A stretch of DNA of 62,282 nt, filler included, from Dirinaria sp. TL-2023a (taxonomy: Eukaryota): the NCBI GenBank assembly GCA_051941275.1. It is 29 parts of 29 records of this genome, joined end to end, with 100 filler letters (N's around TTAATTAATTAA, not from the genome) between each part and the next. Parts side by side here need not be neighbours in the genome. Positions count along the whole stretch, not along the records: positions 30,317 to 32,372 come from JAVEBF010002420.1; 28 more parts are not named here. The stretch is one strand, 5' to 3'. Shown here in pieces: positions 1 to 62,282 of this stretch (positions are counted from its first letter, which is position 1; the number at the start of each line of letters is the position of its first letter). The notes under the pieces were generated by a model. The model was not told the DNA's origin. It did not search any database and was given only the letters and a program-made list of their open reading frames with translations. Position numbers and translations under genes: made by a program.

Positions 1-638
1 ACATTTATGGAAATTTTGAGCGTCAGGAAACCACCCGATTGGCGTACAAGCTTCTGAAGCAAAAGAAGGAGCAGAGTTTCAACAACTTCTATACCAAATT
101 CATGCTCTATGGTCGCATGCTAGCCTATTCGGACGATTATCTGATGTGGGATCTGAAGGATAAGGTGAACTTGCAATTGAAGAAGGTTCTGGCCAACTAC
201 TGTGAGCCCGACTTCAAATCATTGCATGAGTTGAAGACGTACTTGCAGCAAGTGGATACTGGTCGAAGGATTTTGAAGCAAAAGCAAATGCAAGAGAAAC
301 CTCAGAAACCAACTAACATTGCACCAAAAGCCGAACCCCCATTATGCCTTCCTAACACTACCGTTGCCGCCACCGCCACCGCTACCGTCATGACCTCTAC
401 TATTGCTCCTACGTCGCAAGCGCAATCCTGGGCCGCCGTCGCGGCAAGAAACCTACCTTCTACACCTTCGCAAACACCTTCGCCGCAGGCACCTTCGCAG
501 GCAATTTCGCAAGCACTCTGGAAGCCCTGGAACCCAAAATTCTGCCTTACCATGCAGGACCTATGCGCCAAATTTCGTTATTATGCTAGGTGCAATCCTA
601 GGTATTTGGCGACGATGAGGGCGTCATGTAGGGTCTGA
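1..638 (+). mobile_element. LTR retrotransposon gag, 3' part, copy 1
   Basis: Gag-like LKQKKEQSFNNFYTKF segment and a degenerate Cys-containing tail. Near-identical to 1470..2074. Followed about 110 bp later by a PPT and an LTR. Confidence 0.8.
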
Positions 639-744
639 TAACGACTTCCCGACAGGCAACTTCATGGTCAATTGGGCAGGAAATGCCACCCATAAAGGCC
701 AACCAGGGCCCAGAATTTGCAAGCAACAGGGACGTTGCTTGACC

Positions 745-756
745 GAAGGGGGGGGG
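745..756 (+). other. Polypurine tract (PPT)
   Basis: GAAGGGGGGGGG ending 3 nt before the TG start of the LTR. Confidence 0.8.
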
Positions 757-759
757 TAA

Positions 760-1004
760 TGTCATGAACCTGACCTGGAGGGTTAGTTCACGTGACTAGT
801 CTGGACCCTGAAGCATGACTCTGGGGAGCCTGAGTTGGGTATATCAGCTTGATCGGGTTAGCGCCTTCGGTCCGTGTATTGCCCGGTTCCTTATTTGGTT
901 TCTGTACTTAGTATTCTTCCTCTTTTTCTTCTTTTCCTTCCTCATACTTAGTGTCCTAGTCTAGTAGTATCCATATGTCTATGAGCGCTGTGCAGGCCAT
1001 GACA
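760..1004 (+). mobile_element. LTR (245 bp)
   Basis: TGTCATG...CATGACA 7-bp terminal inverted repeat, PPT upstream, gag downstream. Homologous to 59335..59632 (shared TGTCATGAACC start and GAGCGCTGTGCAG near the end). Confidence 0.88.
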
Positions 1005-1153
1005 TTACACTAAGTATCATCCCTCTGCACTCGTTTTAAGCGTTGCACGAGTAGATCAAGCAATCGCAGTCTCAGAAGAAGAAGAAGTTCTTGAAGAAGA
1101 AGACCCCCTTGATCTCCTTGATCACCTACACCTAGAAGAAGAAGAAGAACATC

Positions 1154-2074
1154 ATGAATAAGATTCAAAAGAACTTCTCTCCACCCTCACTACCTGTTTC
1201 TCCTACTTCAGAATCGCCTCAGAAATCCTACCTCCTTCCCGACCCTCCCGTGTTCACCGGCGGCAACAATGATGAATATGAGTATGAAGATTGGGCTCTC
1301 AGAATTCGCGATAAACTAAATGGCAATGCCGATCGCTTCACTGCGCAAACGGCCACTGCTTATGTTATAAGTCGCATTGGCGGAGAGGCATCAAAGCATA
1401 TTCTATTCTATCGGCTTCGAGATTGCGATTATTTCAAAGTCCTCAGCATGATCTTTGACGCATTGCATGACATTTATGAAAATTTTGAGCGCCAGAAAAT
1501 CACTCGATTGGCGTACAAGCTTCTGAAGCAAAAGAAGGAGCAGAGTTTCAACAACTTCTATACCAAATTCATGCTCTATGGTCGCATGCTAGCCTATTCG
1601 AACGATTATCTGATGTGAGATCTGAAGGATAAGATGAACTTGCAATTGAAGAAGGTTCTGGTCAACTACTGTGAGCCCGACTTCAAATCATTGCATGAGT
1701 TGAAGACGTACTTGCAGCAAGTGAATACTGGTCGAAGGATTTTGAAGCAAAAGCAAATGCAAGAGAAACCTCAGAAATCAACTAACATTGCATCAAAAGT
1801 CGAACCCTCATTATGCCTTTCTAACACTATCGTTGCCGCCACCGTCACCGCTATTGTCATGATCTCTACTATTGCTTCTACGTCGCAAGCGCAATTCTGG
1901 GCCGCCGTCGCGGCAAGAAATCTACCTTCTACACCTTCGCAAACATCTTCGCCGCAGGCACCTTCGCAGGCAATTTCGCAAGCACTCTGGAAGCCCTGGA
2001 ACCCAAAATTCTGCCTTACCATGCAGGACCTATGCGCCAAATTTCGTTATTATGCTAGGTGCAATCCTAGGTAT
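1154..2074 (+). pseudogene. LTR retrotransposon gag, copy 2, with a TGG>TGA stop at 1616-1618
   Basis: LPDPPVFTGG...YEDWALRIRDKL...AYVISRIGGEA gag motif. The other copy has TGG where this one has TGA. Confidence 0.82.
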
Positions 2075-2174
2075 NNNNNNNNNNNNNNNNNNNNNNNNNN
2101 NNNNNNNNNNNNNNNNNNTTAATTAATTAANNNNNNNNNNNNNNNNNNNNNNNNNNNNNNNNNNNNNNNNNNNN
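2075..2174. other. Artificial contig-joining spacer (first of 28 identical spacers)
   Basis: N44 + TTAATTAATTAA (stops in all six frames) + N44, recurring about every 2.1 kb up to 60166..60265. Contig lengths fall monotonically (2074, 2074, 2073, 2072, 2071, 2067 ... 2017). Confidence 0.98.
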
Positions 2175-3954
2175 AGGAGGAGGAGGAGGAGGAGGAGAAG
2201 GAGGGGGAGCAGTGGGCTACTCTATAAGAGCTGAAAGGAGTTCGCTGGAAATTCGATTTTGGAATTTCGGAAAGACAGTAGCAATCACTCGGACGCGCGG
2301 TCAGAAGGTCGTTGAAATGCAGCGGACAATAGCGATCGCTTTCGACATCTCGAGTATCACATTATGTCCCCTGAAAAAGAAAGAACCGATTTGGGTTCCT
2401 GAGTTACAGGGCCCTTGGAAGCCTGACTATTGTATAACCCTCGATTATCTGGGTAACGACAGATAACATTTATGCATGGGCATGGTACTAAGGGGGTAAT
2501 CACTGTAGAGGACAACCTACCTTATGCTGAGGTTTGCCCGAGAGAATCGGAGCGAATAGGATAACGTGAGATGAGAGTCAACCCACCAAGATCGACCGTC
2601 GGCCGTAACAACTCTGATTGGAAAAGGGTTTCTGGCCTTTGGCACAGAAAGAGGTCCGTCTGCCTCTGCTACCGCCTCCTCCGCAGCTGAACTCGATGGG
2701 GGCAAAGCGGCTCAGGAAGGCGCTTTTGTGCAACACCAGGAAAGCTGGAGGTGAAGCCGAAAAGAGCATCGTGCATGGAAGCTTATATCATAATGAAATC
2801 CAGACTCGACCAACTCTGTGCTCTCGAATCCCGATGGTTTTCTTGAGCATGGAATTGAGAGACAAGGAAAGTCCATCACTACCGACGAAGTGCCAATCTA
2901 CATGACCCTTACCTTTACCTCAGGGTTCCTGGATTGTTTTGCAGTATGGAATAATAAATCACTGGCTTGGCTTCGAGGCATTGGATGGTTGTGGCTTGCG
3001 AGCGACTTGCCGGTGGAAGGATTCGATGTTCAGCTGTCGGTAGGAAAGACGTTCCAAGGATGTGGGACCGACTCAGCCTAATGATATCGATCGCATCGTT
3101 GCTCTCCAGGTATCCATCCCGAAACGGAAAGGGTCTCGATGAGTCCGGACATGAGGAGAGGTAGATGGGAGAGTCCCTTATCCTTACGGAGTATTTACTT
3201 TCCAGGTGCCTTTCGTAATGGCGCAGGCACGTTGGTGGTGCCCCCATGGCGGGCCTGACTTGGCGGGGCATTGAAGGCTCGTCTTGTGACCTCCGCACCC
3301 TGCGCACCCTGCGGCACCCTGTTCCTCTTATACTTTAGTCTTGCCAACGCATCACACTCCTGATCATCACTTAGTACCACCAAACTCCCCCCCCCCATCC
3401 ATCACTTGTCTTGTCCCGCTATGGCCACCTCGATAAGAGACACAGCGAGAAGGGGAAAAAAATTGAAACACCGGGCATTACGGAGACGGCAGGTGACTGT
3501 TTGCCATAAATGATCTGCAACGGCGGCAGCTTCATCACATCGCCGGCAGGGGAGCTCAGGATCGTGACATCCTCAGAGGCCCGGCCAGCCAGGCCAGGCG
3601 ATTACCTGCGCATTTCAACGAAATGCAGCGCATTGACTAGAAAGCCGTGCCCCGGGGGAATCCGCGAAAAGTTTCCGAGACCGTCGTTCGGAGGCTGTGG
3701 TGACTTCTGGCGATGTGCTGGCAAGTTGTCGTCCGGTGATCTCTGTCGAGGTTCCCGTTCACGGCAGACATGTCGCGAGAGCACCATGTACTCGTACCAG
3801 TTGTCACTTCTGACGTCCGGGTTGCCGAGCACGGGCATGTCGACATCCTCAATAACACCTTCTTACTTGGCTTTGCTGGCAGGATCTCTCGAAGGAGTCG
3901 ATCCGTGCCATCCTCACGGGAGTGATTCTTTAGAAGGCGGCACAGTCCGCCAGT

Positions 3955-4225
3955 AAGTACTTACATTCTGGAGCAGTAAGGTAAGGTGAGGTAAGGTAGA
4001 CGTAACGCGCGTTAAGGCAACCCATTAGGATGGAATCGGTATGACGAAAGATCTCGCACATACCGAGAGGCAGCAGCAAGGGTAAGAACATGAAGGTACC
4101 TTAAGGTAAGGAGGTAAGGTACCTGACGAGCCTGACTCACCGGAGTCACCTCACCTCACCTACCTTAGGTACCCTACCTACCTTACCTACCTGACCTATC
4201 TTACCTTGATGTAATCTTACCTAGC
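3955..4225. repeat. Low-complexity GGTAA/GGTGA array followed by its complement (TTACC/TCACC); imperfect palindrome
   Basis: Left half is AGGTAAGG-rich, right half CCTTACCT-rich, centred on the hairpin TGACTC-ACCG-GAGTCA at 4133..4148. Confidence 0.65.
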
Positions 4226-5189
4226 AGACAGATACTTGATACCTGGATNNNNNNNNNNNNNNNNNNNNNNNNNNNNNNNNNNNNNNNNNNNNTTAATTAA
4301 TTAANNNNNNNNNNNNNNNNNNNNNNNNNNNNNNNNNNNNNNNNNNNNGTTCTTCGCACTGCATCTCATTTCAATGATGCAAACATGACTAATCTTTTTT
4401 CGTCGAATGAGAGATTAAAACGAGCGTTGATAATGAGCGATTGAATCTGGATGTCTTCTCAGCAAACTCATGATAGATAAATAATCTCATTCGGCACTCG
4501 AAGCCCGTCTTCTATCAAGACTAGCTATGCGGTCACTGAAAAAATTTATCTATGACGATTTCTGTATTTTATAACATGCAATGAGCGATTTCTTTCGACA
4601 CTTTCGTCTCAGTTCTTTACTCGTATTTCATTCTGTGACAATAAGTAAAGAGAGTCACAAAGAGCAAAAACATCTCAGTTCAAGAACTGAAGAGTTCTTC
4701 GTCTAATAACAATTCTTGTATTCGTAATATCGAGATCTTCATCTCTTGCATCGTAATACTCGTGACGTAATGTTGAATATCGAGAAAAACTTGCTATTCT
4801 AATAAGAAGACATAGAATGTAGCTGATGTAGAATGACGAATCGAAGAAGACGTTTTCGACAGCAACAGTATCGATGTCGCTGAAGACGAAATCGCGAGAA
4901 ACTTATTAGACTCTTTATATCTATCTTCTCTATTGATTTCGTGTCAACGCAAGCGTCAATCACGCGAAACAATCGACTTTGACGACGCGAATTTCGAGTT
5001 CAGACGCGTGTGAAAGACTCGATCACAGTTGTCATCACGAGAACACACTGCTCTCATTATGTTCTCATCGTCAGAAGATCTCTTGACTCTGCTTACTAAA
5101 AGCAGATTCGTAGTCGACATCACGTATAGATGAATCTCGTCGTCAGTCTCAGCAAACTCATAATAAGACGAAAGATAGTTCTACTCTAC

Positions 5190-5325
5190 TGTCAAGATCT
5201 TAATCAAGATTAGATAGATTTATTCGATTGCAGTCTTGACAACATGAGAGTTATCAAAAGATTAACTAAATCAAGTCAGAGACTTGATCGTTTATCTAAT
5301 TACTTGATGTTTCAGAGTCGTAACA
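5190..5325 (+). mobile_element. Solo LTR (136 bp) with 5-bp target-site duplication TCTAC
   Basis: TGTCAAG...GTCGTAACA flanked by TCTAC at 5185-5189 and 5326-5330. Similar to 22664..22793. Confidence 0.85.
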
Positions 5326-6118
5326 TCTACGAGCATCTGCTGAAGCACATGTTGCACTCAGATATCAGAAAAACGATCGCATCACTTTCACACGAGACAA
5401 TTCTTCGAGCAAATGCTCAGTCGATATAATCTCGATTTATGAAATCAAGATCTCACAATCTCACGATTCGATATTAAAGATTTACGATGTATCGAATCTC
5501 GCAGACCGCGCAGAAGACAAAGAAGAAAAGTTGCTTGTCACTCAAGGTTTTGACGATAAGCGGTGTTATCAGATTAATGACAGTGTTTTATTCAAGCAAC
5601 GTCAATAGAGATATCCTCATAGATCGAATTCATTTCAAGAACAGAATATCTGATGTAAAATCATTGTAGTTCTATCGCTCAATCTTGTCTCTGACACTCT
5701 GTACACTTTATACTGAGTGTGAGACTGACCGACGTGTTACGAATCGAGCAGATCAGCGAATCTTTTGTCGATATACTGTTACGATTTAGTGAACTCTGAG
5801 TCAGTAACTTATATGAGATACGTCGGAAGATAGCATCAATCACGATTATCTGCAGATGCTTTATCGCTCTACTCAGACGAGCAGATGAGCAGATGATCTA
5901 CTGTCTCGCTCGAGAGAGCAGAGAGGATTTCATTGTGTATATAAATTCTCAACACGACGCTCTTCTGACATCGTGTTCAACTTTAGTTAGATTGTCTACT
6001 ACTGCTACAAGTACTAAGTATCTACCTCGTGTGATACTTATCATATCACTATTGACACCCGTTGTTTCTTGACAGACCTCTTCATACAAGATCAAATCTC
6101 AGTCTCTTATTAGTCTAA

Positions 6119-6244
6119 CTCTAGACGACGTGAGTAGACGCAACACAAGTCTCTAACTTAGTTTAGTTGATCTTTTAGTAACTTCTACGTTATCAAGGCT
6201 TCAACCCTGAATAACTTATCTAATCAAGATTTGAGGCTTTGACA
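6119..6244 (-). mobile_element. Partial copy of the same short LTR family
   Basis: Reverse complement reads TGTCAAAG...TTGATTAGATA...AAAAGATCAACTAAACTAAG, aligning with the 5190 and 22664 copies. Its distal end is unclear. Confidence 0.6.
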
Positions 6245-6863
6245 ACACGGTGTTTCTTTTGCTTTCTCATACCGCTGCTAAAGAAAGTCAGACTGAGTAG
6301 AAGTTTCATGCGATGCTCTCAGACGAGAAGTTTTACGACGAGCCATCATGTAGCGCTTGTGAGAAGAAAGACAGAAGATGTGAACGAAAACTGATGAAGA
6401 AGAAAACGTAACTGCGAGAATNNNNNNNNNNNNNNNNNNNNNNNNNNNNNNNNNNNNNNNNNNNNTTAATTAATTAANNNNNNNNNNNNNNNNNNNNNNN
6501 NNNNNNNNNNNNNNNNNNNNNCTTTTCAACGAAAGGTGCCTTATGGTTCACGATGCAGTTTCCAGAGATGCTGGACACGCTTATGATTCTAACGCCAAGG
6601 CCTGGCAAAAGGGAAATTGTCAGCCCGTTCCGAAATACTTTTCCGGTTGCGACGTATCTCTACTTTAACCTCACCGTCTAGCTTAAGGTATACAGTATCT
6701 CCATAATCTCGTAGAAAAGACCTATAAAAGCGGCGACCAAGGAGTCCTCCGCTTCGAGCTCTTCCAGCTCCTGGACGAAACGGAACAATTGTACATCATA
6801 ACCACGTATCAAGACCAATCTACCAAGTATAATCATCGCAAAACGAAATTGTATCTGGATACT

Positions 6864-7097
6864 ATGAAAGCTATCGAGAATCGAGACCTTGCGACCGTGA
6901 AGCTGAACGAGAGCAGATTGTGGACGTGTAAGAACTTTACAAGGTGTGCCAGACTGGGGAACGAGGTGTTTGAGTGCATTCCGTGTGGGAAGAAGAGAGA
7001 GCCGTGGGATCTGAGAACCGTGGATGATGGGAGAGAAGATGAGGAAGTGGAAGGAGAGAGCTCCGGGCGGAGTAGTCGATTTGCAAATGATGCATAA
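6864..7097 (+). CDS. Putative 77-aa protein with a RanBP2-like C4 zinc finger and acidic tail
   Basis: WTCKNFTRCARLGNEVFECIPCGKKR (W-x-C..C..N..C-x2-C). TATAAAAG at about 6723 upstream. Confidence 0.4.
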   Translation: MKAIENRDLATVKLNESRLWTCKNFTRCARLGNEVFECIPCGKKREPWDLRTVDDGREDEEVEGESSGRSSRFANDA

Positions 7098-7508
7098 GAA
7101 AAGGGGGCTGTATTTGCGAAGAACATTGTATTTGTAGAGCGAGTCCGCATTTTGCCGCCTGGCAAGTGCGCATTCGCGGAGTCAAGTCCACTACCTATGC
7201 AGGAACTTTCAAGATGTATCGATACTGCTCCAAATTGTACTTGCCGCCCAACAAAGAAGTAGTAGTCACACTGTGTATAAACCAAAAGGCAGTCCCGTCT
7301 CTGCTAAGGCCGAGTGAGGGCTCATCTAACCTCGCTTATCTAATCTAATCTAATCTTAGTCTTGGCCCGCTACTTTAATGCTTCCACTCTACGCGCCTCG
7401 CGCCTCCTACATCGTACTTTGGAGTTCAGCATGGGTTTCATGAGCTATCCTCGCCTACTTGTTCACAAAACCTAGGTTCGATGGCTTTTGGAAAAGTTAG
7501 AACTCGAC

Positions 7509-8593
7509 ATGACTGACTTCGAGGATTCGCCGCGGCCCGCCAAGCGGCAAAGAACGACAGACGATGCTCCGGTCTCCCTCTCGACACGCGCATTGAGAGC
7601 AGTGAAAGGTGCCGTGTTCGGACAAAGCTACGACGCGCAAGCCAATGGCATACATGACGGCGAAGAAGATGAATTGGCGCATCCCGGGGAGGTGAATGAG
7701 CCTAGCACACCCAAGAAAGATGAAGGAGGTAGCATATGGAGTAAACCATTATCAACTTTCGAACGATGGAAGCTCTCGCGCCAGAAGAATCATGCCCAAT
7801 TCGGGAGGAAAGGCGCAAGCTCGCCAGTGGTCCCGGGCAGAGCCGCATCCCCAACGCCGACGAAGACTCCAACAAAGCGGAAGAGGAGAAAATCTGTAGA
7901 GGAAAACGAAGTCGAGACCACGGTTAAAGTAGGAATGAAGAGCGGGGCAGATGTAGGAAAAGATTTCGGCAGCAACAAGAAGCGAGTGAAAGGCGTCAGG
8001 AACACAGAATTAGCTGCCAATGGAGAGCGAGAGAGTACGGCGGATGGGCCAGATCCGATCCAGAATGGAGCTAAGGATGTCACTCCAGAAGTAACGAGAA
8101 AAAAAACCCCTTCTACCAAGAGACTAGCTACGCGTTCCACTATGGATTCGGGGGACGTAGTTCGGGAGGGCTTAGGCATTGGCAAGACTGTGTATGCTAA
8201 CGGCACGACGCCTGAACCCGAGACTCCTCGCAAAAAGGGTAGAACAAATCGGCACACAAAGAACGATCCTAAACCACGTAATGATTCCGCAAACAATGAC
8301 TTGGAACAACTTCCCCGAAACCCAGGTCAGAAATCTGAGCCAGGATTGGAGATCGTACCGGAGCCTTCCTCTACAGCCGCGGATGAGCTCCTGACTCCAG
8401 CCAAAAAACGTTCAAGACGAAAGGGTTCAATATCGCAGGCCCCATCGCCATCCAATAACTCCTCTCCCTTGGTAATAATCGGGCAGTCACGCTCGCCACC
8501 CCCCACACGAGCTGCAGTGGACAATTCACAAACTCTCTTGGAAGCCCTCTCCTCGACCACCCCAGCAACCTTTTCGGTCTTCAAGAACTCCCT
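7509..8593 (+). CDS. Hypothetical nuclear protein, long disordered basic/TP-rich N-terminus, 3' truncated
   Basis: Open ORF of about 360 codons with NLS-like PAKRQR and KRKRRK and many S/T-P sites. Reminiscent of fungal Orc4 N-terminal extensions, but no diagnostic domain is reached. Confidence 0.6.
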
Positions 8594-8693
8594 NNNNNNN
8601 NNNNNNNNNNNNNNNNNNNNNNNNNNNNNNNNNNNNNTTAATTAATTAANNNNNNNNNNNNNNNNNNNNNNNNNNNNNNNNNNNNNNNNNNNN

Positions 8694-9942
8694 ACCCTCC
8701 CCTGCGCAACTTCCCGATCCAACAAGCCCAAAAACTCCTGCGCAAGCGCGTGCTTTTCTTCATTGAACTTCTTCTTCCTCCGCTCCCGCTCCAACGCACT
8801 TCTGTCTTTTCTCCCCGGGCTTTTTCTTTTCGTCGGAGACTTGATGGGCGATTCTTCTTCATCTTCATCATCTTCTTCCCGCAGTAGTAGTACAGAGGAG
8901 GAGAAAAGCTTTCGCGGCGACTTCGGTTTCTGCTTCCGCGGCGAGTACGCGTCGTTCCAGTCGTTGATCACCTCCTGGCTCCAGAAGGCGTCGATGCTGG
9001 GCCGGTGTGGCGAGGGCGGGATCCGGTGCTGCCGCTGCTTGCTGGGCGATTGCAGTTTCGGTTTCGAAGGGCTGGGAGAAGAATGAGGAAGAGGGGGTGT
9101 TGGTGGTGGGGTTCGGGGTCTTTCGCCTAGGAGCAGTTTATGCGGCGATTTTGATCGTGCAGGTGGGGGGGAGCTTTGTTTTAATCAGTTTATGTCTGGG
9201 GGTTTTTATGATCGTAGAGTTATCTTTTCTTTGGGAAGGGGGAACGGGTTTGGAAGAGTACATGCAGAAAAGAAAAAAAGGGGTCAGAAACATACTATCT
9301 CAGCTGCCCTCTCTCATCCTCCTCCTCCTCCTCCTCTCCTTCTTCATTTCCCTCTTCTTCGAATCCATCCGCCGACGCTGATCCCAGTAAAGAAGAAAAA
9401 AACCACGGCGCGGCAGGCTCATTCTTATGTAACAACAACCTCTCGAACTCAATCCCCCCTTCCTTATCATCATCCCCACTCCTGTACACTTTCTCCCTCG
9501 GACTTCTTTTCACAGCCTCCACCTCCTCCTTCTTCCTCCTCGCCGCATCGAAACCCCTCCCATGCTCTTCTTCCCTATCTTCAAACCCGAGCCGCTGATC
9601 ATCATCATCAACCTCAACCTGCACCGCCGGTTTTTGCCTCGGACTCGTTCTAGTGCTTCTTGTTGGCTTCGCATTTTTCTTCTTATTTCTGGTTCTGTTT
9701 AGATGAGGTTGTAGAGGTGGTTGTTGGATTGTTGTTTTTAATCCTCCTTCTTCTTCCTTTTCTTTTTCTTTGTTGAGATCTTGCTTGCTTACAGGATAAG
9801 AATGGAGTTGTGATAGCAGCTCTGAAATCTCGGGCAGATCCTCCTCATAATCTTCTTCTTCTTCTTCTTCTTCTTCTTCTTCTTTTTCTGTTTCTGTTTC
9901 TGCTTCTGCTCTAGGGAGGGAAGGCGTGTTGAGTCTAGCCAT
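8694..9942 (-). CDS. SprT-like (GCNA/ACRC-type) protein, N-terminal part, one intron (about 9295..9175)
   Basis: MARL start and acidic tracts. Splicing GTATG..AG gives LRYSPP...IPPSPHRPSIDAFWSQEVINDWNDAYSPRK...LAQEFLGLLD, which precedes the SprT domain in fungal homologues as I recall them. Confidence 0.62.
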
Positions 9943-10864
9943 CTTTCCTTTCTTTCTTTCTCCCTCCGTTTCTTTTTTCCTTCCTGCTTTTCTTTAACTT
10001 CCCCACTCTTCTAGTCCAACTGGGTAAGGTGAGCAAGGATAAGGATATGAGAGTCGTTGCGTGTGTGCCAGTGTGGGGATGAAAAGTGTCAACCCTAAGG
10101 TAGGATAAACACTCGAAGGAAGTGCCCTGGGTTTCTGTCACCGGGACAACCAAGCTGAACCCTAGATTGATATATAAAAAAAAATTTTTTTTTTTTTTTT
10201 TTTTGGGACACTTTGTAAGAAAGAACCCCAGGCCCCCGAAAAAAGAAAAAAGTGTGCATCTTTTGCTTCCTGATATTTTTTTCAGCGCTGAACCGTTTCA
10301 AATTAAAGAAGGTATTGGGTTCGTGTTCGTGTCTGGATCATATATCTATGTATCGATCGTTTCCGCACAGAAATACAGAGGAGTTGCGTTGGGAGGGTTC
10401 ATTTCTGTTCGAAGCCAGCTGGAATCAACTGCTTTTTGTTACCTAAGTCTCTTTTCAATTTCGAAGAAAATCATCAATCCTATCTTCCCCTAAAAGGTGG
10501 CGGCACCGTATAGTGTATGTATACTCAATTGCACCTCAGTTTCTTCTTGTCCCAGCTAGGTATTTACCGGCGGGTCTCACTGTACGGATCTAAGAAGTAA
10601 TGAAGATCCGGGTCGTGGATTCAACTCGGGGAGCAAGAGTGAACTGAACTACTGAGAAACAATAATGATTGATCAAATCTCACTATCTGTACATAAACAG
10701 CCGCCAGCATGCGCAATCTATTACCATTGCTTATGTGGGATGCAGACACCTCACGCATCATGCTNNNNNNNNNNNNNNNNNNNNNNNNNNNNNNNNNNNN
10801 NNNNNNNNTTAATTAATTAANNNNNNNNNNNNNNNNNNNNNNNNNNNNNNNNNNNNNNNNNNNN

Positions 10865-11380
10865 CAAGAGAGCATCGAGTGCTTCCCCCTTTGCAGGACG
10901 TGTGATCTTTTTGCCGTTGATATCATAACCAATATGTGGATAGGAATCGTAGAAAGACAGAGGAATGTTGCCGATGGTATTGGTAGTGGCAGGTGCATCG
11001 GAATCATCGGAGTCGTAAACAGGGTCGATGGGCTCGTAGATGTAGCGTGGGTTGCCATTGGCATCTTGAGTGATTGTATAATTTCTCGCAGAAGCGTCAT
11101 CTTCCATGACCTCCTGAATAGTTCCATCAAATTTTTCACCCCCAGCTGTATCATCTGCCCTTTCCGATGCTGTATCGTCGCTGAAACTTCCCTCGTCAGA
11201 TAGCAGTCCGTCCTCACTCAAATCCTCTTCGAAGTTTTGAGGTATATTTCCCTCTGAGCCTGAGTCGGCTTCATCTTGTGATAGAGCAGCGGCGAAAACA
11301 TCGTTGTCAAGATCCTCACTATGGTCGCTGAGCCGCTTTGATGTCCGTGGTTCGCTCTGCGTGGATACAGGCTGCGCCAT
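10865..11380 (-). CDS. ERB1: Ribosome biogenesis protein Erb1/BOP1, N-terminal part
   Basis: YDSDDSD...[39 protein letters not shown] is the BOP1NT signature. Confidence 0.93.
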
Positions 11381-12335
11381 GTCCAGGCCCTCCGGCCGGT
11401 CAATGCACTCTATGCAAATCTCACAGTCCTACACTGCCAATAGATACAGGCTCTTCTCATTCAGCCCAACCTGCGCGTGCCTCTGCTTCACCTTCCTCTT
11501 TTTTCCTAAAGATCAGCGCAAGTACTATCCAAGGGAGGCTGACTTTACGAGAATGCTCCACAAGTGCCGAAAGCCTAGGTTGGAATTGAGCCCGACAAGG
11601 GCGCTCGAATCCTGCTCGCCAGCATCCGACCTCTTCGTTAATCAAAGAAACGGAGGTAATTGTTCAGACAAATCAAATTACTTCCGGACGGATTGAAATT
11701 GTAGATATTGAGTTAGGGTTTTGGCAATTGACCTAGAGCATTTTCAAAGTTTAATTGACTAGATTGCCTTGGAAGAGCTTGCTCGCTCGTTCTACGAATC
11801 GGCGACTTGAAGCATCAAATTACGCTCAAAATTATTCTGTTTATTATCGTTGTCGTAAAACATTTTAGGTTTATAAATTAGGTTAAGGTACCGAGGTACC
11901 TCGAGAGTAGCGAAGCGCTAACCCGCTTGAGCGACTTACTTCTTGGCAGCAAGCCTTAGTTTCCCTGAGCTCATGGCATTCATCAACAGTCACCTATATG
12001 AAAAGTCTTTTAATCAGAAAAGATGCCGAATCTCGTTCAATCAGCGAAGACAATAGTCCAAAGCTTGCAGGCGCGATGCAGGGAATACGAGAGAGACACA
12101 AGGCCATTTGTGATTTAGCGAAGCAGTCTTTATGAGGAATATTCGATCAATATCGGCACCAAGACGCGGCCTCATTCAAACAGAAGCATAAGTATCAAGT
12201 GTGCGATATCGATGTTACGAATATCTATTGCTGACCTGACTGGAAAACCCGACGAATACTAATACTACTATATCCTTTGGCACAGGAAACCTACTGACAC
12301 CTAGCATTGCTGTTTGCTGAAAGCAACTCATGGTG

Positions 12336-12931
12336 TTAAGCGCGTCGCGTAGCGTTGAGAAACTCCATCAGAAGCCGCGTTGCATCAACAAGATCCTTTG
12401 TCGCCGCTCCTCTCAGCCATTTGTGCCCCATTGGATCTATTTTCCAATGGTTCACAATACTCGTTGCCCTTCCACAGGAGTAAGTAACATGATGAACCTG
12501 GTCATTTTCAGAATTTCGAGTAGTGTTCTGTGGCGGGTCCGGACAGCCATCTCGTACAGCCCAACCAGCCAGCCATTCAGGGATAGCAGGCAGAGGTCCG
12601 CCATTGCCGTCGGTCTTGCCACTGTAATCGGCAGTTCGATCGGCACCGCCATGGATCTCGAAGATCCGTGCGGGTGTACGGCGAGCAGGTTTGCAGCAAT
12701 CTTCAGGCAGCTGGCGATAGAATGCGCCTGCGACTGCGGCAAAGGCCGCAAAGTCACCGCCATGGGTCGGGGAGCACGCAAGGGAGCCTCCAAAGCCGCC
12801 ACCGTTGGATTTGCCGCTGGCGTATATCCGGTTGGTATCTATGCAGTAGTTGCCCTTTAGGTGGTTTAGAAGATCGGTCGTGGAATTCTTGTCGCTGACG
12901 TTTGGTGTGGCATATGAAGGGCCTTCCCAGT
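12336..12931 (-). CDS. CE1-type carbohydrate (feruloyl) esterase, C-terminal part; absent from the ORF track
   Basis: Manual translation: NYCIDTNRIYASGKSNGGGF (GxSxG nucleophile)...FAAFAAVAGAFY...EIHGGAD...WAVRDGC...MGHKW...EFLNATRRA*. Confidence 0.85.
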
Positions 12932-13031
12932 NNNNNNNNNNNNNNNNNNNNNNNNNNNNNNNNNNNNNNNNNNNNTTAATTAATTAANNNNNNNNNNNNN
13001 NNNNNNNNNNNNNNNNNNNNNNNNNNNNNNN

Positions 13032-13087
<56 letters not shown>
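13032..13087 (+). repeat. Poly(A) tract, 56 nt, at a contig edge
   Basis: Direct reading. Confidence 0.9.
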
Positions 13088-13090
<3 letters not shown>

Positions 13091-15291
13091 AGAGTCCAGA
13101 CCTACATCTTGAATAGACGTATTTACTTCGGCAGTTGGCCATCATTAACAGTAGCGCTTGCCAGGCTTAGTGACGTGGACCGAGGAAGAACTCAACAAAG
13201 ATTTAAAAGCGAGACTATGAGCAATTTTTCACCTACGATCAATGGAGGCCATTTTCTATCGGATGATTTTGAAGGTCTTTCGCGAAATTCGCCTGCTGGA
13301 GGGATGCCATTCATATGAGCCAGGATAGGATGCCGAGAAAAGGTCAAATACCTAGACAGGCTCACGTCATGCGAAATTATTTGACGCCGTACTCACCGGG
13401 TCTGGCTAGTATGCCTGCCTACTGGCTAGCCGGGAGAGTCTGATGGAAGATTCGAGCGATCGAGACGGGGGATTTTACGAATACCACCAATCGTTCCTGT
13501 TTTAGTGCCATCCGACTCGAGTCGGAAAAGTCGTCGAGCCAGACTCTGTACTCCACCTGGAGGAGAAAAATTCGACAGCTCTCGTGACGTTATTCCCGTG
13601 GCCGAGGTGGCGACTCCACACGCCGAGCCTCATGGGAGGCCCAGCGAAAGTCTATCCTTTGCCACCACCCAGGCTCGCAAGTTTCCAAGAGAGAAGATGC
13701 GATGGGAAAATTTCATTGAAGGGTGTCTCTCTTGACCATATGTTGAATCGGCCTCAATAATAACATACAAGCTGCTAACAAGTGGCATCTCTTATCTGCG
13801 TGTCGTTGACGAGGGCACGAGATCCCAGATGGAGGCTGACTATCCATTACTCCTTTCGGAATCACTATCTGCCGATCAAAGGCTTGGCCAGGTACGGTAG
13901 TTGGTGTCTCTAAGACCGAGTAGACACGAGAGGGAATAAGGTAATGCCTGGAAATGCTCAAGCGCTGGATTACCCCAGGTTTTAGACTGCGACCATGGCA
14001 ACGCCGTTGGAATTCGGTTCCAGCCGGATCTTTGAAAACAGTGGGTCTACGCTAGACAGAGAAAAAGAGCAGAAAGGAACAACAAGATATTCGCCCGCAT
14101 CTTCGACTTGGTGCTTGGACGCGGTCTTGAAAGTGGCAATTCTACATTATTCTCTCGAGTCGGGACAAGAATTTCTGATGAGTATGGTGTCTGTTGCAAG
14201 GGATCGAATTAAGGTAATCCGTCACTGCTGGCAGGAATCATATCAATATCAAGATGGATGAAGGATGATGTGGAAATGGAAATACCGTACGTGTGAGCTG
14301 TCTCATTAACATGATTACCTGGGCCTCCATGTGTGATGCGCGCAAGGGGGTTTATCTCCGATCCTCGTGATGCAGCCTTCCACCAATCATGGAAGCGAAT
14401 TGGTCGGGTGGAGCTCTGATCAGCCTTGAGCTCTGCTGTTTACGGACAGATTATTGAGGGCCAGGGCAGCCAGAAACAAAGCTGCACCGCATGGCTGCAG
14501 GGCTGATATTCTACACGTACTGTAGATGCAGGCCTGTGGATCTGTGCCCTGTCGAGTGTCGACTGACGCGCCTGTCCAGTGTTCCCCCACCAAATTCCGA
14601 CAACAAAGCTCAAGGCAACCGAGGCTATGGAGGACGGAATAATACTTATCTTACCTTATCTACAATGACACACACCTACAACGGGTGTCGCACGAAACCA
14701 CGAGGCCGAACGGCAGTTACTTTTTGAATCTCTCGGTCCAAGCCTTCAGGTTTCCCTCTGCATGCAGTGCCAAGCATTTAATGTATCCAGATGCAGGGTC
14801 GATTTCACCCAAATCACCTAATTGCCCCGACGCCTCGCTGCCTGTCAATAACGCTACCAACTCCAGTCCATTCCGCCCCCACTGCGGCACTGTCATCATC
14901 CCCAATGGACTTCACGATGTGAGAAAAATAATATATGTGTTTCGCAAGATGGAGAAGAATTGCAAGAGCTCGGGTTTAGTAGTAAGGTCCAAAAAAAATT
15001 GAATTGTGCACCGTCGTATGGGCTGGTTGTCGGCGCAACCCCAGGACGGGAGTCTAGACTCTTTCCGGTTGCAAGGTAACATGGTATCGTGCATCCNNNN
15101 NNNNNNNNNNNNNNNNNNNNNNNNNNNNNNNNNNNNNNNNTTAATTAATTAANNNNNNNNNNNNNNNNNNNNNNNNNNNNNNNNNNNNNNNNNNNNACGA
15201 ATTAGAGTCATGCCTCGCGTCGCGTCTTTGATAGCATTTTGTCTCCGCATGCTTTTTCTCATGTCTTTCTTGCCTTACACATCCTCGAACC

Positions 15292-16052
15292 ATGGCGGGA
15301 TATGAACCGACCACAGACCTTGAATCGGGCCTCCATCATGATGAGCCTCAGCCCCCTCCTCTCATCACCAAATGCTCGATCAAGTCCTTCCTGAGTGAAG
15401 CATCAGTGATCCTACATCGACTCTACATCACAGCTCGCGACACACTTCTGCGACTATTTACTCGGAACAAAGCCACAGAACCAGATCCGATCCCTGCCTC
15501 TGCCCTGGAATCCCTGCCCACGGAGCTCAAATTCGAGATCTTGAAATCTATCTCAGATTTTGCAACTCTCTCCGCTCTTGTACACGCCTCGCCTCGTTTC
15601 CATCAAGCCTATGTCACTATTCGCTGGGAGCTTTTGCCTAGGATCGCTTGGCTCGAATTAGAAGCACAAAGGATCGTATTTACTGGCCCGATTCAGCATC
15701 GCAAGGTCTAATCCAGAACAGGCATCTTAGCTATCATAACTACCCCTTCTATCTCGAAAACCTGCATAAGGTCTGCCGAAAGGAAGCACCGCTTTACGCT
15801 AAACATAGCTACCCCTTCTATCTCGAAAAGGTGCATAAGGTCTGCCAATTGGAAGCACCGCTTGACGCTTTCTACCATCCAGTGCATCCAGGCAAGACGG
15901 TCAGTTTGTAGATGAAGCAGTGTATCGCGCTTCTGACCATCAAGGAGAAGTTGGATTGGGAAGTCATAAAGTCAACTGACGGGATCTATGTGGTCGCTGT
16001 TAATCATAGTCCGATGGATGCGTACAGGCATTTATGTGCTGCAGGTTGCTAG
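15292..16052 (+). pseudogene. F-box-like protein gene, apparently disrupted, with an internal 69-bp tandem duplication
   Basis: LESLPTELKFEILKSISDFATLSALVHASPRFHQAY F-box-like motif. Frame change near 15710 and an in-frame TAG at 15909-15911 followed by MKQCIALLTI. Confidence 0.5.
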
Positions 16053-16659
16053 GCTGAATGCAATTGTTGGAGGTCATGGCCATTAGGGTATGCTCGAGGA
16101 TGGACTTGTGGTGGACAACTATAGACTGCTCAACGCGAAGCAGACGAGCAAAGCAATGAGAGTAGTGCGAGAACTATGAAAAGCGTTTGAGAAAAGAACC
16201 ATCGAGGTTCTACAAACAAAAAGAATCCACTCTAACCTCTTTTCCGAGATGACCATTCTTCCCTTAAACCCTGCTCTCGCTTTATATCAACGACGATGAC
16301 TGACTGGATTGAAAGAAATTTCATGTTCTCTTGAACAACGTATCCAAGCCATTACTTGCTTTGACGACCCCATCTTCACCTAGTGCCACATACACTAGGA
16401 ATACACCAGTGCTTGGCTACGGCGAGCCCTTGAGGCCCAAAGCGAAATTTGATACGCAACTCTCCGTTCTGGGAACAAAGCCTTGACATCCCATCATTTA
16501 ACACTTAAAGCATTTAGTAATCTTACAATGCTTATTGAAAACTTCTAGACTTCAGATTCAACATTGAATTGCTTAGCTAGAGTGACTTTAGAGTAAAGCT
16601 AGATCCTCCAAATCTATTACTGCAGGAAATTCTGTCAGTGCATACTACTGTTTTTCAAC

Positions 16660-17260
16660 ATGGCTTCAGAGAAGCCGGGTAGAGGTAAACATGGGATCCA
16701 CAAGAAATTCTGGGAAGCAACACTAATACCACAATAGTCGTATTCATAGGTACGGTGCCAAACCAGACATAGCGCTGCATCCACTGTGCAATAGACTGCA
16801 AGCTACCACGATCATTCCAAACATTGTCTTCAGCGAAATCGCTTCTAACAGCTTCTCCAACAGGGAATATCCCCTACGGCCTTACGGAGGAGCAAGTACG
16901 TCTCACATATCATCGCAATACATTCGTGCCGCTAAACAGTTGCTAGATCGTGCACATCCTCAGCTCCGTAGGCCAAGTGCTCAACTTCCGCCTCGTATAC
17001 GACAACGACACAGGCCGGCCCAAGGGCTTCGGATTCGCGGAATTCAACGACACCGACGCAGCGGCGTCCGCAGTGCGAAATCTGAACAACCACGAAGTCA
17101 TGGGCCGACAGCTACGCGTCGACTTCTCACACGTAGGTGGGAAGGAGGATAAAGAGGACAAGTCACAGGCACAACAACAGCAGCAGCAACAACAACAACA
17201 ACAACAACCAGCGATCCCAAACGGCTTAAACGCCCCACCTCCCGACTCCACCTCGATAAA
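16660..17260 (+). CDS. RNA15: mRNA 3'-end processing factor Rna15/CstF-64, N-terminal RRM; exons 16660-16684, 16738-16749, 16864-16895, 16947-end
   Basis: Spliced product MASEKPGRVVFIGNIPYGLTEEQIVHILSSVGQVLNFRLVYDNDTGRPKGFGFAEF...AVRNLN, then polyQ. Confidence 0.9.
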
Positions 17261-17360
17261 NNNNNNNNNNNNNNNNNNNNNNNNNNNNNNNNNNNNNNNN
17301 NNNNTTAATTAATTAANNNNNNNNNNNNNNNNNNNNNNNNNNNNNNNNNNNNNNNNNNNN

Positions 17361-17532
17361 ATTTACCAGAATCATAGGTATTCTGGTACCAAACGGAGTC
17401 GCTGGCGACGTTCTGAGGTTCTTGGCGCTGCTGCTGTTGAGGCTGCTGCTGGAACATTTGCTCGAAGAATTGGAATTGCGCCGTGCAGAGGGAGGCGAAT
17501 ACGAATACCAGACACGACAGCGGAAGTAGCAT
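17361..17532 (-). CDS. LCL2: Long chronological lifespan protein 2, first exon
   Basis: Signal peptide followed by AQFQFFEQMF...QNVASDSVWYQNTY. Divergent from APM1. Confidence 0.8.
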
Positions 17533-17869
17533 CTTGGCTTTTCGTGAAGACACAGATCGTGAAGCTGCGCTTGTCGAGAGTTGATTTTTTGCACTCACTG
17601 ACTTGCAGTCGAGAAGGCCAGGTTGCGGGCGGAATAAACCAATAGAGTAGCAGATGAGACACTAAACCGCTTCGGGACGGTGGTTTTTGATATTCGATTG
17701 TCCGCTGCCTGGTCTTAGAGGACTCTGCATTTATGGAAACCCATGTGACTCCTGCGCTTTCTGCTTCGGTTCTTAGGATGAATCTACCAGCTCCACGTTC
17801 GGAAATCACATAACTCCCACGGGGCCCCGTCCACTGGGTTCAATCGAAGGCCACTGCCTTAAACCAATC

Positions 17870-19393
17870 ATGGCCTCCGCAGTGTTCTTCCTCGACTTAA
17901 AGGGCAAGGCAAGCTTTCTTCCGACAGCAAATGATGGTGCAAAAATTGACAATCGGTGTTTAGACCCTGCTCGCCCGCAACTACAGGGGAGACATCCCCA
18001 TGTCCGCCGTCGAAAAATTCCCCATCCTCCTCTCCGAAGCCGAAGAAGAAAGCTCCGCCGTCCCACCCTGTTTCTCCGACGAAGGCATAAATGTATGACC
18101 CAATGCTCTGCGCACTTCACCGTCCTACAACCTTCCTCACAGCAAAAAACATTCTTTCTGACAGATGGCTGGGTACTCCAATATCTACAGTACCTCTACA
18201 TCAGGCATAACAACCTATTTCTCCTTGCCCTTACCAAACGCAACACGAACGCGACCGAGATTCTGCTCTTCCTCCACAAGATCGTGGAAGTCTTCACCGA
18301 ATATTTCAAAGAGCTGGAGGAGGAGAGTATACGGGACAACTTCGTGATAATTTACGAATTACTGGACGAGATGATGGATTTCGGGTACCCACAGACCACA
18401 GAGAGCAAAATACTGCAGGAGTAAGCCATTCTCGTTGTTCTGGCGCCCCATAACACGCTTGGCGGCGGAATCTGTGCGCGGACGAAGGCTTGATATCTGA
18501 AGGCTGACACCGTTGGTTGGGGCTGGTGCAGATACATAACACAAGAATCGCACAAATTGGAAATCCAAGCCCGACCCCCTATTGCCGTCACCAACGCCGT
18601 CTCCTGGCGGTCCGAAGGGATCCGCTATCGCAAAAACGAAGTCTTCCTCGACGTCATCGAGTCTCTAAATCTCCTTGTCTCCTCCACGGGTAACGTGCTA
18701 CGGTCGGAAATTCTTGGCGCTGTCAAGTTGAAATGCTATCTAAGCGGTATGCCGGAGCTACGATTAGGACTGAACGATAAAGTGATGTTCGAAACGACTG
18801 GGCGAGCGACGCGAGGTAAGGCGGTGGAGATGGAGGACGTCAAATTCCACCAGTGCGTGCGGTTGTCCCGGTTCGAGAACGATCGGACGATCAGTTTCAT
18901 TCCCCCAGACGGGGAATTTGAGCTGATGAGCTACCGGTTGAATACGCAGGTGAAGCCACTGATCTGGGTGGAGAGCGATGTGAGGTCTCATTCGGGATCG
19001 AGGATCGAGTACACGTTGAAGGCGAGGGCGCAGTTTAAGCGCCGCTCCACAGCCAACAATGTGGAGATCCTGGTTCCCGTGCCCGAAGACGCAGACACGC
19101 CTCGCTTCCGCACGAACATTGGCTCGGTGCACTACGCGCCCGAGAAGTCGGCCATTATTTGGAAAATCAAGCAATTCGGGGGTGGTAAAGAATTCCTGAT
19201 GCGGGCCGAACTGGGTTTGCCATCTGTCAAAGGGGATGATGAGCACGGAGGCGGTATGACTGGTGGGTTTGGGGGAAGCATGGGTGGCGCACAGGGCGGG
19301 AAAGGGAAACGACCGATCAGCGTCAAGTTCGAGATCCCCTACTTCACCACCAGCGGCATCCAAGTGCGTTACTTGAAGATTATAGAGCCGAAG
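17870..19393 (+). CDS. APM1: AP-1 adaptor complex mu subunit; introns 17909-17963 (GC-AG), 18093-18190, 18421-18531; last exon missing
   Basis: MASAVFFLDLKGKTLLARNYRGDIP...RDNFVIIYELLDEMMDFGYPQTT...YRKNEVFLDV...DVKFHQCVRL...FIPPDGEFELMSYR. Confidence 0.96.
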
Positions 19394-19633
19394 GTGTGTC
19401 TGATCCCTCGTCCCCCCTCGTCCNNNNNNNNNNNNNNNNNNNNNNNNNNNNNNNNNNNNNNNNNNNNTTAATTAATTAANNNNNNNNNNNNNNNNNNNNN
19501 NNNNNNNNNNNNNNNNNNNNNNNGGTTGATTCGTCGCAAAGTGGTGGCTCAGCGGGACATAAGGTGTTGACCGTCCATGGAATTTAAATTATATATATTG
19601 TAATTAGATCAAATGTTTTCGGTTACCACGGAG

Positions 19634-19741
19634 ACAGTGGTGGTGTAGCGGTAAAGTCCGCGAATACTATCGAGTTCGATAGCTCACACCCACTCAATAC
19701 GGTTGATCCCCCTTTTGCGGGTTCGAATCCTGGTGTGTGCA
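19634..19741 (+). pseudogene. Degenerate tRNA-like / Pol III element
   Basis: A-box TGGTGTAGCGG (19641), B-box GGTTCGAATCC (about 19720), oligo-T right after. The acceptor stem does not pair and no anticodon can be assigned. Confidence 0.5.
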
Positions 19742-20604
19742 AACTTTTTTTTTTTTTCATTTGAAATCTTGAGGTGTTTCTATTTCTCTCTAGTGACGGT
19801 CAATGTTAATCTTTGATTCCTTCTTACAACTATGTTTAGGCACAGGTCATAGATGCATCGCATTCCAATCGGTTTTGCGCACACTCTGGATTGGAAGCCA
19901 GGAGTCGTGTTGTTGATGCATGGTCACTTGATCTACATTGATAGGAAGGCCTGTCCCCGGCCGCCGGGCATTCGTCCCCATGGTTGCCCATACTGATGCA
20001 TCTCTTTTCAATGCAGCAATCGCTCATTCACATTATCAATGACTGACTAGAGAGGAGAAGATACGCGAGAAAGCACAAACAGTAATGCTTTCTTCAGGTC
20101 TGAGAGCCACCGTGATCATTCCTTCATCGGATCGAGGCCGAGCTATGAGAAGAAAATGCTAGCTGCGTTCTCCATACTTCCGCACAGCATACATGGGAAA
20201 GCTAACATATAAACAAGAGAATGTACAGAGCCACGCGACATAGCAGATGATCTGATCCACTTAGACTACTGGGGAACTCGCCAATGCCTACAAAGCTGAG
20301 AAGTCTCCCAATAACCATACAGACCAGCACCACGGGCTTGCAAATCACATCATTCACGGTCGACCATGAATTCCGTTTTCACCTACCTGTGGGTATGCTA
20401 AACAGATGGCACGTTGTTGGAAAAAAAGCCTGCAGCCAAGGCACTACTGATGCAAGAGTCGCCACTATCGCCACCAACCATCTTGGCTTTGAGACTGGCC
20501 GCGACCCAAACACAGCTTCGTCGCCCATCCGCTTATACTTCAACGCCTAACGAGTCATACATACATACATGAGTGGTATCAGCAACGCGTGCCTGGACAG
20601 CCTC

Positions 20605-20607
<3 letters not shown>

Positions 20608-20656
<49 letters not shown>
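20608..20656 (+). repeat. (TG)n microsatellite, about 24 units
   Basis: Direct reading. Confidence 0.95.
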
Positions 20657-20657
<1 letters not shown>

Positions 20658-22663
20658 GGCGAGCGTGCATGCGCACTCCGTGACCGACATGGCAGACGAA
20701 GAACTCAGCATCGATTACGGCAATGGCCACTGAACGCCTGGAGCGGCGCAGAGCTATTACGAGTGCCACGCTGCCGGCTATAAATCTCGCTTATCAAACG
20801 ATCGGGATTTGGAGTGAGTGGTGGAGTTATGTCAAACAATCATCTCATATAACGGCAACGCGGTGATGAGAAGGAGGGAAGGGGCATAGGTTGACCACCA
20901 TACTATATGTATGAAATCGGCGCCATCAACGATTCTTAAATTCCCGAGTATTTCGTTCCTATCGCTGCGACTTTAGCCTGCACGTTTTACCCCCTCTTTC
21001 TTCTCATTCCTTGTCCTTCCCGATCCCGGCCTCCGCCGCAAAACCCTATTCCTTCCCTACCATCGATGGGACCGCTTGGCAGCCTTACTGTTCGTGCAGC
21101 TCCAATATCTCAAACTTCTCCTTTCGCTTGTTCTCTATTAGCATAGCAAGCTTGAATGAAGGGTCTAGGTCTGCGTATTTGGACCCACGAGTGACGGTTT
21201 TGTCCTTCGGCTGCCTTGCAGCCTACACTGGTGTTTCACACTGCACCGGTTGTAGTGTGATTTGATACCGCTTCCTGCGTGGATAACTTGCTTTATATTA
21301 CTTAAAACCTTCGATATCAGAAGTAGCGCGTCAGCTCTCGACGGCTAGCCAGGACAACGTCCGCGACGTCCATGACCTTTAGAGATCTGGGCTTGAAGCC
21401 CGTGGGTCCTCTGGTTTTACTTTGGCCCATATGGACTGCCTTGTAAGATTCTAGCTATTGGGGTTTTCAGGATAGCTGGATACGGTCGTTGGAAGGTCTC
21501 GTGATCTGCTATTTCCTTGAGTTTTCCTTGGGAGTAACATGCTTCAATTCCTAATAGGTAACTACTACTGCTACACTACCCTACTTNNNNNNNNNNNNNN
21601 NNNNNNNNNNNNNNNNNNNNNNNNNNNNNNTTAATTAATTAANNNNNNNNNNNNNNNNNNNNNNNNNNNNNNNNNNNNNNNNNNNNGATATCAGCTAGTA
21701 ATGCCTCAATATTCGCGACGCGTGCTGGCGAGCGTGTTGACGATGAGATGGGTTGCGAGTCAGAAATCTTCAGAGAGAATAACATCGTGTCAATGAGAGT
21801 GTCAGAGAATAACGTCGCTGTCGATGACGATAAGGATGTCGTTGTCGATGAGAATGTCGATGCAGTTGATTTCTGAGCGCGACGGGTAATTCTTCTAACT
21901 CTAGCGAACTGTCGAATTGGAGGCATTGTAGTTCTGAGATATAAACTAACTAGTGAATCTAGTGTTAAAAAGCGTTTTGCGATGCGAAAATCGAGTGCGA
22001 TTTGATATTAAAACAGGCGATGGAGCAATGGTGATGACCAATCCAAGATGAGGCTCATGGTGATCTAAATACACACTACCAAGTCAACTACCAAAATCTC
22101 ACTGCTCATACTGCTAATCGAATTGGGATAGACCTTGACGATATGCGACATACGCAAGTTGCTTTGAGAGTATTGCTTTACAATCATTGCTTGAAAATTC
22201 AATACTTGAAAATCAATGCTTTGAAATCAACAAAACATTGCTTAAAAATCAACAATGCATTGACCTAGATGACAATGTCAGCAACGCACCCGGTAGACAT
22301 CTAGACACTTCCCCCTAGTCCTGTTAGACACTACAGTGAAGCACAATTCGTCGATGTATATTCGTTTTATCATTTCCGGCCGCGTTTTTAGCCGTTGAAC
22401 TCGATCAGAGAATATCGTTGAAAATTTTGAACCACTTAGCAGTCATTCGTATTTAGCTTTTGTCAAGAGACGGATATAGATCGAAATAAACTGACAGAAT
22501 CTCTCGATAACAGATTCATCAATCAGAGAATAGCGACTTCCGCATAGCTTAGAGACGAATGCATACTGCTCAATTAAATTTTTTAAATTCGTAATTCATA
22601 GCACAGTTTATTCACATATCATCGTCTCTCTGATGTTTTATTTCAGTGTCTTACGCTTGAAAT

Positions 22664-22793
22664 TGTCAAAGACCCAACCTTGATTAGATAGGTTTCCCAA
22701 TGGTAAAAGTCCCGGCAGCGCCAAAAGACTAACTAAACCAAGTCAAGGGACTTGGTGCCTATCTTACTACTTAGGTGTTCTAGGGTCGTAACA
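22664..22793 (+). mobile_element. Short LTR (130 bp), same family as 5190..5325
   Basis: TGTCAAAG...GGGTCGTAACA. No matching TSD seen. Confidence 0.7.
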
Positions 22794-23745
22794 TTCAATT
22801 CTCGCGAGCTCAAAAAGCTCTTCAATAATTAATCGAATCGTGTTGCGTAGTATGATGATGTCACGAAAATCGAAATGAAATCGATTGCGCGATTCGTCAA
22901 AATTATGAAAATCTACTCTCAGATGATTAGACATTTCGTTACATCGCTGCAGCTTCGTGACGAGCTAAACAAAGCACTCATCACATATCGTTATCGCATG
23001 TACACACACTTCGAGTCATACATCGTCGAGTCGATTATGCGTCTAAACGAAACGTACTTGTGTGCTCGTCACACTCAAGATTTAGATGACGTCGATGATT
23101 GACGCATTTTCGACTCGTCGTTAGAATCTCTAACGCTGATAAAAAAGAAAGTCGTTAGAGTAAAGTCTGTATCGACGACATCGTCATCTAACGTCAGCAG
23201 AGTATCGACAGAATACTGTCGCAGATGAAGCAACGATGTTGAGTGTTCGAAGAATTGCAAGTATAAACACGTCTGTTTCAAATATCAGTCACATGAGCAC
23301 ATAACAAAAAATTGCAAACAGGTGCTATCTTTCAGCAACTTTATACTCTTATTCGTCAAGTCACGTCGATGATTTGTATCGATGTCTACATCGCTGCAGT
23401 CAATTAGTGAGATCTTTCTTTATGATATCACATCTGTCGATGAGACATCGTTTGACGATCCGAGATCTCTCAAAACTTCAAAATAAGTATATTTTTTGAG
23501 AGAACACTCGGATCAAAAGTTTGTAAACACATTGGTCAGAATATTCACTCACGGCGCTAAAATCGAGTATATCGATTCGAAAAGTCTATTTTTGACTCTC
23601 AATTATCTTTCTGCTTCTTCTGCATTTGAAATTCTCACTGTCGATTTCATCAAACAAATGAAGACACATCGCATCATTCGCGTGTCGAGAACGTCGACGA
23701 GACGCTTCGTATTATCATCGTTAGATCTAGTATCTAAAACATTTG
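22794..23745 (+). mobile_element. Degenerate DIRS/Ngaro-like (tyrosine recombinase) retrotransposon: gag tail with Cys/His finger and start of the RT ORF
   Basis: YCRR*SNDVECSKNCKYKHVC finger, then HSDQKFVNTLVRIFTHGAKIEY...NYLSA...FVLSSLDLVSK, matching HPD..F...G..IGY...N..SA...SPLGLVPK once CC>TC and GG>GA are reverted. Confidence 0.6.
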
Positions 23746-23845
23746 NNNNNNNNNNNNNNNNNNNNNNNNNNNNNNNNNNNNNNNNNNNNTTAATTAATTA
23801 ANNNNNNNNNNNNNNNNNNNNNNNNNNNNNNNNNNNNNNNNNNNN

Positions 23846-25902
23846 CGGACCAACACAGCCCGATGTCACGACAGCTTGGCAAAAGAGTGCCATTGGCCTC
23901 CCAGCCATGCAGCAATACTTTACATTCGGATTCCATCAATGCCGTTGGGGTTACGCCAATTGGTCCCAGCTACAAGAGGTCGTGGACAATTATGAAAAAT
24001 TTGGCATTCCGCTCGAGAATATCTGGACGGATATTGACTATATGAATCAGTATCGAGACTTCGACAACGATCCAATAAGGTATGGGTATTCGGAGGGCGA
24101 GACCTTTCTTTCAAACTTACATGCGGGCGGTCGTCACTACATTCCAATCATTGATTCTGCCATCTATGTGCCGAACCCTCAGAATGCGAGCGATAACTAC
24201 ACCATCTTCGATAACGGCAACGACACTGGCTCGTTCATGCTCAATCCCGATGGCAGTACATATATCGGTGAAGTCTGGCCCGGCTATACGGTCTTCCCTG
24301 ACTGGATCAGCGGCGGTGCTGGGCAATGGTGGATTAACGAAATGACGAACTGGCACTCCAAAGTCTCCTTCGATGGCGCATGGATCGATATGTCAGAAGT
24401 CTCGTCCTTTTGTATCGGCAGTTGCGGATCACAGAACATTACGATGAATCCCGTCCACCCCGGGTTTCAACTTCCTGGCGAGCCCGGCGACTTGGTACTC
24501 ACCTATCCAGAAGGCTTCAATCTCACCAATGCAACAGAGGCCGCATCAGCCTCCTCTGCGGCAGCCAGCCAATCCGCTGCCACCTCATCTGCCAGCGCCT
24601 CCTCCACTTCGACCTCATACCTCCGCACCACCCCTACGCCGGGCGTTCGAAACGTCAATTACCCACCCTATGTCATCAACAATGTACAGGGTGATCTCGC
24701 CGTGCACGCAGTCTCCCCCAACGCCACTCACCATGACGGCACGCTTGAATACGAAGTCCACAACCTCTTCGGCTACCAGATCCTCAATGCCACGTACCAC
24801 GCACTGCTGTCGGCCATGCCGAACAAACGCCCCTTCATTATCGGCCGCTCCACTTTCTCCGGCGCCGGAAAATGGGCCGGCCACTGGTAAGTTCTCAGCT
24901 TTACCTCCTCAAACCATATCGTGCGTCGTGAGAAGGTTCTAGCCGTCAATGCTCTCAAAAAGCTACCCGCAATGCAACCATTCACTTCCAATTAAACACC
25001 CAAAAGAAAAAAAAAACCCCCTAATGCTAACATATAAACTCCAAACCAACAGGGGCGGCGACAACACCAGTCTCTGGGCGTACATGTTCTTCAGCATCCC
25101 GCAAGCGCTCAGCTTCTCGCTCTTCGGGATCCCCATGTTCGGCGTCGACACATGCGGCTTCAACGGCAACAGCGACGAGGAGCTGTGCAACCGCTGGATG
25201 CAGCTGAGCGCCTTCTTCCCCTTCTACCGCAACCACAACACGCTCTCCGCGAACCCGCAAGAAGCCTACGTCTGGGCCTCGGTGATCGACGCCTCCAGGA
25301 CCGCCATGGAAATCCGCTACCTCCTCCTGCCCTACCTCTACACCCTCTTCCACCTCGCCCATACCACCGGCAGCACCGTGATGCGGGCGCTGAGCTGGGA
25401 ATTCCCCACGGACCCGTCCCTCGCCGCTGCAGATCGACAGTTCTTCCTCGGCCCGGCCCTGCTCGTGACCCCCGTGCTCGAGCAAGGCGCCACTTCCGTC
25501 GCCGGCGTCTTCCCAGGCTCCTCCTCCACTCAAGGAGGAGAAATCTACTACGACTGGTACAACCAGTCCGCGCTTCCCTCCATCTCTTCCGGCGGAAACC
25601 TCACCCTCCCCGCCCCACTAGGCCACATCCCGCTCTTCGTCCGCGGGGGCCACATCCTGCCCACCCAGACCCCGGCCCTGACAACGCGCGACTCCCGCTG
25701 CAATCCATGGGGCTTACTCGTGGCGCTGAACGTCCACGGCACGGCTTCAGGCAGCCTCTATGTCGACGACGGCGAAAGCCAGGTCCAGGCCGCGACGCTG
25801 TACGTCGAGTTCTTGGCTACTACGGGGGGGGAGTTGTATGCGTCTGCGCGCGGCGCGTTCAGGGATCTGAATCCGTTGGAGAGTGTGACGGTTATGGGTG
25901 TG
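23846..25902 (+). CDS. GH31 alpha-glucosidase, internal part; intron 24887-25052
   Basis: FGFHQCRWGY, WTDIDYM, catalytic WIDMSE, HW|GGDN, GVDTCGF, RWMQLSAFFPFYRNHN. Confidence 0.95.
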
Positions 25903-26468
25903 NNNNNNNNNNNNNNNNNNNNNNNNNNNNNNNNNNNNNNNNNNNNTTAATTAATTAANNNNNNNNNNNNNNNNNNNNNNNNNNNNNNNNNNNNNNNNNN
26001 NNCTCCTTTACTTTTATTTTTTTATCTATTTTTTTATTTTTATTCTTTTTGTGAGGGATTTTCTATTCAGAAACCCATTTTGTTTAGATTTTATCAGTGC
26101 ATCTAGTTCTAAATAGGGGGATAGACAGGTAAAAGATGGAGGAAGAAAAAAACTGGGTGAGCAAGGATTCATCTTGCCAACAGACATACGAAAACTAGCG
26201 GCTGCACCAAGGTAGCATTGGCAGAGCCACAGCATGCGGATCATGGTCTGATCTCCCTTTTCTGGAATGTATTGCGCTGAAGATGTGTGGGTGGGCTATA
26301 TGGCATCTTACATGCATTGCCGCTCGTTCTTCCAACTTCCCCCCTTTGTCTGTTGCTTTCCCTATATATCTAGAGGCGCCTTGTTGCATCAACCAGGCCC
26401 TCCCGTTCCCCTTGCATTGTATTACATCGATCTTTCTGCCCACTCTCTCTGCCTGCTTTTCTGCAATC

Positions 26469-27832
26469 ATGCTGCACCTGCTCTTCCACGTGCTTCTCCT
26501 GCCCTCTTTCCTCCTCGCTGCCCAACCACCACAAGATTGTACTTCACCCTCCGAGTCCCTCCCTAACCCCTTAACCGGCTACCCGGCCACGGTAGGAACG
26601 GGCACTGCCAACGGCACGATTGCTATCCTCCCTATCCCATACGCGACGGCGAGAAAGATTGTACCGAGTGAATATCCGATTTTGAAGAATGCGTACAAGG
26701 CGTTGTTTCCTGGATGGGTGGAGAAGGGGATTTTCCCGGTATGGAAATCCGTGGGAATCTTTGTTTTTTGTTTCTAAATTTCTTCGGCGCCCCCTCCCCC
26801 ATCCATAAATATGTGATGTGGTTTGACTCTTCGATCAGATGTACATTGCAATGATCCAAGACCATGATATAAAACAAGGTGGAAAGCCCGCGGCTCCGGA
26901 TTTCTCGGTGAGTTTTCTTTCTTTCTTTTTTTCTCCCTTAAACTCCTTCTCTCCATTGCCATTGTCCACGAAAATTTTCAAACTACACCAGTTACTCACA
27001 TACAGTATCCCTGTTAACAGCGCGCATCACTCATCTTCCCATTCATCGACCGCCTCAACAACGGCCACACGCCGTTCCGGTACGGCTCTCCGATCCTGAT
27101 CTCGCCGAACCCCGTCGTGGCGGCCAACGAGCCGGCGCTTCAGGAGACGTACGTAGGGTCCTTCGATCCACCATGCGCCGCCTACGCCGCGGTACCAGGA
27201 GGACACGGAGGCGTCACGTACATGAATGCTTGGGCCGGAGATGCGCAGGCACGAGGCCAGAAGCCCAGTTTCGAGACTCAATTTGCAAAGGTTGCAAAAG
27301 TGCCTTATGAATTTTCTACGTAAGTTTTTTTTTTCCCCCTCATTCTTCTCCCACTGGGTTGTTCTCCTTTTTTTTCTGTGGCTCCATCGGGCCACAACTT
27401 GCTTCATACGGCCTCACTGCGGGCTTATATCAGATTCTAAAAAATAAAAAAGATACAATCTCCTAGTAGCGCCACAAAACCGAGCCCCCCCCCCCCCCAA
27501 AAAAAAAAGCAAGGGGCCATCCTCTCTCTCTCTCACATACCCCTTTACAAACAAATCTAATCCCCTTCTTTTCTGTCTAAAGGTTCGAGAATATAACCAA
27601 CCAGCCGCTATTCGGAAACGGGACGGTCCCCGATATCTGCGACGCCTTCGTCGAGCTCTACAACACGACTTTGACTACAGGCGTAAATGTGCCAGTGCCC
27701 GTCGTGGGACAGGTGACTGTCCTTCCGCCGTTTTTCTCAAGTAAGAAGGTGTGGAGCGGCGTGTTTGGGTTTCGGTATGATGGGGCTTGGGTCGATAGGC
27801 CGGGGTTGCCGTGTACGAGCCTTGCGGGCTGA
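26469..27832 (+). CDS. Uncharacterised secreted glycoprotein, four exons
   Basis: Signal peptide MLHLLFHVLLLPSFLLA. GT-AG introns give a continuous frame through DHDI, FPFIDRL, FDPPC and NITNQPLFGNG to SLAG*. Several N-glycosylation sites. Confidence 0.75.
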
Positions 27833-28413
27833 TTGTATTCTTCCTTTCTCTTTTTACATTTTACGATTGGAGGAAAGGGAAGAACGAGGTTTTATATACA
27901 CCTAAGGGCTGTTTTTCACAAACATATTGTCATCCGCCTCAAATTGATTTCTTTTACAATATACCAACACAGTCTCGATTCTGTGTCATATCGATGTTTC
28001 ATATACGAAGTAAATTTCATCGAACATGCATTGATTGATCCTGACATACGGCACATAGTNNNNNNNNNNNNNNNNNNNNNNNNNNNNNNNNNNNNNNNNN
28101 NNNTTAATTAATTAANNNNNNNNNNNNNNNNNNNNNNNNNNNNNNNNNNNNNNNNNNNNTACTCTAAGACCCTCTCCAGTCTTCGGATAGCCGCTGGACA
28201 TCTGAAGCCGAGGGGAAAAAAAACCCTTTCCAGCCTTCTGCCCCCCCCCCAAGGTCAATATGCGAACAACGCGGGCCAGCCTTCCCTACGCCCTGCCAAC
28301 GAGTAAAGCCTCGCAACAGTCTCAATAGCGTTGCCTTTGCTTTTCTAGATGTTTGTGCAATCTGCTTGCTAGATCTCACGTGCTATTTGTCGTGATACAT
28401 CTCTCACCAACTC

Positions 28414-29457
28414 ATGGCTACCACCGCTCATTGTTGCTATTGCTTCGAGGTGCTCGCAGCTACATTAGAGAAACGTTCCCATCGCAGCCTGAACCAAACC
28501 CAAGATCTATGGACCCAATACCAGCAGGACCTTTCGCTGGAGGACGCGAAGAAAGGGCAAGAGGATGACGAAATGACACAGGATGACGGCGAGTCGAGCG
28601 ACGGGGTCCTGGAGGAGCTGGAAACCGACGACGAGGAGCCGCGCCGGCCAACCCCGTCCATGCTACAGCCGCCTAAAATATCACGGCTGCAGGCATCGGC
28701 GTCGCCCGCAAGTGCTTCCACCGTCTCCACCCCGTCATCACTCTCTGCCACCTCCTCCCGAGCAGCTCTGGGCGAATCGTCCAAGTCATCCTCCAATACC
28801 TCCTTCTTCTCCTTCACTCGCCGCTCGCAACAGCCTTCGCCCGCTCGAAAAGAAGAAGAATATCCGCTCTTCGTAACGTGGAACACCGTCTCAAGCCGCG
28901 GCCACAAGTCGCTTCGAGGGTGCATCGGCACTTTCGATGCCCGGGAGCTATCGGATGGTTTAGCAAGCTATGCATTGACTGCGTAAGTCTCTCTTTCCCA
29001 ATTCCGACAAAAATTTCTTTTTCTTTTCGAGACAAAACCGTAGCAAGCTAAATCTTTCCCTATTTGATATATTAGAGCGTTCGATGACACGCGCTTCACG
29101 CCCATCAATCTGTCCGAGCTGCCTACTCTAGCCGCGTCCGTCACCCTCCTCACGGCTTTCACCCCGGCCCAGCATCCCATGGACTGGGACCTGGGCACGC
29201 ACGGTCTCCGCGTCTCGTTCTCCCACCACGGAAAACGCTACGGGGCCACCTACTTGCCCGACGTCGCCGTCGAGCAAGGCTGGACAAAGGAACAGACCAT
29301 CGTCAGTCTGATGCGGAAAGCGGGCTGGGTGGGCAGAAGTGCGGACTGGAAGAAGGTCGCAGACCTCCGGGTTGTGCGGTATCAGGGCAAAAAGGCCAGC
29401 GTCGGCTATCGAGAGTGGAGGGACTGGAGGACGTGGGTGGAGAAGGAAGAAAGGTAG
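28414..29457 (+). CDS. AMMECR1-domain protein; intron 28983-29075
   Basis: HCCYCFEVL, YPLFVTWN, LRGCIGTF, AFDDTRF, GTHGLR, ATYLPDVAVEQGW. Confidence 0.93.
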
Positions 29458-30316
29458 GGTAAAGTAGAGCCTGAGCCTGTCTCTCATTACTGGCGCGTCC
29501 AATTCGTCAATCCGACAATCTAAATGAAAGGGTGTCAAACTTGGCAACCCGGACAGGTCGTCGTCAGCTTCCCTCCTACCCAATAATAAAATTCCCGGGC
29601 AAGAATTGGGAGAATCTCGTGGCAGGGTTTTTTCGAGGCAGGGAGAGGTACGGACGAATATACCCTTGGGGCTTTTTTTTAATCTACTGGTGTAAGATGA
29701 TTTGAAGGAATCATTTTCTTGGGGAGGCCCCTCTTCCCTCCCTCTGCATGCTTGAATACAATAGGAAAAGGTCTAACACCACCTACACACGCAAACCGCA
29801 AACAGTAAGGTAGTAGTGCAATAATAATAAATGGATCGGGGTTGTTTTACTTTTACTTGGCTTCGTCAAAATCCCTACCTGTCCACAGCGCACGCGTAAT
29901 TAGGTATAGAATCCATCTCACATTCAAAAATGACCTTATTTCACCTTACCTATCCTATACTTGAAGCAGGCCAAGCAAAATCTGCTCTCATCATCGTCAC
30001 GGCCGACCCGGGCTGGTCTGGGCTGGGCTGGGCTGCAGGGCTGCAGAGCCTGCAGAACATAAATAATGTGCTGCTGTACTTACCCTTTCTGGGTTTGGCG
30101 TCGATAATTTGGGGGAGCTGCTGCTACCTCTACCGTATCACGGCTATTCTTGCATTTCGAAAAAGGCGCTCTATGCATTCTTCGGCACTACTTTTTTTTG
30201 CGGCGGTACTATTACTNNNNNNNNNNNNNNNNNNNNNNNNNNNNNNNNNNNNNNNNNNNNTTAATTAATTAANNNNNNNNNNNNNNNNNNNNNNNNNNNN
30301 NNNNNNNNNNNNNNNN

Positions 30317-32372
30317 GACGCTTCGCAATTACATCGTCGATGCACTTGAAAAGAATTGAATTCGATCATTCAGCGATCTCATCGAAGCGTCTGTGTTGTT
30401 TGTAAAGAAGTTCGATGATAATTTACGACTTTGTGTTGATTATCGAGAACTCAATGAGATCATCATCAAGAATAAATATCTCTTGTCGCTATTTTCTGAG
30501 ACGCTCGAGCGATTCGCGCGTGCTCGTCATTTTATCAAAATCGATATTAGAAACGTTTATCATCGCATTCGAATTCGCAAAGACGAGAAATGAAAGATCG
30601 CGTTTCGTACTCGTTATGATCAATTTGAATATCAAGTAATATCTTTCGATCTGACTAACGTTTCTGCTATTTTTCAGTCTTATGTAAATCACACGTTGAA
30701 ATCATACATCGACGTGTGTTATATGATTTATCTGAATGATGTTCTCATTTATTCAGAGACTGAGAAGCAGCATTGAGAGAATGTTCGTCGAATGTTTCGC
30801 GTCTTGTTAGCACATCGTCTCTACGCGAAGCTATTTAAGTGTGCTTTCAATCGCAGTGAGATATCTTTTCTTGAATTCATAGTAAAGCAAAGTGAGATTC
30901 AAATGAAACAATCGCGTATCGAAGTCATTTCTGAATGATCGATACTCAAATCTGAGAAAGACATTTTAATCTTCTTGAGATTTGCTGAATTTTATCGACG
31001 CTTTATTCGCGGATTCTCGCAAATAGTCGCGTCGCTAACTGATTTAACAATCGAAGCGAAGAAGAGCGAAGCTCGTTTCTCGTTCAATTGAAACGTTAAA
31101 ACGAAGAAAACGTTCGAACGACTTAAGCAGACGTTTATCGGCGCTTCTATTTTGCAGCATTATGATTGAGATGCTTCGCTTCAAATGAAAACGAATGCTT
31201 CAAAACGAAGAGTCGATGATGTGCTCAATCAACTGAGTCGCGATCGTTAATGACACTCGATTGCGTTTTTTAACTATAAATTCAAGAGAGCAGAGACTCG
31301 CTGAAACACGCATAACAAAAAGTTGTATGCGATAGTTCTGAGATTTAAAAATTGAAGACACTATTTTCAAGATAGTCAACACCTCATTCGTGTGATCACG
31401 AATTACAATAATCTTCGTTATTTTATGACAACGAAGAAGCTCACTGCTAAATAAATTCGCTGAGTAGAGAAGCTTGCTACGTTTAACTTTATCATAAAGT
31501 ATCGCAAAGAGAAACTTAATTCCGCGAATGCGTCGTCAAGAAGACTCGATCTTATGACATTCGATGAAAGCGACGATAATAACGACGACTTTCTACTCAC
31601 ATTGCAAAATAAATTTCGTTTTGCTGAGTATCAGTCTGAGCAGTTGAGTGACGCAAGCGTCTTTTCTGCGATCAAACTAGCAGCGTTGACAGCGCAACTG
31701 AGTGATAATGTCATCGCAGATACTCAAGTCAGAGACTTAAATGAGAAAATGCTCGATAAACGTCGCAGTCTTTTAAACTCTGCTTCGTCTCGACTTTTAG
31801 TACATCGAGTGATTAAGTCGAAAAGATTCTTCGTTGCTTTGCAAGAGTTTATGACTGCGTGATTGCATCAATTACAACAGAAGAACGCTTTTGTTGTGAA
31901 GAAGCAATGACGACAGAGATTTGCAAGCAAAAAGAAAGAACTTTCGCATTGAAATATGAGCGAGAATGAACTGTTACGTCGAGATCTCGCCGTCTATGTT
32001 TTTAACGACTCTGCTACGAAGAAAAAGATTCTTCGTACTCATCATGATGACTCTGATGCGAATCATTTTGCGCGAAGTCGTACAGAAACTGCGATTCGCA
32101 AGAAATATTTCTGATTCAGCATGCTGTCAGAAATCGAGAATTATGTTCGCTCATATCTCGATTGTCAACGAGTGCGAGTTTATCATCATAAATCTTATGA
32201 CGAACTTGAATCAATTTCATCAGATGAAGAGCAATCATTTAATACTATTACTCTAAACTTCATTACTGATATGTTCTCTGCTAAGAATTTATATACTGAA
32301 AAGATCAGTGATGCTATTTTGATAATAGTTGATAAAGTAACTAAGTACGTCACGTACATATCTATCATCTCG
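30317..32372 (+). mobile_element. Ty3/gypsy pol remnant (RT, RNase H, integrase zinc finger), many stops
   Basis: LRLCVDYRELN, DE*KIAFRTRYD, YLNDVLIYS (from YLDD), FAEFYRRFI, ITNYNNL, HHD...NHF...CQR, ITLNFITD. Confidence 0.93.
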
Positions 32373-32472
32373 NNNNNNNNNNNNNNNNNNNNNNNNNNNN
32401 NNNNNNNNNNNNNNNNTTAATTAATTAANNNNNNNNNNNNNNNNNNNNNNNNNNNNNNNNNNNNNNNNNNNN

Positions 32473-32622
32473 TCAGATGAATTTTTCATTTCATTATCTA
32501 CTCCGCAGTATATTAGTCTGTCAGCAACATCGTCTGTGATGAAGCTCAGATCTATGATAGTCTGAGCCCCCTGATAGTCCCGCGTTATGATATTACTTGG
32601 GAGCGCCAGCGAGGCGCCGACG
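32473..32622 (-). mobile_element. LINE endonuclease (APE) fragment
   Basis: Minus strand reads ASLALPSNIITRDYQGAQTIIDLSFITDDVADRLIYC...NSS, resembling the T.IDL.F...SDH end of the APE domain. Confidence 0.5.
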
Positions 32623-33033
32623 CTTTATTATCGTTATTTATGTTGATAATTTTCTCATAATCGAATTTTTTAAAATCAAGGTTCAAAAAATTAAACAAAT
32701 GCTTTATATTAAATTTATATAAAACTTATTCGTATTCGTGATCCTTATTCGTATCCGTCAAGTCGGAGAAACTATTAGAGTTGTCGCAGGATTTTTATTA
32801 AACTATCGCATATATCACATATCAGAAGAAATGTATTCATCATCATTATTTGCATCTATATCAAAATAATCAGATTAATGTATTAACTTGCAATTTGAGT
32901 ACGTTTTAAAAAATTTGAAAAAAATTTACTGCTAAATATATCAAATAGATATTATAGTATCAGCTGACAAATTAATTTATCTCATCTATATTATCTGTTT
33001 CATCTGTATCATCTGCATTATCTGCATTTACTA

Positions 33034-33430
33034 ATGATTTTTTCATCGTTATCATCGTTTCGCGAAAACGAGTATATATTTATCGAGATTGTTTCGATCA
33101 TGTCGTCGTCGTCAATTGATGACGCGAAATCTGAAATCGACGAAATTTTTCTTCAGACGTTAAATATCTTCATCAAAAAGCACGATTATGCAATCGTTAT
33201 CAAAAACTCTGTTAAATCGTCTCAAGATGTAAAAAATAAGTTTTATATTCGCTGTACACGAGATAAAAAGTCGAAATCTCATGTAAATGTAACGAAACGC
33301 TCTGATGCAAATAACAAACTCATTGATTGCTCGTTTCGCATCGTCGTCAGATTTATCGACGATGACATGTAAAAATTCATCGTCATATTTCGTGCGAAAC
33401 ATAATTATGAAAATAATATTGAAGACTCTT
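33034..33430 (+). mobile_element. Mutator (MULE) transposase N-terminal FAR1/WRKY-like domain remnant
   Basis: KHDYAIVIKNS...IRCTRD...KLIDCSFRI...*KFIV...KHNY (C..C..H pattern). Ends where the LTR at 33442 begins. Confidence 0.6.
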
Positions 33431-33441
33431 ATTCAAATTGG

Positions 33442-33690
33442 TGTCAGGATCGGTGCAGAAGATATGATCTATGCAGGTGCTATTAACTAAATACACAAAG
33501 CATAAAGAAGAAAAGAAATCTACGAACTAAAATCAGACATAATATGAATGTGTAGGCGTTGGACCCTAATCGATCGGACCGACCACCACTTCGGATGCGC
33601 TAACCTCGATCAGATCAAAACTCAACATCACACACAAAAATCTTGTAAAAAATGATCCGAGTAACAACAGTAAGAGTCAGACTCGTAACA
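33442..33690 (-). mobile_element. 3' LTR (249 bp) of a minus-strand chromovirus
   Basis: TG...CA ends. Minus-strand PPT GAGAGAGGGGAATAG abuts 33690. Confidence 0.75.
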
Positions 33691-34528
33691 CTATTCCCCT
33701 CTCTCAAAAAACGATGTTCTCATCGCGTGTATATCTTAATTATGACGTTGATAACGTCTCTGCGAAGATTTGTTATTGTTGACGTTTTTCGTCTCGTCGG
33801 AGTATCGATGATGATAGTTCTGAGTGATATTCTTCGCATGCATGAACTCGTCATTATCGATATCGTATCATGTCAAATCTTTACTCTTTTTTTCTATTTA
33901 TCGACAACGATATTGTAATCTCTCATAATGTCAGCGCGAGCTGATTATGTCAATCAGCTCTCATTCATCGTTTTCGTTGATGACGATTTTATCGAGAGAT
34001 TCTTGTATTTGACTCGATAAAAAGTTTTCGAGATTTTTGCGCAATAGATTTGAGTGAAATACATTGTGTATTCTCATGATATTAGAGAGTTGAAGCTCAT
34101 AAAAGATTTCTATGACTTTGATTATCGAGAAAAATTCTAGCATCTTGTTTTCGATTTTTCTTGAAGATCTATCGATGACAATATTCTTGCTCGATAAAAA
34201 TATGATGTTCTCAACGTTATAAAATATCTCTTTTTTACTTTTATTCGTTTGTTTCTTCATGATCGTTTGTGAGATCTCTGCGTTTTCTCTCATCAGATTC
34301 AGTACGTTCTTCATGATATCTGTTATATTCTTCGTCTTCGTCGTTTGTAGACGATCTCTTACAATGATGTATTTGATATCGTCAGAGAAGAAGAACATGC
34401 GAGAGTGAAAGTCTTTATTGACGTAAAGAGAGTCATATCGATATCGACGACGACTGCGTTATTGTCAGCGAATTCTGTCATCGATAAAAGATCAACTCAG
34501 TTGTTCTGCATGTAATTGCAGTATAGAC
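33691..34528 (-). mobile_element. Ty3/gypsy chromovirus integrase C-terminus and chromodomain remnant
   Basis: EFADNNA..., YELQLSNIMRIHNVFHSNLL, then DE*ELIDIISSR*HYERLQYRCR*...DLT*Y chromodomain. Confidence 0.85.
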
Positions 34529-34893
34529 NNNNNNNNNNNNNNNNNNNNNNNNNNNNNNNNNNNNNNNNNNNNTTAATTAATTAANNNNNNNNNNNNNNNN
34601 NNNNNNNNNNNNNNNNNNNNNNNNNNNNAGGGGTTGTCGAGGCCTTTATATATAGAGGACGCAGGCGCAGTTTTGATACTCTATGGCTACCGCCACGTGT
34701 GTGTATGTATGTGTGTGTTTGAATCAAATAATATATCAAAGCGCAAGGTCGGGCAGCGAAATGCATGAAGTGTATAGACTGCTGTCTGACTGAAATATGG
34801 AAACATCAGTAATTTGTATGAGCGCATACAAAAGCACCTCGCAGGAGAAAGTATTAAAGTCCAAAAAACAAAATGAGAAAGAAAGAAAAAAGT

Positions 34894-35029
34894 TGCCTCA
34901 CCCCTGAATCGAACACTCGCCCAAAAAAATTCGACAACCGATACTCCAATTGCTACACCCTCAGATTCCACAAAGGACATGGGCTACTAATGCAGAGTTG
35001 GAGCTCTGTCCAAGTTGGACCAACACGGC
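34894..35029 (-). ncRNA. tRNA-derived element with internal hairpin insert, copy 1
   Basis: GCCGTGT-TGGTCCAACTTGG (A-box-like), GAGC D-stem arm, TCCAA/TTGGA stem around an insert, GTTCGATTC B-box, GAGGCA end, then oligo-T. Confidence 0.5.
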
Positions 35030-36322
35030 TGCCGTGGAAATCTTTGGCAGTATTTTCATTATATCTATTTTCACAACCACTTTTTCAGTTTAGACTGATC
35101 GTACATATATAATTAATCCACGACATAAGATAGCACATTTACTTTGCAGTATGATCTACTCTTCGTTCTTCTTGGTTCTTTTCTAATAACTTCAATTGGG
35201 AGTTACATTCACATTGGAGGATCTGATAACAGTTTACGTATTATCAAACGAGACAATCCGTACGAATCTTTATGACTCAGAGTATCGACACAGTGGATCT
35301 TAAGCAACGAGTCTGACTCTACTAGACTCGAGCAATTTGATAGCGAGAAAATCATTTCGTGATATTCTTTGTATGCATCTCGATGTCAACTCGAAGACTA
35401 TCTACCACACCTGTTTATCGAGTGTTTAGCAGGGAGAGGAAAAAGTGTCTTGATGCCTGGATACACACGCAGCTAGGTGGTCATGTGTATGTCGGTGTTA
35501 CCCCATGGAAGTCCTTGATGCTGCATCCGGTGCGTGTTTGAGGCCATCGATGTCATGGCGCATGGCTATGTGATCGCTTACAGGTAGTCAGCTGACCTAG
35601 AGCAGGTTCTTTTCTCGATCTTACTACCTAGAAACTCATTTTCTGGACCTTTGCGATGCAGGTAGCAGTGTGAGCAGTGTCTTTTCGGCAGTGTGCTTGA
35701 CAGTGTGTATAGATGAGTATAAAGCGCACTTTCAGTCCCACCTTTGACTTCCACAATTACTTGATCATCGCCCGCTTCATTTCCGCATCCGACATCCCAT
35801 TGCGAAAGCCCTTTTCCCATCCACACACTCCAGGTATCAACCGCAAAGGTAGAGAGAGTTGCTGGCGCTAGCGGAAGCATACTTTGAGATATTTGTTACC
35901 TGCTAGGTAGACGCCTCTGGCGCCGGCGAGGGTTAGAACCAATACATATTGCTTTTGCCAATTCTAGTTTCATAAGACATCGATAGTACTTCGTAAGACA
36001 CATTATTAGAATAAGAACATGCAAAGATTTGTTCAATTGATCCCATCAGATTTGCTCTCTCGCGAAGTGGGATCGACGAGAAGAAGATGATTCTGGAGTC
36101 GGAACTTTAGATCCATTGTTCATCGACTGAGGAAACGTACACTGCGTAATTTTCGTAATTCTGTCTGTAGCGAGCCTTTTTGTAAATCAGATTCTCTTGT
36201 CTGAGACTCTATCAAAAACGTAACAGAACAATAAGAAAACGTGATATGCTGTTGGAAACCCAATGATCGACAATCAAATTTAGTGTTTATATTAAATAAT
36301 ATTATCCAACATTTTCACCGCA

Positions 36323-36462
36323 GCCGTGTTGGTTCAAGTTATTTGATCAGAGCTCCAACTCTGCATTAGTAGCCCATGTCCTTTGTGGAATCTGAGGGTG
36401 TAGCAATTCGAGTATCGGTTGTCGGTTTTTTTTTGGGCAGGGTTCGATTCAGGGGTAAGGCA
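36323..36462 (+). ncRNA. tRNA-derived element, copy 2 (inverted relative to copy 1)
   Basis: Central ~75 nt match copy 1 at all but one position. GGTTCGATTC B-box and a T-rich tail. Confidence 0.5.
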
Positions 36463-36655
36463 ACTTTCTTCTTCTTCTTTTTTTTTCTGTTTTTCTGTTG
36501 TTGATCTTACTTTTATTCTCAATTTAATTTCAATGCTTTCGTAGAAATAGGTATTGTTAGATCTTCGTATATAAGCTTAAAACCTCACAAGCAAATTTAT
36601 TTCTTTGTAAAATGTGTGTTTATGTAGAATAATATTACCAAAGGTTTTCACGGCA

Positions 36656-36683
36656 GCCGTGTTGGTTCAAGTTATTTGATCAG
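36656..36683 (+). ncRNA. tRNA-derived element, copy 3, cut by the contig end
   Basis: GCCGTGTTGGTTCAAGTTATTTGATCAG identical to the start of copy 2, with a similar upstream flank. Confidence 0.5.
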
Positions 36684-37526
36684 NNNNNNNNNNNNNNNNN
36701 NNNNNNNNNNNNNNNNNNNNNNNNNNNTTAATTAATTAANNNNNNNNNNNNNNNNNNNNNNNNNNNNNNNNNNNNNNNNNNNNGATTTAGTTTCCCGTGG
36801 AATTAAGAGACTACTCGAGCTTTAGACATGATTAAGAACCAAAAGAAATAGTCTTTTTCTCTTTTCTTTTGCCCCCTTGAGTGTCATGCTGCATCGAGAT
36901 TTTCAGTCTAAAGTTTTTCTCAAAATCCCCTATATAGAATATATGAATGTACATACACATGACTCGATCCACGTTCACGTACATCTATGTTTTATTTCTT
37001 AATGTGTTTATTCTCTGCTGAAATACCAATGGATTTGTTTTTGACTTCGCGATATAAGAAAAGTTATTCTTTTTCGAATAATCTTTTTCATTTTCAGGTG
37101 CAGGGAAATAGGTGGGAAGTGGAGTAGGGGGTTTTGGATCTCGCTAAGATACTGATATACTTTGCTGAGCGTTCAGGCGTGTTCAGGCTTTTTAATGGCG
37201 TTGAGAGACGGGATCTCGAGACTCCAACTTATGAAGACTCGGTACTGAGAGATCGTCTGAGTCAGATGAGTATCAGGATATGCTATGGGGAAAAGGGGCC
37301 AACGGTTTCTTCAGTATAGAAGGTAAGAGTGGTTATTGCGGGCTATTGTCAGGATTGAACGAGATAGCTGGCTCTTTAGATGCAAATCAGAGAGATCTAG
37401 GCCTTTGTTGAAGTGTCGCTCTTTTACTGTACAGTGCTGCTTGGAAGGAAGATTGTGCATCCGTTACTCACTATGTGTCCTCTATCCGTCCTTGAAGTAT
37501 CTGACATCACACTGGTATAGCAATAT

Positions 37527-38597
37527 TCAAGGTCGAGCGGTTGGAAATGGCAGCCTCCGATGCATCCTCGCACTGATCTCGGCATACTCCTTCTCGTTCT
37601 CAGGAGTGATAGCTCCATGTCTCATGAGGAAATCGATCATGACCAGCGCCGAATTCGTCTTGAACTCGGCTCTCGCAAGCGCATCCTTGACCTGTTCCAC
37701 ATCCCACAGATAGAATTCCCTCACCTCTTCATCGCCGGGCGTCAGAACCACGTCCCCGCCAACCTCCAGATCATACACATAGATTAAATCCGGGGATACT
37801 AAGCCCCTCTCTCCCCCGTCTCCAGCATCACTCAATCCAACGTACGAAAGCACGCCGCAGCTGTGAGCGTTTTCCCGAACGAATTCCTCGGGCAGAGAAG
37901 CTTCTTCGGCCGCCTCGCGGACAATACACTCAAAGGGGCCTTCGCGGGCAGTGACACCGCCCGCTACTGTACTGTCCAAGCGATTCGGGTAGGTGAATAG
38001 GGTGGCGGATCGGCGGGGGACCCAGATTTTCATCCCACCACCACCACCACCCGCGGTCCGCGTGAAGACTGTTAGATGGGCGCCGCGGGCGATGATCCCG
38101 AAGAGGGAGCGCGCGAACCGTTCAATGGCGACGGGGTGCTTTGCGCCGATGATGGGGTAGGGTTCGCTATGCTGGCCGTGGAGAACGCTGAAGGTATTTT
38201 TGCGCAGCGCGACGCGGATGAGTTTGGAGAGTGCTGCGGTGCAGGATGAAAAGTAATCGTATGCGGGGTAGGCGTCATCATCGGACATGTTTGCGACCAG
38301 GTGCACGGTACGCTTTGTATGATCGACTTTGAATTCGGTAGTCCATGGCATCGATCGCACCACGGACTCTAGCATGAGGCCATGCGGTCGAGGATCGTTT
38401 AGTAAGAGGAAGGTATAATATGATCGAACGCTGTTAGATTGTGTTCGGGAAATATCATCATATGAAGAATCGTCATATGGGAAGCTAAGTAAACACAGCA
38501 TGAGCGCAATTGTTTCGTGTCTCAAACCTTTGCAGAACGTGACTTACCTATCGCACTCGTTCACCAGGTCAAGATTGCTCTTAAATAGACCCGTCAT
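37527..38597 (-). CDS. NUDIX hydrolase (thiamine pyrophosphokinase-related, YJR142W-like); intron 38547..38485
   Basis: SNLDLVNECD|SFPY, LFGIIARGAHL, IWVPRRS...YPNRLDSTVAGG, REAAEEASL Nudix box, YVYDLE, EFKTN, HRRLPFP. Confidence 0.88.
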
Positions 38598-39291
38598 CGC
38601 AGAGAAATGCTTCGCTTATCTTGAACAGATATATGAGATGCTTAGCAAACGAGACAAATTATCCTTTAAAGAAACCCATTCACTCTCGAATCGCGCATGG
38701 CCTTTTACATAGAAACAACACAAATTCAGCGAAATTCAAAAACACTAGAACAATGTGAAAAGAATCTCGACTACATGTGTCTAAAGACATACGATCAAAA
38801 CAATTTAACAGTAGATTTTTCTTCAACATAAATATCNNNNNNNNNNNNNNNNNNNNNNNNNNNNNNNNNNNNNNNNNNNNTTAATTAATTAANNNNNNNN
38901 NNNNNNNNNNNNNNNNNNNNNNNNNNNNNNNNNNNNTGTCACATGGAACCAGGTCATAGTTTTCCTCAGCAGCAACGAAGTGATCCGTCGCAGATCGAGC
39001 TCTGGACTTATATCCACTTCAGCATCCGTCAAGCGAGGAGAAGAAGGGTATCTTTCGACGTCCTCCCAATCCGGTGATGCTCGGCGTTGCTAAACCTTTT
39101 TTTCCCTGATTGAAGAGACAGAGGCGTACAGGCTCAAGTTTCCCGACAATGTGGATGCTTGTCTGTCAGGGGAAGATAACTCTTCTGACAGCACTTGCCG
39201 TCAACTTTCTGCGACAAAGGAAACGCAATATCCTCATTACAGTTTTCTGTACTACGCAGCAGCTCCTTTCCCGAATTTCAACGCCGCAGAT

Positions 39292-39670
39292 ATGGTGCGA
39301 ACCGTCAATGCAGAACGCGAGCCGGTGGAGCTAGAGACGGGAAGCCAGCGCGAGAGGATGCAAGCGTTCAGTGAGTGGGAGGAAGAGACGCACGGTGGAC
39401 GGATCCAAAACTCACGAGCTTACAACACGGTCCTGAGGATGCGAGAGTTCAGTGAATGAAAAGAACAGACACGGTAGCAGAAATGTGAATTTGCAGTAAT
39501 GCTGTTTTCGAGCTCTTGGACCACAAGCAATTATGGTGAGAACCGTGAACGCCGAAGGCGAGCTGGTGGATCTAGAGACAGGGAGCCAGCGCGAGAGGAT
39601 GCAAGCGTTCAGCGAGTGGGAAGAAGAGACACACGATCCACGGACCCAAACTCACGAGCATACAACGCGG
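39292..39670 (+). repeat. Direct duplication (about 140 bp, period 241) of a short coding segment MVRTVNAE...FSEWEEETH
   Basis: Copies start at ATGs 39292 and 39533, with a partial third motif at about 39435-39472. Confidence 0.85.
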
Positions 39671-41816
39671 CGAAAATCCCCGCCGGTGGCCAGTTTTTGT
39701 TTGGGTGGTCTGGTCTACTGTGTCAGCTAAAGCTGGCAAAGCATTGAAGAATACGGATGGCTCGATGGTGTTCAGCTCTCAATCATACGTTGATCGCGCT
39801 AGTGGAATCAGCGATGACGATGAGTAGGTAAGTCGCCTGTCATACTCGAGGAGTTTGTTGTCGATGTATCTAATGGTCGGATATAGCTCGAAGGATCTCT
39901 GACAGAGTGCCAGCCAACTCTGGAGGAAGCGGGTAAGAAGAATGAAGGCCGCAGAGCAGAGCTTCAAGAGCTTCTCAACCTCGTCATGCCTAGACCTCTG
40001 AAAGGAGCGATTCCGTGAAACCGTGAAAACAGCGTGATACGAGACACTAGGCAAGGCCAAAATAATCAAGATCCGGTTAGAGAAACCGAACCATGACGAT
40101 CGTCAGGTTGATAGATCCTCGATTTCGAGCTTAAGTTTCGAATCCGTATCAGCTATGATATTTAGAAGCATCACAGAAGACTCCAAACATCAGTAATACG
40201 TCATGTAGCAAGCGCGCTGCTGAATCAAGATAAGCATGCCGGAACGATAAATCAATGTGTTCGAGCAATCAGTCCGAGAACCCGCACCATCCTCATCAAA
40301 ATCGTCGACAACAGCTTCTCCAACAACGTGCCGTGAACGCAATATGCACGGTCATTGACAAGTTCACCAAGAAACGGCATTATATACAATGTACCACCTC
40401 TTAAAGGACGGCACGGCAGAGCTCAACGCCCATATCCTCACCAAGTGGGGTATTTAGGACTCGTGAGCTTTTTGTTGAGTGGATTTCACGCTTATCTTGC
40501 TGCAGCTGCAGCACATGATAATGACGGAGTTGCTGCCTTGATAACCTACGTTCCAGACAATCCCACCAACATCCCACTTTCGGTGGTGCGGTGATAGGCT
40601 CTGCAGGTCTCTTGACTCCAGTCACTGATCACAGATTGTAGATTACGTAGATGTTCATGGTCTGGTATGAGAATGTGGAAAAGTCGGGAGAGCAAGGTCC
40701 GTGACCTAGGGATGGAACTTGAGACAAAAGAAGAGCACGTTTCAAAAATCGCTCGCGGGTACAATCCACAAGCTCCAGGTATCCGAGAAGACCAGTGACG
40801 AGGGGCTCATGCTGAGAATGCGGAAGCTCGAAGAATCCTCCAGAGAGAAAGAATACTCGATTATAAAGCATCCAAAAGCCAAAGACAGCAAAAGTTGGGG
40901 AACTCGAGCATGCCTTGAGAAAATTAGAAGCAGGGAGCGAAGAATTTGAGGACGAAGGTCAGCTATGCCTTCTCGCGATGTACNNNNNNNNNNNNNNNNN
41001 NNNNNNNNNNNNNNNNNNNNNNNNNNNTTAATTAATTAANNNNNNNNNNNNNNNNNNNNNNNNNNNNNNNNNNNNNNNNNNNNAGCATCTGTATGCTTTT
41101 GTTGACCGTGCACGAGAGCTTTCGAGTCTTGCAACGAGTACAGGGAGGTTTGGCGTTGGTCATGTGACATTTTATCTAGTCACGCTACTGAATCCCATCT
41201 ACTTTGCGAGTTGATGAGACTCAAATTGCTTCACTTACCTTCAGTTTACGACAGGCGACACATGCCGTGATCTTACGGGTGATATCAGGCGGTCTTCTGT
41301 CGCCGAAGGACTCGCGTAGTGCGATTGCTGCCGATGAGCCTGCCATTAAATCCAACGAAGCTGCAGAACTGCATTCAAGCGGAGATAGACCAGTATCTTT
41401 AACTCGCGAAAGCGCGAGAATGGAAATGAAAGTTGTACGAGGGTGGCAGGAATCACGGACTTCGTGCCGTGGGGATCGGCATGCCCAATATTATTGAGGG
41501 TTATCTTAAGCCCTAATCGGCGCTCGATTATTCCTCTTCTGCCAAGCCATGTTGAGGAGAAAGGAGATTTTAGATATCCTAGGGCTATTGCAGGGTTTCA
41601 ATAATGAGCAGGTCTGTCCTGACAGGATCAAATACAACAATCTTCCTCAGTGGCCGAACAAAATCATTTTAATTGACACGTAAGTGACAAATTGACGTTC
41701 GTGTCTGCACGCTTATAACAAACTAAAGCAGAATCCGCAGTCGAACTATTACACTTCTGCCTTAAAGTAACAAGTTTCGTAAACCCAGAGCCCTCCATCT
41801 AAGAAGAAGTTAAAAA

Positions 41817-43031
41817 ATGGACAAATCCATCGTCCAAGCCTTAAACGGCTTGATCCCCACGTTAACCGGCCCATTACCAACCGATCTTATAGATCTCGCT
41901 CTATCTCTTCTGACACAGTCACGGAGCAAAGCCAGCAGTCTGAAGGCCGAAGAGGAGATTGCTCGATCATATGCATGCGCCCATATTGCGTGCGAGAGGT
42001 ATGGCAATGGATCCAGACTACAAATAGTATTTCCATTGCTGAAAGGCTATGTGTGGCTAGGCTAAAGTCCAGTTTTGGATTACCTCAGATCCAACCACGG
42101 CCACCGTGTCCGCCGAGGATCTATCAGGAACTATATAGTTACCTCGACTCCGTATTGACGACAGGCGCTCGCTCAAGGGGGAGGCCGTCGCGGCAAGTCG
42201 GAGGTACACCTACGACCTCGCCTGCGAAAACGGGGACGCCGGCTAGATCCACAACATCTCGATCTTATGCATCGAGATTCATGACTAATTCGAGGCAGTC
42301 GGCTAACGCTCGAGAGATTCCGCCATGGGTCATGCCGCTTATTCGCCATCTCTGCAAAGCATTTAACGCCCCCGCAGCTCCACCCCATGTGTTTGCGGGA
42401 GTATCGTCCATTCTGACTTTGCCTGCTCCGGGCCAAGGAGATGGTAAATCTCTGCTGGATTCAGAGGAAGAGATCAATGTTTCGGCTTTGATCATAGTTG
42501 TGTATCTCCTCGTAGCGACACGGCTGACTGGTATCGCCACCCCTCCCGAGGAATTTATTCGTCAGAGGAATCTAGCTGTAGCTGCGATCACGGACTCGGA
42601 GATCCCAGAGGCAGTCGCAGAGGTAGCAGACGGAACAGATGCTGCTGCTCGTATCATGAGTTGGATGAGAGAGATCAGCAGCAATCGCTGGACTGAGCTC
42701 GACTGGTTCGCGAATGTCCGTGAAGGCAGTGGTTTAGGCTTGTCAACTGAACCAGTTGACGGAGAAGAAGATTCGGAAGATGAAGTTAGACATCACAAGC
42801 CGAGCAGTTCGATGGTGGAGGGCCTTGATCTTGATGAGGACGAAAGTCCGGATATTCTCAGACCGGGCCTGGGAACAATGGTGAGTACGGTTGGATCCTT
42901 TTTGAGTAGGGAAAGCTAAGTAGCGGCAGATGCAAGACCGAGTAGATTACCTTAGCGAACGACGACAGGTTGAGTATCGAGAATGGAAGAGAGGCATTCT
43001 CGCACGCATTCAGGAGCTGAAGCGCGCGTAG
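41817..43031 (+). CDS. ORC6: Origin recognition complex subunit 6; introns 41999-42060 and 42881-42929
   Basis: LLTQSRSKASSLKAEEEIARSYACAHIACERLK...PRPPCPPRIY...PGLGTMMQDRVDYLS...YREWK. Confidence 0.88.
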
Positions 43032-46000
43032 CAGCTGGAGGATCCGCTAGGCTTGAGTTGGACGATGGACTGTTGGTTACCTCGCCTTCATAAAGTCCAT
43101 CAGATCTAGGCTGCCCATTCCATTGGNNNNNNNNNNNNNNNNNNNNNNNNNNNNNNNNNNNNNNNNNNNNTTAATTAATTAANNNNNNNNNNNNNNNNNN
43201 NNNNNNNNNNNNNNNNNNNNNNNNNNTATCTTTTATTGCCATTCATCGTCGGACGGACCTGTGGGGTGAGGATGCACACCAGTACAGACCATAACGTTGG
43301 AATAACAATGCTGGATCTTAGATTGATGCGAACTCGATTTACTTAAGAAAAATTCGCGGCTAAGCTAGGTCTTTCTACCATTCAGCCGTGAATCGAGATA
43401 ATGTATTGAACGTAATTCGACATTTAGCAGCGCTTTTGATTAGATCTGTAGAAGACTGATAATGATATCCCGCGTCCACAGAGCAATTTAGCTTTGTACA
43501 CAACCCTGTGCCACTTGTTCAGAAAGCTCAAGACAAATGAACGCCCCAATCAAGACCCACGAATAGAAGATCTTGGCGCGGTGTGTTTCCCTCGTAACGA
43601 TATGACAGTTTCAATCAATCCAGATCGACGCAGAGAAGCTGGAGATCATGCTCCTTCGTAATGCTATACGTGATCTACATCAGTACTCCGTAGCAGTCGA
43701 ATTGACTCAAGATCAATTTAAAATACCGGCAAGCTCGGAAAGGCGCTTGAGTCTCTATTGGGATATTAATGGCTATGCTTTTTATTTTGAATTTTTAGAA
43801 TTGAATGGCGGGTTGGTGAGTTGTATTTCATTCCATCGTAGGGCTTATATACAATGTATATTCTCCTGATAGCACTTTTTTTTTTTCAGCAAGGCCGGCA
43901 AATCCCTTATAGAAAGATCGATACTCAGTTCATTCACGGCAATATGTATATCGAAACTTTAGCCTCGCTCCTTTCCGTTGAAGTAAAAAGAACCAACGCC
44001 GAGCTCACGAATAGCTATTAAATCAGCCATATACAAACCCTGAAAACTAAATAAAAAAGCCCACTGCTATCTCTCTCCAATTAACCCCCAACCCTCCCCC
44101 TCTCCCCACCTAAAACCCTTCCATCTCGCTTAAATCACTCCACAAAATTCCATTAAACATCCCTTCGATACATCCACCTCACCAGCAATAAACCGATCGA
44201 GACACGTCTCCCATCCATTAAATCCCAACCCTCGAACCTCAAATATAATCTTTCGCAAACCGGAGTACCGTATTCTTGAGCAATTCTCGTATTCTATCTT
44301 TCAAAATAGAATCTCAGCTGCCAATTTTCGCTCGCTCTGATATCGTTTGCCCGACTCAGCGGTCCGTCTCTGAACGCATGAGGGAAACATCCATCTTCAA
44401 CTCGTATGTTCTTCTAATGATCACTTTTTTCGCGAATCTTGACTTCAAAAAATAACAAATCAAAGTCAGAATAAATTAAAAAAGCGCATATATATGATTC
44501 TGTCATCGTCACGATTCAAGAAAGTCATCACTAAAATATATGTCTAACGAGATCCTCTGTCAGTCATGCTAGCATGACCGTCATTGGAGATGCCTGCTAT
44601 AGATATAGATATACTTTAGGCATCCTGCGCGAAGGAGAACAGCATTGCCCGCAGACGACCTTTTATCAATGTACCTTAGCTACAAAAAAAAAAAAAGGAA
44701 GGGGGGGGGGCGGGACTAGCCCCGTGCGTTTTCTTGGGAAAGATGCTTCTTCTTACTTTTTTCTTTTTTTATAGATCTTTTCCTCGATTCAAAAAATGGT
44801 ATTGTCGTGTTCACTGATGATGGAGATATTATTAACTTCAAAGCACGTCGTGAGTAATACTCTGAGTATTGTTACTCGCGTTATAAAGAACTACTACTAG
44901 ATGTCTACTCTTTAATCTCCATCGATCTGAGTAGTCAGTTGATGATAACTCGAGCTAAATTTCAGCAGAAAATTTATTTTCTAGAAAGGTATTTATCGAG
45001 TTGAGTCGAGTGGAGTCGAATCGAGTCCAGGCTATAGTGCTTTCGCTCCGTCATCCTCTCGACCGATCAATAGCGAAGCAAGAAAAACCTTCAATGAAAG
45101 ATTACAAATATCGAGAGAAGATAAAGGCGCTATGTGGCATCGTTATCAGGAAATATTATTACCGTAAAAACTATTTGCTCATTTTAAAAGCACCGACTTC
45201 TCAGCTCAAGAGTATACCTAAGCACGAAAACATTCCAACGAATCAAGCCCACAATCAAACCAGCAGNNNNNNNNNNNNNNNNNNNNNNNNNNNNNNNNNN
45301 NNNNNNNNNNTTAATTAATTAANNNNNNNNNNNNNNNNNNNNNNNNNNNNNNNNNNNNNNNNNNNNCTGTGTATCCGCCTCCTGCTCGTTGCATGCTAAC
45401 TTGCTGTGTTGCAGGAGCACAGATGTTTCGGGGTATCTCAATTCTCAAACCTAGCCCTCATTTGCAGTGGGCCTAACCATCTACATCCGGTTAATCTAGT
45501 AGGGGACCTACGGTTACATCTTAGAGGTACCTCTAAACTTTGACATAGGCCCAAAGTACATCAAGCCTACCAAGCGGAGCGCTACCTGTGCTTATTGTTC
45601 CTTTCTAATACGCTGAGGAATCTTCCATCTGAATTGTGGCTGCATACTCCGCCAAGTACATGTAGTGTGAGACGTCTGAATTCGACTAATAAATCTGGCT
45701 CAGAATTTTCACCCCCTGTAACGGCATCAACTGCACGCAAATATATATTCGGACTGGTGGACAATTCGGGTTTCAATTGGAGTTGTTGCACTATATATCG
45801 CCGGTCGCGAGCGAATTACCTCACATAAAGAATTTATGTGAAAACCGAATTGAGCGCCAATTCGTGGCAATGTGTATGAGGTGTGTCTACCTTAGGGTTA
45901 GTAACGTGCCTGACCTGATACCTTAGGGCTATTGCATCGCAAAAAGTGATCCTTAAGGTACTCCGTATTTTCAATTGAGTTGCGATTCTCGGGTAGACTT

Positions 46001-46453
46001 CCCCCGCTTGAAACGGAAGCTTTATCAGGTGAAGCTTCTTATCAACGGGCGCTTGCCTTTGCCTGGTTAGATTCCGACAGTCGAGAAGCTCCTCGATGTT
46101 TTGTGCAGAACCCGACAGGGCTCGAGCATTTATTATTACGCGGCGCATGGAAAAGCGGAACCTCTTTCCTTTATCTCCTTTCATTCGCGTCGCCCGTGGA
46201 CAGCAGGTGCCATCAACAGCTCGACAGCGGTCGTTCACTCGTTTCTGCCGCTACGAGACTCGTTGAGAGGCATCGCTCCTGCTCAATCGACTTGGAACAC
46301 TTACAGTTCCCACCTTCAGAAAGGAAACAAACCCACACTCGCTTCTCGACAGCCTTCTCTGCCATCCATCAATCTTTCGCGGACTTGCCCCACTCGCTCG
46401 CTTATCTATCTTCAATTCTTGAACATACTTGGCCTGGCAAGCTTGCTTGAGCG

Positions 46454-47402
46454 ATGTACCCAATGATCTTCTCCGTTGTCACTGTACTTGGAGCGATAGC
46501 AAACGTCGTGTCTGCCGCTTCGTCGTTACCCCAAATCTCAGCTGTAGGCTCCAAGTTCTTCACTGAGAATGGCGACCAATTCTATATCAAAGGGTGCGTT
46601 GCTCAACCATTCTGACCTGCTCAATGAAATGAACGCTGACGGTTGGTTTTGACAGCATTGCGTACCAGCTTGTCTCGACGGACCCGCTCCTTGACGAAAA
46701 TCAATGCAAGCTCGACGCATCTTCGATGCAGAAGCTGGGCGCCAATACTATACGAGTGTACCACGTGGATCCTACCGGTGATCACAGCGGCTGCATGAGC
46801 GCCTTCGCTAATGCTGGCATCTACCTCTTCGTGGATCTGGATACCTTTGATACACAGATCAACCAGGTAAGGTGGCCCAAGAATTCAAATATTGTTGTGT
46901 CTGACATGAATACGCCTCTAGGACTCGCCAAATTGGAACCAAACCCAATTGACTGCCTTCCAAAAGGTTCTGGACGAGTTTCAGCAGTACAGCAACACAG
47001 CCGGTGTTTTCGTTGGCAACGAAGTCCTTACGCGAGGTAAGTAGGCAAAGGCTGAGTAATAACGCTTGCTGACTGGCAACATAGCGAACGGTTCTGGAGC
47101 TGCTCCTTATGTCAAAGCCGCCTTAAGAGATGTCAAGGCTTACCGGGACTCGAAGAATTATCGCAAGATCCCTATCGGGTACTCTGCAGGTGCGTGACAT
47201 CTCAATAGTATTTAAACGGAAAAGCTGACATGGAAAAGCCGACATTACCGGACTTCGGCCTATGCTCCAAAACTATCTGGCCTGCGGCGACGACCCAAGT
47301 ATCAATGCTGATTTCTACTCCCTCAATGTGTACGAGTGGTGCGGAGCATCGAGCTACGAGGGCTCTGGCTACTCCATGCTTGAGCAGAACGCGACGGGCT
47401 AT
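46454..47402 (+). CDS. GH72 1,3-beta-glucanosyltransferase (Gas/Gel family), multi-exon 5' part
   Basis: Signal peptide, GSKFF..NGDQFYIKGIAYQ, LGANTIRVYHVDP..DHSGCM, VFVGNEV, PIGYSA, LNVYEWCG. Confidence 0.93.
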
Positions 47403-47994
47403 NNNNNNNNNNNNNNNNNNNNNNNNNNNNNNNNNNNNNNNNNNNNTTAATTAATTAANNNNNNNNNNNNNNNNNNNNNNNNNNNNNNNNNNNNNNNNNN
47501 NNTACGAGTATCAGTGAATCACTTCTTGCGCCAATTTTTTTTTTTTACAGATGAATGAGAGCAGATTGTGCTTCTGTTGTATCCATTGAAATTTTGTTTT
47601 GACTTATAATAAATCGCATAACTTATACAAGCAGGATGTTCAAGGACAGAGATATCGAGAGTTTGAATGACAGTCTGATGCAGTGCGGTGGATGGTTGAG
47701 ATTAGAGGATGTCGGGATGTTTTTTTTTTTTGTTTCGGGGAGGGGAATGGTGGATGGAGGACTTTTGCGGTTCGTAAGTTACTTACACGCCGCATTTCAT
47801 CTTGCTTGATATATGTATATTAATTTTTTTTTTTTTTTTTCCAAACTGAGGTCTGGGAGTGGGTAGTCTATAGAATGCAAAAAATACCATGCTTCAAAAT
47901 TTTGCCTATCCAATCAATACCTTCCTTCCCGTCTGCGCTATTATCACATTTACCCAAGAAACACGACAGAACCAACCACCAATGTATGTTCGGC

Positions 47995-49532
47995 TCACTG
48001 CATCAGGAAATCATCGTCCTTGCTCTCCTCCTCATGACCCTCATGCACATAAAGATTCGGCTCGTCATGGTGCTGGATATGTCTCTGAGTCGCCAACCTC
48101 GTGTCATCGCCCATCCCACCTCTACCGGCATCTCCGTCCAGCCCGCTCATATCGAGTTCGTAATGCGCATCTTCGCCCCCGTGACTCGGCTGGTATCCCT
48201 GCAATTGGTCTTCAGGCCGGTGCCCGAAAGGTGAGCTCGGCGGCTGCTGCGCATTGTGCATGATCTGCGGATCCAGCGGGATGTGATGCTGCGCGGGCGG
48301 GGAACTGTAGTCGTGCAGTGAGGGTGACAGATGGGGTTGGAGTTGATGGTAGGCGTGCATTTGTGCTACTGGGGCGGCGGCTGATGGTGAGTAGAGTGGT
48401 GGTGGGTTTAGACTGTGAGCGGACGTGTGCGAGGAGACAGAAGGCGTGTGGGGTGGTGGGGGATCCAAGTCGTCGAAGTTGACAAGGCGTTCTATGAGCG
48501 TGTTAGGGTCTTGGTGGCTGGCACTAGTTTGGCCGCCTTGTGGTCGTTTTTCTATGCCTGACGCTGAGAGCTCGTCTGCGGCGGGGCGTACAGTGGGTAT
48601 CTTTGTCGCGTCTTTACATTCGGGACAGTTCTTGATGGCCAGACTGACTGTTTCTTTGATACGTACCCAATGGTAATGCTCTGCAATGGCTGCGGTGGTT
48701 TTGTTGATGCCACCGTGTTGCGCAGCGTGCACCTGTCGCGCGATCTCATACTGCCGCTGTGGATTGGCCACGACTTCCTTGTCTTTTAGCATCAGACGTT
48801 CCTCTCCGTTGCGACCTTCTCCTGCTGGGATAAGCTTGTAATGAGTAGCTGCACTCCGTAAACGGCTTTTCTCGGCCCGGTCGGCGCCGTTCGGGTATTT
48901 CCCGTGTTTGAGGTAGAAATGGATCTTGTCGAAGCGCTCTTCGGAGACGAAGTCCTCTCCATCGGGGCCCAAGTCGCGGCCGTAGATTATGGCGTCCACA
49001 AGCTCGTCAGGATGGGACCGGAGATTCCCGCAGGCTTTGACGCGGCCGATGCGTTTGAAACCGAGGGCATCCCAGATGCGGCAGGACGCCACATTGGTCT
49101 CGTAAACAAGATTGAAAACGGAATATGTGTATCCCTAACTTCTTTAGCAAATTTGGCATCATAAGGGACATTTGCGAAAGCAGCAAGTACGGGAAGACGA
49201 ACAGAAAAATAAGCCTAAAAACTCAGACTAAATGCTCGAGTTGGTAATGCAGCAAGTGATAGAATGTGAACAGAAAAAGAAGCCTAGAACCTCAGAACGA
49301 ATGCTCCAGTTGCCAAATCAGCAAGGAATAGAAGACGAAAAGAAAGACAAACCTATGAAATCATAGAACAAGCAATTAGTCAACAGGAAACGAAGACAGA
49401 CATACCAACTTCGGCGCCCATTCCAAATACCCCTCCCCCATCAGCCTCCCTACACCCCGATTTCTCGCCGCGTCTGTGACCAAGAAACCCCCGTTGCAGA
49501 CATGACTCGATCTGCCTGGGTAATTGGGTTTG
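47995..49532 (-). CDS. SPT10: Spt10-like GNAT acetyltransferase with H2C2 zinc finger, 3' part; intron 49405..49135
   Basis: KPNYPGRSSHVCNGGFLV...RGVG...APKL|GYTYSVFNLVYETNVAS..IWDALGF, then H...HGGINKT...YHW...CPEC. Confidence 0.88.
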
Positions 49533-52023
49533 NNNNNNNNNNNNNNNNNNNNNNNNNNNNNNNNNNNNNNNNNNNNTTAATTAATTAANNNNNNNNNNNN
49601 NNNNNNNNNNNNNNNNNNNNNNNNNNNNNNNNGTCCATATTCCAATGCACAATCGTGATTTCTCGATGGGATTGTAGTAAGGAGGAATTAGATAACAGAC
49701 ATTATTATTATACAGTACTCGTGCATATTTCACGGGGTCTTGTCTGGTTTTTTTTGTCTTTTTTCTCATCACAGATCCACGAACATCAATTTTTTTTTTC
49801 TCTTTTTAACGATTACGATTAATCAAACTAAACCTTCTGCTCAAATATAAATACATGTATTTCAGTAGACAGCGGACATTGAGCTATTTTATTAAGAAGC
49901 CGCAGGCGCGTTCGCGGACGGGAGTAAAATACCTTAAAAGTGACGAGAATTGGAATTCGCAGTGTTACTTGCTCTTGTTGTATAATGTATACTAAGACTG
50001 ACTTTTAATCTTATATGATATTTGAAGCTGGCGATTGAAATTAGTCGCTTTTTTTTTCTTTTTTTTTTTTGGGAGAGGCTGGGAAGAGAAGAGAAGAGAA
50101 GAGGTAGTCTGGTCTGGAAGGAGGCGAAAAGACGATGAATATTTGATTTTTTATTTGTGATCCAGTGGAAAAGTAGAGTGTTAGAAGGGCGATTCATGTT
50201 CTCTTAGTATCTCTATTTCTGATCCTTCCCCTTCTTTTCACTCTTCACGAGAAATACTTCTTTTTCTGATCTAGCATTCATCACCAAGGTTTAATTCTTG
50301 CACTACTTAAACTAAACCAATCTTTCTGTTTTTGGTTGATTCTCAAGCGATTAAGTAGCTGGAAAATTTGAAAGAGGAGATAGGAGAGGGGAAAATAACT
50401 GGCGAGTTTTTATGTTTTTTTTCTTGATTTTTTTTCTTAACTAGGAAAAGGGGGAGTGAATAAGTTCTAGAAATTTATTGAAATTGTATATAGTCGCTTA
50501 TTGCTGCTCTTCATTTTTTCTTTTCTCTATGTTCAATGTATAGATCGAAACACAGTCAAGATTTTCTCCTCTCTATGTTGGAAGGTGTCTAATGTAACAT
50601 TCCAACGCAGCTTCAGTGAAAACATGAAAAGATAATAATCCATACCTTGAACGTCCTGATAAAAACCATTCCGAATTAAACAATATACACGTCCTAAAAC
50701 ATCAAAGTACCTACTTCAAGATAAGAGCGGAAATATCCCCCTTCTCAACTAAATCCTTTAAATCCAATCAATGTTGCAAATTCCACGACGTCTTAGTAAT
50801 AAAAAAGCAGAGTTCAATGTCAATGTCAAGTATATTAGATAATTATGTTTAGATAGGGTATGAACAAAAATAAATTCTCGCTTTCGAAAGATGATATTTT
50901 ATATTTTTCGGTTCTCGATTCTTTTGATTTAGCTTCGCTTCTAGGTTTTTAAAGTTTGATAAAGTAATCTCTCAGTTATTGGTTCTTAAGGTTGATTAAT
51001 CAAGGTTTTCTGGAAATTTTTTTTCTTTCTTCGAGACTTTTGTAGAAAGAGGATATAAAAGGTTTATTCTAAAAATTGGCATTTTTTCCATTCGTATATC
51101 GTATGTCGTCTGACATACTGAATGCACCGCTGTCTCTCAAAAAAGACGAAGAAGAAAAAAAAAAGAGCAAACCCCTTTCCAACAAAATTCCAAAACCCCG
51201 CGCAACTCAGCACGATAATTAAACGCCAGATGACTCAGATAGCACAATCTATCTTCTCCCCTACACCTTCCCCTTCTTCTGATTTATATCCCCCCCAAAA
51301 GATCTCTCTGACCCCTTAAAATCAATCCCGCATATCTTTCTCATCTCTTACACATCTTTATCTCAGGTTCTCTCTCTCTTTGGAAACAGAAGGGGGGGAG
51401 TGAGAAGAAGAGGAATTGATACGATTTGACTTGCCGATTACTTTTTTTCTTCTTCTTTCTTTCCCCTCTCCTGGCAGCAGAGTAGCTGTGAATCTCATCT
51501 CAGATTTCTTTCACTATCTCCAATTTTCCTTCTCCAATTTTCCCCTTTCTTTCTCCCTCCCTCCCTTCTCAAAACGAAAAATTCCTCTTAAAAACCCCCC
51601 CTTCAAAAGACGAGAACTTTAAAAAAAGGTAGAGATCTTATTCATCTACTCATCACCCCCCNNNNNNNNNNNNNNNNNNNNNNNNNNNNNNNNNNNNNNN
51701 NNNNNTTAATTAATTAANNNNNNNNNNNNNNNNNNNNNNNNNNNNNNNNNNNNNNNNNNNNGCGGGGATCGAAGCCCATCGGAATCGGGATTCGCATCTG
51801 CTGACGCGGCTGATCCTGACCGACAGGACGCACGCTTGATTCGATGCCTTCATAAACATCTTCTCGGAGCATCCGCCCCGACGTACGCGTACCGGGAGAT
51901 TACGTACCTGCGATTCCATGGAAGGTCGTGCTGATTATTGCTGATATATTTCACTTTCGTCGTGTTTGCTTTTTTCTCTTTACTTTTCCATTCCATCTGC
52001 ATTGTGGTCGTTTTTTCTTGCAA

Positions 52024-53050
52024 TATGTATATCCAAAAGTCGTTTGTTGCTACTCTCCTTGCAGGTACGGTGGCTGCCAGGCAGCTGAAAGCACGGGAAG
52101 GGTATGAGCCCTTTTTCCAGCCCGAAATGCCTCATCAGGCACGAGATCCTGCCCTGTTTACTAAAGACGACTCGAAAGCTGATACCGTCTCCACCTACTA
52201 GTCCTGTTGAGTCTGCCGTTGGGTCAGATTATTCCACCGCGGTCGCCTCGGCGAATCGTGCCCTCTCCACCCACGATGCCATCGTCTCGAATGCAGCAGC
52301 GAGCTATTCCGATTACGTCTCCGACGCAAATGCCGCCATTTCCACGCGCGACGCCGCGATCTCAAGTTTCTGGAGCACTTACTCGCCAGCAGCGAGCTAT
52401 TCCGCCTACAGGTCCCACGCCAGGGCCAGTTATTCCGACGCGATCGACTCTGCGAACCACTTCTTCTCCACCCGTGACGCGGCCCTCTCAAGTGCCTGGA
52501 GCGGTTCTCTGGGAGCGAGCTATTCCGCCGCCCGGTCCGCCGCCAGAGCCAGTTATTCGCATGACGTCTCCGCCGCGAATGCCGCCCGGTCAAGCGCTTT
52601 GAGCGATGCGTCGACTTACGTCGAGACCGTCACCGGCGTCGATGGCACTGTGCGCGTGACATCGACGTTGACGTTCTACGGGCTCCCTTCAGGATCATCT
52701 TCGGGATCTGTACCTGCTTCGACTACCGGGCACGCCGGCTCGTCTTCGTTGAGTTTCGCCGCTGGCACCGTACGTCTTTCCCTTTCGACCGAAAACCCCC
52801 AAACCCTTGGCCCTCCTACAAGCTCAGCAATTAGTTTCAAAGCGCTAACCATTGATCCCAGGTAAGCAACACTGGTGCCGCGACTGCGAATCCTACCGCA
52901 GTCAACGAGGCCAATAGCCGGGGCTCGGCAACCAGCTCCGGCAGCACTGCGACTGCGGCGAGCAGCGACGCGACGGCGCCATTGAGCAGCATGCTCTCCA
53001 TCAGCGCGGCGCTTGTTTTCTCGATCGTTTGCATGATGGCATGGCTATAG
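52024..53050 (+). CDS. Ser/Ala-rich repeat cell-surface protein with predicted GPI signal; introns 52102-52201 and 52770-52861
   Basis: Signal peptide MYIQKSFVATLLAGTVAA, repeated ASYS...STRDAA units, hydrophobic C-terminus LSISAALVFSIVCMMAWL*. Confidence 0.78.
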
Positions 53051-54485
53051 AAAACGGACATACTCGTATTTTCTGTATATGTGTATACTACCTGCACCGA
53101 GATGTTTCAGGCCGACGCAGAGACCCTCTCGTGGAGAAAGCCTCAGCGTGGCAGTCGATCCTTTTTGGAATTATATTGCCGGCGATTCAGCAACTGATCG
53201 ACCTTTCTTGTCAGGTTCTAGATTGATAAGACCAGGAAGAGGCGTTCTGGTACAGAATGTATACCCTATAAATCTTTACAGAAGGGAAAAAAGGAAAACC
53301 CCTTGCGGATCATTAAAAAACTAAAATGCCCGAGGAATAGAATGATGAAATAGAAAAAAAAAAAATTTTTTTTAACCTATTCTTCTTGTCTCCTGTGTGC
53401 CCTCCCGCGCTAACATTGAATTAAATTAATATATGACCCGACTCGCCTAATTCCCCCTCAATACAGTAGATATTCATCTATAGTAAGATTTCACAGGTTC
53501 CGCAGGCCGGAGTATAGTATGGTAAAATAAAGGAATCCAGTATCCCAACTTCCCCACCTCAACTTCGCTTTCACTTCCCTCAGCAACGTCACCACGAAAC
53601 TATACACCTTCCCTCCATCCCTCCTCCCACGACGTCCAAAAAAAATCCCCATACTATGAACTATCAATTTCTCTAGGATCAGCGAAATTGTGTATTGTAT
53701 ATTAATCCATCTATCCATCTGTCCGTGCATGTATTGATATCACATCTCCTTTAGTCGAAAAAAATCATATTTTTAAATAAAAAGAAGAGNNNNNNNNNNN
53801 NNNNNNNNNNNNNNNNNNNNNNNNNNNNNNNNNTTAATTAATTAANNNNNNNNNNNNNNNNNNNNNNNNNNNNNNNNNNNNNNNNNNNNAACTAAGGTAG
53901 GTACCTTAGAGAGCAAAGGTCGGGGAATGCTGTCATCATCGTCCACCTGGGCACTTACTACTCTCAGCACCGCATCGATCCAAATAATAACCAGCCTCGT
54001 AGCTAATAAACAACCCCAGCAAGCCCGAAAATCCCGGAAGGCCCCCATAGGGCCCCTTTGCCATGCCACAACCAGGGAATAAACACGCCGCTAACCTGCA
54101 GCACGCCAATGATCGATTTCGAGCCGCCTCGTGGATTTGACAAAGCCTTGGTAATTGGGACCTCTGCAGTAGTGCCTGATGTGTGCGTGCCTGGGGGTGT
54201 GTGTGTGGGAGAGAGAAAGTGACAGAATGCGTATGTGTGTGTGTGTGTAAGTGTGTGCGCGCGCCTGTGAGCGTTCACCGACTACTTGATCCTTCCAGAA
54301 CTTGGCCCGCCTCAATTCTTAGCCAACGGGGAACGGGGCAGACTGTTATCTCGCATGTAAAAAGGGCTCATGGTCTTCCAGTCTTGAAAGTATAAGTATC
54401 TCTCCTGTGCTTCCGAAGTCTCCCTATTACCCCCACACCAACCTCGATCTTGTCTCTGTCGTCATTCCATTTCTTTGCTGCAGCC

Positions 54486-55703
54486 ATGCCGAAGATCCAG
54501 AACATTGAATATTTCCGAGTACCGCCTCGATGGCTCTTCGTCAAGATCACCGATGAGCAAGGTAGCTACGGCTGGGGAGAAGCAACTCTGGAGGGGCATA
54601 CGCAAGCGGTAGAAGGTTGCCTGGATGCTCTGATCCGGCGCTTCGCCGGCTTCGAAGCCGAGTACTTCAACCTCCTTCCATAGATTGCTGTGGAATTTCC
54701 GCTGACTCGTGTTTCCCCGGAAACCAGCGACATCGAACACATCTGGCAGTCGGCCTATCGTCTGGGCTTCTACCGCGGAGGCCCTGTACTGATGTCTGCT
54801 CTAGCCGGCCTTGATATCGCGCTGTGGGATCTCAAAGCCCGGCGGCTAAATGTGCCAATATATCAGCTCCTGGGCGGTGCTGTGCGTAAGAAAATTAAAG
54901 TCTACGCCTGGATAGGCGGAGATCGGCCCAAGGACGTCAAAAAGGCGGCAGAGGAACGTTACCAGCAGGGCTTCAGAACCATCAAGATGAACGCAACGGA
55001 GGACGTGGACTGGCTTGATTCCCCAAGCGCCTTGGAAGCCACCGTGGAAAGGCTCCGGACCGTCAAATCGTTGGGAATGGACGCAGGCCTGGATTTCCAC
55101 GGCCGGCTGCACAAACCCATGGCGAAACAGCTTGCCAAGGCCCTGGAGCCACATCACCCACTCTTCATCGAGGAACCGCTCCTTTCCGAGCACTCGGAGG
55201 GGATCAAGCAGCTCTCCGGGCTGACGACGATCCCGATCGCGCTGGGCGAACGGCTCTACAGCCGCTGGGACGTCAAGCGCTTCCTGCACGACTCCTCGAT
55301 CGACGTCCTGCAGCCGGACATCTCGCACTGCGGCGGCATCTCGGAGCTGCGACGGATCGCGTCGATGGCGGAAGCGTACGACGTGGCCATTGCCCCCCAC
55401 TGCCCGCTGGGCCCCATCACCTTGGCCGCGTCCATGCAGATCGCCATGTGCACGCCCAATTTCGTGATCCAGGAAATGGGCCTGACGATCCACTACAACA
55501 CTGAGCTCGGCGCGCTCGATATCACGAACTACATCCGCGACAAGCGCGTCTGGGACGTCAAGGACGGTTACGTGGACGGGCTGACGGGCGTCGGGATCGG
55601 GATCGAGGTCGACGAGGCCGAAATCCGGGAACTCGCCAAGAACGCAGCTGCTTGGCAACCCAAAGGGTTTGTAGGACCCGATGGCGGTATACGAGAGTGG
55701 TGA
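54486..55703 (+). CDS. D-galactonate dehydratase-like enzyme (DgoD, enolase superfamily); intron 54662-54727
   Basis: PPRWLFVKI..GWGEA, FYRGGP..MSA.AG.DIALWD, KMN, DFHGR, FIEEP, GERL, QPD.SH.GGI, APHCPLGPI. Confidence 0.92.
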
Positions 55704-56895
55704 ATTAAGAACGATGTTTGCACAAAAAAAAAAAAAAAACACATTTGCTTAGGTCAGCTCTTTTGCAAACACACACACCCGCGCTCTCTACCTACCTCCT
55801 GAAAAAAAGGTTGATAGAAACTACTTCCCCTCCCAGAAAGAGTCCCATCGTCTGTGCTGTTTTGTAATACGTCGCAGGGTAAAGGGAACTCTTTATCTTA
55901 AGGCTTCTTCATTACTNNNNNNNNNNNNNNNNNNNNNNNNNNNNNNNNNNNNNNNNNNNNTTAATTAATTAANNNNNNNNNNNNNNNNNNNNNNNNNNNN
56001 NNNNNNNNNNNNNNNNAATATAATGACTTGTGTCAATATCACCCCATGAAGCATCGAAAGCACTTCCAGTTTGATTTATTTTGGTTTGAACATTACGTAT
56101 TAATCGATCTTTGATCATCAAGCTACGCATTATGCGCTAATAATTTACTCAGACCAAGTTCGTACAAACTACTTCAAGCCAATTTCCAATACTCTATTGA
56201 ACAATTAAATGTTCCAATTTAATCAATATGGCCAAATTAGATTCATTAGCTTCCTTAAAAATGATCCAGCGCACTAGCTCAGAGTATTTAAACCAGCCGT
56301 ATCGTCTGCTATTCGCCATCGATGTTTAACTTTGAATGAAATATGTCTCTTCGACGAGTGTGACACAATCTAGGCTCCTTGGCATTTCATTAATTATTTA
56401 TTTGTGGTACAAGGCAAGAGCGCCGCTCGAACGCTGAGCCGTGTAGTTGAGGGGCGAAAACTTTGATGATACAGGGAGGAGTATGCTACATGAAGCTCTC
56501 TTTTGCGGGTTTTATCCATGCTTTGCTGCGGTGAGTTATAGATGAGCGTTTCTGAAACAGGAGGCTGCGCTTCGAGAAGCCTCCTGATATGTCGAGTCTG
56601 AATGACCTCTCGGCGCAGAAAATCAAAGATTCATGGCTCGAATGGCATTGGCAAAACCTGTTGGTGGATAGTGATTCTCGCAAGACACTGCGTGCAAGTG
56701 GTGCATAGTTGGTAGGAGTACTGACAAATTAAAAGTTTGCAGATGTAGGGGACTGCCGCCGAGGATGAGAAAGGGGGTTAGAGCTTTGCCCCGGTCACAA
56801 TATCAGTGTAAATCCACTAGTCGTTATGAATACATTCAGCGCGGGAAGTTCAAACCGTGGCACACTCTGCAAATCCGATCAATCTCCTAGCGCCA

Positions 56896-58041
56896 TTATG
56901 GAGCTATCTTCTCGATCCTCTGCAAGGTGATCCTACCCTTTATGAGTCTGGAAACCCAGATTATAAGCACAACCCCAACAACCAGAAAGCTAAAGACCAA
57001 AGAGCCGCCAAAGATAATTGAGTAGAATTTCCATGCATGCTCTTCTGACATTTTCACCTTAGTAACTACAATGGCCCAGGGAAGGACCCACAGAAGGTTC
57101 GATCCCAGTGCTTGATACAGATACCAGCGTGGATTGGTGGCAAACAGGATGGCTGAGAGTTGATAGTTTAGGGCGTAGAATATATAGCACCAGTCAATGT
57201 TCTATAGATCGGTAAGATGCAATTTCACTCAGCAGAGGGAGCAGTGACAGCATACCTGCCACATCTTCGCAGTTATTGATGACACTTCCCGAGACTGAGA
57301 GAGTTAAAAGGCGAACTCCTGCATTCCTCGCAAAGAAAGCGCAATACAAATGGGGACTTCGACGGCCAAAGCAATAAGACAGGATACGAAAGCTGGGTAG
57401 GCAATTTCTGCTTGTATTAGACAGGCAGCATTTCCGTTTCGAAGACTTACTTATAAGATCGCGTCTTGAAGCCTTGGCCTTTTTCAGACCTGCACCAACT
57501 CTTGCTCGCCATTCACCCCAATTATGGCCAACAAAAGCGAGCGTGGACGCCTCGAGCGCTTGCACAGGCACCATGACCAGGCCCCACCGGATGGTATTAA
57601 AGACGCCCCAGGCGGTTCCATAGTTCTGTCCAAGGGAAATGATGGAGCTAAAAAGCCACAAATATAGTGCGTTTCTAAGCGCTGATTCGATAAATGTGAA
57701 AAGAGACGGCAGTGTCAATATTCTGATAGCTTTAATACTAAAGATTTTCAAACCTGACGCAGTGGCGTCATGATTACCTGGATATTGGCGTCGCAGCTTT
57801 TTCGCAATGTAGAAAAAGTATGCCAAGCCAGCTATTGAAGAAGTAATGTCGCAGGTCAGTCTGATTAGCGCCTGATCGATGAGTGTAGGTTTCCACGATC
57901 CAACATGAAACTTAGAAATGATCAGCAGGTCTAAGACTATGTTGATGGCGACGCTTGTAGAGGCAATCAGGAGTGGTACGTCGGGATTGTCCAGAGCACG
58001 AGTACAGTTTGAGACCGCGACCTGCAGGGCAGAGGAAAGCG
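56896..58041 (-). CDS. MATE-like multi-pass membrane protein, 3' part, two introns
   Basis: [60 protein letters not shown], with many hydrophobic segments. Confidence 0.7.
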
Positions 58042-58141
58042 NNNNNNNNNNNNNNNNNNNNNNNNNNNNNNNNNNNNNNNNNNNNTTAATTAATTAANNN
58101 NNNNNNNNNNNNNNNNNNNNNNNNNNNNNNNNNNNNNNNNN

Positions 58142-59334
58142 GTATAATAGAGTCGATAATTATATCAATTTTCTATCGTCGCATTTTCTCGATTTAACAC
58201 TGATATGTTCGTATGTCTCGAAATCTCTCGTTCTCGAGTTGCATCGCTGTTTAACATTCGTTCGATCGCATCGATTACATCGATTTGTGTCTGTTCGTCG
58301 AATGTAATGTTTTCTAATTCTCGAAATACGTTATTATTTCATTCGAATTCATCGTCGAATTTCGTTTTCTGCTCTCGTTCGATAGTCGTATTAATCTTCT
58401 GAGTCGAGACAGATGCATTGTCTGATGTCGTCTCGTTCAGAACTTTTTAAAATACTGTAAAATTCTTCACATAATAGTATTTCTTCTTTAATGTTGATTT
58501 TGCATCTTCTGTCGAGTTTGTATCATCGTCGCAGTTATCTCAATCAATCATTAAATAAATTTTTTCGTAACGTAACGTTCAATTGTTTTTTAAATATCGC
58601 GTTTTTAGTTCGACAATTTCTTGCGAAATGATCTGATTTGTCACATGAATAACACGTTTTGTTAGTTTTATTTTGTTTAACTCTAAGATTTTTCTTTTTT
58701 CGTTCGATAGAATTCAATTTCATAGACATAATCTTATAATAAGACTGTGATTTCTTTTTTTCGATCGTTTTCAACGAATTTATACATAAAGACACTAGTT
58801 TTTTCTCGTGATTCGTTGTCGAAACGTTTTTTCATGACTCGTTTGTACAGTTTGTTGTCAAGATCGATGACGATCTCGATTAATTTTTCGAGAGATTCGT
58901 ATTCTCGTTCATCGCGCATAAGTTCATTCTTGATCGTATTCTTGAGTTCGCGTTTGAACATAATTTACAATGTCACGTGATCTCATTTCGTGAGTTTCGC
59001 GTATTTCTGAAATCGCGCTGCATAATTCGAAGCTGATTTGATTTGTTTAAGATGTTGTATTACTCGTTCGACGATGATTTTCTCATTAAAAATATCGAAG
59101 ATTCTTCGAATCGCTCTTTTGAAGTTATTAAAAGAAGCGAAAATTCTGTCGTTTGTATCTTTTTCATTGCTGAGTCGTGCTCGTAATTTAGATTTAAATC
59201 AATGTTGAGTTCTTTCTCTGAGAAAGATCGATGCGAAAATCGTTTTCTGATTTTCTGTCACGAGATGAAACACAAAATACAGTTTCATCTGCATAAATCA
59301 GTCGTCGAGATCTTCACGTTTTTTTTGTAAACAT
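58142..59334 (-). mobile_element. Ty3/gypsy gag remnant with CCHC zinc knuckle, interrupted by an LTR insertion
   Basis: CYSCDKSDHFARNC knuckle and LKQIKSASNYAARF gag motif; CC/GG depleted. Confidence 0.85.
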
Positions 59335-59632
59335 TGTCATGAACCAGACCCCTATGGACCTGATCACATGATTGGGTCACATGATTGCATGGACCCTGGA
59401 CCCTGAAGCAGAGTCCCTGGATATCACATGTGTGTGGAAAGGTCTATACCAAGTGTTTTGCTAGAGGTGTTGTGTTTTTGCCTGATCAGGTTTAGCGTTC
59501 TCGGATCGGTGTTGTTCCGATTCCACATTTAAATCTATCTGTATTTAGATTTCCTTTTCCTTTTCTTCTTCATAGATAGTGTTCTAGTTTATTCGTACTC
59601 ATATGTTATTGAGCGCTGTGCAGACTCTGACA
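59335..59632 (+). mobile_element. 5' LTR (298 bp), related to 760..1004, followed by leader and a degenerate gag-like frame (about 59752..60165)
   Basis: TGTCATGAACC...TGACA. The downstream leader GTTGCACGAGTAGA is shared with contig 1. Confidence 0.82.
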
Positions 59633-60985
59633 TTATACTATCTATCACTCTTATCTTTGCACTCGTCGACGTTGCACGAGTAGACCAAACAATTGCAAGA
59701 TTAAGAACCTCATAATAAGAAAACTTACGATATAAGATTTATAAAATCAAGATGTCTAAACAGATACAAAATCTTCGAGTTTCGATCACTCAGAGTCAGA
59801 CTTCTATCTTCGTCAATAACTCAATTAACGATGAGGATCTTCTCTCAATGATGAAAGACTTGTGACAGAAAACAGAAAATTGTCGCGTGTCGATGTTGTC
59901 AGATGATTCGATAAAAATTTTTTCGAAAGCAGATTAGATTCTCACTCTCGAAATCATAAACAATGTCGATCAATTGAAATATTTAGTTCGCAACGACGAC
60001 GATGCTGTTTTCGATTTTATAAAGAAGTATCGAGTGAAACGCGATGCAGCATTGCGCTGTGTAAAAGAGTGAAGAAAAATGAAAAAAATGAGAGACGATG
60101 CAATGAATCAGATCATGAGAGCTCAAGAAAGATTTCAGATGTTCAAACAAGATTTTGAGCAAGAGNNNNNNNNNNNNNNNNNNNNNNNNNNNNNNNNNNN
60201 NNNNNNNNNTTAATTAATTAANNNNNNNNNNNNNNNNNNNNNNNNNNNNNNNNNNNNNNNNNNNNGTGTTCTTGGCTTCGTGGATAGATCCTCCATGAAA
60301 TGAATTCTCATTGCGGCGATGTTTTCCCCTCCCTTTAGCAATTTCTTTTTTTAATCTTGAATCTTGATCTTTTACATCCTCTCCTCTACAATCAAATCCA
60401 ATCCAACCCCAAAATTCATCAACGACTCATCCCTATTCATATCATCTCACTTCTGAGCATTGCTTTTTCCCGCGGTGCGGCTTACCCAACTCAGATCCTT
60501 GGTCTCTGCTTTTTTAAAGGAGAGGAGATTGATGAGTAGGTTTGGATCTATGTATCTATGATGATGTGGAATGAGATTTGATGGGGATGGGGTTTGATGT
60601 AGAGAGGTGATAGATATCTGTTGGGTGGATTGATGTTTATCGATGGAGCTAGGGTACGAGTATACATTTACACTGCTTCTTTAGAAATTTTATCGACAAT
60701 ATGTAATGTTCTTTTGAAGAGTTGAGTTTCTGCTCCTATGTTGATTTAACGCCTGATTGGTTTAGTGCAAGATGATAGGCGACTGGTTGAAAATGGAGTG
60801 GATAGCGGTAGTGTAAGAGACAAGCCAGGATGTACGTCGGATGCAGGACTTAAATCTAGCACTGATTCGCAGCTCAAGAGGTGTTCTATAGCTTGTGTGT
60901 TAGTGGAAGGGATGCGGTTTGATCTTGATTGCTTCTTGACAAAGTTATGTTACTCGTTTGAAAGGGGTTCGAGGTATATTATAAA

Positions 60986-61508
60986 GGGAGCACTTATTTG
61001 TACCCGTGATCCATATTTGTACCCGCCAAGCCGGAGAAACTTTAGGGTTGTCGCAGGGTCATTACTAAATCATTGGGAGGGGTCAACTGGAAGTCGCCCG
61101 GGAGATCACCCGAGATTATCGCCCGGACATGTCAACTTGCTATCTAGAAAGCAGCTGTGCTCACCAAAGGGCAACTGTAGTCAGTCACCTAGACGATACA
61201 GTCTGGCGTACATGGCGCTAGCCAGGACTTATGATGTCGTCCTCCGTACCTTCTCTCCTTACCTCCTTACTAATTAACACCAAGCACAGAAAAACACACC
61301 TTCCTCATCATCTGCATCTGCATCTGCCTAGATAACTACGTAGAGCAATGGCATGTAAGTTGATTATAAAAATACCTGAGAAGTTATCTGGATTATACAG
61401 AAATTTTGTATGCGGTGGAGGTGTTTTTACCCGGTCAGGTTAGTGTCGGTGGAAGGTTTCTCCTAGCGCGGGTACAAATATGGATCGCGGGTACAAATAA
61501 GTGCTCCC
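60986..61508. mobile_element. MITE (523 bp) with 41-bp near-perfect TIRs and 8-bp TSD ATTATAAA
   Basis: GGGAGCACTTATTTGTACCCG(T/C)GATCCATATTTGTACCCGC at both ends in inverted orientation. ATTATAAA at 60978-60985 and 61509-61516. Confidence 0.9.
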
Positions 61509-62057
61509 ATTATAAATAGCCCACCAGTTTATCTGTAAGAGATCTGAAGCATTTGATCATAGTAAAGGACATATCTATAGCTGGGGGGATTATGCTTCTC
61601 TATGATGAGATAAAACAATTCAGTGATACAATGTGTGAATGTGTAAAACAAAAGGGTCGGTGTCTATCTCTATAGTAGCAGTACTTTGCAGCAAATCCGT
61701 GATGATTCATCCTAGTGAGGGGAGACGAGAAAACTGTGTCGATATTCCCACCCCCTTTTTCCCCCATTTAAGATGAGTCAGCAATGAGTTTTTTTTTTTT
61801 CACCCAGTAGCTATACTAGGAGGACTGGGTTGCGATATCTCTGCTGCTTAAGGTAAGGAGGTATCTACTTGGATGGAGAGAGCTGTTCTGTAACCTTCCA
61901 CCTCTCTTCTTGCTGCTCTTTTAATTGCTTTTGCAGGATCCGCAGCCGCGAATCATATCCTTGTTTTTTCAAAACCGTTAATGAACGCTTTTGCATAGCA
62001 AATCGTCTTCATTTTTGATGCTGTAGAATCTCCACAGCAGCTAATAGTTATCCTATT

Positions 62058-62282
62058 TCAAAAGCTCCTGTTCTGCGTTTTCAAAAGCATATCATCTTGC
62101 TGCTCTTGCATGGCTGTCAGTAATCGATGTTTGTTTTCCTGTTCTAGTCGCTTTATAAACGTCTGAAATTCCTCGCCTGAATATTTCTTTTGTTCTGCTT
62201 TCTTTGAAGAATCATCTGTTTGCTCTTGGCAGGCTAGCATTAACAGCTTTTTGTTTTTCTGTTCTAGTTGCATCAACAGCAT
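62058..62282 (-). CDS. Fragment with two copies of the LEQQNKKRLLMARQEQ-type motif
   Basis: LMQLEQKNKKLLMLACQEQ and FIKRLEQENKHRLLTAMQEQ; 5' truncated by the window end. Confidence 0.45.
   Translation of the reverse strand: MLLMQLEQKNKKLLMLACQEQTDDSSKKAEQKKYSGEEFQTFIKRLEQENKHRLLTAMQEQQDDMLLKTQNRSF

Follow-up and report, generated by a model that had tools for sequence, protein, structure and literature searches.

The closest described system, the RID- and DIM-2-dependent RIP of Neurospora crassa, produces only C:G>T:A transitions, on both strands, with the base 3′ of the target deciding. It strikes repeats and transposons with sharp borders against genes; it may go on to saturation, and its relics carry in-frame stops. 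Its target is CpA, CpC is its least-used context, and it usually mutates both copies of a repeat. The hypermutation described here, in DNA of a lichen fungus, is like it in the type of change, the strands, the deciding base, the borders, the saturation and the relics, and apparently in the targets. It differs in several respects: the target is CpC and not CpA; there is no TpA excess and the classical indices are negative; GC halts near 30-38%, and stops arise only through TGG>TGA; and the single repeat pair available, whose physical duplication is uncertain, is mutated in one copy only. APOBEC3G, which deaminates the 3′ C of CC in minus-strand cDNA only, shares the CC dinucleotide and the burst-like inactivation of retroelements, but in the present case the 5′ C mutates, neither strand is spared, and the affected elements include a DNA transposon.

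That the context of RIP-like mutation varies by fungal lineage is already apparent from MATE of Aspergillus nidulans (CpG and CpA) and Ty1 of Microbotryum violaceum (CpG or TpCpG), and the present case is like them in this; a CpC preference, in contrast, is found in none of the variants described in the accessible part of that paper (PMC2621366). RIPCAL defines a CpC index, and the same part reports no CpC-dominant fungus (PMC2621366). For the Lecanoromycete Cladonia rangiformis, the accessible part of the source defines RIP purely by GC content (<35%, peaking near 16%), records RID and DIM-2 homologues, and notes that small elements of ~730 bp escape (PMC12542154). Transposon compartments with very sharp borders against gene space are common to that lichen (as far as the accessible part describes it) and to our data, but GC is higher here and at first only CC and GG are removed (PMC12542154). 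The text of that paper has no occurrence of 'CpC' or 'dinucleotide' and gives no dinucleotide context for its RIP. According to the accessible part of a 2025 survey, which covered 1,239 fungal genomes, a preference for CpA is common to RIP-like defences (PMC12543289). Our search of openly accessible papers found no CpC-dominant RIP for lichen or other fungi.

The window is the whole stretch of DNA that was analysed, 62,282 nucleotides long: 29 small contigs of ~2 kb from a metagenome-assembled genome of Dirinaria, a lichen fungus, joined by artificial linkers. Features are collected in Table 1, where c1 is the contig at 1-2074. Five of the 29 contigs are depleted in CC and GG (rho(CC/GG) 0.03-0.38, against 0.79-1.22 in the other 24). 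Their rho(TC/GA) is 1.4-1.6 with no TpA excess, CpA and CpG are retained, and CC and GG are lost equally, that is, on both strands. Besides c15 (below), the depleted contigs encode a DUF7492 domain (c3, + strand), a weak match to a Tf2-type integrase SH3 (c16, − strand), and weak matches to gag and a zinc knuckle (c28, − strand); on its + strand c28 has a homologue of the c1 LTR, then a depleted gag-like region. A Pfam search of c11 returned no family, and the final ~860 bp of that contig hold about five CC and GG together.

Table 1. Features of the window (positions along the whole stretch)
Feature	Positions	Strand	Remark
Repeat copy 1, (almost) unmutated; 3′ two thirds of gag-like ORF	1..605	+	T state at 1/24 sites
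Gag-like ORF, variant 1	3..638	+	Open at contig start; stop codon 636-638
Polypurine tract, directly 5′ of LTR	741..756	+	Sequence reading
LTR, 245 bp	760..1004	+	Terminal inverted repeat TGTCATG...CATGACA; homologue in c28
Gag-like ORF, variant 2, ATG to contig end	1154..2074	+	Broken by one TGA
Repeat copy 2, lightly hypermutated	1470..2074	+	22 CpC>TpC + 1 CpG>TpG
TGA stop, from TGG via GpG>GpA	1616..1618	+	Pair alignment
Terminal 128 bp, identical to 478-605	1947..2074	+	0/18 CpC-type sites changed
Artificial linker N44-TTAATTAATTAA-N44	2075..2174	.	28 linkers between 29 contigs
c3, CC/GG-depleted	4349..6421	.	13 CC, 10 GG; rho 0.15
c11, partial depletion	21687..23745	.	rho CC 0.38
c15, Ty3/gypsy pol, single frame from 30318	30317..32372	+	RT, RNase H, integrase zinc finger
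c16, CC/GG-depleted	32473..34528	.	rho 0.31
c28	58142..60165	.	First 1203 bp without any CC/GG
Normal-CC/GG-density island in c28	59341..59591	+	Inside LTR homologue

The mutation spectrum is seen most directly in the repeat pair of c1. An earlier note on this DNA had claimed about two dozen differences between the copies, all transitions, all but one of them CC>TC or GG>GA and nearly all in copy 2, and the computed alignment agrees on every point. Ungapped comparison of 1-605 with 1470-2074 (605 columns, 96% identity) gives 24 differences. All 24 are transitions, with no substitution other than the C>T type; 23 are CpC>TpC or GpG>GpA and one is CpG>TpG. Sorted by 3′ neighbour with strands collapsed, the changed sites number 0 of 85 at CpA, 23 of 71 at CpC, 0 of 78 at CpT and 1 of 58 at CpG. 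The binomial probability of at least 23 of 24 falling at CpC is 1.4e-13 under a null set by the CpC share of c1 sites. The base 5′ of the changed C shows no strong bias. Copy 2 has the T/A state at 23 of the 24 sites (22 CpC-type and the CpG), position 23 being the sole CpC>TpC with T in copy 1. The CpG change (copy 2, position 386/1855) adjoins a CpC change, and a tandem CC>TT lies at 385-386. Along copy 2, the changed CpC-type sites number 22 of 53 in region 1-480 and 0 of 18 in region 481-605. The stop that the note ascribed to TGG>TGA is also present. An apparent clustering by strand (G>A blocks, then C>T) reflects where GG and CC sites are available and is not significant by Fisher's test. 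None of the 9 sites in c1 at the first C of CCC is changed, which favours a 'CCD' target rule, but in saturated c15 Pro>Phe (8) is about as frequent as Pro>Leu (7), which speaks against it, so the rule is only hinted at.

In c1 an internal region is followed by the LTR (760-1004) and then by a second internal region, the period being 1469 bp. The contig ends exactly 128 bp past the last pair difference. This order may reflect a real tandem array; dispersed copies joined by the assembler through identical LTRs, or two genotypes, would fit equally well. The length of the terminal 128 bp suggests the end of an assembly-graph bubble. The NCBI gene model P0002 is spliced over both gag-like variants. 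The name 'gag', used in the earlier note, is plausible but weak: the ORF matches no Pfam family, even at E <= 1, while P0004, at 35% identity to it, contains a zinc knuckle and matches Retrotrans_gag below threshold, and the relatives P0003-P0005 are retroelement gag-like. A metagenome scan with the c1 gag protein gave 496 pattern matches and no relatives among them. The lopsidedness of the pair, 23 changes against one, counts against the explanation preferred below, as does the doubtful adjacency of its two copies.

Saturation is seen in c15 (2056 bp), which has 3 CC and 2 GG among 375 C and 395 G, and keeps 138 CpG. Its translation lacks Pro and Trp and has 16 in-frame stops, 14 of them TGA. 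We took the unmutated relative P0007 as reference (659 aa compared, gapless, no indel). Every Pro (35/35) and Trp (12/12) and nearly every Gly (32/33) of the reference is replaced. Among the 269 amino-acid substitutions, the CpC rule fits 121, CpA 19, CpG 14 and CpT 37, and C>T or G>A can account for 173. Since the c1 pair has no other type of change, and c15 is without an indel and keeps its CpG, the process is burst-like. Another contig, c23 (integrase zinc finger, normal composition), was tried as the unmutated partner of c15 and rejected, the two sequences being unrelated.

A scan of public metagenome contigs with the pol alignment gathered 80 related Ty3 loci (the L loci). CC and GG together number 0-6 per ~2 kb in 68 of the 80, a proportion biased by a query alignment made mostly of hypermutated proteins; the 12 control Ty3 loci are normal. 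The longest run free of CC and GG is 10,043 bp, against 42-125 bp in controls, and the transition from saturated to normal DNA takes <=500 bp. One such border (L061) adjoins an intact P-type ATPase gene and another (L005) is a repeat edge. The CC-free DNA contains Ty3, Copia (RVT_2), LINE (Exo_endo_phos_2 and RVT_1) and a hAT dimerisation domain (E 1.5e-5), and nested transposon compartments are CC-free throughout. Since Copia, LINE and hAT are also hit, the process does not depend on reverse transcription. Copy number was judged within the 80 loci, and some CC-free stretches have no match among them.

The L loci have only ~70% DNA identity to c15, so the signature occurs in at least two species. 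No named protein is more than 62% identical to the P-type ATPase of L061, and lichen-forming Lecanoromycetes account for many of its closest named matches; the host of the L loci can be placed no more finely than as a Pezizomycotina fungus. The signature is found in contigs of up to 428 kb, with at least 14 contig-name prefixes among the matches listed, and also in proteins from NCBI, JGI and ENA. The earlier note had proposed counting C>T by 3′ neighbour in repeat families. This was done on one independent Ty3 family alignment of 36 sequences, at sites including the 28 CpC retained by L005, and CpC came first: the other copies have T/A in 87% of cells at CpC, 42% at CpG, 20% at CpT and 11% at CpA.

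Some units of 240-365 bp, LTR-sized and with normal CC and GG, are embedded in the saturated DNA, and in c28 such an LTR is joined to its own saturated internal region. These units may be recent insertions or short repeats that escape. Simple homology-driven mutation does not predict them, so these normal stretches, too, stand against the preferred explanation.

The usual RIP thresholds are ~0.89 for TpA/ApT and ~1.03 for (CpA+TpG)/(ApC+GpT). The 68 CC-free loci have 0.48-0.67 and 1.52-2.30, respectively; classical RIP indices are negative on CpC-mutated DNA. Across the same loci rho(CG) drops from 1.36 to 0.13 while rho(CA) climbs (Spearman -0.89), and those richest in remaining CpG are already saturated for CC and GG. 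The older loci lose their CpG secondarily, at a later stage.

The depleted contigs, the losses in c15, the 68 loci and the 36-sequence count together sustain the earlier note's proposal of a repeat-directed mutator acting on the 5′ C of CpC. The explanation that we think probable is a RIP-like, double-strand, repeat-targeted and CpC-specific mutator. The transposon content and the borders point to a dependence on repeats. In outline, a RIP-like defence of a lichen-forming ascomycete would target double-stranded repeated DNA, mainly transposons, and turn C into T wherever the 3′ neighbour is C, on both strands and in bursts. It could recur on the same repeats until CC and GG are exhausted, because copies that lose identical sites stay alike; exhaustion in turn would remove all Pro and Gly codons and convert TGG to TGA. 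The GC of the mutated DNA would level off at ~30-38%, with CpG lost later and more slowly. The likeliest effector is a homologue of the RID/DIM-2 class of cytosine-C5 methyltransferases whose target preference has changed; it would presumably sense homology and act premeiotically. This class of enzyme is favoured because the 3′ neighbour decides, as it does in RIP (CpA) and for CpG methyltransferases.

That last point bears on the main rival, in which transposon chromatin would recruit a dedicated DNA cytosine deaminase that acts on double-stranded or transiently unwound DNA. All the evidence for the phenomenon fits it equally well: full target loss across 10 kb would speak of a very efficient activity, and unmutated LTR islands could be chromatin out of the enzyme's reach. 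Known DNA deaminases (AID/APOBEC, DddA-type), however, take their context mainly from the base 5′ of the target, whereas in our data the base 3′ of the target sets the context, with no strong bias at the 5′ position, and we regard such an enzyme as rather unlikely. APOBEC-like editing of single-stranded cDNA during retroelement reverse transcription would share the CC dinucleotide, and would suit the mutation of one gag variant with the other spared and the sparing of some LTRs, since retroviral editing gradients leave LTR regions protected. It is very improbable all the same, and was rejected in its AID/APOBEC form: both strands are equally affected, it is the first (5′) C of CC that is edited, the 3′ base sets the context, and a hAT DNA transposon and entire nested compartments are CC-free.

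Time and damage were also weighed against a RIP-like mutator. Methylation of transposon DNA at CpC followed by spontaneous deamination of 5-methylcytosine over evolutionary time has a parallel in the context-dependent CpG decay that does occur in the 68 CC-free loci. But slow decay would be expected to leave intermediate states and other types of mutation as well, and all 24 changes in the c1 pair are of the C>T type, c15 is nearly CC/GG-free without an indel and with its CpG kept, and the most CpG-rich CC-free loci are already saturated, so we give slow decay little chance. Pure CpG methylation and deamination was rejected on the 1 of 58 CpG sites changed in c1 and the CpG retained in c15. 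Sequencing or assembly error might be suspected in a metagenome-assembled genome of 2-kb contigs, and UV photoproducts in a sun-exposed lichen, the latter with one tandem CC>TT in its favour. Error is at odds with the long contigs, many contig-name prefixes and three protein sources noted above. UV targets the 3′ pyrimidine of TC and CC and also hits C before T, but CpT is unchanged in the c1 pair; and since both would have to explain a signature apparently confined to transposons, with sharp borders, neither is credible to any real degree.

On balance we lean towards an undescribed type of RIP in lichen ascomycetes (the Dirinaria genome and at least one other species), with near-absolute CpC specificity and a new cytosine modifier of double-stranded DNA, clearing compartments of at least 10 kb and invisible to current indices and surveys. 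The target preference of RIP-like systems could then shift completely to CpC. Because CpC-mutated DNA scores as RIP-negative, lichen fungi, and perhaps others, may be misclassified as such and transposon relics missed. The question of the enzyme becomes testable: a comparison of the RID, DIM-2 and deaminase genes of CpC-type with those of CpA-type Lecanoromycetes could reveal what determines RIP context, and perhaps provide a DNA-modifying enzyme specific for CpC that would serve as a tool. CpC relics also corrupt annotation, with TGA taken as Trp and proteins free of Pro and Gly deposited: public gene callers read TGA as Trp at 24/24 and 12/12 of the Trp codons checked.

The two variants of the gag-like repeat in the first contig of the window (c1, 1-2074), copy 1 at 1-605 and copy 2 at 1470-2074, align without gaps and differ in 24 columns, all 24 of them transitions. 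The earlier note had described about two dozen differences, all transitions, all but one of them CC>TC or GG>GA and nearly all in copy 2, and the count bears this out: 22 are CpC>TpC or the complementary GpG>GpA, mutated in copy 2, another of this type is mutated in copy 1 instead (position 23), and one is a CpG>TpG change in copy 2 (position 386/1855), immediately 3′ of a CpC change, which places 23/24 at CpC and 23/24 in copy 2. The stop it ascribed to TGGG>TGAG is present as TGG>TGA at 1616-1618. With strands collapsed, the changed sites number 0/85 for CpA, 23/71 for CpC, 0/78 for CpT and 1/58 for CpG; the probability of at least 23/24 at CpC from site share alone is 1.4e-13, and CpC 'dominance' in RIPCAL terms is 23 to 1. 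The CpC-specific differences are real and well beyond chance. Along the repeat, copy 2 is changed at 22/53 CpC-type sites relative to 1-480 (CC 16/35, GG 6/18) and at 0/18 relative to 481-605. A strong bias in the 5′ neighbour of the changed C is absent from the pair, as is any significant strand bias; the succession of G>A and then C>T blocks was considered as strand clustering and rejected, the blocks tracking the positions of GG and CC sites. The first C of CCC is changed in 0/9 cases, versus 23/62 at the remaining CpC sites, counts that hint at an early CCD preference; in the saturated contig c15, the tallies of Pro>Phe and Pro>Leu changes do not support such a preference.

Five of the 29 contigs (c3, c11, c15, c16 and c28) have a dinucleotide odds ratio (rho) of 0.03-0.38 for CC/GG and 1.4-1.6 for TC/GA at a GC content of 0.34-0.40, with CpG kept or relatively enriched (1.4-1.9), CpA unchanged and no TpA excess by these odds ratios; in the other 24, rho(CC) is 0.79-1.22. 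CC and GG are entirely missing from the first 1,203 bp of c28, and c15 retains 3 CC and 2 GG despite 375 C and 395 G. A DUF7492 domain (E 6.6e-25), perhaps part of a transposon protein, perhaps of a duplicated host gene, is encoded by the depleted contig c3 (4349-6421). The sequence of c15 is a Ty3/gypsy pol (RVT_1, RT_RNaseH, Integrase_H2C2) in a single reading frame, which is interrupted by 16 stops, TGA in 14 cases, retains two Gly and lacks Pro and Trp altogether. Its closest unmutated relative, the protein P0007, served as reference in a gap-free alignment over 659 residues, in which Pro is replaced at 35/35 positions (by Ser, Phe, Leu or Arg), Gly at 32/33 (by Asp, Glu, Arg, Ser, Lys or Asn) and Trp is turned to stop at 12/12. 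Explicable as C>T/G>A are 173/269 substitutions; the CpC rule explains 121, CpA 19, CpG 14 and CpT 37. This pattern fixes the direction as C to T, and because indels are absent and 138 CpG are still intact, the mutation was a burst.

Among the best 120 relatives of the c15 pol in the database, 32 have less than 2% Pro + Gly, yet 1.5-3.5% Trp; in two of these that were placed in fetched DNA (metagenome loci L002, 4001-6052, and L011), every Trp codon is TGA (24/24 and 12/12). Public gene callers evidently read TGA as Trp in CC/GG-free pol relics; hypermutation mimics genetic code 4, and database proteins without Pro or Gly are the result. Public metagenome contigs scanned with an alignment of c15-related proteins gave 80 loci, of which 68 have a pol match of about 2 kb with 0-6 CC+GG, rho 0.00-0.04 and GC 0.27-0.38, a proportion that is no prevalence estimate since the query alignment was skewed to hypermutated sequences. 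The remaining 12, more distant Ty3 loci used as controls, have rho(CC) 0.90-1.08. The longest CC/GG-free run is 10,043 bp, all of locus L024, versus 42-125 bp in controls. At about 70% DNA identity to c15, these loci belong to another species; L061 is flanked by an intact heavy-metal P-type ATPase gene whose named relatives are Pezizomycotina at no more than 62% identity, many of the nearest being lichen-forming Lecanoromycetes.

Tabulation of C>T by 3′ neighbour, a check proposed with the earlier note, was run on the Ty3 family of L005 (36 sequences), taking as reference the first 714 bp of the L005 element, where some CC/GG is left, and comparing 35 further copies with it. The reference keeps 28 CpC sites, at which 87% of the cells of the other copies hold a transition, with 42% at CpG, 20% at CpT and 11% at CpA, cells being sequences rather than events; here too CpC is targeted most, followed by CpG. 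Across the 68 CC-free loci (those with 0-6 CC+GG), rho(CG) drops from 1.36 to 0.13 along with falling GC and rising rho(CA), which points to a slower and later CpG>TpG decay superimposed on the CpC burst, perhaps deamination of methylated CpG.

Besides Ty3, CC-free DNA holds Copia (RVT_2, L042) and LINE (Exo_endo_phos_2 and RVT_1; L037, L052, L022), and L051 adds a hAT dimerisation domain at E 1.5e-5, above the Pfam cut-off. The borders of CC-free tracts are sharp: in L005 CC/GG density is normal across the repeat edge (~1787) and for about 100 bp into the repeat, lowered for about 350 bp and then zero, and in L061 the tract starts a few hundred bases past the ATPase gene. Islands of normal composition within saturated DNA are short (240-365 bp) and LTR-like, and those in L005, L061 and L022 may have been inserted recently or lack the length needed for recognition. 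The LTR of c28 was spared though joined to its own element's saturated interior.

The C>T process is burst-like and double-strand and appears restricted to transposons, with specificity set by the 3′ neighbour, and the genome-level claim of a CpC-specific repeat mutator now has much stronger evidence, from the five depleted contigs, c15 among them, and the 68 loci, than the c1 pair alone gave it. RIP and dinucleotide-specific C5-methyltransferases follow the same 3′-neighbour logic, whereas AID/APOBEC and DddA deaminases mainly read the 5′ neighbour, a difference that weighs against the main rival, a dedicated deaminase that the chromatin of repeats would recruit. Editing of cDNA during reverse transcription fits poorly, as a hAT DNA transposon is affected and loss is equal on both strands; slow decay of CpC methylation, UV damage and artefact also fit poorly. 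By its likeness to RIP, the decisive 3′ neighbour favours a RID/DIM-2-class enzyme with altered preference as the candidate. Such an enzyme, shifted to CpC, would work on repeats premeiotically; identical sites would be lost in all copies, which would remain alike and be recognised anew until targets were exhausted, and this repeated recognition of still-similar copies would lead to complete CC/GG clearance.

RIP-like hypermutation is a known kind of process, and the CpC preference sets the present case apart from the usual CpA. The RIPCAL paper, in the sections available, lists CpC>TpC among four possible classes; the usual target in its account is CpA, with Aspergillus nidulans showing CpG plus CpA and Microbotryum CpG/TpCpG (PMC2621366). 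A survey published in 2025 and covering 1,239 fungal genomes presents CpA preference as common to RIP-like defences, and the word CpC is absent from the accessible portion of its text (PMC12543289). Lichen-fungus papers, in their accessible portions, set RIP by GC content or RIPper indices (Cladonia rangiformis, PMC12542154; the Xanthoria 'Tangerine' preprint; a Helitron study). By classical indices the 68 CC-free loci are RIP-negative (TpA/ApT 0.48-0.67; (CpA+TpG)/(ApC+GpT) 1.52-2.30); their (CpC+GpG)/(TpC+GpA) is 0-0.013, versus 0.74-1.12 in controls. CpC-dominant RIP was not found in the literature searched (main texts of openly available papers), within which hypermutation of this type appears to be unreported.

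Internal region, LTR and internal region follow one another in c1 with a period of 1469 bp, and its source appears to be a small LTR element coding a gag-like protein only. No Pfam family was recognised for this protein; a 35%-identical relative (P0004) shows a zinc knuckle along with a Retrotrans_gag match below threshold. Exactly 128 bp separate the last difference from the contig end, the tail that a de Bruijn graph with the usual k=127 would leave where a variant bubble closes; copies 1 and 2 are therefore perhaps not physically adjacent. The 'adjacent copies' may be a true tandem array or, equally, dispersed copies or two genotypes stitched via identical LTRs, and under each of these arrangements the mutation spectrum stands. 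In the NCBI gene model (P0002, 103-1615) the end of variant 1 is spliced to the beginning of variant 2, with termination at the new TGA; the protein deposited from it is chimeric, drawn from two copies of the element.

Features of the window and of related metagenome loci
Feature	Position	Strand	Remarks	Basis
Gag-like ORF, variant 1	stop at 638			
Polypurine run	741-756		directly 5′ of LTR	
LTR of c1	760-1004		245 bp, ends TGTCATG...CATGACA	
Gag-like ORF, variant 2	start 1154			
Artificial linker	2075-2174 and 27 more places		N44-TTAATTAATTAA-N44	sequence
Adaptor-complex medium subunit	18557-19423		dinucleotide composition normal	
GH31 glycosidase	23907-25902		dinucleotide composition normal	
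NUDIX protein	37527-38525		dinucleotide composition normal	
ORF with integrase-type H2C2 zinc finger (c23)	47995-49092	-	365 aa, CC/GG normal	
Enolase-superfamily enzyme	54690-55703		dinucleotide composition normal	
Spared LTR stretch of c28	59341-59591		normal-CC/GG island	
242-bp unit	L005 7200-7450; twice in L061 (6900-8500)		normal-CC/GG island	
TG...CA unit, ~365 bp	L022 6396-6760		normal-CC/GG island	

The window (62,282 bases) consists of 29 contigs of 2,017-2,074 bp with 28 artificial linkers between them; since the contigs are sorted by falling size and linker-joined, those side by side are not genome neighbours. The protein encoded by c1 matches at 99% the NCBI entry 'MAG: hypothetical protein Q9191_008385 [Dirinaria sp. 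TL-2023a]', and the DNA thus belongs to the metagenome-assembled genome of an ascomycete that forms lichens. No kinship of the H2C2 ORF of c23 to the c15 pol was found when the two were compared; the c23 ORF may represent an element gene that is unmutated or has been domesticated. The adaptor, GH31, NUDIX and enolase-superfamily genes are fungal, and the GH31 gene lies in two ORFs, via an intron or a frameshift.

What the first reader, a model, noticed from the sequence alone, without database searches (positions are those of the whole stretch)
30317..32372. Near-total loss of CC/GG across several transposon classes while CpG and CpA persist
Seen: this 2-kb pol remnant has only a handful of CC or GG dinucleotides but abundant TCG/CGA and CA/TG. 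Motif decay follows the rule: WKTAFRTRYG>*KIAFRTRYD, YLDD>YLND, Trp>TGA, Gly>Asp/Glu, Pro>Ser/Leu. The same texture appears in 4349..6421, 22794..23745, 33034..34528 and 58142..60165 (gypsy, DIRS-like, MULE) but not in host genes. Inference: the process is repeat-directed, class-independent and run to saturation. Standard TpA/ApT RIP indices could wrongly score this genome as RIP-poor.
Basis: partly seen in the sequence, partly recalled or inferred. Interest (0 to 1): 0.75.

Follow-up and report, generated by a model that had tools for sequence, protein, structure and literature searches.

The report
CC-targeted hypermutation of lichen-fungus repeats
A lichen-forming fungus has wrecked its transposon copies by turning almost every C that is followed by another C into T, a variant of the fungal repeat-mutation defence (RIP) that the usual RIP tests cannot see and that also occurs in other public assemblies.

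Summary
In 30317-32372, 5 CC/GG remain where about 144 are expected (z -13.9). CpG and CpA/TpG stay at the density of an unmutated relative, and TC/GA are enriched. The window is 29 short contigs of a Lecanoromycetes-like fungus. Five are depleted; the other 24, including AT-rich ones, are not.

The stretch is a Ty3/gypsy pol relic in one frame with 14 TGA, 2 TAA and 0 TAG stops. It has 0 Pro, 0 Trp and 2 Gly codons.

Direction and context are shown directly. The contig-1 repeat pair has 23 of 24 differences at CpC. Related gypsy copies fetched from 13 other accession series include a pair with 316 of 319 differences C>T/G>A: 303 at CpC, 13 at CpG, 0 of 583 at CpA.

Best reading: a RIP-like, repeat-restricted, double-strand hypermutation with the order CpC >> CpG > CpT > CpA. 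Standard RIP indices score it negative.

One depleted contig holds a non-transposon gene relic. Saturation holds only in the cores.

At least nine earlier notes of this scan report the same signature on other DNA of this genome. Eight literature searches found no description of it.

The parts
30317..32372 (+). Whole contig 15: Ty3/gypsy pol relic (RT, RNase H, integrase zinc finger). Single reading frame from 30318. CC/GG-free.
   Evidence: Pfam with X at stops: RVT_1 4.8e-19, RT_RNaseH_2 2.5e-18, RT_RNaseH 1.5e-17, Integrase_H2C2 1.5e-11. 16 stops = 14 TGA + 2 TAA + 0 TAG. 5 CC/GG against 144 expected. 49-61% amino-acid identity over its full length to nine chromodomain gypsy pols.
4349..6421 (+). 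Contig 3: depleted DNA holding a relic of a DUF7492-family gene (about 5312-5753). It includes a 974-bp stretch (4532-5505) with no CC or GG.
   Evidence: CC+GG o/e 0.15. DUF7492 E 6.6e-25. The 15 homologues found are hypothetical fungal proteins; 14 are 385-559 aa and carry DUF7492 only, and the named ones include Peltigera, Sticta and Penicillium. Differences at conserved columns include Gly>Glu/Asp, Trp>stop and Pro>Ser.
22785..23745 (+). Depleted right part of contig 11: gag-like retroelement relic. Sharp edge at 22784/22785.
   Evidence: 5 CC/GG in 961 bp against 56 in the 1,098 bp to its left. Frame +0 has 6 stops in 320 codons. 56 homologues at E<=0.001; one of them (P0298) continues into RVT_1/RNase H. 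No Pfam family on the relic itself.
32473..34528 (-). Contig 16: depleted relic with the C-terminal part of a gypsy integrase (about 33934-34332). Normal CC/GG density at 32503-32789 and in an island at 33440-33800.
   Evidence: CC+GG o/e 0.31. Positions of CC/GG. SH3_Tf2-1 1.4e-05 and 1.6e-06, both below the curated cut-off. tblastn to the integrase C-terminus of P0131, 1.3e-07.
58142..60165 (-). Contig 28: depleted gag / zinc-knuckle relic. 1,202 bp (58142-59343) have no CC or GG. An island of normal density lies at 59344-59560.
   Evidence: CC+GG o/e 0.26. Positions of CC/GG. Retrotrans_gag 1.4e-04 and zf-CCHC 2.3e-03, both weak.
1..2074 (+). Contig 1: direct repeat 1-605 / 1470-2074 (96% identical) that shows the mutation in progress.
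   Evidence: 24 mismatches, all transitions. 23 of 24 sit at a C followed by C, and 23 of 24 are on the second copy. CpC makes up 70 of 292 C sites; binomial p 1e-13.
49633..51661 (.). Control: AT-rich contig 24 without depletion.
   Evidence: GC 0.36, CC+GG 154 observed against 131 expected, z +2.4. No Pfam family in six frames.

Best explanation
A repeat-restricted, enzymatic C-to-T hypermutation acts on double-stranded DNA and aims at a cytosine whose 3' neighbour is also a cytosine (CpC>TpC, read as GpG>GpA on the other strand). [quoted passage not shown]

Shown:
- the direction of change;
- the CpC context;
- the burst character (hundreds of such changes with almost no other substitutions);
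- use of both strands in proportion to available sites;
- sharp limits;
- restriction to transposon and pseudogene relics;
- the order CpC >> CpG > CpT > CpA.

Effect on a coding sequence: all Pro (CCN), all Trp (TGG) and nearly all Gly (GGN) codons are removed, and TGA is almost the only stop created.

Inferred, not shown:
- that duplicated sequence is the trigger;
- that it happens before meiosis;
- that the enzyme is a RID/DIM-2-type cytosine-methyltransferase-fold protein. The argument for this is that the deciding base is the 3' neighbour, as in DNA methyltransferases and in RIP, whereas in APOBEC-type deaminases it is the 5' neighbour (recalled).
For: 1. Depletion. 5 CC/GG against 144 expected in 30317-32372, z -13.9. 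Five of 29 contigs are depleted; the other 24 lie at 0.78-1.20.

2. Protein-level spectrum. Against nine relatives there are 473 columns conserved in >=7 of 9, and 146 differ in the relic. 120 of these 146 need only C>T/G>A changes. The commonest are Pro>Ser 16, Trp>stop 13, Asp>Asn 10 and Gly>Glu 9. Of the 126 inferred base changes, 76 are unambiguous CpC, 30 ambiguous (CpT or former CCC), 15 CpA and 5 CpG.

3. Codon loss. The relic has 2 Gly, 0 Pro and 0 Trp in 685 codons. Six relatives have 37-41 Gly, 32-39 Pro and 13-15 Trp over the same columns.

4. Repeat pair on contig 1. 24 of 24 differences are transitions and 23 of 24 are at CpC.

5. Independent assemblies. 22 loci of a related gypsy family (51-62% amino-acid identity in the best aligned segment, 66-70% DNA identity to the relic) come from 13 accession prefixes. 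Their CC+GG o/e forms a series: 0.87, 0.54, 0.34, 0.31 and 18 loci at 0.00-0.03. The 58 more distant loci lie at 0.86-1.16.

6. Clean copy pairs.
- L001>L003: 319 differences in 4,579 aligned bases. 316 are C>T/G>A, 3 are the reverse, 0 are transversions. By context: CpC 303/559, CpG 13/646, CpA 0/583, CpT 0/601.
- L001>L002: 70 of 74 are C>T/G>A. CpC 67/243, CpG 3/300, CpA 0/279, CpT 0/276.

7. Both strands. 119 changes on the + strand and 183 on the - strand, against CC 44.7 and GG 77.4 per kb in L001. The strand labels are randomly interleaved (160 runs against 152.0 +/- 8.5).

8. CpG and CpA retained. The relic has CG 67.1 and CA+TG 117.7 per kb. L001 has 68.7-70.4 and 127.7-130.6.

9. Another lichen fungus (Cladonia rangiformis) is reported to show strong RIP and to have RID and DIM-2 homologues (PMC12542154, section 6 read).
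Against: - Copy number could not be measured. No genome is held for this window and no sequencing run was listed. 'Repeat-induced' therefore rests on the coincidence with transposon relics, on the contig-1 pair and on sharp edges.
- In the contig-1 pair, 23 of the 24 changes lie on one copy. Classical RIP usually marks both copies (recalled).
- Islands of normal CC/GG sit inside depleted relics (59344-59560, 33440-33800; L015 about 1750-2250) and are unexplained.
- A transposon-type ORF on contig 23 is unmutated.
- The defining CpA preference of known RIP is not met.
- No RID/DIM-2 gene, sexual-cycle timing or methylation could be examined here.
- The organisms behind the 13 other accession series are not named by any tool. 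I did not show that they are lichen fungi.
Confidence: 0.75

Rival explanations
1. Slow decay rather than bursts. Repeats are methylated in a CpC-preferring pattern, for example by a DIM-2-type enzyme directed by heterochromatin, and the 5-methylcytosines deaminate spontaneously over long times.
For: It would also give C>T on both strands, confined to silenced repeats. Older copies additionally lose CpG: o/e falls to 0.21-0.68 and 20-48% of CpG sites change. That could be ordinary methyl-CpG decay.
Against: In L001>L003, 54% of CpC sites changed while only 3 other substitutions occurred in 4,579 bases. That is roughly an 800-fold rate ratio. In L001>L002, 28% of CpC sites changed against 4 other substitutions. 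This ratio is far above what I recall for spontaneous 5mC deamination (tens-fold).
Confidence: 0.12
2. APOBEC-like editing of retrotransposon cDNA during reverse transcription.
For: The best-identified relics are retroelements. Some APOBECs recognise CC (recalled).
Against: - Both strands are hit in proportion to their sites and the changes are randomly interleaved.
- The changed base is the 5' C of CC, decided by the 3' neighbour. APOBEC3G changes the 3' C (recalled).
- A non-retroelement gene relic (DUF7492) carries the same signature.
- The second copy of a repeat on one contig is mutated in place.
Confidence: 0.03
3. Ultraviolet damage at dipyrimidines in a sun-exposed lichen.
For: CC is a dipyrimidine, and UV gives C>T (recalled).
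Against: There were no changes at 0 of 601 CpT sites or 0 of 583 CpA sites, including cytosines preceded by T. A purine 5' neighbour is well accepted (A 76 of 128). The effect is confined to relics with sharp edges, while 24 contigs are untouched.
Confidence: 0.01
4. Not a mutation process: either a native composition of these elements or DNA of another organism in the lichen.
For: The window is a chain of separate short contigs from what may be a metagenome-derived assembly.
Against: - The amino-acid spectrum is directional against intact relatives.
- Graded series and clean pairs occur within one element family.
- Both textures meet on single contigs: 1, 11, 16 and 28.
Confidence: 0.01

Closest known systems
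Repeat-induced point mutation (RIP) of Neurospora crassa and other Pezizomycotina (RID- and DIM-2-dependent)
   Same: Only C:G>T:A transitions. Bursts of very many changes. Both strands. Confined to transposon and duplicated DNA with sharp limits. The target is decided by the base 3' of the cytosine. Coding capacity is destroyed. It occurs in an ascomycete class (Lecanoromycetes) where RIP, RID and DIM-2 homologues have been reported (PMC12542154).
   Different: The preference is CpC, with CpA least hit (0 of 583 in the clean pair). Known RIP favours CpA, and a 2025 kingdom-wide survey concludes that RIP-like defences share a CpA preference (PMC12543289, passages). No TpA is produced and GC falls only to about 0.35, so TpA/ApT, the substrate index and GC-based calls all fail. 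Stops are almost only TGA. Homology dependence, timing and enzyme were not tested.
RIP-like TCG-targeted hypermutation of Pucciniomycotina (Microbotryum; Horns et al. 2012, PMC3318451, seen in a search listing only)
   Same: A lineage-specific change of the target context of a repeat-directed C>T process.
   Different: The target there is CpG in a TCG context (recalled). Here CpG is retained at the density of an unmutated relative.
RIPCAL's CpC>TpC category and the (CpC+GpG)/(TpC+GpA) index (PMC2621366, passages)
   Same: The possibility is foreseen formally, and the index separates the regions here: 0.000-0.058 in depleted regions against 0.49-1.22 in the 24 other contigs.
   Different: In that paper it is one of four bookkeeping classes, excluded by default. 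In the passages I read, no organism with CpC dominance is reported.
APOBEC3G-type CC editing of retroviral cDNA
   Same: C>T in a CC context on retroelements.
   Different: It is strand-specific, acts on single-stranded cDNA, changes the 3' C of CC and is decided by the 5' neighbour (recalled). None of these holds here.

Membership tests
RIP (Neurospora type) | Almost exclusively C:G>T:A transitions, many per event | tested here: met
   316 of 319 differences (L001>L003), 70 of 74 (L001>L002) and 24 of 24 transitions on contig 1.
RIP (Neurospora type) | Restricted to duplicated or repeated DNA, with limits at the repeat edge | tested here: inconclusive
   Depletion coincides with transposon and pseudogene relics and has sharp edges such as 22784/22785. 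A repeat pair lies on contig 1. Copy number in the genome could not be measured. Unexplained islands exist.
RIP (Neurospora type) | Both DNA strands mutated | tested here: met
   CC 3 and GG 2 are left in the relic. 119 + and 183 - changes, proportional to available sites and randomly interleaved.
RIP (Neurospora type) | CpA>TpA preference; raised TpA/ApT and lowered (CpA+TpG)/(ApC+GpT) | tested here: not met
   CpA 0/583 and 0/279 in the clean pairs. TpA/ApT is 0.55-0.73 and the composite index is negative in all depleted regions.
RIP (Neurospora type) | Dependence on RID and/or DIM-2 cytosine-methyltransferase homologues | not tested
   No genome is held for this window. Homologues are reported in another lichen fungus (PMC12542154).
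RIP (Neurospora type) | Acts in the premeiotic dikaryon of the sexual cycle | not testable with these tools
   It needs crosses or parent-spore comparisons.
APOBEC-type cDNA editing | Strand-asymmetric G>A on the sense strand of retroelements only | tested here: not met
   Both strands are hit and the changes are interleaved. A DUF7492 gene relic is also affected.
Ty3/gypsy (chromovirus-like) retrotransposon, for 30317-32372 | pol with RT, then RNase H, then integrase, in that order | tested here: met
   RVT_1 at residues 29-186, RNase H at 261-389, Integrase_H2C2 at 564-620. Full-length relatives add rve, SH3_Tf2-1 and a chromodomain.
   No such Pfam family at E<=0.01 in any of the 25 frames of the five depleted contigs. 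Heavy mutation lowers sensitivity, so absence is weak evidence.

The most novel reading that the evidence does not exclude
Lecanoromycete fungi run RIP with an inverted target hierarchy: CpC >> CpG > CpT > CpA, with CCA the best site. The cause would be a changed 3'-neighbour preference in their RID/DIM-2-type enzyme. The first product is CC/GG-free DNA of about 35% GC instead of TpA-rich isochores. RIP in this large class would then be systematically under-called by index-based and GC-based tools. The relics keep one long frame open under TGA=Trp, which can mislead gene callers.
Probability: 0.45. Interest if true: 0.8.

Novelty: new variant of a known kind. Interest (0 to 1): 0.6.

Why it matters
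RIP's CpA preference is treated as near-universal. A 2025 survey of 1,239 fungal genomes concludes that RIP-like defences share it (PMC12543289, passages).

A natural system with CpC as the main target and CpA as the least used would show that target choice is an evolvable property of the machinery. It would give a natural pair of enzymes to compare in order to find what sets the context.

It would also mean that RIP surveys based on TpA/ApT, the composite index or low GC miss this form in lichen fungi.

Practical side effects:
- CC/GG-free relics lose all Pro and Trp codons and nearly all Gly codons, which weakens homology-based repeat annotation.
- Their TGA-only stops can imitate a TGA=Trp genetic code.

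Tried and rejected
- Whole genome: none is held, so copy number, RID/DIM-2 genes and genome-wide profiles were not obtainable.
- Sequencing runs: none was listed for 30317-32372.
- Larger flanks around related loci: the records are not held by the genome search. Element-to-host boundaries on long contigs were therefore not seen.
- Viral-contig scan: only 2 distant relatives, of no use.
- Names for the closest relatives: none given.
It removes every TGA in every frame by construction, so it is a weak test. I replaced it with alignment to intact relatives and codon counts.
- DIRS and MULE labels: not found.
- L001 as a DNA-level outgroup for the relic itself. Direction is clear (352 C>T/G>A against 87 reverse). 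At 67% identity the context is blurred: CpC 0.59, CpT 0.41, CpA 0.21, CpG 0.21.
- tRNA scan of the window, including the islands: 0 genes.
- Strand-run test for processive single-strand action: no clustering.
- UV, APOBEC, native composition and contaminant readings were considered and rejected (see the rival explanations).
- Literature: 8 searches and passages of 11 papers gave no report of CpC-dominant RIP. Subscription-only papers and supplements were not seen. Clutterbuck's 2011 survey, which I recall, is one of them.
Full report
WHAT THE WINDOW IS

The 62,282 bases are 29 contigs of 2017-2074 bp, sorted by length and joined by N44-TTAATTAATTAA-N44 linkers. No whole genome is held.

An AP-1 mu ORF (18494-19471) is 99% identical to a protein named from an Alectoria fallacina MAG and 97% to one from Teloschistes. 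The host is therefore a Lecanoromycetes-type lichen-forming ascomycete.

Normal contigs carry ordinary eukaryotic domains: GH31, NUDIX, enolase-superfamily, clathrin adaptor, BOP1, AMMECR1.

THE OBSERVATION

In 30317-32372 there are 3 CC (68 expected) and 2 GG (76 expected). Observed/expected values for the other dinucleotides are CG 1.92, TC 1.53, GA 1.55, CT 1.03, AG 1.01, CA 0.96, TG 1.05 and TA 0.60. Two thousand shuffles gave 144.3 +/- 10.0 CC+GG, never fewer than 114.

Five contigs are depleted, with CC+GG o/e of 0.03, 0.15, 0.26, 0.31 and 0.38. The other 24 lie at 0.78-1.20. The AT-rich contig 24 (GC 0.36) has o/e 1.17, and three further AT-richer contigs have 0.86-1.05. None of these four has a Pfam domain in any frame. 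AT content therefore does not explain the loss. I cannot prove that those control contigs are single-copy nuclear DNA of the same fungus.

Edges are sharp. The left 1,098 bp of contig 11 hold 56 CC/GG and the 961 bp from 22785 hold 5. Stretches of 650-1,202 bp have none at all.

WHAT THE SEQUENCES ARE

Read with X at stops, 30318-32372 is one continuous Ty3/gypsy pol frame with RT, RNase H and the integrase zinc finger. It has 16 stops: 14 TGA, 2 TAA and 0 TAG. It aligns end to end with nine chromodomain gypsy pols at 49-61% identity.

- Contig 16 holds the C-terminal end of a gypsy integrase.
- Contig 28 holds weak gag and zinc-knuckle matches.
- The depleted part of contig 11 is a gag-like frame. 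One of its homologues continues into RT/RNase H.
- Contig 3 carries a relic of a DUF7492 gene. Fourteen of its 15 homologues are 385-559-aa hypothetical fungal proteins with only that domain.

No MULE, DIRS or other DNA-transposon domain was found. The process does reach a sequence that is not a recognisable transposon.

DIRECTION AND CONTEXT

1. Protein level. At 473 columns where at least 7 of the 9 relatives agree, the relic differs at 146. Of these, 120 need only C>T or G>A changes. The commonest are Pro>Ser 16, Trp>stop 13, Asp>Asn 10, Gly>Glu 9, Glu>Lys 8, Val>Ile 8, Thr>Ile 7, Ala>Val 7 and Gly>Asp 6. Of the 126 inferred base changes, 76 are unambiguously at CpC, 30 are ambiguous, 15 are CpA-type (including the two Gln>TAA stops) and 5 are CpG-type. 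The relic keeps 2 Gly, 0 Pro and 0 Trp in 685 codons. Six relatives have 37-41 Gly, 32-39 Pro and 13-15 Trp.

2. Inside the window. Contig 1 has a 605-bp direct repeat at 96% identity. All 24 mismatches are transitions. 23 lie at a C followed by C and 23 lie on the second copy. CpC makes up only 24% of the C sites (p 1e-13).

3. Outside the window. A scan of the metagenome collection with the pol alignment returned 80 loci. Twenty-two of them, from 13 accession prefixes (JAABUH to JAABVA), belong to a related gypsy family. They are 51-62% identical in amino acids (best aligned segment) and 66-70% in DNA to the relic. Their CC+GG o/e forms a series: L001 0.87, L002 0.54, L015 0.34, L003 0.31, and 18 loci at 0.00-0.03. 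Some of these 5-kb loci hold only one or two CC/GG. The 58 more distant loci, measured over the whole locus, lie at 0.86-1.16.

L001 is nearly intact, with 2 TGA in 1,281 codons. L003, from the same accession series, has 26 TGA, 0 TAA and 0 TAG.

- L001>L003: 319 differences in 4,579 bases. 316 are C>T/G>A, 3 are the reverse and 0 are transversions. By context: CpC 303/559, CpG 13/646, CpA 0/583, CpT 0/601.
- L001>L002: 70 of 74 differences. CpC 67/243, CpG 3/300, CpA 0/279, CpT 0/276.

Once CC is exhausted, copies still diverge almost only by transitions. L004 against L005 has 444 differences and 15 transversions. Per-site rates are CpG 0.12-0.21, CpT 0.11-0.13 and CpA 0.06-0.09. The order is therefore CpC >> CpG > CpT > CpA. 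This is the reverse of the Neurospora order as I recall it.

4. Finer context, from the single pair L001>L003. By the base after CC, the fraction mutated is CCA 118/141, CCG 74/121, CCT 77/159 and CCC 33/136. By the base before, it is T 95/139, A 76/128, C 74/136 and G 57/154.

5. Strands. There are 119 changes on one strand and 183 on the other. This matches the supply of sites (CC 44.7 and GG 77.4 per kb). The labels are interleaved at random, with 160 runs against 152.0 +/- 8.5.

6. What is spared. The relic has 67.1 CpG and 117.7 CA+TG per kb. L001 has 68.7-70.4 and 127.7-130.6. Some of the other assemblies' copies have also lost CpG, down to o/e 0.21. The window's relics have not.

MECHANISM

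The data require an enzymatic burst process on duplex DNA that reads the 3' neighbour of the target cytosine and is confined to relic or repeat DNA. That is what RIP does, apart from the context.

I put 0.75 on a RIP-type process. The homology trigger, premeiotic timing and a RID/DIM-2-type enzyme are inferred, not shown.

- Slow methyl-cytosine decay is unlikely as the main cause. 54% of CpC sites changed while 3 other substitutions occurred.
- cDNA editing is unlikely because both strands are used, the 5' C is the one changed, and a non-retroelement relic is affected.
- UV damage is excluded by zero changes at CpT and CpA sites.

Points against or left open:
- copy number was not measured;
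- in the contig-1 pair only one copy took the changes;
- islands of normal CC/GG lie inside relics;
- a transposon-type ORF on contig 23 is untouched.

STANDARD INDICES

In the depleted regions TpA/ApT is 0.55-0.73, the substrate index is 0.98-1.39 and the composite is -0.31 to -0.78. The 24 normal contigs give composites of -0.31 to -0.76. RIPCAL's default criteria are TpA/ApT >= 0.89 and substrate <= 1.03 (passages).

The non-default index (CpC+GpG)/(TpC+GpA) does separate them: 0.000-0.058 against 0.49-1.22.

LITERATURE

RIP is reported in lichen fungi from GC content or RIPper output:
- Cladonia rangiformis, with GC falling to 10-20% and RID and DIM-2 homologues present (PMC12542154, abstract, passages and section 6);
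- Xanthoria (bioRxiv 10.1101/2025.11.25.690456, passages).

Neither text contains 'dinucleotide', 'CpC' or 'CpA'. A 2025 survey of 1,239 fungal genomes states that RIP-like defences share a CpA preference (PMC12543289, passages).

RIPCAL lists CpC>TpC as one of four formal classes. One paper notes a secondary decline of CpC alongside dominant CpA (PMC5737583, passage).

Eight searches found no report of CpC dominance. Supplements and non-open papers were not seen.

STANDING

The scan has already recorded this signature at least nine times on other pieces of this genome. This finding is a further instance, not a first sighting.

- the demonstration in 13 other accession series with two clean copy pairs;
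- the full context hierarchy and flanking-base effects;
- the strand tests;
- the retention figures for CpG and CpA;
- the correction of the transposon-class claims.

Noticed in passing
window 59344-59560; 33440-33800; L015 about 1750-2250: Short islands of normal CC/GG density sit inside otherwise CC/GG-free relics. The first holds 29 CC/GG in 217 bp, just upstream of the gag relic. L015's match is about 300 bp longer than its relatives', which suggests a later insertion there. They are either later insertions or segments that had no homologous partner.
   Followed up: partly
protein P0127 (public collection, 1,223 aa): A gypsy pol prediction has 0 Gly and 0 Pro but 26 Trp. It looks like a gene call that read TGA as Trp on a CC/GG-free copy. 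Such relics stay open under TGA=Trp (L003: 26 TGA, 0 TAA, 0 TAG), so they could mislead genetic-code inference in metagenome pipelines.
   Followed up: partly
window 47995-49134 (-): An intact 379-aa ORF has only an integrase-type H2C2 zinc finger (8.4e-16), no detected rve core, and normal CC/GG (contig o/e 0.99). It is either an unmutated element of another family or a domesticated gene.
   Followed up: no
L008, L010, L012-L014, L016, L019, L020: In several other assemblies the CC/GG-free copies have also lost CpG (o/e 0.21-0.68) with CA+TG raised to 1.47-1.66 and GC at 0.28-0.33. The window's relics keep CpG. This is either a second stage of the same process or a lineage difference.
   Followed up: partly
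window 21687-22784: The left part of contig 11 is only partly depleted. Its (CC+GG)/(TC+GA) is 0.33, against 0.49-1.22 in normal contigs. It abuts the fully depleted gag-like relic at 22785. Its identity is unknown.
   Followed up: no
window 34629-36683 and 38937-40983: Contig 17 has internal inverted repeats (207 bp, 84.5% identity) and direct repeats. Contig 19 has a 140-bp direct repeat at 86% identity. CC/GG are not depleted in either.
   Followed up: no
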